A DNA stretch of 64,000 nt from Octopus sinensis (GCF_006345805.1 NC_043001.1:84940001-85004000), one strand, 5' to 3'. Shown: positions 1 through 64,000, numbered from the stretch's first letter. The notes: generated by a model from the sequence alone, not told the origin. Program-made: numbers and translations.

Positions 1-220
1 AATAAGGATTGTTTAAGGTTGTTGAACGAACCACCTATGTTTCCAAAGGTGAATTATCCAAACCACCAGGAATTCCTTTCAACACACAGCTATGATGCTC
101 CCCACTACTTCTGCTCATGATCAGAGATGCACATATCGTCAGCCACTAAGGGACATGCTCAACTGGTTAAGGTCAAACAACTGATAAGCAAATATGTTGT
201 TGTTGTTGTTATTATTATTA

Positions 221-264
<44 letters not shown>

Positions 265-289
265 TATCATCATCATCATCATGATCATC

Positions 290-1420
290 AAGGCGACGAG
301 CTGTCAAAATCCTCAGCACAGCGGGCGAAATGCTTGGCATTATTATACCGGTACTACGTTCTGAGTTCAAATTCCGCCGAAGTCGAGCTTGCTTTCATCC
401 TTTCGGCGGTTGATAAATTAAGTATCAGTGAAACACTGGGGTCGATGTAATCGACTATTCCCCTCCCACAAATCTCTGGCCTTTGCCTATAGCAGAAAGG
501 ATTATTTAAGGTGGCAAGCTTGCTGAATCGTTAGCACTCCGGGGAAATGCTTAGCGGTATTTCATCTGCCGCTACATACTGCGTTCAAATTCCACCGAGG
601 TCGACTTTGCCTTTTATCCTTTCGAGGTGGACACCACAAGCGCCTCCTATTGAACATCCCTTCCCGCAAAATTCTTGCCCTGGTGGCAAAACTTGAAACC
701 AATGTAATTATATATAATATATAATTTGAAACCAATATCATTATTTTCATTAATATATAAATTCCACCGAAGTTGACTTTGCCCTTCATCTCTTTGGTGT
801 CGATAATTTGAGTACCAGTGAACCACTAGTGTGAATGTAATCGACAAGTCCCTTCCCTCAAAATTTCAGGCATTGTGTCTTTAGTAGAAAGGATTATAAT
901 TATTATTAGTAGTAACAGTAGTAGTAGGAATTATTATTAATATTAATGCTAGTAGTCGGAACGCGGTGAACTGGCAAAATTGTTAGCATGCCGGGAAAAA
1001 AGCCTAGCGACATTTCATCCGTCTTCATGTTCTGAGTTCAAATCTCACTTTACATCCTTTCGGAGTTCGATAAATTGAGTACCAGCGAAATTGGTTATTC
1101 CCCTCTCCCAAAATTTCAAGCCTTGTGTCTGTAGTAGAAAGGATCATTATTATTGTCTTTGTTGTATCGTCGTCGTCGTCGTTGTTCTTTGAAGCAGAGA
1201 ACTGGTAGAATCGCTAGAGCATCAGACAAAATGCTTAGTCGCTTAGTGGGATTTCTTTCGACTCATTAACTCCTTTGTTCAGATTCTGCCTCAGTCAACT
1301 TTGCCTTTCATCTTGCACAGGGTTGTAAAATAACGTATCAGTAAGTACTAGGATCGATGTTATCGACTAACGCCTCCCCTCAAACCTGTTAGATTTTGGC
1401 CAAAAATTAGAAAGAATCGT
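290..1420 (+). mobile_element. Cluster of about 5 diverged family-A SINE copies separated by (ATT)n/(GTT)n tails
   Basis: Recurrent GGCGAGCTGGCAGAA..GTTCAAATTCCGCCGAGGTCGACTTTGCCTTTCATCCTTTCGGGGTCGATAAA..AGTACCAG units starting near 290, 508, 760, 958 and 1195. Confidence 0.8.
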
Positions 1421-1626
1421 CAATATTATTATTGTTGTTGTTGTTGTATTTGTCATCGTAATCGCTGTATTTGTTGTTAATAATTTTTGTATGTTGTATT
1501 ATTTTCATTGCATGCTTTCAGCACGCAAACGAATATAGTACCGTGTCCCCTGCGTACGTGAAGTATATTCTGTTTGTGTTCCTATTGTATTTAAATTTTC
1601 AATTAGGTCATATATGATGTACAGTG

Positions 1627-1689
<63 letters not shown>

Positions 1690-1928
1690 AGGTTGGGGCA
1701 TAATTATTGCAGCTTTTTTAAATAAATTTTATTCAACAAAAACAATAACAATATTTAACAAAAACATTTTTAAATACCGTCTGGCCGTCTACCAAACAAA
1801 TGGGAGGCAGTAATTGAAGTAGATGGGGAATATGTTCCGGAATAATAATTTAAAGATGTTTTTGTTACATGTTGTTTTTGCGAAAACAAATTTGTTGAAA
1901 AAACCCGCAATAATTATGCACCGGCCCA

Positions 1929-1977
<49 letters not shown>

Positions 1978-1982
1978 AGTAC

Positions 1983-2052
<70 letters not shown>

Positions 2053-2593
2053 TATCCCTTTTATGTATGTGCTTACATATGTGTTGTACGTGTGATGTTT
2101 GTGTGTTTATCATGAGATTTCTTTTATGTATTATTTATGAGTTTACTCAAGTGGGGATAATTAATGTCAATTTTAGTCGAATATTTGTTTCGGAATAGAG
2201 AAACAGTTGGAAGCATCGAGCAATACCCTTTAACCCTACTGCCTGGGCGACATTTTTGTTTTCAAATTTCAATTAAACATTCTTTTAGAAAAATAAAAAA
2301 AAAATACTGAGGAAAACGTTGATAGTTTTTAAAGAGGGAAAAGTAAAGAAGTAGATAGAGTCTCCTTTGCTGTTCGATGAGAGATAAAAGTGAAATATAT
2401 TGGTAGTTTATGTCATGAGAATTTGGGAACTTCAAAAGAAAAGAAGTATATAAAACTTTAGGTAAATTCAAATATTTTAATGACATTAAATTCTAAAGGC
2501 AAAAATCACTGCATTTTAACGAGGAAAAAATATTTTCGCTTATCGTAGATATATGAAAACTCCATATCTGTATCGTTAGTATACTGGGAAAAA

Positions 2594-3005
2594 GGCGGCG
2601 AGCTGGCAGAAACGTTAGCACGCCGGGCGAAATGCGTAGCCGTATTTCGTCTGCCGCTACGTTCTGAGTTCAAATTCCGCCTTGGTCGACTTTGCCTTTC
2701 ATCCTTTCGGGGTCGATAAATTAGGTACCAGTTATGCACTGGGGTCGATGTAATCGACTTAATCCGTTTGTCTGTCCTTGTCTGTCCCCTCTCTGTGTAG
2801 CCCCTTGTGGGCAACAAAGAAATAAGTATAGTGGGAAAAAAAATCGTTACGGTCTTTCGTCCGTCTAGGAGTAAATTCCAATGACGCCGAATTTGCTTTT
2901 TATTCCTTCGGGATCGATAAAATAAGTACCAGTGTAGTACTGGGGTCAACGTAATGGACTTAACCCCACTCCCAAAATTGCTGGGCTTGTGTCAAAATTT
3001 GAAAT
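2594..3005 (+). mobile_element. Family-A tRNA-headed SINE, near-consensus copy plus a head-less second unit
   Basis: A-box-like TGGCAGAAACGT, B-box GTTCAAATTCC (2668-2678); central CTTTCATCCTTTCGGGGTCGATAAA..AGTACCAG resembles the Meta-SINE central domain (from memory, not aligned). Confidence 0.85.
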
Positions 3006-4581
3006 CAATATCAGCGAGTGACTTGCGCTCGCAGAACAAATGAAGTAGTGGCGCTAAGGAATGTTGCGAACTAAAACGGTGGAACTCGAAGTGAATAAAT
3101 CTATAAATAGTAAGATGTAAATGATGGTTGTATTTTAAGGAGAGCATATAATGCTTGTTACGATCATCAACAGTGAAAATCCGATGAGCAGCAATACAAA
3201 GTCAATATTAGGAAAACCTTCACACAACAGTAAAACTCAGTATTGCAACGAGTAGCAGTAATAGCAACGTGTGAACATTACAGCCAAGAGATATGATTAT
3301 AACTATATGGCAAAGGAAATTGGCAACAAAAACGTAAATAACTAGCTACAGTTACCTAATGTTCATAAACTCAGATATCCGGAGTCTGAGAATGCGGATG
3401 CAGGCGTCATGTTCCCGTGAAAATTAAAGTAACGCGGAACTAAATTCATTTTAGTGTACATTATAAAAGCAGTGACGCGAATTATAATTACTCTGACAAT
3501 ATTATGTCAAGAATAAGAAAGGATATTTATATAAGATATGCTATTATTTATGATGCCAGTATACACTTCCAGCTTTCAGGCAATGACAGCTGTTTCTTTT
3601 GTCAACCTTTGCTATTACTATGGCAAAACATCTGCTTCTTTCAACTTGTTACTTGCATATGCTCGTCAAGTTGGGTTAGCGGTTCTGTTTATCACCGCTT
3701 TTCCTTTCACTCTCACTACATATATCCTCCCAAATCCAGTATTATATCCTTAAGCAAATCCTTCTTCAATAGAACTTTATACTTGTAGATTTCTACACGT
3801 TTGTTTCCAGCAGTAAATCATGTCCAACATGTTTACGACAAACTTGAACTACATTAGTGTCACCGCATTGAAGGTTTTTGGAAACCAAACAGACATCGCG
3901 TTAAATACAAAACATTACGTTTACATTTGAGTGGTTTTCGTAAATCTTCCTAGCCATACATCATCCACTCCTGTAAGTCAGCCAACAGTTAAGAGAAAGT
4001 ACCAAACGGATGCAAGTTTCCTGTTATTGTTATCGATTTGTCGGCGTACTTAAATAATATAATGCACTAAAGCTACAAGTTCTGTTACAATAAATTAAAC
4101 ATATGGAACCGAAAGATAATCGATAATCTATTTATCGAAAAGTAGCGTCAATATAAATATATATGATAGATGCTATCATTCAAGATAATTAGTATTAAGA
4201 AACTATGTAAGGTGGAAAAATGGAGTGAAACTTTGAGCATCCGTTACTATTATTTTCATAAGAAATAACAGAAATAGATATATTTATCTCATGGGTTCGA
4301 CCTCCGCTTTTATTGATGTATTATTATTTGATGTAAATTAAAACACTTTCTACATAGAAAATTGTTATTAAATCTTTCTATGTCTGTGGAATCACTGACG
4401 CTTTTCATTTCTCTAGAAAGTGTATCATCACTCATCGATGATTTCCACAATTTGACTCACACGTCTATCACTTTAAAAGACAGCGTATTACTAGTTGGTG
4501 ATTTGTATTCGATACCGGACCCAAAAGTTCTATGCACACATGTCAACATCAACAGAGATGCGAATCAGTCTCTACAAATAT

Positions 4582-4960
4582 CTGTCAGAGACGTTAGCAC
4601 GACGGGCGAAATGCGTAGCCGTATTTCGTCTGCCATTACGTTCTGAGTTCAAATTCCGCCGAGGCCGACTTTGCCTTTCATACTTTCGGGGTCGATTAAA
4701 TAAGTACCAGTTACGCACTGGGGTCGATATAATCGACTTAATCCGTGTGTCTGTCCTTGTTTATCCGCAGTCTGTGTAGCCCCTTGTGGGTAGTAACGAA
4801 ATAGGTATTTCGTCTGTCTTTTTCGTTCTGATTTCGAATACCGCCGAGGACGATTTTGCGTTTCAACCTTTCGGGGTCGATAAATTAAATACCAGTTGTG
4901 TACTGGGGTCGATCTAATAGAGTGGCTCCCTCCTTACAAAACTGTAGGCTGTGTCCTTAT
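4582..4960 (+). mobile_element. Family-A SINE dimer
   Basis: Full unit followed by a head-less unit through the junction AAATAGGTATTTCGTCTG. Confidence 0.8.
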
Positions 4961-5452
4961 CATTGTCCTGTGTTCACAACTTAGCTCCTATTTAATTGGC
5001 GTATGATTAAAAGATTTCCAGTCATGACCATCCTGTCTTTTAGGTATAGTGTGCCTGTGCTACATTTTCCCAAACAATATCTTTCAATGACAAAATTGTC
5101 CAGTATGAAGGGTAAGGGATTCCGTTGCTATTTCCAGCTGGTTGTGTAACCACATAGAACCTGCAATTCTAATAGAATTTTGCTTAACTTCTCACTATGA
5201 GAAGTTATGCATGCACTTATAAACAAACATGCACACACGCACGAATACATGCATATAAGCACATATACACACGCTTACAGTATCACAATATCTCGTGGAG
5301 TTTAATGTAGATTTTCTGTAGATTGAAAGCCTACCAGGCCAAGGATTTTCTAAGCATCATTCAAAAATGACAATTTCTGTTGATCCCATACTAAACTACA
5401 GTATCTACAGCTTCCGTAACAGCCATCCCCCACACACACCAAAACACACACG

Positions 5453-5531
5453 CACCACCACCACCACCACCACCACCACCACCACCACCACCACCACCAC
5501 CACCACCACCACCACCACCACCACCACCACC
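5453..5531 (+). repeat. (CAC)n microsatellite, about 26 units
   Basis: Direct read; source of the spurious poly-Thr and poly-Trp ORFs. Confidence 0.98.
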
Positions 5532-6194
5532 GCGCACCCATTAATCCCTTACTGCAGCTTTAGCCTGTCCATCAGTTGCTTTGATCAGTCGTTTCAAAGT
5601 TCATTTCTGATGTCTTAAAGTTTGCCCCCACTCCTTGAAACATTGTATAGAGTAAGGAATGTGTGTTCATGATGATATATTCCACTATCTCACTATCAGG
5701 AAAGCCGTTTAAAGTGACTGGGTGTCTTGACGTTATTGCCTAAAAGGAGCAATGTGTTGCTGAATACATTTCGCTTAGCAATATACCTTTCTAAAGCAGG
5801 GCAACAAAATAGAAATCGTAAGCCAGTGTTTCGAAAAGGTTCATCGACTGATGTGCCTTACTTGAAGAATGGAAACACCACAGGAGGTTAAATTTAAAGT
5901 TAGCCCTAACATTTTATGGGTGATGTGGAAATAGGAATGCTAATTTTGTATCGCTAGCAATATTTCTTCACACAAGAGATGTTTTGGTGGGTTTGGAAGT
6001 GAGTTTCTCATTCACCTAAAAGAAATGATAGCTCTTTAAGGTATACAATTTAAGGAAAACGCAGTGCCACCAGCGCTATACTTTTGATCTGGAGTGTAGT
6101 ATCCTTAGATCGATCGTAGGTCACAGTACGGCAGAATGAGTAACAACTTCCATGTCAACGCTGGTAGCTTCACGGATGATTTTAATATTGGCTT

Positions 6195-6630
6195 CAAACT
6201 TTGCCACAAGGCCGGCAATTTCGTGTGAGGGGTAAGTCGATTATATCGACGCTAGTGCTTAACTGGTATTATTTCATCGACTCCGAAAGGATGAAAATCT
6301 AAGTAGATCCTGTCAGTTTTTGAACTCAGAACTTCAAGCATGGAAGAAATGGCGGCAAGCATCTTAACCGGCACGGTAATGATTCAGTTAACTCACAGCT
6401 TTATGGGTCATTTTAATATGATCTCAACTTTTGGCAAAAAGGTCGGTAATTTGGGGAAAGAGTAGGCCGATTACATCGATCCCAGTACACAACTGGTATT
6501 TATTTTATTGACTCTGACAGGATGAAAGGCAAAGTCAACCTCGGGAAGAATTTGAACTCAGAGCATAAGACGGAAAAAGTGCTGCTAAGCATTTTGGCTG
6601 GTGTGCTAACGATTCTCCTAGCTTGCAGCC
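6195..6630 (-). mobile_element. Two diverged family-A SINE copies
   Basis: Reverse-strand GGATGAAAGGCAAAGTCAACC..TTTGAACTCAGA motifs at about 6290-6330 and 6520-6565. Confidence 0.7.
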
Positions 6631-6805
6631 TTACAGCTTATTTTAATAGTGAACCAAAATTTAATTCCTTGAAAATGTTTTATATCAGAAGCTGCATACG
6701 TTTTGCACTTCTTCATACTTTTAGCATTGGTTTGGATGACCACAGCGTTTATCAAAATGTTGTGATCAAACTCATGATTATTTAACGAAACCAGAACTCG
6801 TTTTA

Positions 6806-7060
6806 TTAGTTTTCAGCAGATCTTAGAAAACATAATATCCGAATATTTAACAGATTAACTACTTGAGCATTAGATCTAATTTTGTCTTTATTGTTACTTA
6901 TTGTTACTGTAGATATTGCAAGCTTTCGTATATTTAATATATTTTCAATATGGCTGAGTTCTCCACTCATGTAACATCTTTGTAAAATATCAAGCTTAAC
7001 GTCCAGCATAATCTCTTTATGATTACTTTTTGTACTATTGTCTTGATTACTTCTTGTTGA
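6806..7060 (-). pseudogene. Tigger/pogo transposase N-terminal (CENP-B-type HTH) remnant
   Basis: IMLDVKLDILQRCYMSGELSHIENILNIRKLAISTVTISNNKDKI resembles the Tigger TLDVKLDI..GE..I...L..STV.TI..NKDKI motif. Confidence 0.6.
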
Positions 7061-7697
7061 CTGCTTTCCCGTCACTGTCAGTATTGATATTGCACTATTC
7101 TCTATGCATTTGAAGTTAAATCTACCGCTGGCGCAGATGAGAAGAAAATTCCCCACTAAATAGTAAAACTGTAGAATCTGAGAGGAAGCTAGAAAATGAA
7201 ATGGCGGAAGAGTTATGTGAAATGCTAGGAGTTGCAAGATGTAGGTGTATGCAATTTGTGATTAATGATAGTAAAGAGAGACAGGATGAAAATGTTGAGA
7301 GCAATGAATTTCTGGTCCAGTTGAATTGAGGAACGCACAAGTAATGTGGGAATAGAAGGCGCAGCAGATATTAGTAATATGGCAACAGTAACGGAAAATA
7401 TGATGTGGAAAGAGCAAATGGACAGGGATTTTGGGACCAAAGAAAAGCAAAGGACGTGTATGGAAAGCCAAAAATTTAGTGAATTACATTCGAAGGCGGT
7501 AGATGTAACAAGTACAAAAATGACAGAGAAATGCATTTTATTTCTAAAAAAAAAGATTCAATATATTAATAAGTGGCAACACACGAAAATTCTTGGACCT
7601 TGAGTCACTCTGCTACTTCGGCTAAATATCAATAAAAAAACACATATACTCTAAGTTCTATATCTGCATTAACATCCCACTACATGCATGCATGCAT

Positions 7698-7817
<120 letters not shown>

Positions 7818-8059
7818 TATATATTTTATAATTATGAGTATAATTATAATTAGGGTTCAGCAAAAATTTGCTGCGCCACATACCAAACTTTAGAAATAGC
7901 AGCCAAAGAACCTTATCTACTTCTACTATAAGAAGAAACTCCCGGATAACGAATACTCAAAAGAACCCGCTTAGACAGAGAAGGAAAAACAACGAAATTC
8001 ACTTGGTATTTAATTACTTAATTACTTATATATGAATATATAAGTATAATATATATATA

Positions 8060-8092
<33 letters not shown>

Positions 8093-8095
8093 GTA

Positions 8096-9525
8096 GGAAT
8101 TTACAAAATACAAGAGACGAAGGCAGGTGTGTAAACAACAAACCAGTGTATTAGTTTAACGCTCGGGAAGGTGAGAAAGTTTTAAACGTTTCGAGCCTAC
8201 GCTCTTCAACAGAAAGGAAAACAAGAAAATAAACAGGGAGAGAATAAAAAAAATAAAGCTTTAGTAGTTAACAGCCAATAATGGTGATAGCCGGAAAGAG
8301 GTGGTCAGACAGGTGAGCTAGGATTAATGGGAGATAATAAAGTAGTGGTGATCCCAAGGCGAAGGTGAGCGTTCGTGTGTATATTAGAATGTGTGTGCGC
8401 GTGTGGTTAGGGGATGGTGACCTTGACATGTGGGTGAGTGCATGTGCAGGTGTGTGGATGATGCTGTGGGTGCTGGGAAGTGGACTCTGCTGGTGTGTGC
8501 GGGGTGGTGTGATGTGGTATGGTGGATGTTTTGGTGTGTGGTGTGTTTCGGTGCTGGGAATTGGTCAATGCTAGTACGTGCAGGGTGATGGAATGTAGTG
8601 TGGTGTGTAGTATGCGAGTGTTGAGGATTCAAGTGTGCGGTGTGGGGGTAGAAGTGTGGTATGTGGGAGTGGGGTATGAGGGTGGGTTATGCGGGTGTGG
8701 AATGTGTGGGGGATGGGATGTATATGGATGGTGGGGTGGAGATATGTAGTGGTTGGGTAACGATGGGGGAGGTGGAGAGGTAGGGACAAGTGCAGCAGGG
8801 TGGTCGGGAGCACGGGATCGAGCCGAGATGGGAGTTGGGGTTAGGGAAGTAACTGTCGACCAGGAGGCCAGGTAGGTTGTGGGCTCCTTTGAAGGAGGGA
8901 AAGGGTAGGTAATGAAGATGTGCGAAGTGGAGGGGTCGGACTGGAAAAACCGGAAGTCTCGGAGAATGGTGCGTTGGATAGGTAGGATGGAGGGTTGGCA
9001 GGTGAGGGGAAACGGGAGACGGGTGTCAGTGGGGCGGGTGCAGGGCGAGAAAGCAGATGCACCGTCTACGGAACGTGTGCTCTGACAAGGGCAGTGTGGA
9101 CGAATTATGAGGTAGCGTGCCATGAGTCTCAATGATTGTCAGAGCCTGCGTAGACCAATGAATTGGAAGAAGGAGATGGAGAGCTTGGTGTGTTTAGGGT
9201 GTGAGGAGGAGAAGTTGAGGTATGAGTGTGAGTCGGTGTGTTTGTAGTGGATGGAGATGGTGAGAGTGACCGAATTGTTGAGAAACGCGATAGAAGTTTT
9301 AGAAATAGTGGAGGAGAAGTGGAGGGCAGGATGGGAAGATCTAACAAAAGACTGGAAGGAGTCTAGTAGTTCGCGGGAGAGTGAGGTCGCACAGATAGTG
9401 TGGACAATATAACGACCGTATAGTTCGGGAGTGGGACCAGTGAATCTTGAGAATATTTGGGCCTCAACGTAGCCAACGAAGAGGATCGCATATTTGGGGC
9501 CCATTCTCGTTCACATGGCCATTCA
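8096..9525 (-). mobile_element. 5'-truncated, decayed Penelope-like retroelement (RT C-terminus/thumb, linker and 3' tail)
   Basis: ORF 9139..9504(-) MGPKYAILFVGYVEAQIF...PELYGRYI..HPALHF..HYKHTDSHSYLNFSSSHP..LRRL matches PLE RT motifs (MGPxYAxLF, YxRYIDD with DD lost, YKPTDSHSYL). Next frame has LPFPLTCQPSILPIQRTILRDF..QSDP. The tail ends in the GAAGAGCGTAGGCTCGAAACGT motif and (TA)n. Confidence 0.85.
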
Positions 9526-9829
9526 CAAGAACCCATTTACCCCCACAAATACAAGTCCGGACAAGGTGGTTTATGGAAGACCAGCAGTCACCTGTACATA
9601 CCAGCCTCTCCTCTCCATGCAACCAGTGTTATCCAAGGGAAAGGCAAAGAGGCCGATACAGCTTGGCAACTGTGACGTTGCAACTCATTTCTACAACTGA
9701 GTGGACGGCAGCAACGTGAAATAAAGTGTCTTGTTCAAGAACACAACACGCAGTCCTCTCCGGGATTCGAACTCACAATCTCACGATCGTAAGCTAGACG
9801 CTCCGACCACTGAGCCATGCGCCTTCACA
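9526..9829 (-). mobile_element. Family-C tRNA-headed SINE
   Basis: Minus strand starts GAAGGCGCATGGCTCAGTGGTCGGAGCG..GAGTTCGAATCCCGG (A and B boxes), then GTGTTCTTGAACAAGACACTTTA. Related copies at about 35200-35402(-), 46630-46770(-, partial) and 52470-52580(+, decayed). Confidence 0.75.
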
Positions 9830-9920
9830 CACAAACACACACACACACATATACATATATATGTATATATATATATATGTATATATGTATATATACATAC
9901 ATATATATATATATGTATAT

Positions 9921-9955
<35 letters not shown>

Positions 9956-10054
9956 GCAATGTAGCAATAGCTTCGTAATAAAAATAATAAGTGAAAGTTA
10001 TTCATCCAAATGCAGCTTATATGTTTGTGTATATATACAATATATATATATATT

Positions 10055-10102
<48 letters not shown>

Positions 10103-10711
10103 CATACACACACACAGGTAAACATACAGATAGCTGCAGTTAAAGTGAGATAGGGCGGTAATAAGTGTTGTAACGATAGCACTAGAAAGTTGGGAAAAAA
10201 TCATGGAAAATAACTTGAAATATTTTGGAAAAAAATTGCAATCTATTAATATTTCAAACCATTCCATCAAATAGTTTCAAGTTCTTTTGAAAATTTCTGA
10301 GTGGAATCGGGTGGTATGATAAAAAAATTTGTTCGTTCAATATTTGAAAGTATCTTCCTAAGTAACCTATTTTTCTTTTTTCTTTTTTTTTCTTTTGTTT
10401 GGCATGTATTACTCTTTCTCATTCTCTCATGCTATATATATATATATATATATAAACATTATTTACATATGTAATAATACATGAATTCATTAATATATTT
10501 CTTGCAACAGCTGCTTATGCGTATATGTAGAGTTGAAAATGTTATATTTCTATACGGACATGGTTTCTACTGTCACTGTAATCTTTTGCTGGATAAAGAT
10601 TTTCATCAGACGTCTGAGAAGGCTGGTGACGGCGAAATGTATTGACTCTCAACAATTTATTTTGGGACACCCACGCACACTTACACACACTTACACATGC
10701 ACGCACGCACT

Positions 10712-10753
<42 letters not shown>

Positions 10754-10816
10754 TACACTCACTTAAGTTTGTGTGTGTATGTTTGAGTAGGCATATATAT
10801 ATATATATATATACTC

Positions 10817-10916
<100 letters not shown>

Positions 10917-11188
10917 ACTAGATTGTCCGTAGGGTCAACAATAGTTCAAGGTACGCGAAAAAACACGGGTATCTCGCGAATTCGTGGACCAATCTACGTG
11001 AAACTTCTGTTGGAGTGAACTAAAGTTAAATATTTTAAAGCTTATCAAATGATAAGCATAAAAGGTATGCGCTTACTTTCTTATTTAATCCACAGCAAGT
11101 GTTTCTAATATTTAATCTTTTTATTGTGTGTGTGAAAATTTTTACCTGGTAATGTTTCTTTTAAATTTTGAAGTTATATCCGCTTGAA

Positions 11189-13884
11189 CAGTGGTTCTTC
11201 ACTTTTTTACTACAATCCCTCCCTTAGGAAAGTTTCCTTCTCTCCGCGCCCCTCCCCCGCTTCTATGAATAAAATTCTCTCCCAAATTTTAGATAAAATC
11301 TAAAATATATTTTTAGTCTTTTTATTGGATACGAATTAATCACATTATGCAAAATATGTATAATTTTATATATAATCGCATTATACAACAAGTGAGATTC
11401 TTAGCAAAAAAAAGGCTTTTGCATTTAATATGAATTAGTCACATTCTTAGTGAGATACTTGTCATTGCATCTTAACTACAAGATCTTGAATGCATGGTTG
11501 AATGCCAGAGAGTGCACAACGTAAGTCCCTTTCTACTTTCAACCTGTTTTTGTACTTGTTCTTGACAGCAACGAGCAGGGAAAATACAGCTTCATAAAGA
11601 TACGTAGATCGAAACATAGCTGAAATCCGAAGAGCCTGACGTGATATCAGAGGGTAAACAACAAGGTACTTAATCCATAACGATTCAAGATCCAGTTCTT
11701 TAAAGTCTTCCTTAACTGTGGAGTTGAAATTCAGCTCAAGAAACTCCTCTTGCACTTCATCCAAAACACCAGTCACTTCAGACTGTAATGGGTTCCTGAT
11801 GAATTTCCAAGCTTCTCGCTTTTTATCGATATCTGGGAAATATCTGATGAATTTTGTCTTCTAGTCAGTTAGATGAGTGATTATTTGTTTCTCAAAATCA
11901 AGGTTACCCTGAATGAGAGCAGAATCCAGGTAACTAAAACTGGCTGTATTTCTCTGCTGAATTCTACATTTCCAGAGGTCGAGTTTGGCCATGAGGGTTC
12001 GAATGGTGCCGTGGTGCGTGAGAAAGTTTTCCCTTGTAGTTTAAGTTCGAGAACATTTAACACTTCAAAGATGTCCACGACGTAAGCTAGAGATAGTTGA
12101 AAGCCTTCAGACTAGAACTTGTCGTGGGGATCTGCCTTCTTCTGCAAATCTAAAGATTTTGCTACTTCTTCTCATTGTACATAAAGCCGTCCAAGCATGT
12201 CCCCCTTTGATAGCCATTGTACGTTCGTGTGAAAAAACAATGGTCCATGTTCAGATTCCATATCTTTACACAACAGTTTGAAAAGACGACTGTTTAATGC
12301 TCCACCTTTTACAAAGTTGACAACCCATTTCAGTAGATAAGGTTCTGGATGTTAAGACTTCACAATGAAGTATGCAGTGTGTACCTACAACAGACGATTT
12401 TGTTTTCTTTCACCCTAGTAATGAATCCCGACTGCAGTCCAAGCATAGCTGTGACTCCATCAGTGCACACCCCTACCAGCAAATCCTACGAAAGTTGGTT
12501 TTCCTGAAAAAAGGTTGATACATCACAAAAAACAGCTGCTGCTGTCATACAGCTATCCATAGGCTGATAGAACATTTCCTCTTTTGCACAGTTGCTTGAG
12601 ACAAAACGAGAACACTGAGAGATGTCAGTTATTTAGTCACACTGGATGGCAAAAACAGCAGGAAAATTTCTTACTCGGTCTAGAATTTGATCTTTGATAT
12701 CTTGAGACAAGTCGTCGATCTTTCCAAGACAGTATCGTTTGATACTGAAATCTGGGAAAGCGGATGGCATAAAACAGGAGAATCTTTTACTTGGTCTAGA
12801 ATTTGATCTTTGATATCGTCGATCCTTCAAAGACAGTATAGTTTGATAGTGAATTTTGAGAAAGCTTGTTTGCACTATCTTTCCCAAGAACAAGTTCTGC
12901 TGCGCGGAGTATACTGCGTTTTATCGGAGGCTTTCCGATGTTAAGGCTCTTCTTTCTCTTTGCAATCAACACGGCGATCACAAGGAAGCCTCAACAACCA
13001 TTGAAGTTTGTTGCCAAAATACCGCACTATCATCTAAATTAGCTGGCTTCGAGAAATATCTTTTTGCATTGTCCTCAAGTGGCATTCCAAGCGTGAGGGT
13101 CACATTTCATCAATGCTCAAAGTTTTGTAACATATCACACACTGGCGGACTTCTGTGTCACCCTTTTGGAGGGACACGAATCCAAATTATTTGACGTGCA
13201 GTAGACAACACAAATAAGTGAACAAAAGACAAGTCACGTGTAATGTCAAAAGAAACTAACGAAAACATTTGGAATAAAACGAAAGAATTTGGAATAAAAG
13301 TTAAATTAAAAGTTATACGAAAAATGTGTACAATACAATATTGAATTTATTTGTAAGAAAATGTAATTTTTTTTAAAAAGAAAGGGTTTTGCGTAGCTTT
13401 CAGCTTTACCTAATACTTTCCGTAATGTTTATATCTAAAGTTCAGTATAACATTTCAATTTATACCATAATTATTTTTCTTACAAATAAATTTACTATAT
13501 TTGTAACATAAATATTTAATATTGATAAACTTGGTTTTATTGATAAATTCTTTTTATTTTACCTATCCCTGTTTTAATTTTTTCTTGAGACTTTATTATA
13601 GTGAGCGATAGTAGAACCTATTACATACTTTTTTCTTTTATTTCTTATTTTTAATTATAACATAATTTTCATCTTGCTAAAATTGTGAAATAGTTTTAAA
13701 TTTTTTTAATTAAGTTAATATTTCTTACTATGTTACTATGATGATATGATAACGTTTCAGAATGTCTCTTGATTTTTTATTATTTGACCATGCTCTAGGT
13801 AAAAGAATAAGAAATATAATTAGAAAAATTCTCATTTTTCCCCACCGCCTAGTGCAGCGCATCCCCCAGGGTTAAGAACCATTG
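11189..13884 (-). mobile_element. hAT (Charlie/Buster, ZBED5/ZBED8-like) DNA transposon, decayed transposase, both ends present
   Basis: TIRs CAGTGGTTCTTCAC (11189) and reverse complement CAATGGTTCTTAAC (ending 13884), 12/14 match. Flanking 8-mers CGCTTGAA / CGCTTCAA (7/8) fit a hAT-type TSD. Minus-strand fragments: IAKRKKSLNIG..RAAELVLG (12796-12981), FAIQCD, and the dimerization domain FRSTYLYEAVFSLL..KNKYKNRL..ERDLRCALS (11462-11776). Confidence 0.9.
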
Positions 13885-14075
13885 CGCTTCAATATGTCAA
13901 TCTATTTTTCGCATTATATGTTCAAATATATTTTCGTCTTTTACGATTTTGAATATTCGCCCAAACATATGCACATAACACTCATACATACATACATATA
14001 TATACACATAGATAGATATACATACATATATATATAATTATTTATGTATTTATATATATATACATATATATATAT

Positions 14076-14306
14076 ATTTCTTTACTACCCACAAGGGGCT
14101 AAACACAGAGGGGACAAACAAGGACAGACAAACGGATTAAGTCGATTACATCGACCCCAGTGCGTAACTGGTACTTTTTTAATCGACCCCGAAAGGATGA
14201 AAGGTAAAGTCGACCTCGGCGGAATTTGAACTCACAACGTAACGGCAGACGAAATACGGCTACGCATTTCGCCCGGCGTGCTAACGTTTATGCCAGCTCG
14301 CCGCCT
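14076..14306 (-). mobile_element. Family-A SINE, near-consensus copy
   Basis: Almost exact reverse complement of the copies at 2594 and 39297. Confidence 0.88.
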
Positions 14307-14413
14307 TTTATACATATATATATATGCATATACATATACACACATGCACGTATGCACTTACACATACATACAAATACACACAAACGCACACACAAACACA
14401 CACACACACACAT

Positions 14414-14923
<510 letters not shown>

Positions 14924-16462
14924 GTGTGTGTGTGTATCTATATCCGCACGCACGTGTGTGTGTTACTATATATAGATAATACAAGCCACTTTGTGGCAAA
15001 TATGTTTAAGTTCTTTTGAAAATATTTTACTGAAATCAGACTGTACGAAAAAAAGTGAATTTGTTCAGTATTTTAAAATGTCTACCCAAGTAACTATTTT
15101 TTTTTAGTATACATAATATTATTTCCTGTCGTCAACATATATATAAATCTTTCTCCGTGTGTATGTATACACATATATGTGTATGAAAAATGCCTGTATG
15201 AATCTCTCTCTCTCTCTCTCTATCTATCTACCTGGCCACCTACTTATCTTCTTACATATCTACCTACTCACCTACCCACATACCGATCTACTTCCATACA
15301 TACCTACATACCTTCCTACCAACCTGCCTACATACCTGCCTACCTCCCTCCCTCCCTACCTACCTATCTACCTAGCTACCTACATACCTACATACATGCA
15401 TACTACGGAAAGAATGAGTGAGAGGCGGAAAATCGACGGCTATACAAGTTTTGTGCATAATACCCGACCACGAAAGGAACAAAGTCGAACCGTATACTCG
15501 CGGCTACATATACATTTGTATATTAGAAAGCTACAGTTTTACTACCTGTGCCTTAGCGAAGGCAAAGGTATTATTTTTCAGTTGCGTGTGTTTGTTTGAC
15601 GTGGACAAAATATCACAAGAACTGCTGGAAGGATTCGGATGAAATATTCAGGGATGTTTGGCATCATGACTGGCAGAAATGATTAGATTTGGGGATTGGT
15701 CGGGTACCGGACAAGGATTCCGGATTACTTTTCCTGTTTTTTTACTTAATTTTTGAAAACGGTCGGGTTCATTTTTAGTATTCTCGCTTATGATCGCAGT
15801 CGAGTTTATTTCAGATATTTTTATTTTAAAAATCATCACCCGCTAATCGCTGAGAGGACGTTGGTGTTGCCTTAATTAATATGCATTTACAACATCACTC
15901 TTGAAAGTGAGATATGTCTCATACCAAAAAGCCAAACATCTATTTTGCATTATAAAGATAGACTCCAAATCTTAACAATTCTGAATTTGATAAAATCTTA
16001 CTAGTTATTTAGTTTTTACACTTGATGCGAGTCTGTGATTATTGTACAGAACTGCGTCAAATATTTCGTTAGTTCAAGAATTTGAAGTCCTTAAAGACTA
16101 ACATGGCTCTTACCAAAATAATTACTAAAATAGTATTGATCATTATATGTGTTTGTGTGTGTGTGTGTGTGTGTGTCTTTGGGTATTAAGGCTACCATTG
16201 ATTTCATATTAAGGAAAACATCTTAATATCTTAACAAATTTTCAAGGCGATCAGAGGAATAGTGTTTGTCCAAAGTTGAAACGAACACCATCCCTCCAAT
16301 CTCGAAATACTGTTAAGATACTAAGATATTTTCTCTAAAATGTAACCAATTGTCGTCTTAATACACAAATACAGAAATTTTATCTACCAATGCAGTGTTG
16401 AGTACTCATTCTTATTGTTCCACACACACACACACATGCAATGTTACACAACGAAACAGGAC

Positions 16463-16593
16463 TATAATGGGAAAATATTATGAATTAATGTCCTCAGCTA
16501 TCAGCAGCACAAATATTCCCAAATATATAATTATAAGTGTTTATACATATCTATACGAGCATTTAGGTCGCACAGCCATATACAATAACTTGT

Positions 16594-16633
<40 letters not shown>

Positions 16634-16784
16634 TTGTATATATATATATGGGGGCAAGTTATTGTATATGGCTGTGCGACTTAAATGCTCGTATGGATAT
16701 GTATAAACACTTATAATTATATATTTGGGAATATTTGTGCCGCTGATAGTAAAGGACATTAATTCGTAGTGTTTTCCCATTATA
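16463..16784. repeat. Foldback element: 133-bp inverted arms around a (TA)n spacer
   Basis: Arms 16463-16595 and 16652-16784; 10 mismatches in 133 by manual alignment. Confidence 0.92.
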
Positions 16785-16930
16785 CACACTTATGGGTATT
16801 TCGAATAAATTGATATTTGTTTGTAATCTAATAACTTGACCAATTCTCTGTCAAATGATCTCAAATGTTAACAGCATGTGTAGAAATAATTCAAAATTCT
16901 AGGTTTCAGGTTTTCTTTTCAGATATAGAA

Positions 16931-17460
16931 ATGGTATTTACTGAAAAAGAAAAGACATTTTCTGTGCTAGAATACCTCAGAACACACTTAACTAAGACCG
17001 TGCAGAATGATTTTGCTAACAATGCAAATTTGGGCATGGCACATAAATTTCCTAGAGTTAGGCTGTCTGTACAGGGCAAAATGACAATTAGTATTGGAAA
17101 CGATGATTAGCGAATTCGGGAAAGATTTGAAGCCCATGAAAAAAGTAAATCTGAAAAACCACATTCCTCTAATAGCAATTTGATGATCGCAAGGAAACGT
17201 TTGCGATAGACACCGTACAATAAGTAGGAGTTCATTCAGGCCTTAAAGATTGATGAAAAGCAAATGCGATAGCAGTTCTGTGTCGTCACACTAGATAATC
17301 TTGAAGACAGGTTTGAAGGAAGTTTTATTTTTAGTGATGAGTCCACTTTTCCTAGGAATGGCAAACTCCGCATCAATTTTCACATTTGGGCCGACGAAAA
17401 TGCCCATATCTCACTTGAACATATTAGGGACTCACCAAAAGTGAATGTGTTCCGCGCCAG
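16931..17460 (+). pseudogene. Tc1/mariner-superfamily (maT/rosa-like) transposase fragment
   Basis: MVFTEKEKTFSVLEYLRTH..TVQNDF and FIFSDESTF..IWADENAH..RDSPKVNVF; multiple frameshifts and stops; no TIRs identified. Confidence 0.7.
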
Positions 17461-17483
17461 CTACAATAACTATCTTTATATAC

Positions 17484-17544
17484 ATACATACATACATGCA
17501 TGCATACATATATATATATATATATATATACATACATACATATC

Positions 17545-17578
<34 letters not shown>

Positions 17579-17588
17579 ATATATATAT

Positions 17589-17620
<32 letters not shown>

Positions 17621-17639
17621 ATATATATATAATATATAT

Positions 17640-17684
<45 letters not shown>

Positions 17685-17690
17685 TATATG

Positions 17691-17725
<35 letters not shown>

Positions 17726-17756
17726 GTATATATATATCTATATATATGTGTGTGTG

Positions 17757-17788
<32 letters not shown>

Positions 17789-17790
17789 GA
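17484..17790 (+). repeat. Compound (TA)n/(TACA)n/(TG)n microsatellite, representative of dozens of similar tracts in the window
   Basis: Direct read; similar tracts at about 1630, 1930, 7700, 9830, 10720, 19260, 20490, 27520, 36320, 42440, 45860, 48220, 49060 and 53125. Confidence 0.97.
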
Positions 17791-18156
17791 CAAGAAATCA
17801 TTTTTGATCATGGAGACAAAAGTCTTTATAAGACTACAAAAATGAAGTGCTCAAATGCAATTGAGAGATAAAAAAACCTTGATTAGAGAACAGAACTCAA
17901 TTTTTCTAAATTCTAATCTTTCTGCTTATTCAAGATGGCAGACAGTAGTCTTGACGATTTTATGTATTCTTTATATGTTAAAGGGCATGGTAATATTTAT
18001 ATATGCTAAAATGTATGAAAGCGTGGTGTTATATAAAGTCGTTGATTCGAATTTTTATATATATATTTATATTTATATGCATACATACATATGTACATAC
18101 ATTCTTGCATATATACATATATACATACATTTATGCATGCATAGATAGATAGATAA

Positions 18157-18187
<31 letters not shown>

Positions 18188-18532
18188 CATACATACATAC
18201 ATACATACGTACGCACACTCACATACACACATACGCACATAAATATATACTGATACATTCTTATGTATGCATTTATGTATGTATGCATGCATGTACGTAT
18301 ATATATGTATGTATTCCTTTATTCCTTCATTCTTTTTCTTGTTTCAGTCATTTGACTGCGGCCATGCTGGGGCAACGCCTTTAATCGAGCAAATCTACCC
18401 CAGGACTTATTCTTTGTAAGCCTAGTACATATTCTATCTGTCTCTTTTTTTCTTAACTGCTAAGTGACGGGGACCTAAACACATCAGCATCGACTGTCAA
18501 GCGATGTTGGAGGGACAATTACAGACACACGA

Positions 18533-18623
<91 letters not shown>

Positions 18624-19252
18624 TACGACGGGCTTCTTTGAGTTTCCGTCTACCAAATCCACTCGGAAGGCTTTGGTCGGGCCGAGGCTATAGCAGAAGA
18701 CTCTTGCCCAAGGTGCCACGCAGTGGGACTGAAACAAGAACCCCGGAACCATGGTTTTGGCAAGCAGCTACTTACCACGTATGAATTAGCATATTTATAT
18801 TATTGGGCATTAGTACATGTATTTTTCTCCCAAAATATTTATTTGTCATTCCGATTACGATCCCATCTTTGAGTATGTTAAAAAAATTGACAAATATATA
18901 ATCAATTGACCAATACTTTTCATGTAGATGATGTCTGTTCGTGTTCTTCACTATAATAATTTATATTCCAGTTGGTGTGAGCATCATGTATGAGATGGTA
19001 TATATTTGTGTATACGTTTCTTTGTTTGTATGTCTGTATAGTACTATGACATAAGACTAAAAGACGTGAGAGATAAACAGAAAAATACGGTCAGATTGAT
19101 ATATAACAAGCTAACCGATGTAAGGAGCCGAGTGAAGAACGGTGATGGGAATTGAAATGCAGGTAGGTATTTAGCAGTGAATTTGAAAGAAAGGGAGAGT
19201 GACTAATCAATATAAAGAAAGAAAGAGAGCAGAGAGCAGAGTGCAACAAAAT

Positions 19253-19299
<47 letters not shown>

Positions 19300-19395
19300 C
19301 TATATCTCTATATATATGTTTGTATGCATATGTACACGCACACACACAAAAACACGCGCGCGCGCTTGCACACTCACACACACACACACACACAC

Positions 19396-19467
<72 letters not shown>

Positions 19468-19759
19468 GATATATATATATATACATTATATATATATATA
19501 TATTGTCAAAGATGGAGAACGATAAAGGATAAAGATAGAGGATAAAAATGAAGGAGAAAAATGAAGACGCAATTGAGAGATAGATTTACTAAGCCTGCGG
19601 AGTAGCAGAATACAGGATAAAAGGACAGAAGGAAATTGACGAGGAAACGTGAGAGACAAGCGTAAGAGGTGAAAATAAAGTCAAAATGTTGTAAAACATA
19701 GGGTGGGAGAGTGGGAGAGACGTAGCGAGAAACAGAGATAAGTGTGTGTTCACATACAT

Positions 19760-19814
<55 letters not shown>

Positions 19815-20486
19815 CAGTCTGAAGCAATGGCTGATATATTTTAATATAAAAAATCGTTCACTTTATAAAAGTGCACTGAGAGTTATTCAGTATATATCAC
19901 GTCATTTCTAGGTCCAAAGATCACATGATAAATGCACCGAACGTTAGATACTTCATGACTAATGTGGAAGGTCATTGAGATATACACCAGTTCTTGGCTC
20001 CGTGTCCACAAGTTTTTCGCAATAGGTTGAGAAACACAGATTGAAAAATAAAAACCGATAAGTAATGCACCAATTCTTCAACATTGAGAAATATATGAAT
20101 CATTACCTTCCTCAAGTGGTGAGTTTGACATAAGAACCAGTTTGCTTAAAAGCATGCACTAAAGATATGTTAACTGGGTTAACTTGGAAGATTTCTCGAC
20201 AGCATGTATATTGTTTTAAATTCTTCGAGAAGTATTTTATCAGGTTTACAATTCACAGCAGTCATCATTTTTGTTCAATATCTTGAAAGACTCGGATGTT
20301 ATATGTGCCATTAAGCGCATAGACAGAAAACATCAACATTAATGAGAGGCTATGTACGTATGTTTGTGTGTGTGTGGTGTGTGCACAGGTGCAGGGAAAA
20401 ATGAAAAACAACAAAGATATAACCAAAAAAAACGAGGGGTTTCGAGTATAGCTCCTCGTAAGAAAGAGGAATTGTCCAGTGAGAAC

Positions 20487-20553
<67 letters not shown>

Positions 20554-20984
20554 CACACACATATTTATATATATATATATATATATATGTGTGTGGTGTG
20601 TGTGTTTGAGTGAGTATGTATACATGTATACACACACAAATATTTATACATTTATATACATATACATATACGTACATACATACACACATACATATATATA
20701 TATAATATATGTGTGTGTGTGTATGTATGTATGTATGTATGTATATTTATTAAATAGAATATTTATTTACATATTCGACACAGAATACTACAATACTACA
20801 AGTAACTAGGATAGTCCACGCTAGAAAACGATTCCTACTGCAAAAGAGGTTGAAGCCCATAAATGACAGAAAATAAAGAGACATCTCTCATCCTCACTTC
20901 ACTTACGTGGACATGGTTTTATTGACGAAAAAATCGACGATGTAACTCATGTTAAATGGAGACCTAATCTTTTCTATGGTTTAC

Positions 20985-21565
20985 AAAAAAATCTACAATA
21001 TCCGACCATGTCTTTGAGACTCAGACTCAACTCATGGCTCGTCACTTCATCCTACATAGATATCCCCTTACCACTATCCACACTGCCCTTGCCAGAACAC
21101 TTCCGTGGACCGTGCCTCTGCTTTCTCTCCCCCAGCACCCGTCCTACCGTCACCCTCTCCCGTTTCCCTCATCTACCACCCCACCACTCTACCTCTCTAA
21201 CGCACCATTGTCAGAGCCTTCCAGCGACTCCAATCCCTTCCACACCCACAGCCCTCTTCCACATACACATGCACGCTCTCACATATACATGCACGCGCAC
21301 CTTCGTTTTGGAATAACCACTACTTTATTATCTCCCCTTCCTCCTAGCTCTGTGTGACCCCTCTGTCCGGCATTTGCCATGATAGATCGCTAGCCAATAA
21401 ACCTTTTTTATGTTGTCTCCCTGTTTATTTGTTTGTTCATTTCTGTCTAAGAGCGTAGGCTCGAAACGTTAAAAGACTTTCTCACATCCCGAGCGTTAAA
21501 CTAATACATCCGTTTGCTGTTTACACACCCGTCTTCGTCTTTTTTTTTGGGAAATTCTCACAATA
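20985..21565 (+). mobile_element. Internally deleted copy of the same Penelope-like family
   Basis: Homologous to the 8.1-9.1 kb copy (ATGGCTCGTCACTTC.., CTTCGTTTTGGAATAACCACTACT.., AAGAGCGTAGGCTCGAAACGTTAAAAGAC..CCCGAGCGTTAAACTAATAC) and followed by (TA)n. Confidence 0.8.
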
Positions 21566-21714
21566 TATATATATATATATATATATATTCAGTTGAATAT
21601 GGTACTTAAGTTAAAGGCAGTTGTAACTGCGATGCTGTTATTAAAACATGTTCTTTCTCTATCTACTTATCCTCTTTGTCGTTTTGGATAAAATGAAAAT
21701 TATAGAAATGAATC

Positions 21715-21810
21715 CTTCGAATTTAACTAAATCTTGTTCAGGTTGCGGACACAACTATACGGGGCGAACAATAATGTCTCTCAGGCAGAGAACTATCCCA
21801 GATGGTGAAC
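21715..21810 (+). pseudogene. Possible GIY-YIG endonuclease remnant of a second PLE family
   Basis: SNLTKSCSGCGHNYTGRTIMSLRQR resembles the PLE GIY-YIG segment (CxxC followed by YIGxT..LRxR); short and decayed. Confidence 0.45.
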
Positions 21811-22325
21811 AAAACTGTTTCTTTCCCAAGATATAGACAAATATCTAATTGATTAGAATGGACGCACCTAACCTAAACCACCATAATGAGCTTGATTCGT
21901 GGAACCGCTTCTGCTACTTCTAGGATATTTAATCACGAAGAAGCGAAAAAACTAAACGCGTTCAAGAAAGAGTCGAGAATAAGGATTGCAAAAGAAACTT
22001 TAGTACGGTAGATACTATGAAAAACTTATATAAGCTTTTGGTGCGTATTGGCTTTTTGCCCGAACGCCTCTTTATATCGCTAGCGGGGAGATACCTCCCC
22101 ACCAACTTCAGCGGCGAAACCACAAGCTTATGTGATTTTGACCTCCCTTTGGAGCATTCTACAGCAAGAGCCTGTATGACATTTTCTCTCATGGTTGCTA
22201 CCGCAGTAAAGTTTGTTCTAACAGAACATCAACATTTAAGTGGGAATAAATATTAGTTCTCGGTATTAGTGCTAACTCAGTCGCTTATATATGAAATGTG
22301 TGATATATATATATATGTAAGTATG

Positions 22326-22360
<35 letters not shown>

Positions 22361-25300
22361 CTATCTATATATATATCTCTGTCTCTCTCTCTCTCTATAT
22401 ATATATATAAAGGGAAATTATACGAAAATAAACAAAAGACGAAGGCAGGTGCTGTGTCTGTGTTTGTGTTTGTGTGTGTCTATGTATGAGTGTGTTATAC
22501 ATTATACACACACACTCATACACTCACTCACTCACACACATACACATATACAGATGCAAGTATATGAAACTAATCTTCTTAAAGAGCTGGAAAGAATGTT
22601 TCCATAAGATCCGTTTTGTTTCTGTAGAAAACTTATTGAAACTGTATCTCATCTCTGATACATTTATGATTGCACTATCATCTGTTTTGTGAAATAATCT
22701 GCAGAATAAAAATGACTTGAATGCTCATTAATAATAAAAACAAATATGTAACTATATTATTATTTTTGTCTTTGTTTTCTTCAGAAATAAGATAATACGT
22801 AAGCATGTTTTGGCATAAGTAGGTATCATATTTGTCTTTTTATAGTTAAAGAATTATACAAAGAATATGATGAGAGCATGTTTATCAATGCTTTTATGTC
22901 TTTCAGACTTAAATTTCACGCTATTGGAATATATGATGCAGAGCTTAATCCATTTCTCCGTAGAGTTATGTATATAAGAAGGAATTCCGTTTTGAATTTC
23001 ACTGACGTAACACTGATAATTTCTGCGATGGAGGAAATGTAACTCGGAACTACAAACATGGTGAATCGTTTGTCAATTTTATACAGTTAATACTGCATAA
23101 ACATTAATGTATAAAAAACAAATGAGGATATGTCAATACCAAGCATTGGCAAACTGTTTCAATAAATGCGCAGCAGGCGACATGCTTCATCATCAAGGGA
23201 ACTACTAAAGAGCATTTTAAGAAATGATATTTTTTCATGAAATTGAACGTGACATAGAGAGAGAAAGTCCCGCGAGTCGCAGCTTGCCTATAACTGTTCT
23301 ATTTTGTCGCTTTACTTGCTTAAAAGATCGGCCAAATGTGCTACATGTGTCTGTTTACCGCCTTAAAATACTTGAACAAGTCAGCTTTAAATGTAGCTTG
23401 GCAGAGAATGAAAATTGGTTGTTCACGACTACGAAAACAGTTGATAATGAAAATTAGACTCAGTTAGTCACAGATGCTGACAATTAGCATATGTTGTACT
23501 TAAATGTAAATGATACAAAAATCATGGAATATCAATGCACGTTTATCATGGGGCTTTGGGGGAAAAAGCAAAAACACAAAACAGTGATAAATGAATCAGT
23601 GATAAACAAATAATTTCTACATGCTTGGGAAATAGAAACAAGAGTTTATTCATCTTCATTAAACCAAACTCGTGGCCCACACCTTTAAATATTTTCAAAA
23701 TCACCTCCATTTTTTCTTGTAAAGAATGCACTCGACTGTCATTTCTCAGGATCAACCGCCTTTGTGTTCTTCTGTTTATTGGTCCCATACTGATGGTTGC
23801 TGGTTTATATATCCGAACAAAAACTTGCAGCTTCTCTGGACAGTCACCTAAACACAAGCAAAAGTCAGTTATATTCTGTGTAGCTGAGAACTGTAGGTAA
23901 ATGAGGGTGCACGTTTTTCTGCAGTACGAGCAGAATCTTCAATTGATCGCCAGCCCTTGTTATTACAGATCAATCCACGATAAGCGCAATATGCTTCACA
24001 GTTGATCATACCTTATTATCTCGGATCAGTGATAATCGAGGCTACATGTACTTTGAACGGCTAGTATAACCCAACATAAAAACATACACATAAACAAGCA
24101 ACATGAATTTCAAATATTCATATTAACATGCTAGAACTGCAACAAAATATGACGAAGTCTCATGCCAATGTCGTGATATATTAACACGTTATTTTCTCAT
24201 AAAGTATACGAGAAAAGATTACAAGTAGAGGTAGTGTAAAAAGTATACTTCTAAGTATATTGCAATACAACAGAAGCTTAGACTTCACTCGCAAGTGAGG
24301 TTAACCAGCCAGCATTTATCATGATCTTGCTAATTCTTTTACATGCCTATAAGTTAACGAACAGACATAGACACTTTCTGAGCTCTCCGACACTTGGCAT
24401 AGCGAAGCATGGATAATGTGAGAACTGCTGGGGAAGAAAATGTACTGGTGCAAGACTGATATTCATTTTTAGTTGAGTTCATTAGAGCAATGAAGCAAAT
24501 TGCTCAAAGGCAAAACAGATTGCCCAGTCCCGAAACGGAACCCTTAATTTTAAGTACGTTAGTTCAATATTTCAATCAGGAGTACGCGCAAACAACCCTA
24601 ACGGTATAGAATACCTTTATGGAACGAACATATTTCACTATCTTGTATGACGTTCACGACAGTATTATACAAGAAGCAAATTTTTAACGCACAACAAAAG
24701 GCCCCGGAAATAAACAATTATACATCAGTAAAGAAGGACAGTTTAGGCCCAGTGGGATATATATAATCGACGGAGACCACTGAGTGGGATATATAGATAA
24801 AGAGTGTAGAGATAGCTGTTATAAATATACACTAAAATTGGATCAGTTACCCGGAAAATTATAATCATAAGGACGAGAAATATTCCATAATATTTGGAAA
24901 TACAATATTCAACGGTATTCTTTAGAAAATAAATTCATCTTTGAGATATATCTGGCGGAGGTAAATTGATGTCTGGTGTAACTAAGTTATTTCCGACGTT
25001 AAGCATTATAAGATGTTATTTTTATTTATGTAATTATATTTAGTCCCCATGAATCTTAATATTTATTTCAAGAACTGTTCTATAATTACGATATGTAAAT
25101 TGTGGAGCTGCTTAAGTGACTAAAAATTATTTTGGAGTCATGGACAGATAATAACTCTAAAGTTGCTGAAATTATTTCGATCAGGCATGGCTGTGTGGTA
25201 AGTTTGTTTTCCAACCATATGTTTTCTGGTCCACACCCAATGCATGGCGCCTTGAGTGTCTCCTACTATTACCCTGGCCCGACCACAGCCTTGTAAGTGG

Positions 25301-26279
25301 ATTTAACTGAAACTTACTGCAGTTCAATGCTATCTTTTATTTTTATATTTTCAGCTATTTCTCACTTGATTAATTTGTATTATATTTTTTTATATATAAT
25401 TTTATATACTATTTAAGTTATTTATCTTTTATATTTACATTAATTCCTTTTTTTCTATGTGTGTTTGTGCCTGTATTTCTCATACCACCATCACTTGATA
25501 ACCGGTCTTAGTGTGTTCACGTTCACGTAATTTAGCGGTTCCGAAAATGCGATAGATTGAATAATTACTAGGCTTTAAAAATCAGTCCTGCGATTGATTT
25601 GTTCCACTAAAACCTTTCAAAGGTTTCAAAGCGGTGTCGCGTGTTAATCATCGATAACTGTCTAAGAATATCTAGTATGATTTGTTTAATATCCGCGAGG
25701 GGAAATAATTCCGGATAAACATGAAATATATTTCCGCAGAGTGTTAAAATCTTTACCTAGATATTTTGAGTATGATAGTGAAATATTAATCAAAATATGC
25801 TTACAATGAAACGATTATGAAGAAATGTACCAATAAATATAAATGTACTTGTCTATGTGTGCATACTAATAAACTTTTTCATGACAATAGCAGCTGCGCA
25901 ACACCAACGGAGACAAAAATCAACAATAACAATAGAAATCTTTTTTATTGAACATGACATGAAATTTTTTAGAGGAGTGGGCTAGTTGATTATATTGACC
26001 GCAGCACTTGATAGCTTCTTATTTTATTGACACCTTCCCCTACCAAAAAAAAAAAAGGATGAAGAAACGGAGAGGCACAGACAACCCTGGCAGTATTTGA
26101 ACTCAGAATGTAAAGACGGGGGAAAATGCCGCTAAATACTTTGCCCGGCGTGCGAACGATTTTGCCAACTCACCACTTTAATAAAAACAACAACAACAAC
26201 AACAAGAACAACAAGAACAATAACAACAACAGCAATACTGATAATAATAATATATACGAAAATGATTGCCAATGCATAG

Positions 26280-26410
26280 AAATGCACCACTCAAGGCTAA
26301 TATAGAACGACTTTATCTGCCAAAGAAAGCGGAAGACTGTGGACTTTAACAAATGGAATTAACAATGAAGATTGCCACAGTTGGTCTAGACGCTTATTTG
26401 AAAAAGATTA
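26280..26410 (+). pseudogene. Small R4/Dong-like LINE remnant
   Basis: ANIERLYLPKKAEDCGL*QMELTMKIATVGLDAYL resembles the post-RT RLYLPRxEGGRGL motif. A second remnant at about 30355-30449 reads MIPGLTSLQEVQKIVLTGTSHVLRRALSM*. Confidence 0.5.
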
Positions 26411-27519
26411 TATAAAATAAACAAAACGCATTATACACTTCGTCGAAATAATTGACGTTATTTTGTATAAAATCTTGTTCATTCCATATGTTTGTATAAA
26501 AAGTCTTTTGTATAAACTCTGCGGATATTTATGGAATTTTCAAATGTATATCCAGCAAAAAGGACAAGTCCTACAGTTTGACAGCACTTGGTAGCCGGTA
26601 ACCGTAGACGGGCCTTGGAAAGCACCCTACAATGTTATTACTCAGATAATATTAAATTATATATGTGTGTGTGTGTGTAGATGCATATATGACGAAATAT
26701 TATCGTAAAATGCATATATGCATACGTTCATACACACACACACATTCACGAACACACACGCATACATCTAAAACAATATATATATACTGATGTATTTAGG
26801 AATGGTCATTTTGTCAGCTTAGCCAAAACACACGCACTATATATTTGGTGTTACTTTTCATAAATATCCATAAATATCCGCAGTTTATACAAAAGCCACA
26901 CGATTTCACATAAAAATGTATGTATGAATCTATGTGTATATGCATATTTAAGGTAATATTACGTCTGATGACGTAAGATAATAAGATAATAGGTACATGA
27001 AATTAGTGCTCAGGTCGACTTTCTGCCGAAACATCAACTTGAACCGCAATTAAAATGTTACAGCTTCCAGGAAAATACCAGCCTATATTAAAGCCATAGT
27101 GAACATTCCTCAACCGATCGTTTATTGATCTCTTTTGTTACAAACTCCTATAACATCCAATTATGCCCTGAAGTAATATCAATGCATAAATATATAAATG
27201 CTATAATCTGTCTTGATATCATTTGTTTGCTTGTCTATATTATTATTCTAATATACACAAACATACATAAGTATACATGTGTGTTTTTATGTGCGAGTTA
27301 TGACTTGCATGTGTCTGTCTATCTGCGTTATATGTGTGACTAAGTATGTGTAAGTTTTGTAATTGTTCTCTGCCTGTGTCCTAAATTTATTAATTAGACT
27401 GTTATTGCAGTTCATTGTATATTGTATATATTATTAGGAGTTATAGGATGAAAGATTTGTGACCATGTGTTTCTCATATATTTCGGATTAAACAAGCTAG
27501 AAATGAGTTTACGTCTAAT

Positions 27520-27562
<43 letters not shown>

Positions 27563-27587
27563 GTATATATATATGTATATGTATACA

Positions 27588-27621
<34 letters not shown>

Positions 27622-27654
27622 TAATTAGGTATATATGTATATATATAATTAGGT

Positions 27655-27710
<56 letters not shown>

Positions 27711-27754
27711 TATATATATATACATATATATTTATATATGAATATTTGTGTATG

Positions 27755-27815
<61 letters not shown>

Positions 27816-28287
27816 ATGTGTGTCTTATCGATCTATCTATTTATATAGTTATCGGTATAATCTAGTTTTGTGTATCAGAACTAATAACCTGAGGTTTTCA
27901 CTTGTAAACATGTGAATGACAAGATAAATAATTATCTCAGTGTTGCTTTGATATAAGGACAGACAAAATTTATTTCCCATTTTGCTTCGATAAAACTGGC
28001 GAGACCATGCTTCATTTGATTATTGATGATAAATTTGATGTAATTTAATTAATTCTGTCCATTATGTTTGGGTAGTAATTACACACATTCTTAGCAAATT
28101 ACTGTTACTACTCTGCTTCATAATAAGGTATAGATAACATAGGCCTATGCACATACGAATGTTGTAGATACTCACACACACACACACATGCGCCCGCCAC
28201 CCCTACATGCACACATACACACACGAACACGCATGCACGCACAAACCTAGGCATATATATTCCCACTCACATACTTACATAACATAG

Positions 28288-28328
<41 letters not shown>

Positions 28329-28331
28329 CGC

Positions 28332-28401
<70 letters not shown>

Positions 28402-30710
28402 AATTGTCAATGTAATCGTGTTGCTTAGTACATTAGTCTGTTTTAGTTACACTATGGCTACTTTCAAGTACTGCTTTCATTTAGCTATAAAAGAAATGTT
28501 TGTTACTAGCAATAATATATATATATATTAATATAAATATCCATTCACACACATACACACACCCGCATACATCACACCAACACATATTCCCACTTATGCT
28601 TATGATTACTATTGTCCACCGAAATCAGTCATGTTATAATATGTACACCTTTTACACGCAACTATATGCTCACGGTTGTCCAGCGAATTTAGCGATGATC
28701 TCAATATATACAGCCTTTGATAACTATATAGCTCAATCTATGTTCTGTTTCAATTTTGTTTCTTTAGTACATGTACTGCTAATATGATCAACAAAAATAT
28801 AAAAAGGCAGCATCAAAGTTGACTACCCTTCTGTGTACCACATATTTCAGTCTGAAGAGAATTGATCCAGTGGCCAGGGTGACTCAAGAGAACTAGAAGC
28901 GCATCCTGACAAATTTTCTACGTCAAAAAGTGGCTTCAAGATAATCACTACATCTTGTTTTCTCCTACGGTATACTCTCCTTACGTTTATGTTACCCACA
29001 TAATTTGGGACGGTGCAAATAATTCACTGTCACTTCGGGTAAAATATCAAACCGACTCGGGGAGATGATTGACAGCAGTATCTAGTTCCTGTCAAGATGA
29101 GGACACCACGCCGACTAATCTAAACTTTGTAAATAAAATTGTAATGATCTCGTTGATCAAATAAATCATTTTGTGCTCCTAATGTGCACCTCAAATATGT
29201 TGAAAATCCGAACAAACATTTTGGCCGACTGAATCTTTCGTCACTGTTTACAATTATTTTTTTAAAATGCTTAATGTATCATATAAATGTAATTTTTGAC
29301 GCTGAATCATAATTTGGTATTCATTTATTCTAGATAAGTTTTGCAAAAGTGTTACAGGTATTCAAATATTGACAATTTTCAGAATTTTCAGCCAATTAGA
29401 AAACTGCACGTTTACTGCCTCTTCGATCATCAAGGGGGAGAGGGACATCGGTATGTCAAACATTAAACTAGGAATACATAAAATAAATTAAATTTCTCGT
29501 ATCTCCTTTTCTTCCTTGTGCGCACGCGCAGCATCTTTGGTTACTATGGAAACAGTTCTTTGCATCATCTATGCAACGTGTGGTGCTTCTTTGCTTCGGT
29601 TACTATAGAAATAGAAATTTTCTTCCCGGTGATATGTAAAATACGCACTGCTGATTGAGTAAAATACCAAAATTTTTCAAATTTCTGCGTTCAAATTCCG
29701 CCGAGGATCGATAAATAAAGTACCAGTTTCACACTGGGTTGATGTAATCGACTTAATCCCTTTGTCTGTCCTTGATTTTCCCCTCTATGTTTAGCCCCTT
29801 GTGGGTAGTAAAGAAATATATATATATATATATAATATACGACGGGCTTTCAGTGTCCGTCTACCAAATCCACCCACAAGGCTTTGGTGGGTCCGAGGCT
29901 ATAGTAGAAGACACTTGCCCAAGGTGCCACGCAGTGGGACTGAACCCGGAACCATGTGGTTGCTAAAGAAGCTACTTATCACACAGTCACTTCTTCGCCT
30001 ATGTTAATATATATTTATATATGTTGAAAGAGTGAATCTCGAAGCAGTGAAGCTATAAATAATGGTAGGTAGATACTGGGTTAGAAATCCTTGGATTCGA
30101 AAAGTGCGAGTGAGAATCAAATGTACATCTGTAAACATTTCAGGACTTTGACCATTGGATTGCAGAAATCCTTTCATTCTCCATTGTAGAAACGTAGTTC
30201 TTACCCACGAGAATTATATATTATTGACAAGAGAAGAATTTTAAAATTTCAAGAACGTGCATTCTTTTGTGAACAGTGAATCTCGAAACTTTCTGCTCCG
30301 ACATGTAGTGTTTCAATAATAATAATGATAATAATAATAATAACAATAATAATAGAGAATGATCCCTGGCTTAACATCCCTGCAAGAAGTGCAAAAGATT
30401 GTCTTAACTGGTACATCACACGTATTGAGAAGAGCATTGTCGATGTGAGAACTGTTGCTGCTCATGTATTTTAATTTAACTTAAAAAAAAAAAAAATTAA
30501 CGAACTATTGAGTTTGGTTTAATGGCCTACCAATGTATACTATGAGTTTCTTTGCCCTAGGAGTCGGGAAGACACTCGGCAAGAAATGGAAGCAAATTTG
30601 AAAGAAGAAAAAAAAAGTAATAATAATAATAATAATAATAATAAAGTATTATTTCACATCCGCGAGATTTCTAAATTGTTTTTGACGTCAACAATGTGTG
30701 GGTGTTTGGC

Positions 30711-30744
<34 letters not shown>

Positions 30745-31831
30745 AGTGTGTGTGAGTATGTGTGTATGCGTGTGCGTGTGTGGTTCTAATATGATGTAAA
30801 TGTAATCAAGTCATAAGATATAAACAAACAAAATAAGCCGAGGCCCTCAGCAATCAACATTGTCAAGATACTCCGTGCCAAATCAACCGTTCTTTTAATC
30901 AACCAGTACAAATGGCAATCACTTCCATTATCTCTTTAGCTTTTGTCTATTTTCTGAGGCAGCGAGAATGTATAGTTCATTGAAGCATTGAAAGACAAAA
31001 GCATGTTGGTTCGTTCTAATTTACAATAAAATTACTCGGTGTCTTTTTCACTTGTTTTCCATTTATCTCTGATTAATCACCTGTGATTGGGTAATAGATG
31101 GTATGGTAAGCTATTGGTGTCAATAAGCAGAATTTGCTACGATAATAATAGCAAGTCTACACAATACAGCTGATCACAATGGCTTCTGTTTAGATGATTT
31201 TCACGTATTTATTTATTTATTTTCTGCTGTTATTCATTTGTCTGGGTGTTGTCATTATTATGGTGGTGGTGTTGAATGATGTGCTGTCATTTGGTTTGTT
31301 GTCAATGTGTTTTATTTGGTGGCACTGTGGCTATTATTTTTTTTTCTATTTTGTGGAGCTGGTTGTTATAAAGGACTATATGTGTTGCACTTGTTGCGTT
31401 TGATTCATTCGTTGTTGCGCATGTTGCAATGGTTGCTATTATTTATTATTTAACAATGGTCAAATTTTGATTGAGCGAATGTGTGATTTAAGGCATTCTG
31501 GTTGTAAATATCCTATGTTTTTACATGTCTGGAGGAGATAGTCTTTTGCGTCCTTGTTTTCACCAGGGAATATGGCGTGATTTTATGTCTTTGTGTGTCT
31601 GTGTGTGAGCGGACGGGGGCAATTTTTATGTGCTATATTTAAAGAATGAGAGGATACCAAGAGATCTACTCATTCGTCATTTTGATGAGTTGTTGCTGTG
31701 AATGTTAAATTACAATGAAACTAGAAGTAATTAAAATTTATCGATAATTTTTCTGGCGATGCAGTTGAACGGGAAATATCGAAGGTTGATATCACCTACA
31801 TAGTGATGACGGTGTTGGTTGTAGGTATGTA

Positions 31832-33096
31832 CACAGACATGCAAGAAGTAAGGAGACACCTTTGATTTTCAATATCTTTTATTTAATACGCAAAGCGAAC
31901 AATTGAAATGTAATCGATAGGTAGGACTACATACTTTAGTATTTATTTGACATTCCCTTTGCAGTTTTTAATTCAGAAACTATTTTTGGCATTGAACGGA
32001 TGAGCTTTGTGATTGTCTCTTGTGGAATTTCTACCCACTTTTCACGAAACAATCGAAACAATTCATGTTTAGATCTAGGTTTCTGTCGAGGTTTTCGTAA
32101 AGCTCTATCTAGTATGCTCCAAATATTTTCAATTGGGCTCATGTCAGGAGATTGGCTCGGCCAAGGAAGCTTTTTGATCCCATTTTCAGTCAGCCATTGT
32201 TGATTCCTTTTCGCTGTGTGGCATGGCGTCCATCATCCATGAATAGAAAATAATTTTCGTTATGTTATCGTGTGAAAACATAGGAAGTAGCCCTTGCTTA
32301 TGTATTTCGATGTATATTTTTGAAGTTTATGCTTCCAACACATTCGATCAGCTCAGAATGTCCACTGCTGGTGACAGCTCCTCATACCATTACAGAGATA
32401 CCACCGTGGGTCACAGTTGGTTGGAGTCGTTTCAAATCAAATTCCTGATTGGGAAGCCTCCAGACCCAAACATGTCCAATGTAAATCTGGATTCATTTGA
32501 GAAAATTACTCTATCCCAAAATGAACTGGAATTTTTCTGACATTTCCTTAGCCCATTTTTTTCTTTTCATGATATTAATTGGTTGAAGGAGAGGTTTTCT
32601 TCTAGCTACTCGTCCATAATACCCAAGCTTATGCAGATATGTAACACACGTTCTTGGATTATCTTCTAGCTGTTTTGCAATGTCAGAAGCCTTCGAACGG
32701 GGTTCGTTTTCCACAATTCTGTTCAAACAGCAAAGCTTCCATTCCAAGACCTAGGACGGCCGGGACGAGAATCTGTTGATTCTTTTCCTTGGCTTTTGAA
32801 TTGCACTATAATTCTATTAACAACAGCAAGTGGAATTTGAAGAATTTCGGCAATTTTTCGCTGGCTAAAACCAGCCTCAGATTGCCCAACAATACGACCT
32901 CTTTCAAAATCTGACAGTTGTGCTGAATTTTTAAGTTCGTTACATGGTTACTTTTCGCAAATGTTTAATATAATGGCGCCTGGAATGAAAAAAGAATAAT
33001 TACATTGTAAATTCTACACCACTGAAAACATATTAAGACGCTTAGATCAGAAATTTTGAAAATTAAATATGTCTATTTACTTCCTGCATGTCTGTG
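31832..33096 (-). mobile_element. Full-length decayed Tc1-family transposon (1265 bp)
   Basis: 26-bp TIRs CACAGACATGCAAGAAGTAAGGAGAC / CACAGACATGCAGGAAGTAAATAGAC (23/26) with TA on both sides. Broken transposase 32945->31936: [18 protein letters not shown] (HTH), [23 protein letters not shown] (first catalytic D mutated to N), MDDG, WPSQSPDMSPIENIW. Confidence 0.92.
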
Positions 33097-34534
33097 TACA
33101 TGATAGTGGTCGTTTTAGTGTACATAAGTGAAATTTTGATCCTCAGACCCGTGTGAAATCTGATAGAAAGTACTTATAATTAAAGATGTTTCAAAGTCCA
33201 GGTCGGATATAGTACCCTGTTACCATCGATACCTAACTACGGAATACTAATTTAAATTTATATTATCTAGTTGATTTGAAATCCATTATGTGCTACACTA
33301 TTTTCTTCTACATTCTTGATAAAAGTTCTCTTTGCAATGACACAATCCTCATCTCACCATATTATATTTATTATATTTTTTTAAAATTCCAATTTGTTTC
33401 TTTTTTGATGATGCGGTCCAACACAAGTTCTCTAAAATTTACATCTGAGCCTGGTGAAATTTTAATCTCAAATTTTGGCACAAGTCCAGCAATTATGAGA
33501 GAGGGGCTAAATCATTTACATCGACCCCAGTGTTCAACTAGTACTCATTTTATCGACCCCTAAAGAATGAAAGGCAAAGTCTATCCTGCATTTGAACACG
33601 GACTGTACGGATGAATAAAATGCCGCTAAGTATTTTCCCCGGCGTGCTAACAATTTTGTCTGCCCGCCACCTGATCCTGGTGAAGTATTGAACGTAAAAC
33701 AGATATGGAGAAATATATATTTTTCATGTGAAATCATTCTAACTTTATCGCCTGTTCTGTTATAATGCCGCTATACTCGCATAAATAAGATTAATCACAG
33801 TCTGCCTCTTGTATTTTATTTAATATATACATTATAAACCTTATGGTAGATAACAAAGTAGACCTCTTATATTAAGGAATAAATTTATTTACACGTAGTT
33901 TGTAATCAGAACTTAATTAACGAACCATGAGAAAACTGAGTCAATGTAACTCATCGCCTCATGCATTTAGACCAGGTGGCTACTGAAACCCTCACCTAGT
34001 TTTGTACTGCAAGGTAAGCGACTGGATTATATAAAACTTTCGTCGTTAAATAAGTTATTGTGGTTGCGATTACATCTTTACTATATAGAATGTGTGGAAA
34101 GTAGTTCAGTAAGCTAGCCAGCTAGCCGTTGATGGATACCAGTAAACGATGAGTTAATTGCCGGATGTAGACAATAATAGAAGCGTGCAGTCGTTAGATC
34201 TATGTTTTTCATATACTACCGATTGTATTATTATAGCTTGACTAGACCATATTGATCATAGGTCTGCTTGATCATAGGAGACCTGAGGCGAAACAACGAC
34301 TACTACAAGTGTATAACTTTGAAAACAGTAATTATACTACAACTAATAAACAGACACAACATTTTATCTGACTGTTTCAGAAGTCTTTCAAACGCTTATC
34401 ATATGTATGAATGTAGGAGTGAATTGTAAAGTTAAATACAAAACGCATATATACATTCATACACGCACATGATCACATACACGTAAATACATACATGTAT
34501 GGGCTTGGTGATATATACGCGTAATTACACATGC

Positions 34535-34708
<174 letters not shown>

Positions 34709-35041
34709 ATATATATATATATATATATAATACAAAATGGGACAAGAACGCAAAACATCCAAATAGACGATACAAAAAACACGGACGAGTCATTCGAAGC
34801 CTTTAATCTTCAGTCAAGAACCGGATCATCCTCGCAATTTCGGTTAATTAATCCTGAGATTGCTCCAATCTGGCCACCCTCAAGGGGAAAACTGAGCTAA
34901 GTGTATTAGATTCCTCGGAAAAAGGATCGAATGTGTACGAAACAAGGGCAAAAAACGGACGATGTTACACGAATATAAATACAAAAAAATATATATATAA
35001 TACGAATATAAATGCAAAACAACAACAACAACAACAACAAC

Positions 35042-35105
<64 letters not shown>

Positions 35106-35573
35106 TAATAATAAATAAATATATATATATATATATAACAGTATCGAAAAGATATCTTTCATTGTAGCTTTCGAGTGATACCACCATTGCTGGCTTCGTG
35201 GGCAGCCCTATTCCACCCACATCCCACCGCCACGTCCATGAACGGATCACTAGTCTGTCGTACGGTTACTCAGTTACAGCTGAGTGGACTGGAGCAATGT
35301 GAAATCACGTGTTTTGCTCAAGAGCATAACGTACCGCCTGTCTGGGGATCGAATCCATTTTCGTGAGAGCAACATCCTAACCATTGGACCACGAGCCTTC
35401 CCACACGCACACACACACACACACACTCATACATACACACATATTTTCATACATAAACACATAATAAACATATACATACACATATATGTGTGTGTGTGCG
35501 CGTGTAGATAGCTAGCTAGATTGGCAGACAGACAGACACATACAGAAATAAATAGATAGATATGTATGTATGC

Positions 35574-35627
<54 letters not shown>

Positions 35628-35780
35628 GTAATGCAATACGAGAGTATTGCTTTCCAGTAAAGAATAGCCCGTATTACTATTTTTATTGAAACTTCACTGT
35701 TCTCGTTCTGTCAGCGTTTTGGCGTTTCAGTCGAGTGTATTGGCATTGATGTGGCAACATCTGAAATGTTGCCGGTTATT

Positions 35781-35852
35781 TGTTGGCTGATGAAGATAAA
35801 TCAAGTATATGTGTGCAGACATATTCTTGAAAAATCTGAAACCGGTCCCACA
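35781..35852 (+). ncRNA. Type I hammerhead ribozyme with palindromic stem III (dimer type)
   Basis: Stem I UGUUGG/CCACA (one bulge); CUGAUGA 35787-93; stem II AGAU/AUCU extended by UCAAG/CUUGA and AUAUGU/ACAUAU; GAA 35838-40; ACCGGU palindrome; C17 at 35847 (GUC). Confidence 0.8.
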
Positions 35853-36077
35853 TTATCCCTTTCAGATGTTCTCCGTGGAGGTAAGACAATTTTTTTCAAG
35901 TTTGTTGCACACACGCATTTTTGCTAGTACATACGCGGTGAAGTTATACATTAGCGTCGTATTTATTACGTTCGCTATTTTCCAGTAAATATCGGTACTT
36001 CGTTGTGCCATATATTTACTTCTATGTATATATATATATATAATTATTATTTGAGGGAATAAAATCTAAACTTACAA

Positions 36078-36170
36078 GAAACCTGATGAGCGACTATATT
36101 TATATGCAAATGATTTCTCTACTACTATAATCATTTGTTAAATATAGCAGCGAAACACGTAGCGTTTTTC
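36078..36170 (+). ncRNA. Hammerhead-like motif with long stem II, partly degenerate
   Basis: CUGAUGA 36083-89; stem II GC..GC closing CUAUAUUUA/UAAAUAUAG and CAAAUGAUU/AAUCAUUUG; GAAAC 36152-56; minimal stem III AC-AC-GU, A17 at 36161; stem I pairing poor. Confidence 0.6.
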
Positions 36171-36326
36171 TTCCTATTTTATATATTACATTATTCTTGT
36201 AATTTACTTAATCTTTACTTTTTAATTGTTATTTTAATTTTAACTTTTCTATTATATGTAATTTTCTAGATGGTGTAATTTAATTATTCATTTTGAATTG
36301 ATAAAAGGTGTTTCTTTTCTAATATT

Positions 36327-36397
<71 letters not shown>

Positions 36398-37119
36398 GTA
36401 ATAAATAAAATATATGCATACATACATACATATATGTACGTACCTACATCTACATGTATATATACATGCATATATAATATATATACGTGAGTACAGGACA
36501 CCACAAATAGACGCAGAACTCAACGAGAACGAAAACGTAAAAACAAGCATGGAACGAACCTTTTTTTTTACAAAGAAAAAACTGAGTACTAGACAAACTA
36601 CACAAGGAAAATCCCCTTCATCAGCTGTCCATAGTTCAACTCCAGCGTGTTTCGAAGGTGAGGACAGAACACGACTCGTCGAACTAGCCCTTCATGCGAA
36701 GAAATTAAAGGAAATTACTTCGCAGAAGGGTAAAAACAAGGAAAGAACAAAATGTGACACAAACAGGACATAAAAACGATGCAAATAAAATTACATAATA
36801 AAATACAAAATAAAATACAAAATAAAAATACAGTTACAAAAAAATACAATATAAGAAATAAAAACACACAAGAAAACAACCAAAGAGGGCCTTTTTTGCC
36901 TAGACGAGGAGAGATTCAAGGAGTGCAAGAAAACCGTGTGTTTACAGTTAGAAGGCCGCATGCAAAAGGAAGTATTTGGCCGGCTGTGGGAGAGATGAAG
37001 AGGAGTGAGAGAGAGAAAGGGATGCATATATTTTATTTATTGCACTATTGTATGACTGAGCGCCTTCGCATCGATTCGATTCGATTCGTTCCGCTTCGTT
37101 TCTTCTTCTTCTCCCAGTA

Positions 37120-37160
<41 letters not shown>

Positions 37161-37683
37161 CATATATGTGCGTGTGTGTGTGTATGTATAGATATATCTA
37201 CGTAAATTTCTTAACAAACATAAGAATAAACAAAATAACTGCATACGAACATCGACCAACATAGACAATGCTGACGCTAAAATTTTTTTTTAACGGTTCC
37301 ATAAAGGAACATACTGATCCCTGTATGTAACTGGCCTCTACTCCAGCAGCATAACGGCTTCTACTCCAGCAGCATAAGTGCGAAATTGGAGTTGGGAACA
37401 TTTGATCACAAGACTTTTCAGTTGTACCCACCGACCATATTTCAGAGAACCACTTAACCACATTAAACGTATAAACATACATGCACATTTGAACACATGC
37501 ATATACGTACATACATACATACATACATACATACATACATACATACATACATACATACACAGGTGTATTTACTGGGTATGTAGGTTCTAGTCCTACGCGT
37601 AGCCTTCGATATTTTCTAACCGAAAAGTTTTTTTAACCTAATGTTTGCATGCTTTATTTATAGCTTTGTCTGTTTGAAGATGC

Positions 37684-37729
<46 letters not shown>

Positions 37730-38043
37730 ATATAATTTAAAAGAATACAATATGGGACAAAAAAAAACATCCAGATAGACGATACAAAGAAAACAAGGAC
37801 GGGTCAATCTAAGTTTTCTCACCTCAGTCAAGTACCAAATTATCTTGGCAATTTCGGCTGATTATACTTGAGATTGCTCCAATCTGGCCAGCCCTAAGGA
37901 AAAACTAAGCTAAGACCATTAGATTCCTTGGAAAAAAGCAGCGAATGTGTACAAAAGCAAGGACGGATAAAAACAAACAAAATTACATATATTTATATAT
38001 ATATATAGAGAGAGAGAGAGGCTATATAGATATGTATAGATAA

Positions 38044-38103
<60 letters not shown>

Positions 38104-38367
38104 GTACATACATACACCCATGCATACATACACACATACATTCATACGTACTTACGTACGTACATACATATATTTATTTGTGCACGGAGTCGTTCTTGCT
38201 GTAAACATTTTTCAAAAGAAGTTCAGAAAATTTACTGCCGAACCAATCCTCTTACAATTAGTATTGTGTCAGTGTCTTAGAATTCATGAAGTCAGTGGAG
38301 ACATTCGAATTTCAAAGTATTTAAAACAGACAACAGGAACCGTTGATTACTTTAAATGACAACCAAC

Positions 38368-38470
38368 CCAATAGTTTATTCCACGCCATTATTGGTTCAT
38401 TATATTCTCTGACTCACTGACTCGTTTTCCAACTATAAAATGGGATTCTTCAGCTTTATTCGTTTCACAA
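38368..38470 (+). promoter_or_regulatory. Candidate S-crystallin proximal promoter: CCAAT boxes, AP-1 site, TATA box
   Basis: CCAAT 38368-38372, reverse CCAAT (ATTGG) 38391-38395, perfect AP-1 TGACTCA 38410-38416, near-AP-1 TGACTCG 38418-38424, TATAAAA 38434-38440, about 200 nt upstream of the ATG. Confidence 0.6.
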
Positions 38471-38638
38471 CATGTGGATTTAGATCTAACTAAAGATTAA
38501 TTTTACGGATTTGAATTTCTTGTAAATTCTGTTTTTCATTTTTTTCTTGGACCCCTCTCATTTTATTTATAGTTTTACCATTCCACAGAATTAATATTTT
38601 CCTTGCTTCTATTGCTCTGATCCTCAAGTTTTAATACA

Positions 38639-38777
38639 ATGGCAACCTCGTCTTATTCACTTCACTACTTTAATTATCGTGGTCGTGCCGAGATCTGCCG
38701 AATGCTGTTTGCGGCAGCGAATGTCCAGTACCAGGATATAAGAATTGACCGATCAGAATGGAGTCGTATTCGAAACC
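38639..38777 (+). CDS. S-crystallin coding exon 1 (M1-N46 + 1 nt)
   Basis: ATG at 38639 in ACAATGG context; ends C|GTAAGT (consensus donor at 38778); contains the GST N-terminal Tyr (Y10) and GRAE motif. Confidence 0.95.
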
Positions 38778-40787
38778 GTAAGTACGAAACCAAATATTTA
38801 ACCCATTTGCCACAATATTTCGGTTGAAAAGTACTGTTTTGAAGTTAATTTCGAAAATAATGCATAATTTATTAAAATAACATAATTATTAAATTAATAT
38901 AATTAATTATTAAATTAATATAAATGTCTATGAGATATAGCATATTAAGTCATCAGATTTTACCTTTCTGTCAAAAAAAATACGGACACACATGCATTCA
39001 CACACATGCATGCACACATGCATACATACAAACATACATACAGTGGCATTTTAAATTAGCTATTGTTTAACTTTTACATTATAAGGTCTTTCAATATTCT
39101 GTTGCTCTATTTTCATCTCCATTTCATTTTTTTCTTCTTTCTTTTTGCTACGGTGCTGGCTTCTGCATCATACTCTATGGCAACATAATATCTAAAAGAT
39201 TTTCTTTCGTAGGTGACAGTAATGTGATTGATGCCTTCAGTCTTGATCTGGTACTACCAAACATTTTTTTTCTGTTAATGTTTTCTGCCTTTTAACGCGG
39301 CGAGCTGGCAGAAACGTTAGCACGCCGGGCGAAATGCGTAGCCGTATTTCATCTGCCGTTACATTCTGAGTTCAAATTCCGCCGAGGTCAACTTTGCCTT
39401 TCATCCTTTCGGGGTCGATTAAATAAGTACCAGTTACGCACTGGGGTCGATGTAATCGACTTAATCTGTTTGTCTGTCCTTGTTTGTCCTCTCTGTGTTT
39501 GGCCCCTTGTGGGTAGTAAAGAAATAGAAATAGGTATTTCGTCTGCCTCTACGTTCTGAGTTCAAATTCCGCCGAGGTCGACTTTGCCTTTCATCCTTTC
39601 GGGGTCGATTAAATAAGTACCAGTTACGCACTGAGGTCGATATAATCGACTTAATCCGTTTGTCTGTCGTTGTTTGTCCTCTCTGTGTTTAGCCCCTTGT
39701 GGGTAGTAAAGAAATGGGTATTTCGTCTGTCTTTACGTTCTTAGTTCAAATTCCGACGAGGTCGACTTGCCTTTTATCCTTTCGGGGTCGATAAATTGAG
39801 TACTAGTTGCGTACTGGGGTCGCTTCAATCGATCGGCACTCTCCCCCCCCACATTTAGGGGCCTTGTGCTTGGAGTAGAAAGGAAAGAATATTTTTTGGC
39901 TTTTATGCTGTATGTACTTGGAACGGATCTCTTGTACTTGAACTGCTTGGAGGTACTCTTCGAAGTGGGATGCCATAATATTGTCAGTGTTCCATTATAT
40001 TATATACTTACTTATGCATGGGCGCAGGCGTGGGTGTGTAGTAAGAAGGTTATTTCCCAACCATACAGTTCTCGACTCAGGGCTGTTGCGTAGCACCTTG
40101 GGTGTCTTCTACTATAGTCCTGAGCCTACCAAGGCCTTGCGAGTAAGAGTCGGTTGACAGAAACGGAAAGAAGCTCGTCGTATATATATATATATATATA
40201 TAATTATATACATACATACAAATGTACGTGTACTTATATATGCGCGTGTACATATATATTTTGTATATACATATGTGTATATATGTTTATGTGTGTGGGT
40301 TTCCAAACAAATATCCTAATACAATATACCAATTACATAGTTGTGAACTACACGTAAGATTATAAGTACCTACAGACTTTAATGAATTCATTGTTTCATG
40401 AAACTGCAATTAATCACATATAATATGACAACTGAGGACATAAAAGTTGACATCAGAGAAATATTAGCTCGCTAAGTGAGCAATGAATACATTTATTGAA
40501 AACTAACGGGAAATAGCCTTGCTAAGGCGTTAGTCAATTATTTTATTAGATAACTGTCTCCAAACATTAAACAGCGGGTATGATGGGATAGGTTAAATCA
40601 TATTAACCCAAACAAGTAAAAGAATAGAAGAAATGAAGAAATGAAGTTGAAAATGCCCAGAGAATATTCTAGAATTAATTATAATTTAATTATATTTTAA
40701 AACATGCGTTTATACTTTACAAGTTTCACATGAGATTTTCAAGTCTAGTGTGTGTGTATGTGTTTGTGTACATATATACCCGCCCCC

Positions 40788-40822
<35 letters not shown>

Positions 40823-41022
40823 TATAGAAGGAGCTTCTACAGGACTAGAACCTGCCTAAATGTATAAATGCCAATACAATTCTTGTTAACTAGCTTCCTG
40901 AAGATTTCTCTTGAATGAAACAGTTCTAGTCCTGTAGAAGCTCCTATATAATAAATTAATTTTACTCTACTATGTATTGAGTACCTTATTTACTGTGGTT
41001 AACCCCGAATCAACCCGGGACC

Positions 41023-41065
<43 letters not shown>

Positions 41066-42437
41066 CTCTGTATAACTTCCTTAATGGGGATATAATACTG
41101 AAAACCATTGCGGTATTTGTCTTCAGAAATCTTCTCGTATAGTGCTAAAATACAGACGTGTCACATTATCTGAAGAAAAGCATCTAGCACCGATGGTGAA
41201 ATTGCTAAATCATGATTCCTGTGTCTTTGCACATTAACATTTTCAAATAACCACTATAAATCGCATGCTTAGACAAAATGTGTGTATGTATAAGAAAAGT
41301 TAATTAAGCGCTGGCGGCAGGTAAACACAAATGACAACAACCCAAACAATGTCACCATAAACTTTCAGTAGTTGTTGACACAATGACAGGATAATTTCGC
41401 CGCATTAACCAAGCGCACTTCTGCCAATGTGTATAGTTTACCATGAAGAATATGTTGAACTGTCCTCATATAGTACAATATTTCAGATTAATTATCAACG
41501 ATTTAGCACCGAGAAAAATTTGAAGTATTTAACGCAAATAAATGAATCTGTAGCAGTTAACTTGACTAGTTCTTCACAATTAAAGAATAGTTTTCGGGTG
41601 TTGAAGAACAGAGTTCAGATATTGAAGAGCAGTTTTTGGGTGTCTATTATGCATGACGTATTTGCTGCATTCTCCGAAATGACCGTAACTTACGATGTTC
41701 ATATTCAATTTGCTGAAATGGCCATAATATACAATGTGCAATTTGACTTGAAACTATTAAATCAAAATCAATTGCTGTAAAGTTACATGAGGAAACTTTT
41801 AATGGTTCATTTGAGATTTCAGTCAGCTGATTGAATTAATATTAAGTAATCTTGTAACTTTTAATGTCGCATAGCAATCAGCTACTTGAGAGACAGAAAT
41901 AGAAGCACAAATTTGATAATCTGATAACTGTTTCAAGCACTGATTCGAAAATAGTTTCAACAGTTTTATTCCTCTCAGAAAATTGTACTACACTTTAGAA
42001 CAATTCTGTTCTTACTAGTTTCAAGATTAGCAGGTGTAGAGTCTTTCAAGAAAAGACAAGTATTTTTGCCGTATATCTAATCTAATCTGCAACACTCAAG
42101 CGGATGATTTCAAAAATTACGTGAAACGGAAAAATAACTTGGATCTATGAAATTATTTAATTTTCATATAATCTAAATTATTCAGTTTCCGCTAAGTCCA
42201 TAATATAAAATTTGTAGTTACTCTACAAATTTTATATTTGTCATGTAACGCATATATTGTGGAAAGTTTATAAGGGTAAGACATATCGAATACAGTTTGC
42301 CTGCTAGAGATGGCAACTATCCGTCCTTACTCACAATATATGAACAAAGAAGCGATCTTGCAACAAGCTAAAGTAGCTGGCTTAAAATCTCTAAAATAAA
42401 TTCACATAGTAACAGTACTAAATAATTTAAATAAATA

Positions 42438-42515
<78 letters not shown>

Positions 42516-42800
42516 CGCCATGATTGACCACTAACTCCAAAAGTTATATTATCTCTCTGTTTATTTCCTCGGAGCTTAAAAGTCTTTCTCACGCGCCCGA
42601 GCGTCAAACTAATACACTTGTTTGTTGTTTATACACCTGTTTTCATCTTTTGTTTATCTGTAAATTTCAACTATATATACAGGTAAAAACAAAATAATAT
42701 GTGCGTGGGTTACATAAATAATATTTTCAGGATAAAATAAAAAGACAACATATAAAAATACTTCCCTTTTTTTGTCTTTTTATTTAATCCCGAAAATATT

Positions 42801-42868
<68 letters not shown>

Positions 42869-42961
42869 TAGAATAAGAAAATAGAAAGGCCTTGGTAGGT
42901 GGTTTTAAAATCTCTGAAAGAGATTCACATGGTAACGGTACTAAACATTGTATGTATATAT

Positions 42962-43016
<55 letters not shown>

Positions 43017-44260
43017 GTGTGCGCGTGTGTGTATATGTTGGTCAATAATTAATGAGTACGAGCTTACATAAATTAAATATTCAGAATTAAATAAAAACAC
43101 AAGAATCGGAAATATCTCCACATTGGTTGTCCTTTTATTTAATCCTGAAAATATCTTACACACACACACACACACACACACATTATTAAATATATATATA
43201 TTATCTATATAAAAGGCAGTTTGTCTGTCTGTGTGTCTGTCTGTGTTTCTGTCAGGTTGTACCCTCACCCTGACCACGGCTTTCAACCGATTCTGATGAA
43301 AACTGACACACACAACGCCCAATGTCATAATTGAAAACTAACGCAGCGAAAATTTTGAAAAGTTTCCCCAGTTCTGAAAAAAATTGATAAATTCGACATG
43401 GGGTCAAGAATCTAAGCTTTTCATATGCAACACATTTTCTGTTGTAGTTTTCGCAACGTGCAATCGATTTTCACCAAACTCATGGTGAAGCTTAATGTTA
43501 CCCCAAGAAACTTAATTCTGTCCTTAGTTTTCCATGCAATACATTACCATCAGAAAAAAAATCGATAAAATCATGCAATTTTGGGAAATCGCGTTCAAAT
43601 TCAAGATGACATATTTTCGACAATATCTTTAACAAATTGGCAGGAATTTTTTTTTCAAATTCACAGCGAGCATCATGTCTGCTCCAAGGAGCTATATGGC
43701 CCTTTTTATTCCAACAGGATACTTTATTACTGGAAAAAAAACGGTTAATTAAATCATATGTGGCACACATAGCAAACCGATTTGTGTATTAAACACAAAC
43801 CACAGACTGTCTAGGGGACGCAACTCGACCTTCTCTCTTGCTCCCCCAAATTACTATCAAACATCTATCGATAATTCAACCCACAGGAGGAAATCTAGAC
43901 TTAATCTTCAAGGTATCCCACATACACACCAAAAATTACAACGAAACCTCCAGACTAACCTAAGTTTTGGTGAACCAATTTCTACCAGGAAATTACATTC
44001 GAGACTTTACCCCCAACACCGCCACTTCAAGCAGTCAACGAGACAAAACATAACCAGACAACATAACCTTGGCATAGGAACGTCGTATACACAGAAGTAT
44101 TCGAGTGAAGAGAAGACATTGCAACCTACACATGCGCCTTCCTTCCCTAGAGGAAAAGGACTAGATCGGGATTAGTCGGTGCCTACTAGGAGCTCTTACA
44201 TACCCGAGCAACGCCGGCTATGCTGCTAGTATATATATATATATATATGCATGTATTAAA

Positions 44261-44314
<54 letters not shown>

Positions 44315-45653
44315 GAATAAAATATAAAATGACCTTGGTACTGTATATATTTGAGCAAATGAATAGAAATGGCATTTCTGTTAATTTTTTCCAGTTTAAT
44401 AATTAGATGTTTTTAAGACACCTCTAACTTACAAACATCTAATTTATTAAAGCGAAAAAAATTATCTGCCAAGCCATTTCTATATATTTTTTCAAATATA
44501 TAACACTGTACCAAATATATTTACTGTACTTACTGCTTGTACTTGTGCACATATATATATGTATGTATTTATTTAAGTATTATGTATATACGTATCTATG
44601 TGTGTGTATGTGTGTGTAGGTATGCATATAGGTCATTCACTATTGTTTTTAAAGATCGTTATTGACTCCCTGTTACCCAAAATATTTGCAACAATTTGCA
44701 ACCATCTTGCATATCTATTGATTTGCGTAATTAAGGAACAAAATGCAAAAAAATAGAACAGAGATATGCAACAAAATATTTAGGGACCATGTTCATACCG
44801 GGTTGAAGGTATAGGATATAAATGGGTCAATGTGGATTGAATAAAGAAAATATCTACACGTAGCCAGTTTGGAAGAATAGACATCATTTTACAATATTTT
44901 ATGTATATATTCGGGTCTTTTGCCTAGAATAAAAAAAGGAATATTTTATGTAAATAAGTGTAGGCATGCCTGTGTGGCTAGGGAGTTAACTACCTAACCA
45001 TGTGCTCTTGCGTTCTGTCCTACTGTGTGGTTTCTTTGGGTAGTGCCTTCTACTATAATTACAGACGAAGCAATTGGGAAACGGAAACGGAAACTGAAAA
45101 GAAACCAATCGCATATATATATACATGTAGTTTTTGTATGCTAGGCTACTGGGTTTAAATTGATATTAATTAAATTAATATTAAATTTATCTCCCTCATT
45201 ATTTAAATATTAAAATAAATATGTTCTCTAATAGGCGGCATTAACTGCAGTAAATTATTTACTCCAGACTTTCCCTTCCGAAATTTTAGCGCGCCAGAAG
45301 TAAGACATTTGAAAGTATCCCTAATGTAATCAGTATAACTAAGCACGTGTCTGTTTTGGTACGGAAAGCTGGTGGTTAGTTTTACAAATTACATTACCTG
45401 TGGAACGATCGCACTGACGAGTCTACTGACAATTGGATTATATAAGTAATTCGTTTGTTAATAGACGAAACCGCCGGTCTGTGAGTAATTCTGTTTTTTT
45501 ATATAATTTTCATCTGCCTTGCCCGCCTAATTGTTCTGGTGTCCGCTGAATTTTCCTCTAGAGAACACTCTTTTCTTTGTAGTTTGATCGTAGGTGATCT
45601 ATTCTAGCATGCGGCCGACTACCTAGTAGTCTTGCCCTTTGAATATACACATG

Positions 45654-45701
<48 letters not shown>

Positions 45702-45860
45702 CTATATATATATATATATATTTCGGTGCGAATGGTTTTGTTAAGCGGTGTCAAGTTTCAAGTTTTACAATTCTGTAAATAATAAATTCATGTGCTGTTT
45801 GAAAATCATTTAAAAGATTCTGGGGGTACATTCAACTAAAAGTTTCTCTAAATTTCTCGA

Positions 45861-45904
<44 letters not shown>

Positions 45905-45937
45905 TGTGTGTATGTGTGTGTGTGTGTGTGTTTGTGT

Positions 45938-45988
<51 letters not shown>

Positions 45989-46890
45989 TCAGACAGGGGA
46001 AACAACGTATCTATCAGCCGAAATTCATATCCATTAAAGATCTTAAATACGACTATTTCGCTTCTATGATTCTGTCAATTTATTCATTCCATTTTCTTAT
46101 GCACAAAAATTTCATTTCTACAATCGAACTAAGTGGATGAGTTCTTTCCGAACTGATCTAATTTGAGGGATTCCTACGCAGTAATGCCAATGCTACAGAA
46201 AATCGTGTTTGTAACTCAGTTTTGAAAGCACGAGAAAAAAAAAAACTAGAACAAGGTTGATGCAAAAAGCGGAATGAGAAGACAGTCCTTTGTCCTCTCA
46301 TTTCACTTTTTGCATCTCCCCTCTCATTTTTCTTCTTCTTCTTGAAAGGGGTTTCTCATGTGTGTGCGCCCTGTTTTTCAAATAGAAGAAACCTTATGCG
46401 CAGAAACCAAGGATTGCTTGGAGACACAATACACATGATAAAAGATTGCCTAACCACGGGTCTAGATGGCACGGAAATATTAGGAGCTCTTCTTCTAAAG
46501 CAATATACCTTGAATGATATTTATCATTCACTGGATGGAGCAGTTGTTCACCCTATCATAAAGGAACAGTAAACAACACACACACATGCACACACACACA
46601 CACACACAGAGAATAAGAGAGAGATAGAGAGAGATAAAGGATAAAATCCCTCTTCGGTCACGAATGACCGTGGGATTGCACCTAGAATGTTACCCTCCGA
46701 GGCACAAATCCGGGAAAGGTTGTTTATGGAAGGCCAGCAGTCGTCCATGCATACCAGCCTCCCCACTTTTCTTTTTCATCCCCCAAGTAACCCTAGGTTC
46801 AATAAGATTCTCTGCGCTGAATTGCATATGCGCTGAATTACCGCTGAATTACCGGCGCGGAATTGTTACGTGCTGAAGTGTCATGCCACG

Positions 46891-46938
<48 letters not shown>

Positions 46939-48280
46939 ACACACGCACACACACACACACGAAGACACACACTCACACACATGTATATGTATATATGTGT
47001 GTGTGTGTTTGTGATGCTTATGTAGGTCCACCACTTCCTCTTGATAATCGGTGTTGGTTCGTTTACACCCACGCAAACTAGCAGTTCGACAAAAAGAAAA
47101 AGTGCTATGGAATAAGTACCACGTTTAAATATACATACTGGAAGCGATTCGTGTGAATAAATCAATCAATGCTGTCCAATGACTGAAAGAAGAAAAGCTT
47201 AAACCATATTAAAAACAAGTAATTCCCAAATTAAAGATACATACGAGAGTATACTGAAAAAGTTCCTCGCTTTGGGTAAAAGAAACTAGAGGAAGATCAG
47301 TTAATTATGATTTAATTCAACATAATTACCTCTCAGATTGACACATTTATTCCAGCAGGCCTTCAGTTTTCCAAGGCCCTGGAAAAGAATTCCGAAGGTT
47401 GGGCCTCCAACCAGGCTTTTTGCGATAAACTTAAAACCAGAAACTTTTAACCATCCCCTCGTATTATTGATTGTTATCACCGAATGCCACAGCATAACGC
47501 CGGAAAGAGTCGGAAGTAGTTCTTGGAGAATTTCTATGATTTCACCATTCCCGTTTCTGGCGTCCTAATCAGCCTGATGTTAATCCTACGTATTATTATG
47601 TGTGGGGCGAGTTTGAGGGAAACATCAACCGCTGTGCATGAAACACCAAAAGCCGAACTGGTAGCCAAAATCAAGCGGCTGCTTGGAGAACCTCTCGGGG
47701 AGACACTGAGAAACGCATGCACCGGGTTCCAGAGTTGGTGGAAAACTAAACGCAGCTACTTTGAGTAAATTGTTATCTCGCAGCCACAATCTGGTTGATA
47801 GTTTTGGGTTATTTAAAAATACATTTATATTTAGCTGGATAATTGTGTTTCTTTCCGTTTATGTCAACTGTCAAGTTTAGCCCGAACGCCCTGTAGAGCT
47901 ATTGCTATTAAACTGGAAATGGTTATGTTTCTAGCATAGATAGGTTAACTTTATATGTTTATTGTATTGAAATAGATAGAATCAAGAGTAAATGACTTCA
48001 TATTTTCACACTTTCTCTTCCTCATCTTCTCTCACATCGTGTGTATATGCGTGTGACAATATTTACATTTATATGCACATACACACACAAGCACACACAC
48101 ACACACATATGTATACACATATACATACACAGAAAGAGTAAGAGAGAGAGAGAGAGATAGACAGATATATATATGTATATAGTTTTAAATCCATACAAGA
48201 GAAGGAACTGAACGTTTTTCATATATATATATATAATATATATATATATACATACATACATACATACATATATATATATA

Positions 48281-48331
<51 letters not shown>

Positions 48332-48358
48332 GGTATATATATATATATAGGTATATAT

Positions 48359-48389
<31 letters not shown>

Positions 48390-48422
48390 CATGCATACAT
48401 ACAGAAATAGTGAACGAGAGAC

Positions 48423-48467
<45 letters not shown>

Positions 48468-49080
48468 ATCATTTTTAAAAAAATCCAAACAAGGGAAGGA
48501 ATTGAATAGTAACACTCGAGAGGGGAGGGAATGAGTGAGATTGACTTACATGAATACGGAAAAGATAAAAAGCAAAAACGTGTGAGATAAACCATACATC
48601 CACTTATATTACCAAGCTACTGTGTCCTTTCCTTCGTCGTATTGTCTCTTTATTCATGTCTTCCTGTAAATAAATACAATATATTTTCTATCATATCACC
48701 ACACAGAAATTACTTTATATTTCTGACTGGTATTCGCTTCATACGTTTAATACATGATTATTATTATCCTGTGTATTTGACCTGGAGCATAATCGATACA
48801 ATATAACTTTATGAAATGTTTAGTTGTCCTTTGTTCATCTTATTTCAATTCCTATCACATTTGTCTGCGGCAACGTTCTTATATTGAAATTTCAGGGATG
48901 CCCGGTGGTATGATGCCAATGTTAGAGTTCGACAATAAGACGCAGTACATACAAAGCATGGCTATCACCAGGTACTTGTCAAGGGAATTTGGTAAATATA
49001 CCCTATATTATTGATTTTGTTGTTGGTGTTTTTATTGATGTTATTATTGTCTTTGTTGCTATTATTATTATTATTATTAC

Positions 49081-49112
<32 letters not shown>

Positions 49113-49181
49113 GTAGTAGTACTAGTAGTAGTAGTAGTAGTAGTAATAGAAGTAGTAGTAGTAGCAACACTAGTATTAGTA

Positions 49182-49222
<41 letters not shown>

Positions 49223-50931
49223 ATGGTGGTGGTGGTGGTGGTGGTAAAGCGGTGAGTTAGCAGAAACGTTAACAACCGGACAAAATGTTTAGGGATTTTT
49301 TGTCCGCCTTTATGTTCTGAGTTCAAACTCCATCGCGGTTGACTTCGCCCTTCATCCTTCGGAGTCGATACAATAAGTACCAGGAGAGTTGTAATCAACT
49401 TACCCCCTCCACCGAGGTTTCTGGCCTTGTGCTAAATTTGAAACTATTATTATTTGTATTACTATTATTTTGTCATCATCGACAAAATATCAACAGATTC
49501 TCAACTTGATATTTAGAAACAAACATAATTGTTATTGCGATTAATTTTTTTATTCAGAGATTTAGCAATTATTTTTTAAAAACATATTTCTCGTGGACGT
49601 GTGGTAAGTAGCTTGCTTACCAACCATATGGTTCCGAGTTCAGTCCCACTGCGTGGCACCTTGGGCAAGTGTGTTTTGCTGTAGCCTCGTGCCGACCAAA
49701 GCCTTGTTAGTCGATTTGGTAGACGGAAACTGAAAGAGGCCCGTCGTATACATATGTATATATGTATGTGTGTGTGTATGTATATGTGTTTGTGTGTTTT
49801 TGTTTGTCCCCCCGAACATCGCTTGACAACCGATGCTGGTATGTTTACGTCCCCGTAACTTAGGGGTTCGGGAACAGAGACTAATAGAATAAGTACTAGC
49901 CTTACAAAGAATAAGCCCTGGACTCGATTTGCTCGACTAAAGGCGGTGCTCCAGCATGACCACAGTCAATTGACTGAAACAAGTAAAAGAGTATTTGCCA
50001 AAGAACTAAGCACAATCTCATTGTAGTTTAATCGATTACGTGATGCATTATTGATTACGTGATGGATTATTGATTTTAATCTCCTCTCTTTTCTAAAGAT
50101 TAATATCTGATTACAATACGTACAGATTACTAATTAGATTGGTGTGTAATTAAAGTTAACTAAAATGTGATAAGAGAAATAACTCAGCATGTTCAGTTAC
50201 ATATATATATATGAATAACGTAGAAAGAATACAGTTGTAAAAATTACAATGCTATTTAGATATTTGATATATTCAATATATCTACGTCTTAGAGAAATGG
50301 TAATGAAGAATAGCTCCACTGGAGTAGGTGCACCAATCTCCAATCTCGAGAATGAAGTTCTCTCCAAAGTTAACACGACATTGAGCTAAAGGATAGGATT
50401 ATTACCTACCTCAATAAACGTCTTCAATAGCATGTCATCAATCGCTATGAGAGTTAGAATCACACTAAAAGAGTAAAACACATATGATCAAGTTAAACGA
50501 AAATGAGCTAAGAGAAATAACTTAGATAGGTCAGTGACATGTATATGAACTACAGGCAAATACAGGTATATCAAATACTATACAACATATATTCTTCATT
50601 CATTCAAAATATTGCCGTCTTTTGAGAATGTATCAGTATTACAAAATTGCAACTGAGACCGAGTTTACTTGAGAAGGGAAGGTAATCTCAAAATTCAAGA
50701 ATCCTCAAAAGTTGATATGGCTATGAAGGGAAGGAACAGGTTTGTTATCTGTAAGCAAATTAATTTGAAAAATGATATTATTCTAATTATCTATATTTCA
50801 GAGGCTTCACTTGTACTCTTCAAAATATCAGTAATTTGTATTCTGTAACTATTCTGGTACATACATACATACATACTTACATGCATAATCCCGAGGACAA
50901 AGAAATAAGAACCCATAGAAGCCATAGTCAG

Positions 50932-50983
<52 letters not shown>

Positions 50984-51614
50984 ATACAGGCACGCCCAGA
51001 TAAAAGGCAAACACATGCACAGTTAACGATACCCACCTTCGAATGGAGGAAATACCTGGGATAGTAGAGTTACTGAGGAGGTCACAAGTGTGTGCCGAAA
51101 GATTTCCAGTCAATGGAAATAAGATAAAATAAGACCCAAAAATAAAAGACTGATGAACGAATATATAGTGCGTGTGTTTATTTGGCAAAAAACAAAAGTG
51201 AGCATAACGATTTAACAATATCTGTTTAAACACAGAATTTCATATGGGGAAACTTGCAAAACAAATTCATAAACGTATATATATATATATAAATAAGAGT
51301 ATGTGTGTGTGTGTACGTATGAATGTATGCATGTATGTATCATCCCAAAGGACTTGAGAAACCTGCATGGGGTGAATGTGTTTTCAAAATGAAACTAGAT
51401 CTCTTACTGTCGAGTTTCCCAGATGAATCAACTTCACAACAGGAAGTGCAAATAAATGCAGAGTCGTCACACTCTCTCATGCACCACATATGAAGTTCTA
51501 AGAAGAATTTGTGAAGTAAAAGTTATGTAGCAACACCAAATGGCGGTGCCTCCAGCATGGCCAAAGCTCGTAAGCTGAAACTAGTTCAATTCAATTCATT
51601 TCAATTCATATGAA

Positions 51615-51653
<39 letters not shown>

Positions 51654-53125
51654 GTACATTTTAAAAGCTCGAACTAAGATGCAGTTACCATCGGTAACTG
51701 TACATTATCAGGAACATTAACTGCTGTGCACTTCTCTATTAATCTCCTGGAGTATATGCTTAAAGGTCAGAACATCAACGTTTGTAGTGATAAACTATCT
51801 CAACTATCTTTAGAATCTATATTTTACATTTTCTAACTGTTTGTTTCAGGTTTCCATGGCAACACAAATATGGAGATGACTAGAGTTGAGTTTATTTCAG
51901 ATTGTTTCAACGAAATTATGGACGATTACATGAGGATGTATCAAGACAGTTCTGGTGCAATTGTGGTAATTATTTTATAGATTTTATTATTGTTTACAAA
52001 AGTGATTATTTTTTTTAACTTACGAGAGAAACCAAGCTGAATATTTATTCATAATTGCAATTTTTCAAAATAATATTCGATACGATACATTATATCTCTG
52101 TGCGCGTAGCTTTTAATGAGTAAAATAATAATTTGCTGTATACCAAAACATATTATCTCCTTCCAAGGTATATTCGAGATGTTAATTTGTTTCTCTTTAG
52201 TGCATGGTTTATTAGAGAAAATTAGATTTATAGGTGCACGCTGATGAAGGACGGATATATTGCATAATGTATTTAGTGATTATACCCGAATTAAAAGTGA
52301 CAAGTGGACAAATTGTTGATACAAATCTGGCAATTCAGTGCCGACTTGGAATCTAACAATAATAACTAGTTATTATAAATGCAAAGTCTAGGGATAAGAA
52401 GTATTACATACAACATGTGCTATGTGAAGATAAATAATTATATGAGGTAATGTATGGCTACGTGTTTCACGTGTGATTGTGCATAGTCTGGTGGATTAGA
52501 GCTTTGTACCCACGATTCCTGGACCGAGTGGTGCGTTTGTTCTTGAGCAACACAATCCACCTCACGTTGCTCTGCGATCATTTCGACATCTGACATCATT
52601 ATAAGCGAATTAGAACAGACTAGTCTAGCTGCGTTTGTATTATATGAATAGCTATAAACAACTACTCACTCTACAGTAAGGAAAGTGAGGGAAATTAGAG
52701 GTCTTGGAAATGCATCAAAAAGCGATTAAAACGCCAAAGCTAGTCACCAGGAGCTTCTTCTGACCGAAATGAGCACAAAAATAAAAATGTCCTACTCACG
52801 CTATCTACTTTTCTTGGCGAGACTAAGAATGTTATCTTTACTAATAGGAACACATAAGTTTATGTTATATCTCTCGATAAATACTTCATTCACCATCTAT
52901 TACACATAGATATACTAAATATACTTGATATACATATCACCATGTAAGATTTTAGACATTTTTTATAAAAGATTTATAGGCGTAGACGTGGCTGTGGTAA
53001 GTAGCTTTCTTACGAATCACACGGTTCCGAGTTCAGTCCCACTACGTGGTACCTCGGGCAAGTGTTTTCTACTATAAGTATTGTGAGTGAATTTGGTAGA
53101 AGGAAACTGAAAGAAGCCCGTCGTG

Positions 53126-53163
<38 letters not shown>

Positions 53164-53171
53164 TATGTATG

Positions 53172-53241
<70 letters not shown>

Positions 53242-54434
53242 ATATATGTGTATAAGTTTATGTGTCTGTGTTTCTCACCCCAACATCGCTTCACAACCGA
53301 TGCTGGTGTGTTTACGTACCCGTAAGAAAAGAAACCAATAGAATAAGTACTAGGCTTACTAAAGGCGGTGCTCCAGCATGGCCACAGTCAAATTACTGAA
53401 ACAAGTAAAAGTGTAAAGAGTAATCGTTGGATATACGTTAACCGAAGCCCTTTAAATACTCATTGTACAGTCTTTGAAAATAAAAGGCACTTTAGATAAT
53501 TTAGTCCAAGATATATAATTTTTGGACGAAATTACAGGAAGTTCAAAGCGCATATGTCATTCACATGCACCTCTGGGATTAAAACTGACTTAACTGTACC
53601 AACATTGCGCGTCTGCATACTAGTTCGAGCTTTTAAGATATTAACCAAATCTTGCCCAAAGCACATGGCAAGGTCTGAGAAAAATATCAAGGACAGACTC
53701 CATCTAAACCATATATTTTGAGATAGACTGTCTCTGAAGACAAATCAGTAGAATTATGGTATGATCATGTTAAAGACTTTGTACGTATGTGCACTTGGTA
53801 AGTAGTGACTAAATACTGAGTATAAAATATGGTGTTAATCTTAAAGTGGGTGCTAACGTAGATAGTGAAATGGGGCAATGAGTTTTAAGTAAAAAAAAAA
53901 TTACAATATTAGCGATGAGAAATAATTTATTATCATGATATTGATCATGTCCATGAAAAGCACCAAAACAACCACGGAATTTGAAATATACATAAAAATG
54001 ATATGACGTTCGTTAAGTCTCTGTTTGTTATTAAAATGATTTCTTTTTCTTTCATTGATTTCAGTTTAAGAAAGATTCTGATCCAAATGTTGCGGTAAGT
54101 TCTTATATCACATATTGGGAGCCCTCCTCCCCTCCTATTCAAATGTTATACGCGCGCACGCGCGCTGACCCACACATTCATGATCAGTTGTAACATCTGT
54201 TGCTTAACGCCTCTAAAAAAGAATGGTGTAGTAAACGTATGGATTGTAGTGAGGAATTGTTATTCAAGAGGCGTAGGAGTGGCTGTGTGGTAAGTAGCTA
54301 GCTTACCAACCACATGGTTCCGGGTTCAGTCCCACTGCGTGGCACCTTGGGCAAGTGTCTTCTACTGTAGCCTCGGGCTGACCATAGCCTTGTGAGTGGA
54401 TTTGGTAGACGGAAACTGAAAGAGGCCCGTCGCA

Positions 54435-54497
<63 letters not shown>

Positions 54498-57000
54498 TTG
54501 TCCCCGCAACATCGCTTGACAACTGATGCTGATGTGTTTACGTCCCCGTAACTTAACGGTTCGGCAAAATAGACCGATAGAATAAGTACTAGGGTCAATT
54601 TGCTCGATTAAAGGCTGTGCTCCAGCATGGCCACAGTCAAATTACTGAAACAAGTAAAAGAGCAAGAGGAAGTAATGCTTTGTGAAGAAGCAATGAATAA
54701 CTGTTCAGTGAGACAGGTCAGGGATGATAAGAGAAGTAGAAATTTATGAGGCTGATGTATCTGAGTTAGTAGGCATGCTGCAACGATGTTACAGGGCCAT
54801 ATGTTGAAACACATCGGCTCTGGGCTTCAATAGACAGAAGCAAAATAATTTACTAACATTATTTTTGTGCTACAATTTCATTGTGGTAGAATCAATAGAG
54901 TAAGTTACAATGTAATATTCTATTCAAATATGCTACAATGTAGTGTACCGTTATTCATGTATAATATAATGTAATGTTCAATTTACACTATATTCTCCTC
55001 ATATAAATATGGCTGGCATTGAGCCTATGTTTGAAATACATATATTTTCATGCTTCAAGCAGATGCAATTTTTCACCATATTAATCTTTTATATTTTCTA
55101 GCTATTATTTTCAGAGAAGCAGCGTGAAAAGATGGATATTGGGAGGTCACCATTGTTGTTGATATTGATATTATTACTGTTGTTTTCGTTATTGTTCTTA
55201 TTTTTTACACGATAATGGCGTCCATCAGGGTGATCGTCTCCATAACAACACCATGTTTTCCATTTCTTTCGATCATAATGGCGTTTAAGAATTATTTCAG
55301 GAATTTTGAATGCTTTCTTTTAGCACTTGTAATTGTTTCGATTCCTTGGCATTAGCTTTATCGTTGTCGTTGTATTTGTTGTTCTTGATCGTCTTGTTGT
55401 TGTACTTGTTTTTATGACTATTTTTGTTCTTGTTCTTACATTTGATTGATTGATTGATTGATCGTTCGAGTTCTGGTAATGAAATTAATGAAGATGATGA
55501 TGATGATGATGATGACGACGACAACGGCAACATCAACAACAACGAAAAGAATGATGATATTATTTACATATTTTCTCTTTCCAATTGACAGCGCGCGAAA
55601 ACCTTACGGTTCGAAACCACCTGTGAACGTGTCCTACCGTTTATGGAAGAGACTTTGCAGAGGTTTGATGGCGGCAACCTTTTCTTTATGGGAGAGAAGG
55701 TAACTCACTTCACTACACTTCAGTTCATCTCAATGGTTTCTATTTTATTTATTTATCCCGTTATTATACAACTCCTTATCGTCTATACTTTCGTTTTGTC
55801 ATCAGTTATGCTCCACGGATGTAAATTCAGGCAGCATTTATTGTAATAAATTCTTGTTGATTTTGTTGCTATTGTAATAATGTTTACTGTTATTGTTTGT
55901 AATACTGCTATTGTAACATATGTCAATATTGTTATATAGAATGCTGTTCTGCGTGTAATAGGGTGAAGAGTTCAATTCGAACTGGCACTAATATTAGAAA
56001 CATTAGATATATTTTCCGTCTATAATCTCCTCTCTCTTTCAGCCATTACTCATCCACCATCTTCTCCTCATTATGAACATCAATACTAGCATTAACATGA
56101 TCGCCATCATTACCATCAGCCTCATCATCTTTTTTATCGTCATCATCAGTCATCATTACCACCACCATCACTACCACCACATCAATCCTATCATTATAAT
56201 CATCATCAACATCATCGTCGTCAGGATAATATCACAAATAATTTGCCTCAATATCCTAAATGTTCCACCCATCTTTTATGTTTCCAGTTCAAATTCGTTT
56301 CAGACCAACTTTGTCTTCCAGTTTTCAGGGGCAGATAATTTATGTAAGTGTTTATAAGAATATACCCGAAGTGAAGTGTCTCGGTGAAGCGTTCTATTTA
56401 CTGAATGCAATTACAGTAGGCATTCACATACGTATTACGGAAAAAATAATTTCGATCCCTTGGAATTATTCCAAACGACATTAGAAAATGGATCCTCCAC
56501 TTGGAGTGTTGAATATCCAAGGGGAAAAAACAGTGAAATAACTCCATAAAGATCAGACAAGTGAAGTCTTTGAATGACTGAGATTGACTAGTTTGAAGTG
56601 GATCTGGTCTTTAAAGCAATCTGGCCAACACAATGGATATTTTTCTGTTGTATAAGACCTCATCAGCTAAATAAAATCTAGTGATTGCCCGAAACGTTGA
56701 ACCACCTTTCTTTCATTCCATGAGCGTCTGCCAAAGCTTTGCATGTACCATGTCCTCGCCGTGTTGCTTTTTTATTGTGTTTGTTCTTCGTTTTGGAAAG
56801 TTACTATATATATATATATATCGAGAGAATTCACAAAAAAAAACCAGAAGACGAAGACAGGTGGTGTAGACAACAAACAGTTGTATTAGTATAACGCTCG
56901 GGAAGTGAAAAAGTCTTTAACTTTTCGAGCCTACGCTCTTCCACAGAAAGGGACACAGAAAGAAACAAGGAGAGAAAATAAAGAATACACACACACATAT

Positions 57001-57031
<31 letters not shown>

Positions 57032-57551
57032 CGTGCAAACGTGCGTGTATGTATATGCATGCCGTTGTGTTGGTTTGTTTATTTCCATGTAACTCAACGT
57101 TTTGACAAAGAACCCAATGGCATAAGTACCAGACTTAATATAAAAGTACAGGGATCGATTTCTTCGATTTAGTCTTAAAATGTGGTGCTCCAGTATGGCC
57201 AAAATTTAACGACTGAAACAAGTATAACGTAGAAGATAAAGGGCATCAAAGATGATGTGAAGATTTATTTACTCAACTGTTCTTATCTATGTAAAACAAT
57301 CTCATGGGTTCGTACGAGAGTAATACCTTATAAATCGTTGTCGTTATTTCGTTTCTTTCTGTTTATTTTTAAATCTTATTTTACAGATGACTATGGCCGA
57401 TATGATGTGTTTCTGTGCCCTGGAGAACCCTATGAGAGAAAACCCGGCGCTGTTAAACTGTTACCCTAAACTTCAGGCATTGAGGAACAGAGTGATGAGT
57501 CACCATACCATTGCTCCTTACCTGACCAGACGGGGAATGACGGAGTTCTAA
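38639..57551 (+). CDS. S-crystallin (sigma-class glutathione S-transferase-derived cephalopod lens protein), 6 coding exons, 217 aa
   Basis: Manual splice join(38639..38777,48896..48991,51850..51965,54065..54094,55592..55699,57387..57551) gives an uninterrupted ORF: [217 protein letters not shown]. All five introns are GT..AG, phases 1,1,0,0,0. Motifs [20 protein letters not shown], QSMAIxRYLxREFG, DDYMRMY and [15 protein letters not shown] plus 21 Met (about 10%) are S-crystallin hallmarks. Confidence 0.95.
39297..39885 (+). mobile_element. Family-A SINE trimer in intron 1
   Basis: One full unit plus two head-less units starting at GGTATTTCGTCTG (about 39533 and 39717). Other single family-A copies: about 25960-26170(-), 29680-29810(+), 33500-33670(-), 49248-49445(+), 58300-58465(+), 61820-61985(-). 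Confidence 0.88.
40892..40942 (+). ncRNA. Minimal type I hammerhead ribozyme in S-crystallin intron 1 (sense)
   Basis: Stem I AGCUUC/GAAGCU (6 bp); CUGAAGA 40898-40904; stem II UUC-[UCUU]-GAA with U.U at 10.1/11.1 (non-canonical); GAA 40917-19; stem III ACAG-[UUCUAGUC]-CUGU; A17 at 40936 (GUA). Confidence 0.7.
43204..44229 (+). mobile_element. Non-autonomous Helitron (about 1.03 kb) in intron 1
   Basis: Inserted between A(43203) and T(44230); 5' TCTATATAAAAGGC followed by (TGTC)n; 3' CTAG preceded about 10 nt earlier by GC-rich hairpin CCCGAGCAACGCCGG; no TSD; no coding capacity. Confidence 0.8.
44335..44514. repeat. Imperfect foldback / MITE-like element
   Basis: TTGGTAC..ATATATTTGA..ATAGAAATGGC / GCCATTTCTAT..TCAAATATAT..GTACCAA outer arms plus inner AATTAGATGTTT/AAACATCTAATT. 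Confidence 0.6.
45409..45484 (+). ncRNA. Type I hammerhead ribozyme, canonical core, in S-crystallin intron 1 (sense)
   Basis: Stem I UCGCA(45409-13)/UGUGA(45480-84); core CUGACGA 45414-20; stem II GUCUA/UAGAC (G10.1-C11.1) with extended imperfect hairpin; GAA 45467-69; stem III ACC-[GCC]-GGU; C17 at 45479 (GUC triplet). Confidence 0.85.
47242..47895. mobile_element. Two adjacent Tc1/mariner end fragments in intron 1
   Basis: TACGAGAGTATACTGAAAAGTTCC mariner-type terminus at 47242; C-terminal remnant [17 protein letters not shown]...YFE* (+) ending in a TIR-like ...GTTTAGCCCGAACGCCCTGTA at 47895. Confidence 0.55.
48896..48991 (+). CDS. S-crystallin coding exon 2 (R47-G79)
   Basis: TTTCAG| acceptor at 48894-48895, G|GTAAAT donor; 96 nt, phase 1-1; encodes [31 protein letters not shown]. 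Confidence 0.95.
49592..49991 (+). mobile_element. Family-B CORE-type SINE with internal (TA)n(TG)n
   Basis: Head GTGTGGTAAG..GGTTCAGTCCC, CORE-like GGCACCTTGGGCAAGTG, internal SSR, 3' part ending GCGGTGCTCCAGCATG..TGACTGAAACAAGTAAAAGA. Other copies: 18338-18780(-), 25181-25300, 29840-30000(-), 40020-40182, 44962-45110, 52979-53420, 54270-54662; 3' parts at about 51540 and 57060-57240. Confidence 0.85.
51850..51965 (+). CDS. S-crystallin coding exon 3 (G79-V117)
   Basis: TTGTTTCAG| acceptor, GTG|GTAATT donor; 116 nt, phase 1-0; encodes [38 protein letters not shown]. Not in the supplied ORF track. Confidence 0.93.
54065..54094 (+). CDS. S-crystallin coding exon 4: 30-nt loop-insertion mini-exon ([10 protein letters not shown])
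   Basis: Long polypyrimidine tract TTTCTTTTTCTTTCATTGATTTCAG| and perfect GCG|GTAAGT donor; phase 0-0, stop-free; restores the loop length between helices 4 and 5 expected for S-crystallins. Confidence 0.8.
55592..55699 (+). CDS. S-crystallin coding exon 5 ([36 protein letters not shown])
   Basis: TTTTCTCTTTCCAATTGACAG| acceptor, AAG|GTAACT donor; 108 nt, phase 0-0. Confidence 0.93.
56820..56990 (-). mobile_element. Solo 3' tail of the same PLE family, antisense in S-crystallin intron 5
   Basis: Reverse complement reads CCCTTTCTGTGGAAGAGCGTAGGCTCGAAAAGTTAAAGACTTTTTCACTTCCCGAGCGTTATACTAATAC. A further deleted tail lies at about 42510-42680(+). Confidence 0.75.
57387..57551 (+). CDS. S-crystallin coding exon 6 (MTMADMMC...RRGMTEF*)
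   Basis: TTATTTTACAG| acceptor; 54 codons + TAA at 57549-57551; typical S-crystallin C-terminus. Confidence 0.95.
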
Positions 57552-58101
57552 TTACAAAGAACTGACTAAATAATTGAAATTACATATGAAATTTAAAAAA
57601 ATAAGATAGAAATGGGATAATGGTTGATAGATATTTCAGAGAGAAACTGAATATTTCTCTTTTGAGTAGGAGTACATTTAAAGAATATAAACTGGATTCT
57701 ATTAGCTCTCCTAATTATATAATTGCCTGGTGCTGAGCTAAAAACAATGACTATATCAGCTGTCATATTTTATATAAGATTCTCATCGTCGACTGACACG
57801 AGGCCTATTTAATGGTATTCATTGATACCTTTAGATGAGTAGTTTCTGAAGAAAGAGAAGTCATGGCTTTCATCTTTGAATATGTGTTGGCTATTTCACC
57901 ATTTTTGTTGAATTTAAAACGAAGGAGTTGTGTTGTTTACTGCTAGTGTGATTCCGCACTCGACCAACACTGTAATGGATGCAACCATCAAAATAACTGC
58001 AACAATAAGAAGCATGTTTGAGAATTATAATTATGTATAGCTCAATGTTTATTGTTGTTTTCATTGTCTAATATGTAAAATAACGTGCGTGTTGTATTCA
58101 C

Positions 58102-58107
58102 AATAAA
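58102..58107 (+). terminator. Candidate polyadenylation signal of the S-crystallin mRNA
   Basis: AATAAA about 550 nt after the stop codon, followed by GT/T-rich downstream sequence (58140-58230). Confidence 0.45.
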
Positions 58108-59289
58108 CTCTTATGCTCCAAATAATTAAATTATAACTCATTTGTTCCTGTTATATTCCCTATGTTGTCTCACTTCCAAATTTTATTTTAGCGTGCTTCA
58201 TGTTTGTTTTGTTTTTGTTTTGTTTCTTTTTGTAAACTTGGGAATTGTCATGCGACCCAATATAGCAGAATCGTCAGCATGACGGATGGAGAAAATCCTT
58301 AGCAACAATTCGTCCAGCTCTTTCTTCTGAGCGCAAATGCCGCCGAGGTCGACTTTGCCTTTCCTTCTTTCTGGGTCGATAAAATGAATACCTGTGGAGT
58401 ATTGGAGTTGATGTAATCGACTTACTACCCTCCCTCGAAATCGCTCGCCTTGTGCCCGAATTTGAAATCAACATTTACTATTTCTATGAACGTATTAGCC
58501 TACAACTCTACTCGCTTATGAGAAAACTCAATGTGCTACAGAGTTCGATACAAGTTGGCAAAATGATTCCTAAATTGACAAATAAATACTATTCGACTGC
58601 AGAAAGAGAGAGAAAGAGAATGGGAGAAAAAGGAAGTGAGAAACAGAGAAGGAGCGAGATATGACCTAATTGTATACGTTGATAGTTGGATATCTTCGAA
58701 TCCCACAGATAGAGATAGTACTATATTTATGTGATTTGACATCAGCAAGTTGTTAAACAGATGTGTATGGTATTGTTGAAGTGACATTTTAATGTGTATT
58801 TTGCTCTTTCAAATAACGAACAAAACTGTTGGCCAAAGCTTATAACTGTTTGAGTATATATTCCTGATGTCAAGTAGAATTTTAATAAAGTTTCTAATGA
58901 ATTCGATAGAAATATTTCAAGCAATTTCAAACTCTCATTTATCAATACATATTAATATACTTTATGGGTTACAAATTGTAGAGAATAATATTTACAAAAA
59001 GATCGCCTTAAACGTATGAACATAAATTTGCAATAAAATATTTTCTACTTAGCTTGCATTAAATTAGATATCAAATGTTCAGTTTTACAAATAAAGAATT
59101 ACTATAACATAATTACTTACAAATAACATGAATAAACAAAATACCTGTTGTAAGAAAAAAGTAACAAGTGCGGCTAGACATAGGGTAGTTAGTATTTGGT
59201 GGTAATTTGTATGAATTTAGAAAAATACGTATAGCTCATCAATGAAGTGATGGATTTGGACGGAAATTGGCAGAAATAACCCCGAGAAA

Positions 59290-60170
59290 CATTTTATCAC
59301 ATCTATTCAATGAATATACCTTTAGCGTCAATAGATGCTTCAATACGAGGTCGGAAGCATTGAGATGCCCGAATCAGATGATCTTTATCAATTTTGTACA
59401 TAGGACTGGTTATGTTACACTTGAGAAATCGTATGGTGTTATGAGGATATTGATTGATGTCTCCCTTGACTGCTCCACACATGCAATAGTCCAACGTATT
59501 GATGTCTGATGAGGTAGGGAGGCCATGTGTCTGGCAGAACATGATCATGGACATTTGCATGCATCAATACTTGGGTTGCTCTAGACTTTTGAGATGACGC
59601 AAAGCCTTGTTGGATGAAGTATCCTCTTCCATTGCGTTCTCTATCCAGGTCCTCACAATTTTCTCCAACAACATCTCTGTTTAGACAGTGCCATTGACTT
59701 TTAAGCCCCGTGAAAAAAAAGTGAGGAGGCATGACATTTTCTGTGTTGCCTATGAGTCACAGAACCATCACAGTTGCTGGTAACGTAGTATAACCAATTG
59801 CCGTTCATGCGCTTTACTTTTGGTCCAGGTTATTGGTGTTTTAATTTGTTTAGCAAGCACTTTGCACGAATCGAACGATCATCTTATCACACACCACACG
59901 AATTGATTCCTCCAGATCACTTACAACTTGTAATGGTTGTTTTCATGCACAACTCTTTTGATGGTGTATTCTGAAACGCTGAAGCTATTTGCAAAGTTTT
60001 TGAACTTGTACATAGTTATACGTTTTGCTGTTATTAGGGCCCTGTACAGCGTTTAGCTTTTGATACTGGATCCCCGTTAGCAGCTACCGCTTCCTTTCGA
60101 ACTTTGACAACGAAGTATCAGACAACTATCAGAAAGTGAGCTATCTCTGTATCTCACTACGGTGCTTTCT
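59290..60170 (-). pseudogene. Decayed DD37D (maT-like) Tc1/mariner transposase
   Basis: Fragments MPPHFF, FIQQGFASSQKSRATQ, PDTWPP, DINTLDYCMCG..NQYPHNTI..IDKDHLIRASQCFRPRIEASIDAKGIFIE*. Confidence 0.8.
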
Positions 60171-62929
60171 AGGCTACGATTACAGCATGTTTTTGTTTTT
60201 CACTTGACGTCTGAAATTATTTATCTGAAACGTAAGGTAAAAGAAAAAGAAGAGGAAAGTTAGACCTCTTGAAAGACGTCTCCCCCAAAACTGATTCGCC
60301 CTGTGTATGTAAATATACAGCAAATACATATATATAATATATCGCAAATCGTTGGGAATTGAATGAAATATTTGTTACAAGTTTGTCAAGTGAGGATGAA
60401 TTGATTGGTTCTGAGCTCCGCGCGTCCATGGAAATGGACTTCTGCTGGCAATGTCTCACTGGAACAACAATCGTTCAAACACGTGCAATGATGAAAATTG
60501 ATATATTTTCCGGAGAATCAATTCTAATTGAGACAAAGAAACACTAGATGACAGGCGCCAAACTCAGCTTACACTTTGCAATCAAAAATAAGAAATTAAA
60601 ATAATAATAATAAAAGTGAGGATTTACGTAAAATTTAGGGCTTCAAAATTATTGAAATCATATAAATCCGGAAATTGCAACAAAACACTGGTGAAAGATT
60701 TGTGCATGCTTGTCGAGGAAAAATGAAGTGTATTGTCCTTGATCCCTTTAGTTCCACGAAGATGGAAGAGATTGCTATAGTTAATGTCTCGTTTGAGCAG
60801 CAATCGATCACTGTTCATAGAAAAAGCATGAACAGAGGTCGAAACTAGAATGTTTATCGGAGAATCACTTCCAATAAAAATTCAAAAACACAAGATTGTT
60901 ATGTTAAATCGGGCGGCATGCTAAGCTTGCTATCTGCATAAAACGAGGATTTATGAAAAATATAGATTTATAGAAATTATAGAAAACCTATAAAAACGGG
61001 AATTGCAATATACCATCGGAAAGGAATCGGAAAATATCGTAATTGAGTCGAAGACAGATAGCCTATCGATGTCTCTCGATAAAGTCTTTAGAGAATTCTT
61101 ATGAAAATAATCTATGGAGTCAGCTTGCCATTTTTATTTCAAACCAATATACAGAACAAATTGACTACATGTAAATAACTCACCAACATAATCAGATAGG
61201 ATGCAAATTAGATACGTGACTCCGATTTAATGTTTTAAGCAAGAGAAAGATAAATTTCATCATGGAAAGGAAGAATATTTCATGCTGGTTAATATTTCCA
61301 TATTATACGTACCCACTGCTATGAAACTAAGTAAACTTAGCTATTGTGGGATGTTCAATGAAATAAATCAGATTCGTCTTGAAAACTGTAGAAGCAAGCA
61401 TGTTAATATAATTATACTGAAACGTCCGACAACGGTGATACGTATGCAGACGCTGTTAAACATATATAGATTATCTGATGTAGAGAGTAATTCATAAACT
61501 ATTGAAAATTTTATTGCAAAATCATAGTGAAAGCATAAAAATCCTTGAGACTTCGAATCATGACTGGGTATATTATCGATTTATCTTCGTCTTCCGAGAA
61601 GTAGTCGAAATTAAATGTACAACAACACGATATGAATTTATAGTTTCTATATATCTGGATGAATAAAGTCAGTGTTTTCTTTAGGTATTAAGTTTAACTA
61701 ACTGAAAATATTTAGAAGCACAGAAATATAATGACAGAATATGGAATAAAATATGTTAGTGCTAAAATGAAGTCATACGACATTATGTAAATAGTAACAA
61801 AAATCCTTTCTACTATAGCGACAAGATTTGGACAACGACCCCAGTACTTGACTGGTACTTATTATTATTGAATCCAAAAGGATGAATGGAAAAGTCAACT
61901 TCTGTGGAATTTGAACTCAGAAGGATGAAATGCAGTTAAGTATTTTGTCTGGTATGATAATGATTTTGCCAGTTCGCTGCCCTAATGATATCAATAATAA
62001 TTTAAATCACAACTAATAATTATTTAAATCAACACGAATAATAATTTTAAATAATTCACCACTAAACATCCATGTTCGGAGATACATCTACCAAAGAGGA
62101 AAAAGAGCAATGAAGTGAATTTCGTTCTGTAAGCGTCATTCGATTACGATACGAGAAACATATCCTTTCACTCGGATGAACAAGGGCCGCGTCCCATTGA
62201 GCAGAACCAGACAAAGGTCGGAAAGTTTGCTTCTTGTTAGCAATATGAGTTTGGAGGTCTCTAATAACAAGACAAGTCCTTCTGAAGGTCTTCCATGCCT
62301 AACACCTGCAGGCACCAATCAAATCGAAAGATAAAAATACTCCAGGGGAGATAATAAACATGTCATTGAAGCTTACTCCACCAACATGTATCAACCAACA
62401 GACGTCTCAAACACCGAACATACAAAGTTTGGAGAGAAGAGAATCCTAGCATAAGACAGAACAAGATGACTTACGTCTAATAGCAATGAAATAAAACAAA
62501 ATAAACTCCAATTAATATAACTATCTTATGCCGCCTACTACGCACTCTCTCTTTATTTTGCACTACGGCCATAGTACAGAGGGTACAATATACGGATAGA
62601 CAGAATGAAAATGAATATGAAATGTGAGTTTTCATTGCTCACAAGGGGCCAACAAAGAAGGGGTGGCACAATCTGCTTTTAGTCAGATGAACGAATGAAT
62701 TTTGACTTATGAATTTTAAAATTTATCAAAATATAATGAAATCGAATGACAGGACACACCGGAAGACATTACGGATGGAGTGGGGAGGCGGGTTCATCAC
62801 GGACCCCAGGAGCCCCGCCGCACCACTGATGCATGTGACTCGTCTTGTATTGCATTCATGAGGTGACATTTATAAGCAACATTCGTGCAACATTCTTCCA
62901 TCGTCTGTCAAACATTTTCGCAGACAGGT

Positions 62930-64000
62930 ATTTTCTCCCTAGCCCTATTTTCCTCTTCAGGTGAAAGGTGAAGTAATTCACCAATTTAGGATCAGAAATG
63001 AAGATGCCTGACTTTAACCCAATCAATCTCGTCTACCAAATTACCTCTTTCGCAATTGCTACTACAATGAGAAAACAATTCTTACTTTCTTTCGATAGGA
63101 AATCAGGCGAGTCAACTTTTACTGTTGACTCAGTCAATAGCTGTCCTCTTCCTGCACTTGACAACAGTTGTTCAGCATAAATCCACACGTTTGAAACCTC
63201 CGAACACTGAACAATAGCGTTTGGACAGGTCGATGGGCCGTAGCCACCACGCCTTGTGAGCTTGTCCCGAACAGGTAAGGCTCCTCGGTAACATTGCCAT
63301 GCCAGAGACTTGTCAAAGTTGTCCAATGTATTCGGCCCGAATGTACTTTGAAAAAGACTGACCAGCTGATTATCATCGAGACCTAGGGTCACATTCCGCC
63401 TCTAGCAACCCTCTATAAAAGAATGAGGTGGAACCACTACCACAGGCGCTGCCCAAGCGACGGAATAGCAGGAGAGCCTTACGACACTCAGTAAACCATG
63501 TACCCAACTTCGATCTTCGATAGAACCATGTTTCTCGTCCAGCGAAACTAGTGAACTTGGGAAACATCCGTTTCGCTAGCGGAGACAACACACGTTCACC
63601 ATCCAGGTAGAGTCACAGCTGCCTCAACCACAGCGCATCTCTGCGCATCAACAGTCAAGGCTTCCCTATTCCACCCTTTAACGGTTGTTGGCAGCAAATA
63701 GAACATCTCACAAGCCGTTTCGAGCCCTTCCACAAGAAGTGGAAGAGCTGTCTTTCCAGCTTGATCAACCACGAATCAGGGTAAGGAACGACGGTTAGAC
63801 GGTAGTTGATGACCGATGCGATGAACATATTGACCACCTCCGCCCTCCCTTTCAGGGATAGCCATCGCCAAGACCAGTTGTTGCCTATGTGGGTTACCCT
63901 GCTCGATACCTCGGCACATTTCTTCTCTATTTGGCGGTCTGACCCAAACCAATCTCCTAGCACGTTAATCGTACCCTCCATCCGACTGATTTTTCAGAGC
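62930..64000 (-). mobile_element. L1/Tx1-clade LINE ORF2 C-terminal remnant (runs off the window)
   Basis: VLGDWFG..LSLKGRAEVVNMFIASVINYRLTV..LERQLFHFLWKG..QQPLKGGIG, then LAWQCYRGALPVRDKL..TCP and IVVAIAKEVIW; frameshifted. Confidence 0.85.

What the first reader, a model, noticed from the sequence alone, without database searches (positions are those of the whole stretch)
45409..45490. Fully canonical hammerhead ribozyme in sense orientation inside S-crystallin intron 1
Seen: every conserved core position is present (CUGACGA, G10.1-C11.1, GAA, A15.1-U16.1, GUC triplet with predicted cleavage after 45479), with stem I 5 bp, stem II 5 bp plus a long imperfect extension, and stem III 3 bp. ATTAC (45393-97) can also pair with GTAAT (45485-89), leaving an 11-nt bulge in stem I where type I hammerheads make tertiary contacts. 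Known: type I hammerheads accompany Penelope-like elements and retrozymes, and conserved intronic hammerheads exist in amniotes. Inference: the pre-mRNA of this presumably lens-expressed gene may self-cleave in intron 1, which could affect splicing kinetics or release RNA fragments.
Basis: partly seen in the sequence, partly recalled or inferred. Interest (0 to 1): 0.75.

Follow-up and report, generated by a model that had tools for sequence, protein, structure and literature searches.

The report
Hammerhead ribozyme carried by an intronic retroelement
The octopus S-crystallin intron does contain a complete hammerhead ribozyme motif, but it belongs to a short mobile-element insertion of a kind common in this genome, so it is most likely ordinary repeat cargo and not a regulator of the gene.

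Summary
Window 45409-45484 (+) carries every conserved type I hammerhead position, with cleavage predicted after C45479. It lies in sense orientation in the first coding intron (38778-48895) of a GST-fold S-crystallin 3-like gene. Chance does not explain it: there were 0 matches in 1500 simulated windows. Rfam Hammerhead_1 scores 23.7 bits, below its gathering score of 34, largely because of a 34-nt insertion in helix II.

The host-function interpretation is not supported. The motif sits in a ~0.52-kb insertion (45127-45654) bounded by (TA)n. Related copies occur at three other Octopus loci. One of them has a diverged hammerhead of the same unusual architecture, with compensatory stem I changes. 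The element forms partial tandems, has 35% GC, and folds into a strongly self-paired RNA. These are features of non-LTR retrozymes and Penelope-like pLTR derivatives.

Hammerhead-like motifs of at least three families occur about 100-fold above chance in ~0.44 Mb of sampled Octopus DNA. Helix III is predicted to be very weak as a monomer.

The motif is identical in O. vulgaris (not significant), falls in an assembly gap in O. bimaculoides, and is absent from the Argonauta ortholog.

Verdict: a new member of a known kind, of low to moderate interest.

The parts
45409..45484 (+). Type I hammerhead motif. Stem I is 45409-13 with 45480-84. Core CUGACGA is 45414-20. Helix II is 45421-66. GAA is 45467-69. 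Helix III is 45470-78. C17 is 45479, with predicted cleavage between 45479 and 45480.
   Evidence: Sequence read. Rfam Hammerhead_1 gives 23.7 bits. It is the only descriptor match in the window. There were 0 matches in 1500 simulated windows.
45393..45397 (+). Possible distal extension of stem I. ATTAC pairs with GTAAT 45485-89 across an 11-nt one-sided loop (45398-45408).
   Evidence: Complementarity was checked. This pairing is not favoured in thermodynamic folds of the longer context.
45127..45654 (+). Retroelement insertion ('family A' copy). It consists of a GTAGTTT remnant of an upstream repeat module, then module B, an internal region with the hammerhead, and module A. GC is 35%.
   Evidence: Both flanks align to the O. 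bimaculoides intron right up to (TA)n. The O. vulgaris copy has the fuller form A-linker-B-internal-HHR-A, about 1.13 units with a period of ~551 bp. Related copies occur in L005, L006 and L009. The unit RNA folds with z=-4.7.
45112..45126 (.). Left (TA)n-like flank. It is the simple-repeat tail of a SINE-like repeat at 44937-45129.
   Evidence: The same position in O. bimaculoides is a longer (TA)n that runs into an N gap.
45653..45721 (.). Right (TA)n microsatellite flank.
   Evidence: In O. bimaculoides, (TA)n is followed by the same TTTCGGTGCGAATGG sequence.
38778..48895 (+). First coding intron (GT...AG, 10118 nt) of the S-crystallin 3-like gene. It contains the insertion.
   Evidence: Gene model from tblastn and splice sites. 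GST domains were found. The orthologs are P0001 and P0052.
38639..57551 (+). S-crystallin 3-like (GST-fold) gene, coding range. Exons are 38639-38777, 48896-48991, 51850-51965, 54065-54094, 55592-55699 and 57387-57551.

Best explanation
The motif is the hammerhead ribozyme of a short, non-coding, non-autonomous retroelement of the animal retrozyme / Penelope-like pseudo-LTR kind. The element inserted into a (TA)n microsatellite inside the intron.

In the element's own life cycle, the ribozyme would process multimeric element transcripts. It most likely acts as a dimer, in which two copies build an extended helix III.

At this locus there is only one copy of the ribozyme, in about 1.0-1.1 element units. 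It can release no unit-length RNA. As a monomer it is expected to cut the host pre-mRNA weakly or not at all. It is most likely a passenger with no host function.

Shown: the motif, the bounds of the insertion, the repeat family, and the conserved ribozyme architecture in a second family member.

Inferred: the retrotransposition mechanism, the dimer requirement, and the lack of host function.
For: 1. The motif is real.
- The core is complete and the three helices are present.
- Rfam gives a sub-threshold Hammerhead_1 match that also fits non-core consensus positions (GAGUC...AAUAGACGAAAC).
- The chance expectation is below 1 in 1500 windows.

2. It lies in an insertion-like segment.
- Window positions up to 45129 and from 45703 onward align with the orthologous O. 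bimaculoides intron.
- The ~570 bp in between is bounded by (TA)n on both sides.
- There is no room for an ORF, and none is visible in six-frame translation.

3. It belongs to a repeat family.
- The O. vulgaris ortholog shows the 3' 80 bp repeated upstream, 92% identical, in a partial tandem with a ~551-bp period.
- L006 34030-34243 and L009 32202-32430 carry the junction module A-linker-B, ending in (TA)n. The L009 copy has an adjacent inverted partial copy.
- L005 31689-32392 is a 1.4-unit partial tandem ending in (TA)n.

4. The ribozyme is a feature of the family.
- The L005 copy has, at the collinear position, CUGAUGA, a 45-nt helix II, GAA, ACAAUUGU, U17 and a 5-bp stem I.
- Both copies have a mismatch at the sixth helix II position.
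- Against the window copy, three stem I pairs differ on both sides (A-U to G-C, G.U to C-G, U-A to C-G) and one differs on one side.
- The chance of such a motif arising in a 320-nt stretch is about 2e-5, from the rate measured.

5. It has retrozyme-like properties.
- GC is 35%.
- The unit RNA has an MFE of -143.5 kcal/mol against -115.4 +/- 6 for shuffles, z=-4.7.
- The literature describes animal type I hammerheads in low-GC, highly self-paired, tandem ~150-450-bp repeats, and retrozymes as derived from PLE pLTRs (PMC7229834, PMC7761336, bioRxiv 10.64898/2026.07.22.740005).
- The literature also reports (TA)n target preference, inverted 5'-truncated partners, and hammerheads near the 3' ends of Penelope-like elements (PMC8557442).

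6. The monomer is weak.
- The helix III hairpin is -0.3 kcal/mol with pairing probability ~0.01.
- The hammerhead fold is -19.4 kcal/mol against an MFE of -22.3 kcal/mol.
- Stem I pairing probability falls below 0.02 in longer context.
- The inter-copy helix III duplex is -11.6 kcal/mol.

7. Such motifs are abundant.
- There are 6 independent hammerhead-like loci from 3 families in ~0.44 Mb of sampled Octopus DNA, against 0.14 per Mb expected by chance.
Against: - No autonomous Penelope-like element with matching termini was found, so the mobilising enzyme is unknown.
- The unit (497-551 bp) is longer than the 150-450 bp described for animal retrozymes, and no array of two or more full units was seen.
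- Similarity between the window and L005 copies in the internal, ribozyme-bearing part is not significant on its own (z=1.7; 37 of 500 shuffles scored as well). Homology there rests on shared terminal modules, collinearity and motif architecture.
- Genome-wide copy number could not be measured. All sampled loci lie in S-crystallin gene regions of one chromosome.
- The empty site could not be shown because the O. bimaculoides assembly has an N gap exactly there.
- The motif carries no substitution between O. sinensis and O. vulgaris, and its core is fully intact. This is also what a selected element would show.
- Thermodynamic folding ignores the tertiary contacts of hammerheads, so weak monomer activity is a prediction only.
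Confidence: 0.8

Rival explanations
1. Exapted intronic ribozyme. The element-derived hammerhead has been recruited by the host and cleaves the S-crystallin 3-like pre-mRNA in intron 1, tuning splicing or transcript yield. This would be analogous to the conserved intronic hammerheads of amniotes.
For: - It is in sense orientation inside the intron.
- The core is fully intact, with the efficient GUC triplet.
- There are 0 differences between O. sinensis and O. vulgaris across 45316-45493, against 12 differences in the rest of the 521 aligned positions.
- Helix II is very stable.
Against: - The stretch without substitutions is not significant. P is about 0.15 for the 76-nt motif and about 0.08 for the longest difference-free run, computed from the counts.
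- The A. hians ortholog, whose protein is at least 90% identical, has a 2-kb intron 1 with no alignable sequence and no hammerhead.
- The motif is part of a repeat insertion.
- Helix III and stem I are predicted to be poorly formed in context.
- In Xenopus, about 43% of retrozyme copies lie in introns, so an intronic location is commonplace.
Confidence: 0.05
2. Solo or 5'-truncated remnant of an autonomous Penelope-like element (a pseudo-LTR fragment), as opposed to a dedicated non-autonomous retrozyme family.
For: - The flanks are (TA)n.
- The ribozyme lies ~90-175 bp from the element's 3' end.
- Partial tandems form terminal direct repeats, and L009 has an inverted partial copy.
- All of these are described for Penelope-like elements (PMC8557442, PMC4209133).
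- 'Family C' motifs in L006, L002 and L011 show 5' truncation within the ribozyme, (TA)n flanks and inverted pairs.
Against: - No RT or GIY-YIG ORF lies next to any of the four family A loci. The long ORFs in the sampled loci include only a LINE-type RT.
- The L005 copy is a complete repeat-internal-repeat unit of only ~0.7 kb.
- The two readings overlap, because retrozymes are proposed to derive from PLE pLTRs.
Confidence: 0.12
3. Chance resemblance. An AT-rich intron happens to contain CUGANGA, GAAA and short complementary runs.
For: The hammerhead core has few specified bases. The Rfam score is below the gathering score. CTGANGA alone occurs 35 times in the window.
Against: - There were 0 matches in 1500 simulated windows at this stringency.
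- Non-core consensus positions also match.
- A second, diverged element copy carries the same architecture at the collinear position, with compensatory changes.
Confidence: 0.02

Closest known systems
Animal non-LTR retrozymes (tandem repeats with type I hammerheads; PMC7229834, PMC7761336)
   Same: - A type I hammerhead with a short, near-palindromic helix III.
- Low GC (35%).
- A non-coding unit of a few hundred bp that folds into a highly self-paired RNA.
- Tandem or partial-tandem copies, with dispersed monomers, including in introns.
   Different: - The unit is ~500-550 bp, against ~150-450 bp.
- Only 1.1-1.4 units per locus were seen, with no long arrays.
- Helix II is a 45-46-nt imperfect hairpin, not ~4 bp with a loop that contacts loop 1.
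- circRNA expression was not tested.
Hammerheads of Penelope-like element pseudo-LTRs (PMC4209133, PMC8557442)
   Same: - The ribozyme lies near the 3' end of a terminal repeat structure.
- Most copies are dispersed single motifs.
- Targets are (TA)n.
- Inverted partial copies occur.
- Helix II is longer than canonical.
- Self-cleavage as a monomer is expected to be low.
   Different: - No RT/GIY-YIG ORF is associated with the element.
- PLE 'min-HHRs' often lack helix III altogether, whereas this one has 3 bp plus a 3-nt loop.
- The helix II reported for PLEs is 7-8 bp, against ~19 bp here.
Rfam RF00163 Hammerhead_1 (newt satellite 2 / Schistosoma Sm-alpha type)
   Same: The core and the proximal helix II sequence match the consensus (CUGAcGAGUC...AAUAGGACGAAAC), and helix III is ACCG.CGGU-like.
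   Different: It scores 23.7 bits against a gathering score of 34. There is a 34-nt insertion in loop 2, and stem I has two non-consensus pairs.
Conserved intronic hammerheads of amniotes (HH9/HH10; cited in PMC7761336)
   Same: A type I hammerhead in sense orientation within an intron of a protein-coding gene.
   Different: Those are conserved across hundreds of millions of years at orthologous sites. This one is shown only in two sister species, sits in a recognisable repeat insertion, and is absent from Argonauta.

Membership tests
Hammerhead ribozyme, type I | Conserved core: C3 U4 G5 A6 N7 G8 A9, G12 A13 A14, A15.1-U16.1, and H17 (not G) | tested here: met
   CTGACGA 45414-20, GAA 45467-69, A45470-T45478, C45479.
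Hammerhead ribozyme, type I | Three helices around the core, with helix I open-ended and helices II and III closed by loops | tested here: met
   Stem I is 5 bp including one G.U. Helix II is 5 bp plus an extension. Helix III is 3 bp with a 3-nt loop.
Hammerhead ribozyme, type I | Score at or above the Rfam RF00163 gathering score | tested here: not met
   23.7 bits against 34. The alignment shows a 34-nt insertion in loop 2 as the main departure from the consensus.
Hammerhead ribozyme, type I | Loop 1 / loop 2 tertiary contact of canonical animal type I motifs | tested here: inconclusive
   Helix II is a ~19-bp hairpin, so no loop 2 lies near stem I. An 11-nt one-sided loop in an extended stem I is possible but is not favoured by folding. 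Tertiary contacts cannot be computed with these tools.
Hammerhead ribozyme, type I | Site-specific self-cleavage | not testable with these tools
   This needs in vitro transcription or end mapping.
Animal non-LTR retrozyme | Carries a type I hammerhead in each unit | tested here: met
   The window, O. vulgaris and L005 copies each carry one at the collinear position.
Animal non-LTR retrozyme | Tandem repeats of a short (about 150-450 bp) non-coding unit, from dimers to multimers | tested here: inconclusive
   There are partial tandems of 1.13 units (L002, period ~551) and 1.4 units (L005, period ~497). No locus with two full units or two ribozymes was seen.
Animal non-LTR retrozyme | Low GC (<45-50%) and a highly self-paired unit RNA | tested here: met
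   GC is 35%. MFE z-score is -4.7, and 0 of 100 shuffles folded as well.
Animal non-LTR retrozyme | Multiple dispersed genomic copies | tested here: met
   There are four independent loci in ~0.44 Mb of sampled O. sinensis and O. vulgaris DNA. Genome-wide copy number was not measurable.
Animal non-LTR retrozyme | Expression as linear and circular unit-length RNA | not testable with these tools
   No transcript data were accessible. A search for spurious ORF translations in transcriptome-derived proteins found nothing.
Penelope-like element (autonomous) | ORF encoding a telomerase-like RT with a GIY-YIG endonuclease, between pseudo-LTRs | tested here: not met
   The insertion is ~0.53 kb, between flanks that are orthologous in O. 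bimaculoides. No coding-like frame appears in six-frame translation of 44600-46400. Neighbouring ORFs have no Pfam hits.
Penelope-like element (non-autonomous derivative or solo pLTR) | Sequence identity of its termini with the pLTR of an autonomous PLE in the same genome | not tested
   No PLE was present in the ~0.55 Mb available, and there is no tool to search the whole Octopus genome. The structural hallmarks agree: (TA)n target, an inverted partial copy, and a ribozyme near the 3' end (PMC8557442).

The most novel reading that the evidence does not exclude
This particular copy has been co-opted. In cells that transcribe the S-crystallin 3-like gene heavily, two nascent transcripts, or the transcript and free element RNA, pair through the near-palindromic helix III (ACCGCCGGU). 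They form an active dimeric hammerhead that cuts intron 1 after C45479 and so modulates mRNA yield. Its perfect identity between O. sinensis and O. vulgaris would then reflect selection.
Probability: 0.04. Interest if true: 0.6.

Novelty: new member of a known kind. Interest (0 to 1): 0.25.

Why it matters
For the gene itself the finding probably does not matter. One weakly folding ribozyme copy in a 10-kb intron is typical mobile-element cargo.

The broader by-product is more useful. In about 0.44 Mb of Octopus DNA I found at least three families of hammerhead-like motifs. All have unusually long helix II hairpins (36-55 nt) and short palindromic helix III. They sit in (TA)n-associated short retroelements. 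None reaches the Rfam thresholds, and two of the three families are not listed even at E<=10.

If this density holds genome-wide, it implies on the order of 10^4 copies. Standard Rfam-based annotation of cephalopod genomes would then miss most of their hammerheads; for comparison, 235 Hammerhead_1 hits were reported for the giant squid (PMC6962438). It would also mean that octopus introns commonly carry sense-strand ribozyme motifs. That would be worth a dedicated genome-wide survey, but it extends a known phenomenon and is not a new one.

Tried and rejected
- A protein search with the 46-aa exon 1 peptide found nothing because the query was too short for the word index. The full spliced protein worked.
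- I tried to find more element copies through spurious ORF translations in public protein collections. I searched a concatenate of nine stop-free frames of 45130-45650 and looked up the 47-aa ORF 45203-45346 exactly. Neither returned anything.
I inspected the translations by eye instead and scanned three nearby ORFs, with no hits.
- The test of orthology in O. bimaculoides failed for a technical reason. The 338-N gap at L001 17948-18285 lies exactly between the two (TA)n flanks. The left contig there ends in at least 50 bp of TA-rich repeat, whereas the element in the window starts after ~14 bp. This hints at an empty, long (TA)n site but proves nothing.
- The local-alignment shuffle test of the internal regions of the window and L005 copies was not significant (z=1.7). 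I therefore do not claim nucleotide-level homology there.
- ARAGORN found no tRNA-like part in 44800-45900, so a tRNA-derived SINE head is not supported.
- Two further O. vulgaris loci, L010 and L011 (129 kb), contain no family A copy.
- Correction: the '-' strand coordinates printed were in reverse-complement coordinates. The motif listed there as 'L002 - 5359-5438' is at L002 48269-48348, outside the region equivalent to the window.
- I considered the chance explanation and rejected it.

Full report
**Observation**

The sequence at window 45409-45484 (+) reads as follows.
- Stem I: TCGCA pairs with TGTGA at 45480-84.
- Core: CTGACGA at 45414-20.
- Helix II: a 46-nt hairpin at 45421-66, whose base is GTCTA/TAGAC with G10.1-C11.1.
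- GAA at 45467-69.
- Helix III: ACC-GCC-GGT at 45470-78.
- C17 at 45479, followed by the 3' strand of stem I.

Every conserved hammerhead position is present, and the cleavage triplet is GUC. The further ATTAC/GTAAT complementarity (45393-97 with 45485-89), with an 11-nt one-sided loop, is also as described.

Rfam finds nothing in the window at gathering scores. In a local search it aligns Hammerhead_1 end to end at 45408-45485 with 23.7 bits (gathering score 34; E=0.0014 for 301 nt times 4227 families). That alignment also matches non-core consensus positions (GAGUC...AAUAGACGAAAC) and places a 34-nt insertion in loop 2.

My own descriptor search finds this as the only match on either strand of the window. 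In 1500 simulated 64-kb sequences with the window's dinucleotide statistics there were 0 matches at the stringency this motif meets and 2 at a looser one.

**Gene context**

I built the gene model from tblastn with a probe and from the splice sites. It gives a + strand gene with coding exons 38639-38777, 48896-48991, 51850-51965, 55592-55699 and 57387-57551, all with GT...AG introns. A 30-nt micro-exon at 54065-54094 encodes [10 protein letters not shown].

The 217-aa product has GST_N and GST_C domains. It is 93% identical to 'S-crystallin 3-like' of O. bimaculoides (P0001). The same 90% cluster holds the O. sinensis protein (P0052) and an Argonauta hians protein (P0051).

The hammerhead lies, in sense, in the first coding intron (38778-48895, 10118 nt).

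The window is 100% identical to the O. sinensis locus L003 over the region compared. By offset it corresponds to CM016863.1:84,940,001-85,004,000.

**Orthologous loci**

- O. vulgaris (L002): the segment is present at 97.7% identity and the hammerhead is identical. All 12 differences in the 521 aligned positions lie outside 45316-45493. From these counts, the chance of no difference in the 76-nt motif is about 0.15, and the chance of a difference-free run this long is about 0.08. This is not evidence of constraint.
- O. bimaculoides (L001): the intron aligns at 80-91% on both sides (window 44287-45129 and 45703-45819). The stretch in between is a 338-N assembly gap flanked by (TA)n on both sides. 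It is uninformative.
- A. hians (L004): intron 1 is only about 2 kb, nothing intronic aligns, and no hammerhead-like motif is found anywhere in the 29-kb locus.

**What the segment is**

The ~0.53 kb between the two (TA)n tracts (45127-45654) behaves as an insertion into the simple-repeat tail of a SINE-like repeat (44937-45129).

In O. vulgaris the segment is preceded by an extra 80-bp copy of its own 3' end (L002 16955-17033 against 17508-17585, 92% identical) plus a 25-bp linker. This is a partial tandem of about 1.13 units with a ~551-bp period. O. sinensis has lost ~105 bp of it.

I fetched nine further Octopus loci through S-crystallin paralogs. Searching them found related copies:
- L006 34030-34243 (-) spans exactly the junction '3' module A, linker, 5' module B' and then ends in (TA)n.
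- L009 32202-32430 (-), at a remote position on the O. vulgaris chromosome, has the same module. It is preceded by an inverted partial copy and flanked by (TA)n.
- L005 31689-32392 (-) is a 1.4-unit partial tandem, A-linker-B-internal-A-linker-B, with a period of ~497 bp, ending in (TA)n.

No copy was found in two other loci totalling 129 kb.

The element has 35% GC and no coding-like frame. Its 549-nt unit folds far better than shuffles: -143.5 against -115.4 +/- 6 kcal/mol, z=-4.7.

**The ribozyme belongs to the element**

The L005 copy carries, at the collinear position, CCUCCG-CUGAUGA-[45-nt helix II]-GAA-ACAAUUGU-U-CGGGG. It shares the odd architecture of the window motif:
- a 5-bp stem I;
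- a helix II of 45 nt (46 nt in the window) with a mismatch at its sixth position;
- a short near-palindromic helix III.

The two differ by changes that keep pairing. In stem I, A-U becomes G-C, G.U becomes C-G and U-A becomes C-G. Several helix II pairs are swapped. Its 10.1-11.1 pair is U.U, a weakness also reported for an axolotl hammerhead (PMC7229834).

Rfam does not list the L005 motif even at E<=10. The internal regions of the two copies are not significantly similar by a shuffle test (z=1.7). The case for homology of the ribozyme-bearing part therefore rests on the shared terminal modules, collinearity in the alignment, and the very low chance of such a motif arising in 320 nt (about 2e-5).

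**Abundance of such motifs**

A relaxed descriptor has a chance rate of 0.14 per Mb. It found two more families in the sampled loci:
- Family B: L007 7749-7811 and 40303-40368, with orthologous copies in L009.
- Family C: L011 55602-55687 (-); L002 48269-48348 (-) with an inverted partner; and a 5'-truncated, (TA)n-flanked copy at L006 14746-14877.

Both families have a helix II of 36-55 nt and a 2-bp helix III with a palindromic tetraloop. None is reported by Rfam.

Counting orthologous loci once, this gives about 6 loci in ~0.44 Mb, roughly 100 times the chance rate. The sample is not random, because all loci are S-crystallin regions of one chromosome. Any extrapolation to the order of 10^4 per genome is therefore rough.

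**Comparison with what is known**

The literature describes exactly this kind of object:
- Most animal hammerheads are type I, with a weak helix III and a palindromic loop. They cleave poorly as monomers and well as dimers.
- The classical ones lie in low-GC, highly self-paired tandem repeats called non-LTR retrozymes (PMC7229834, PMC7761336). A 2026 preprint derives these from PLE pLTRs and finds about 43% of Xenopus copies in introns (bioRxiv 10.64898/2026.07.22.740005).
- (TA)n targets, inverted 5'-truncated partners and hammerheads near 3' ends are Penelope-like hallmarks (PMC8557442).
- The giant squid genome paper reports 235 Hammerhead_1 hits (PMC6962438).

The present element differs in three ways. 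Its unit is longer (~0.5 kb). No multi-unit arrays were seen. Its helix II is very long, which rules out the canonical loop 1-loop 2 contact.

**Mechanism**

I consider the following most likely (confidence about 0.8). The motif is the processing ribozyme of a non-autonomous retroelement. It was carried into the intron by insertion at a (TA)n tract, before O. sinensis and O. vulgaris split.

With a single ribozyme at the locus, no unit-length RNA can be released. Thermodynamic folding shows:
- helix II is always formed;
- the helix III hairpin is almost never formed (-0.3 kcal/mol, pairing probability ~0.01);
- stem I is outcompeted in longer context;
- a two-copy helix III duplex is worth -11.6 kcal/mol.

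Cleavage of the host pre-mRNA is therefore expected to be weak. This is a prediction, since folding programs ignore hammerhead tertiary structure.

From general knowledge and not from a tool result: ribozyme cuts inside introns need not block splicing of exons tethered to the polymerase, and 5'-OH ends are poor substrates for the 5'-3' exonuclease. Even some cleavage might therefore have little effect.

**Verdict**

This is a new member of a known kind. The most interesting residue is the apparent abundance of long-helix-II hammerhead variants in Octopus that escape Rfam thresholds.

Noticed in passing
L007 7749-7811 and 40303-40368 (+); L009 40839-40905 and 74575-74640 (+): There is a second hammerhead-like family, 'B': CCAC-CUGAUGA-[36-39-nt helix II with A.G at its base]-GAA-ACGAUCGU-A-GUGG. 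Two copies lie ~33 kb apart and are present at orthologous positions in O. sinensis and O. vulgaris. Rfam does not report it even at E<=10.
   Followed up: partly
L011 55602-55687 (-); L002 48269-48348 (-) with an inverted partner at about 48440-48520 (+); L006 14746-14877 (+): There is a third hammerhead-like family, 'C': AUUUUC-CUGAAGA-[55-nt helix II]-GAA-ACAUAUGU-A-GAAAAU. The element ends ~95 bp after the motif, followed by (TA)n. One copy is 5'-truncated inside helix II and flanked by (TA)n on both sides, and one locus holds an inverted pair. These are hallmarks of Penelope-like elements. Rfam does not report it.
   Followed up: partly
window 54065-54094 (+): A 30-nt micro-exon, with AG/GT splice sites, encodes [10 protein letters not shown] in the S-crystallin 3-like gene. 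The O. vulgaris annotation P0047 skips exon 2 and reads into an intron at its 3' end, so that public model looks mis-spliced.
   Followed up: partly
window 45127-45131 versus L002 16955-17061: Relative to O. vulgaris, O. sinensis lacks ~105 bp: the upstream partial copy of the element's 3' end plus the linker. The deletion appears to lie between short GTAGTTT repeats.
   Followed up: yes
window 44937-45129, 53031-53141 and 54252-54450; many sites in L001-L011: An abundant SINE-like repeat ends in GGAAACGGAAAC...(TA)n or (CA)n tails. The hammerhead element sits in the tail of one copy.
   Followed up: no
L004 (Argonauta hians) 10001-19476 versus window 38639-57551: This S-crystallin 3-like protein clusters at 90% identity or more between Octopus and Argonauta, while it is only ~60% identical to the other S-crystallins of the same genomes. 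The gene spans 9.5 kb in Argonauta and 18.9 kb in Octopus. It is unusually conserved for a lens crystallin paralog.
   Followed up: no
L001 (O. bimaculoides) 17948-18285 and nine other N runs: The public O. bimaculoides chromosome assembly has N gaps at most long microsatellites in this locus (5.5 kb of 37.7 kb). Presence or absence of (TA)n-targeting elements therefore cannot be scored from it.
   Followed up: yes
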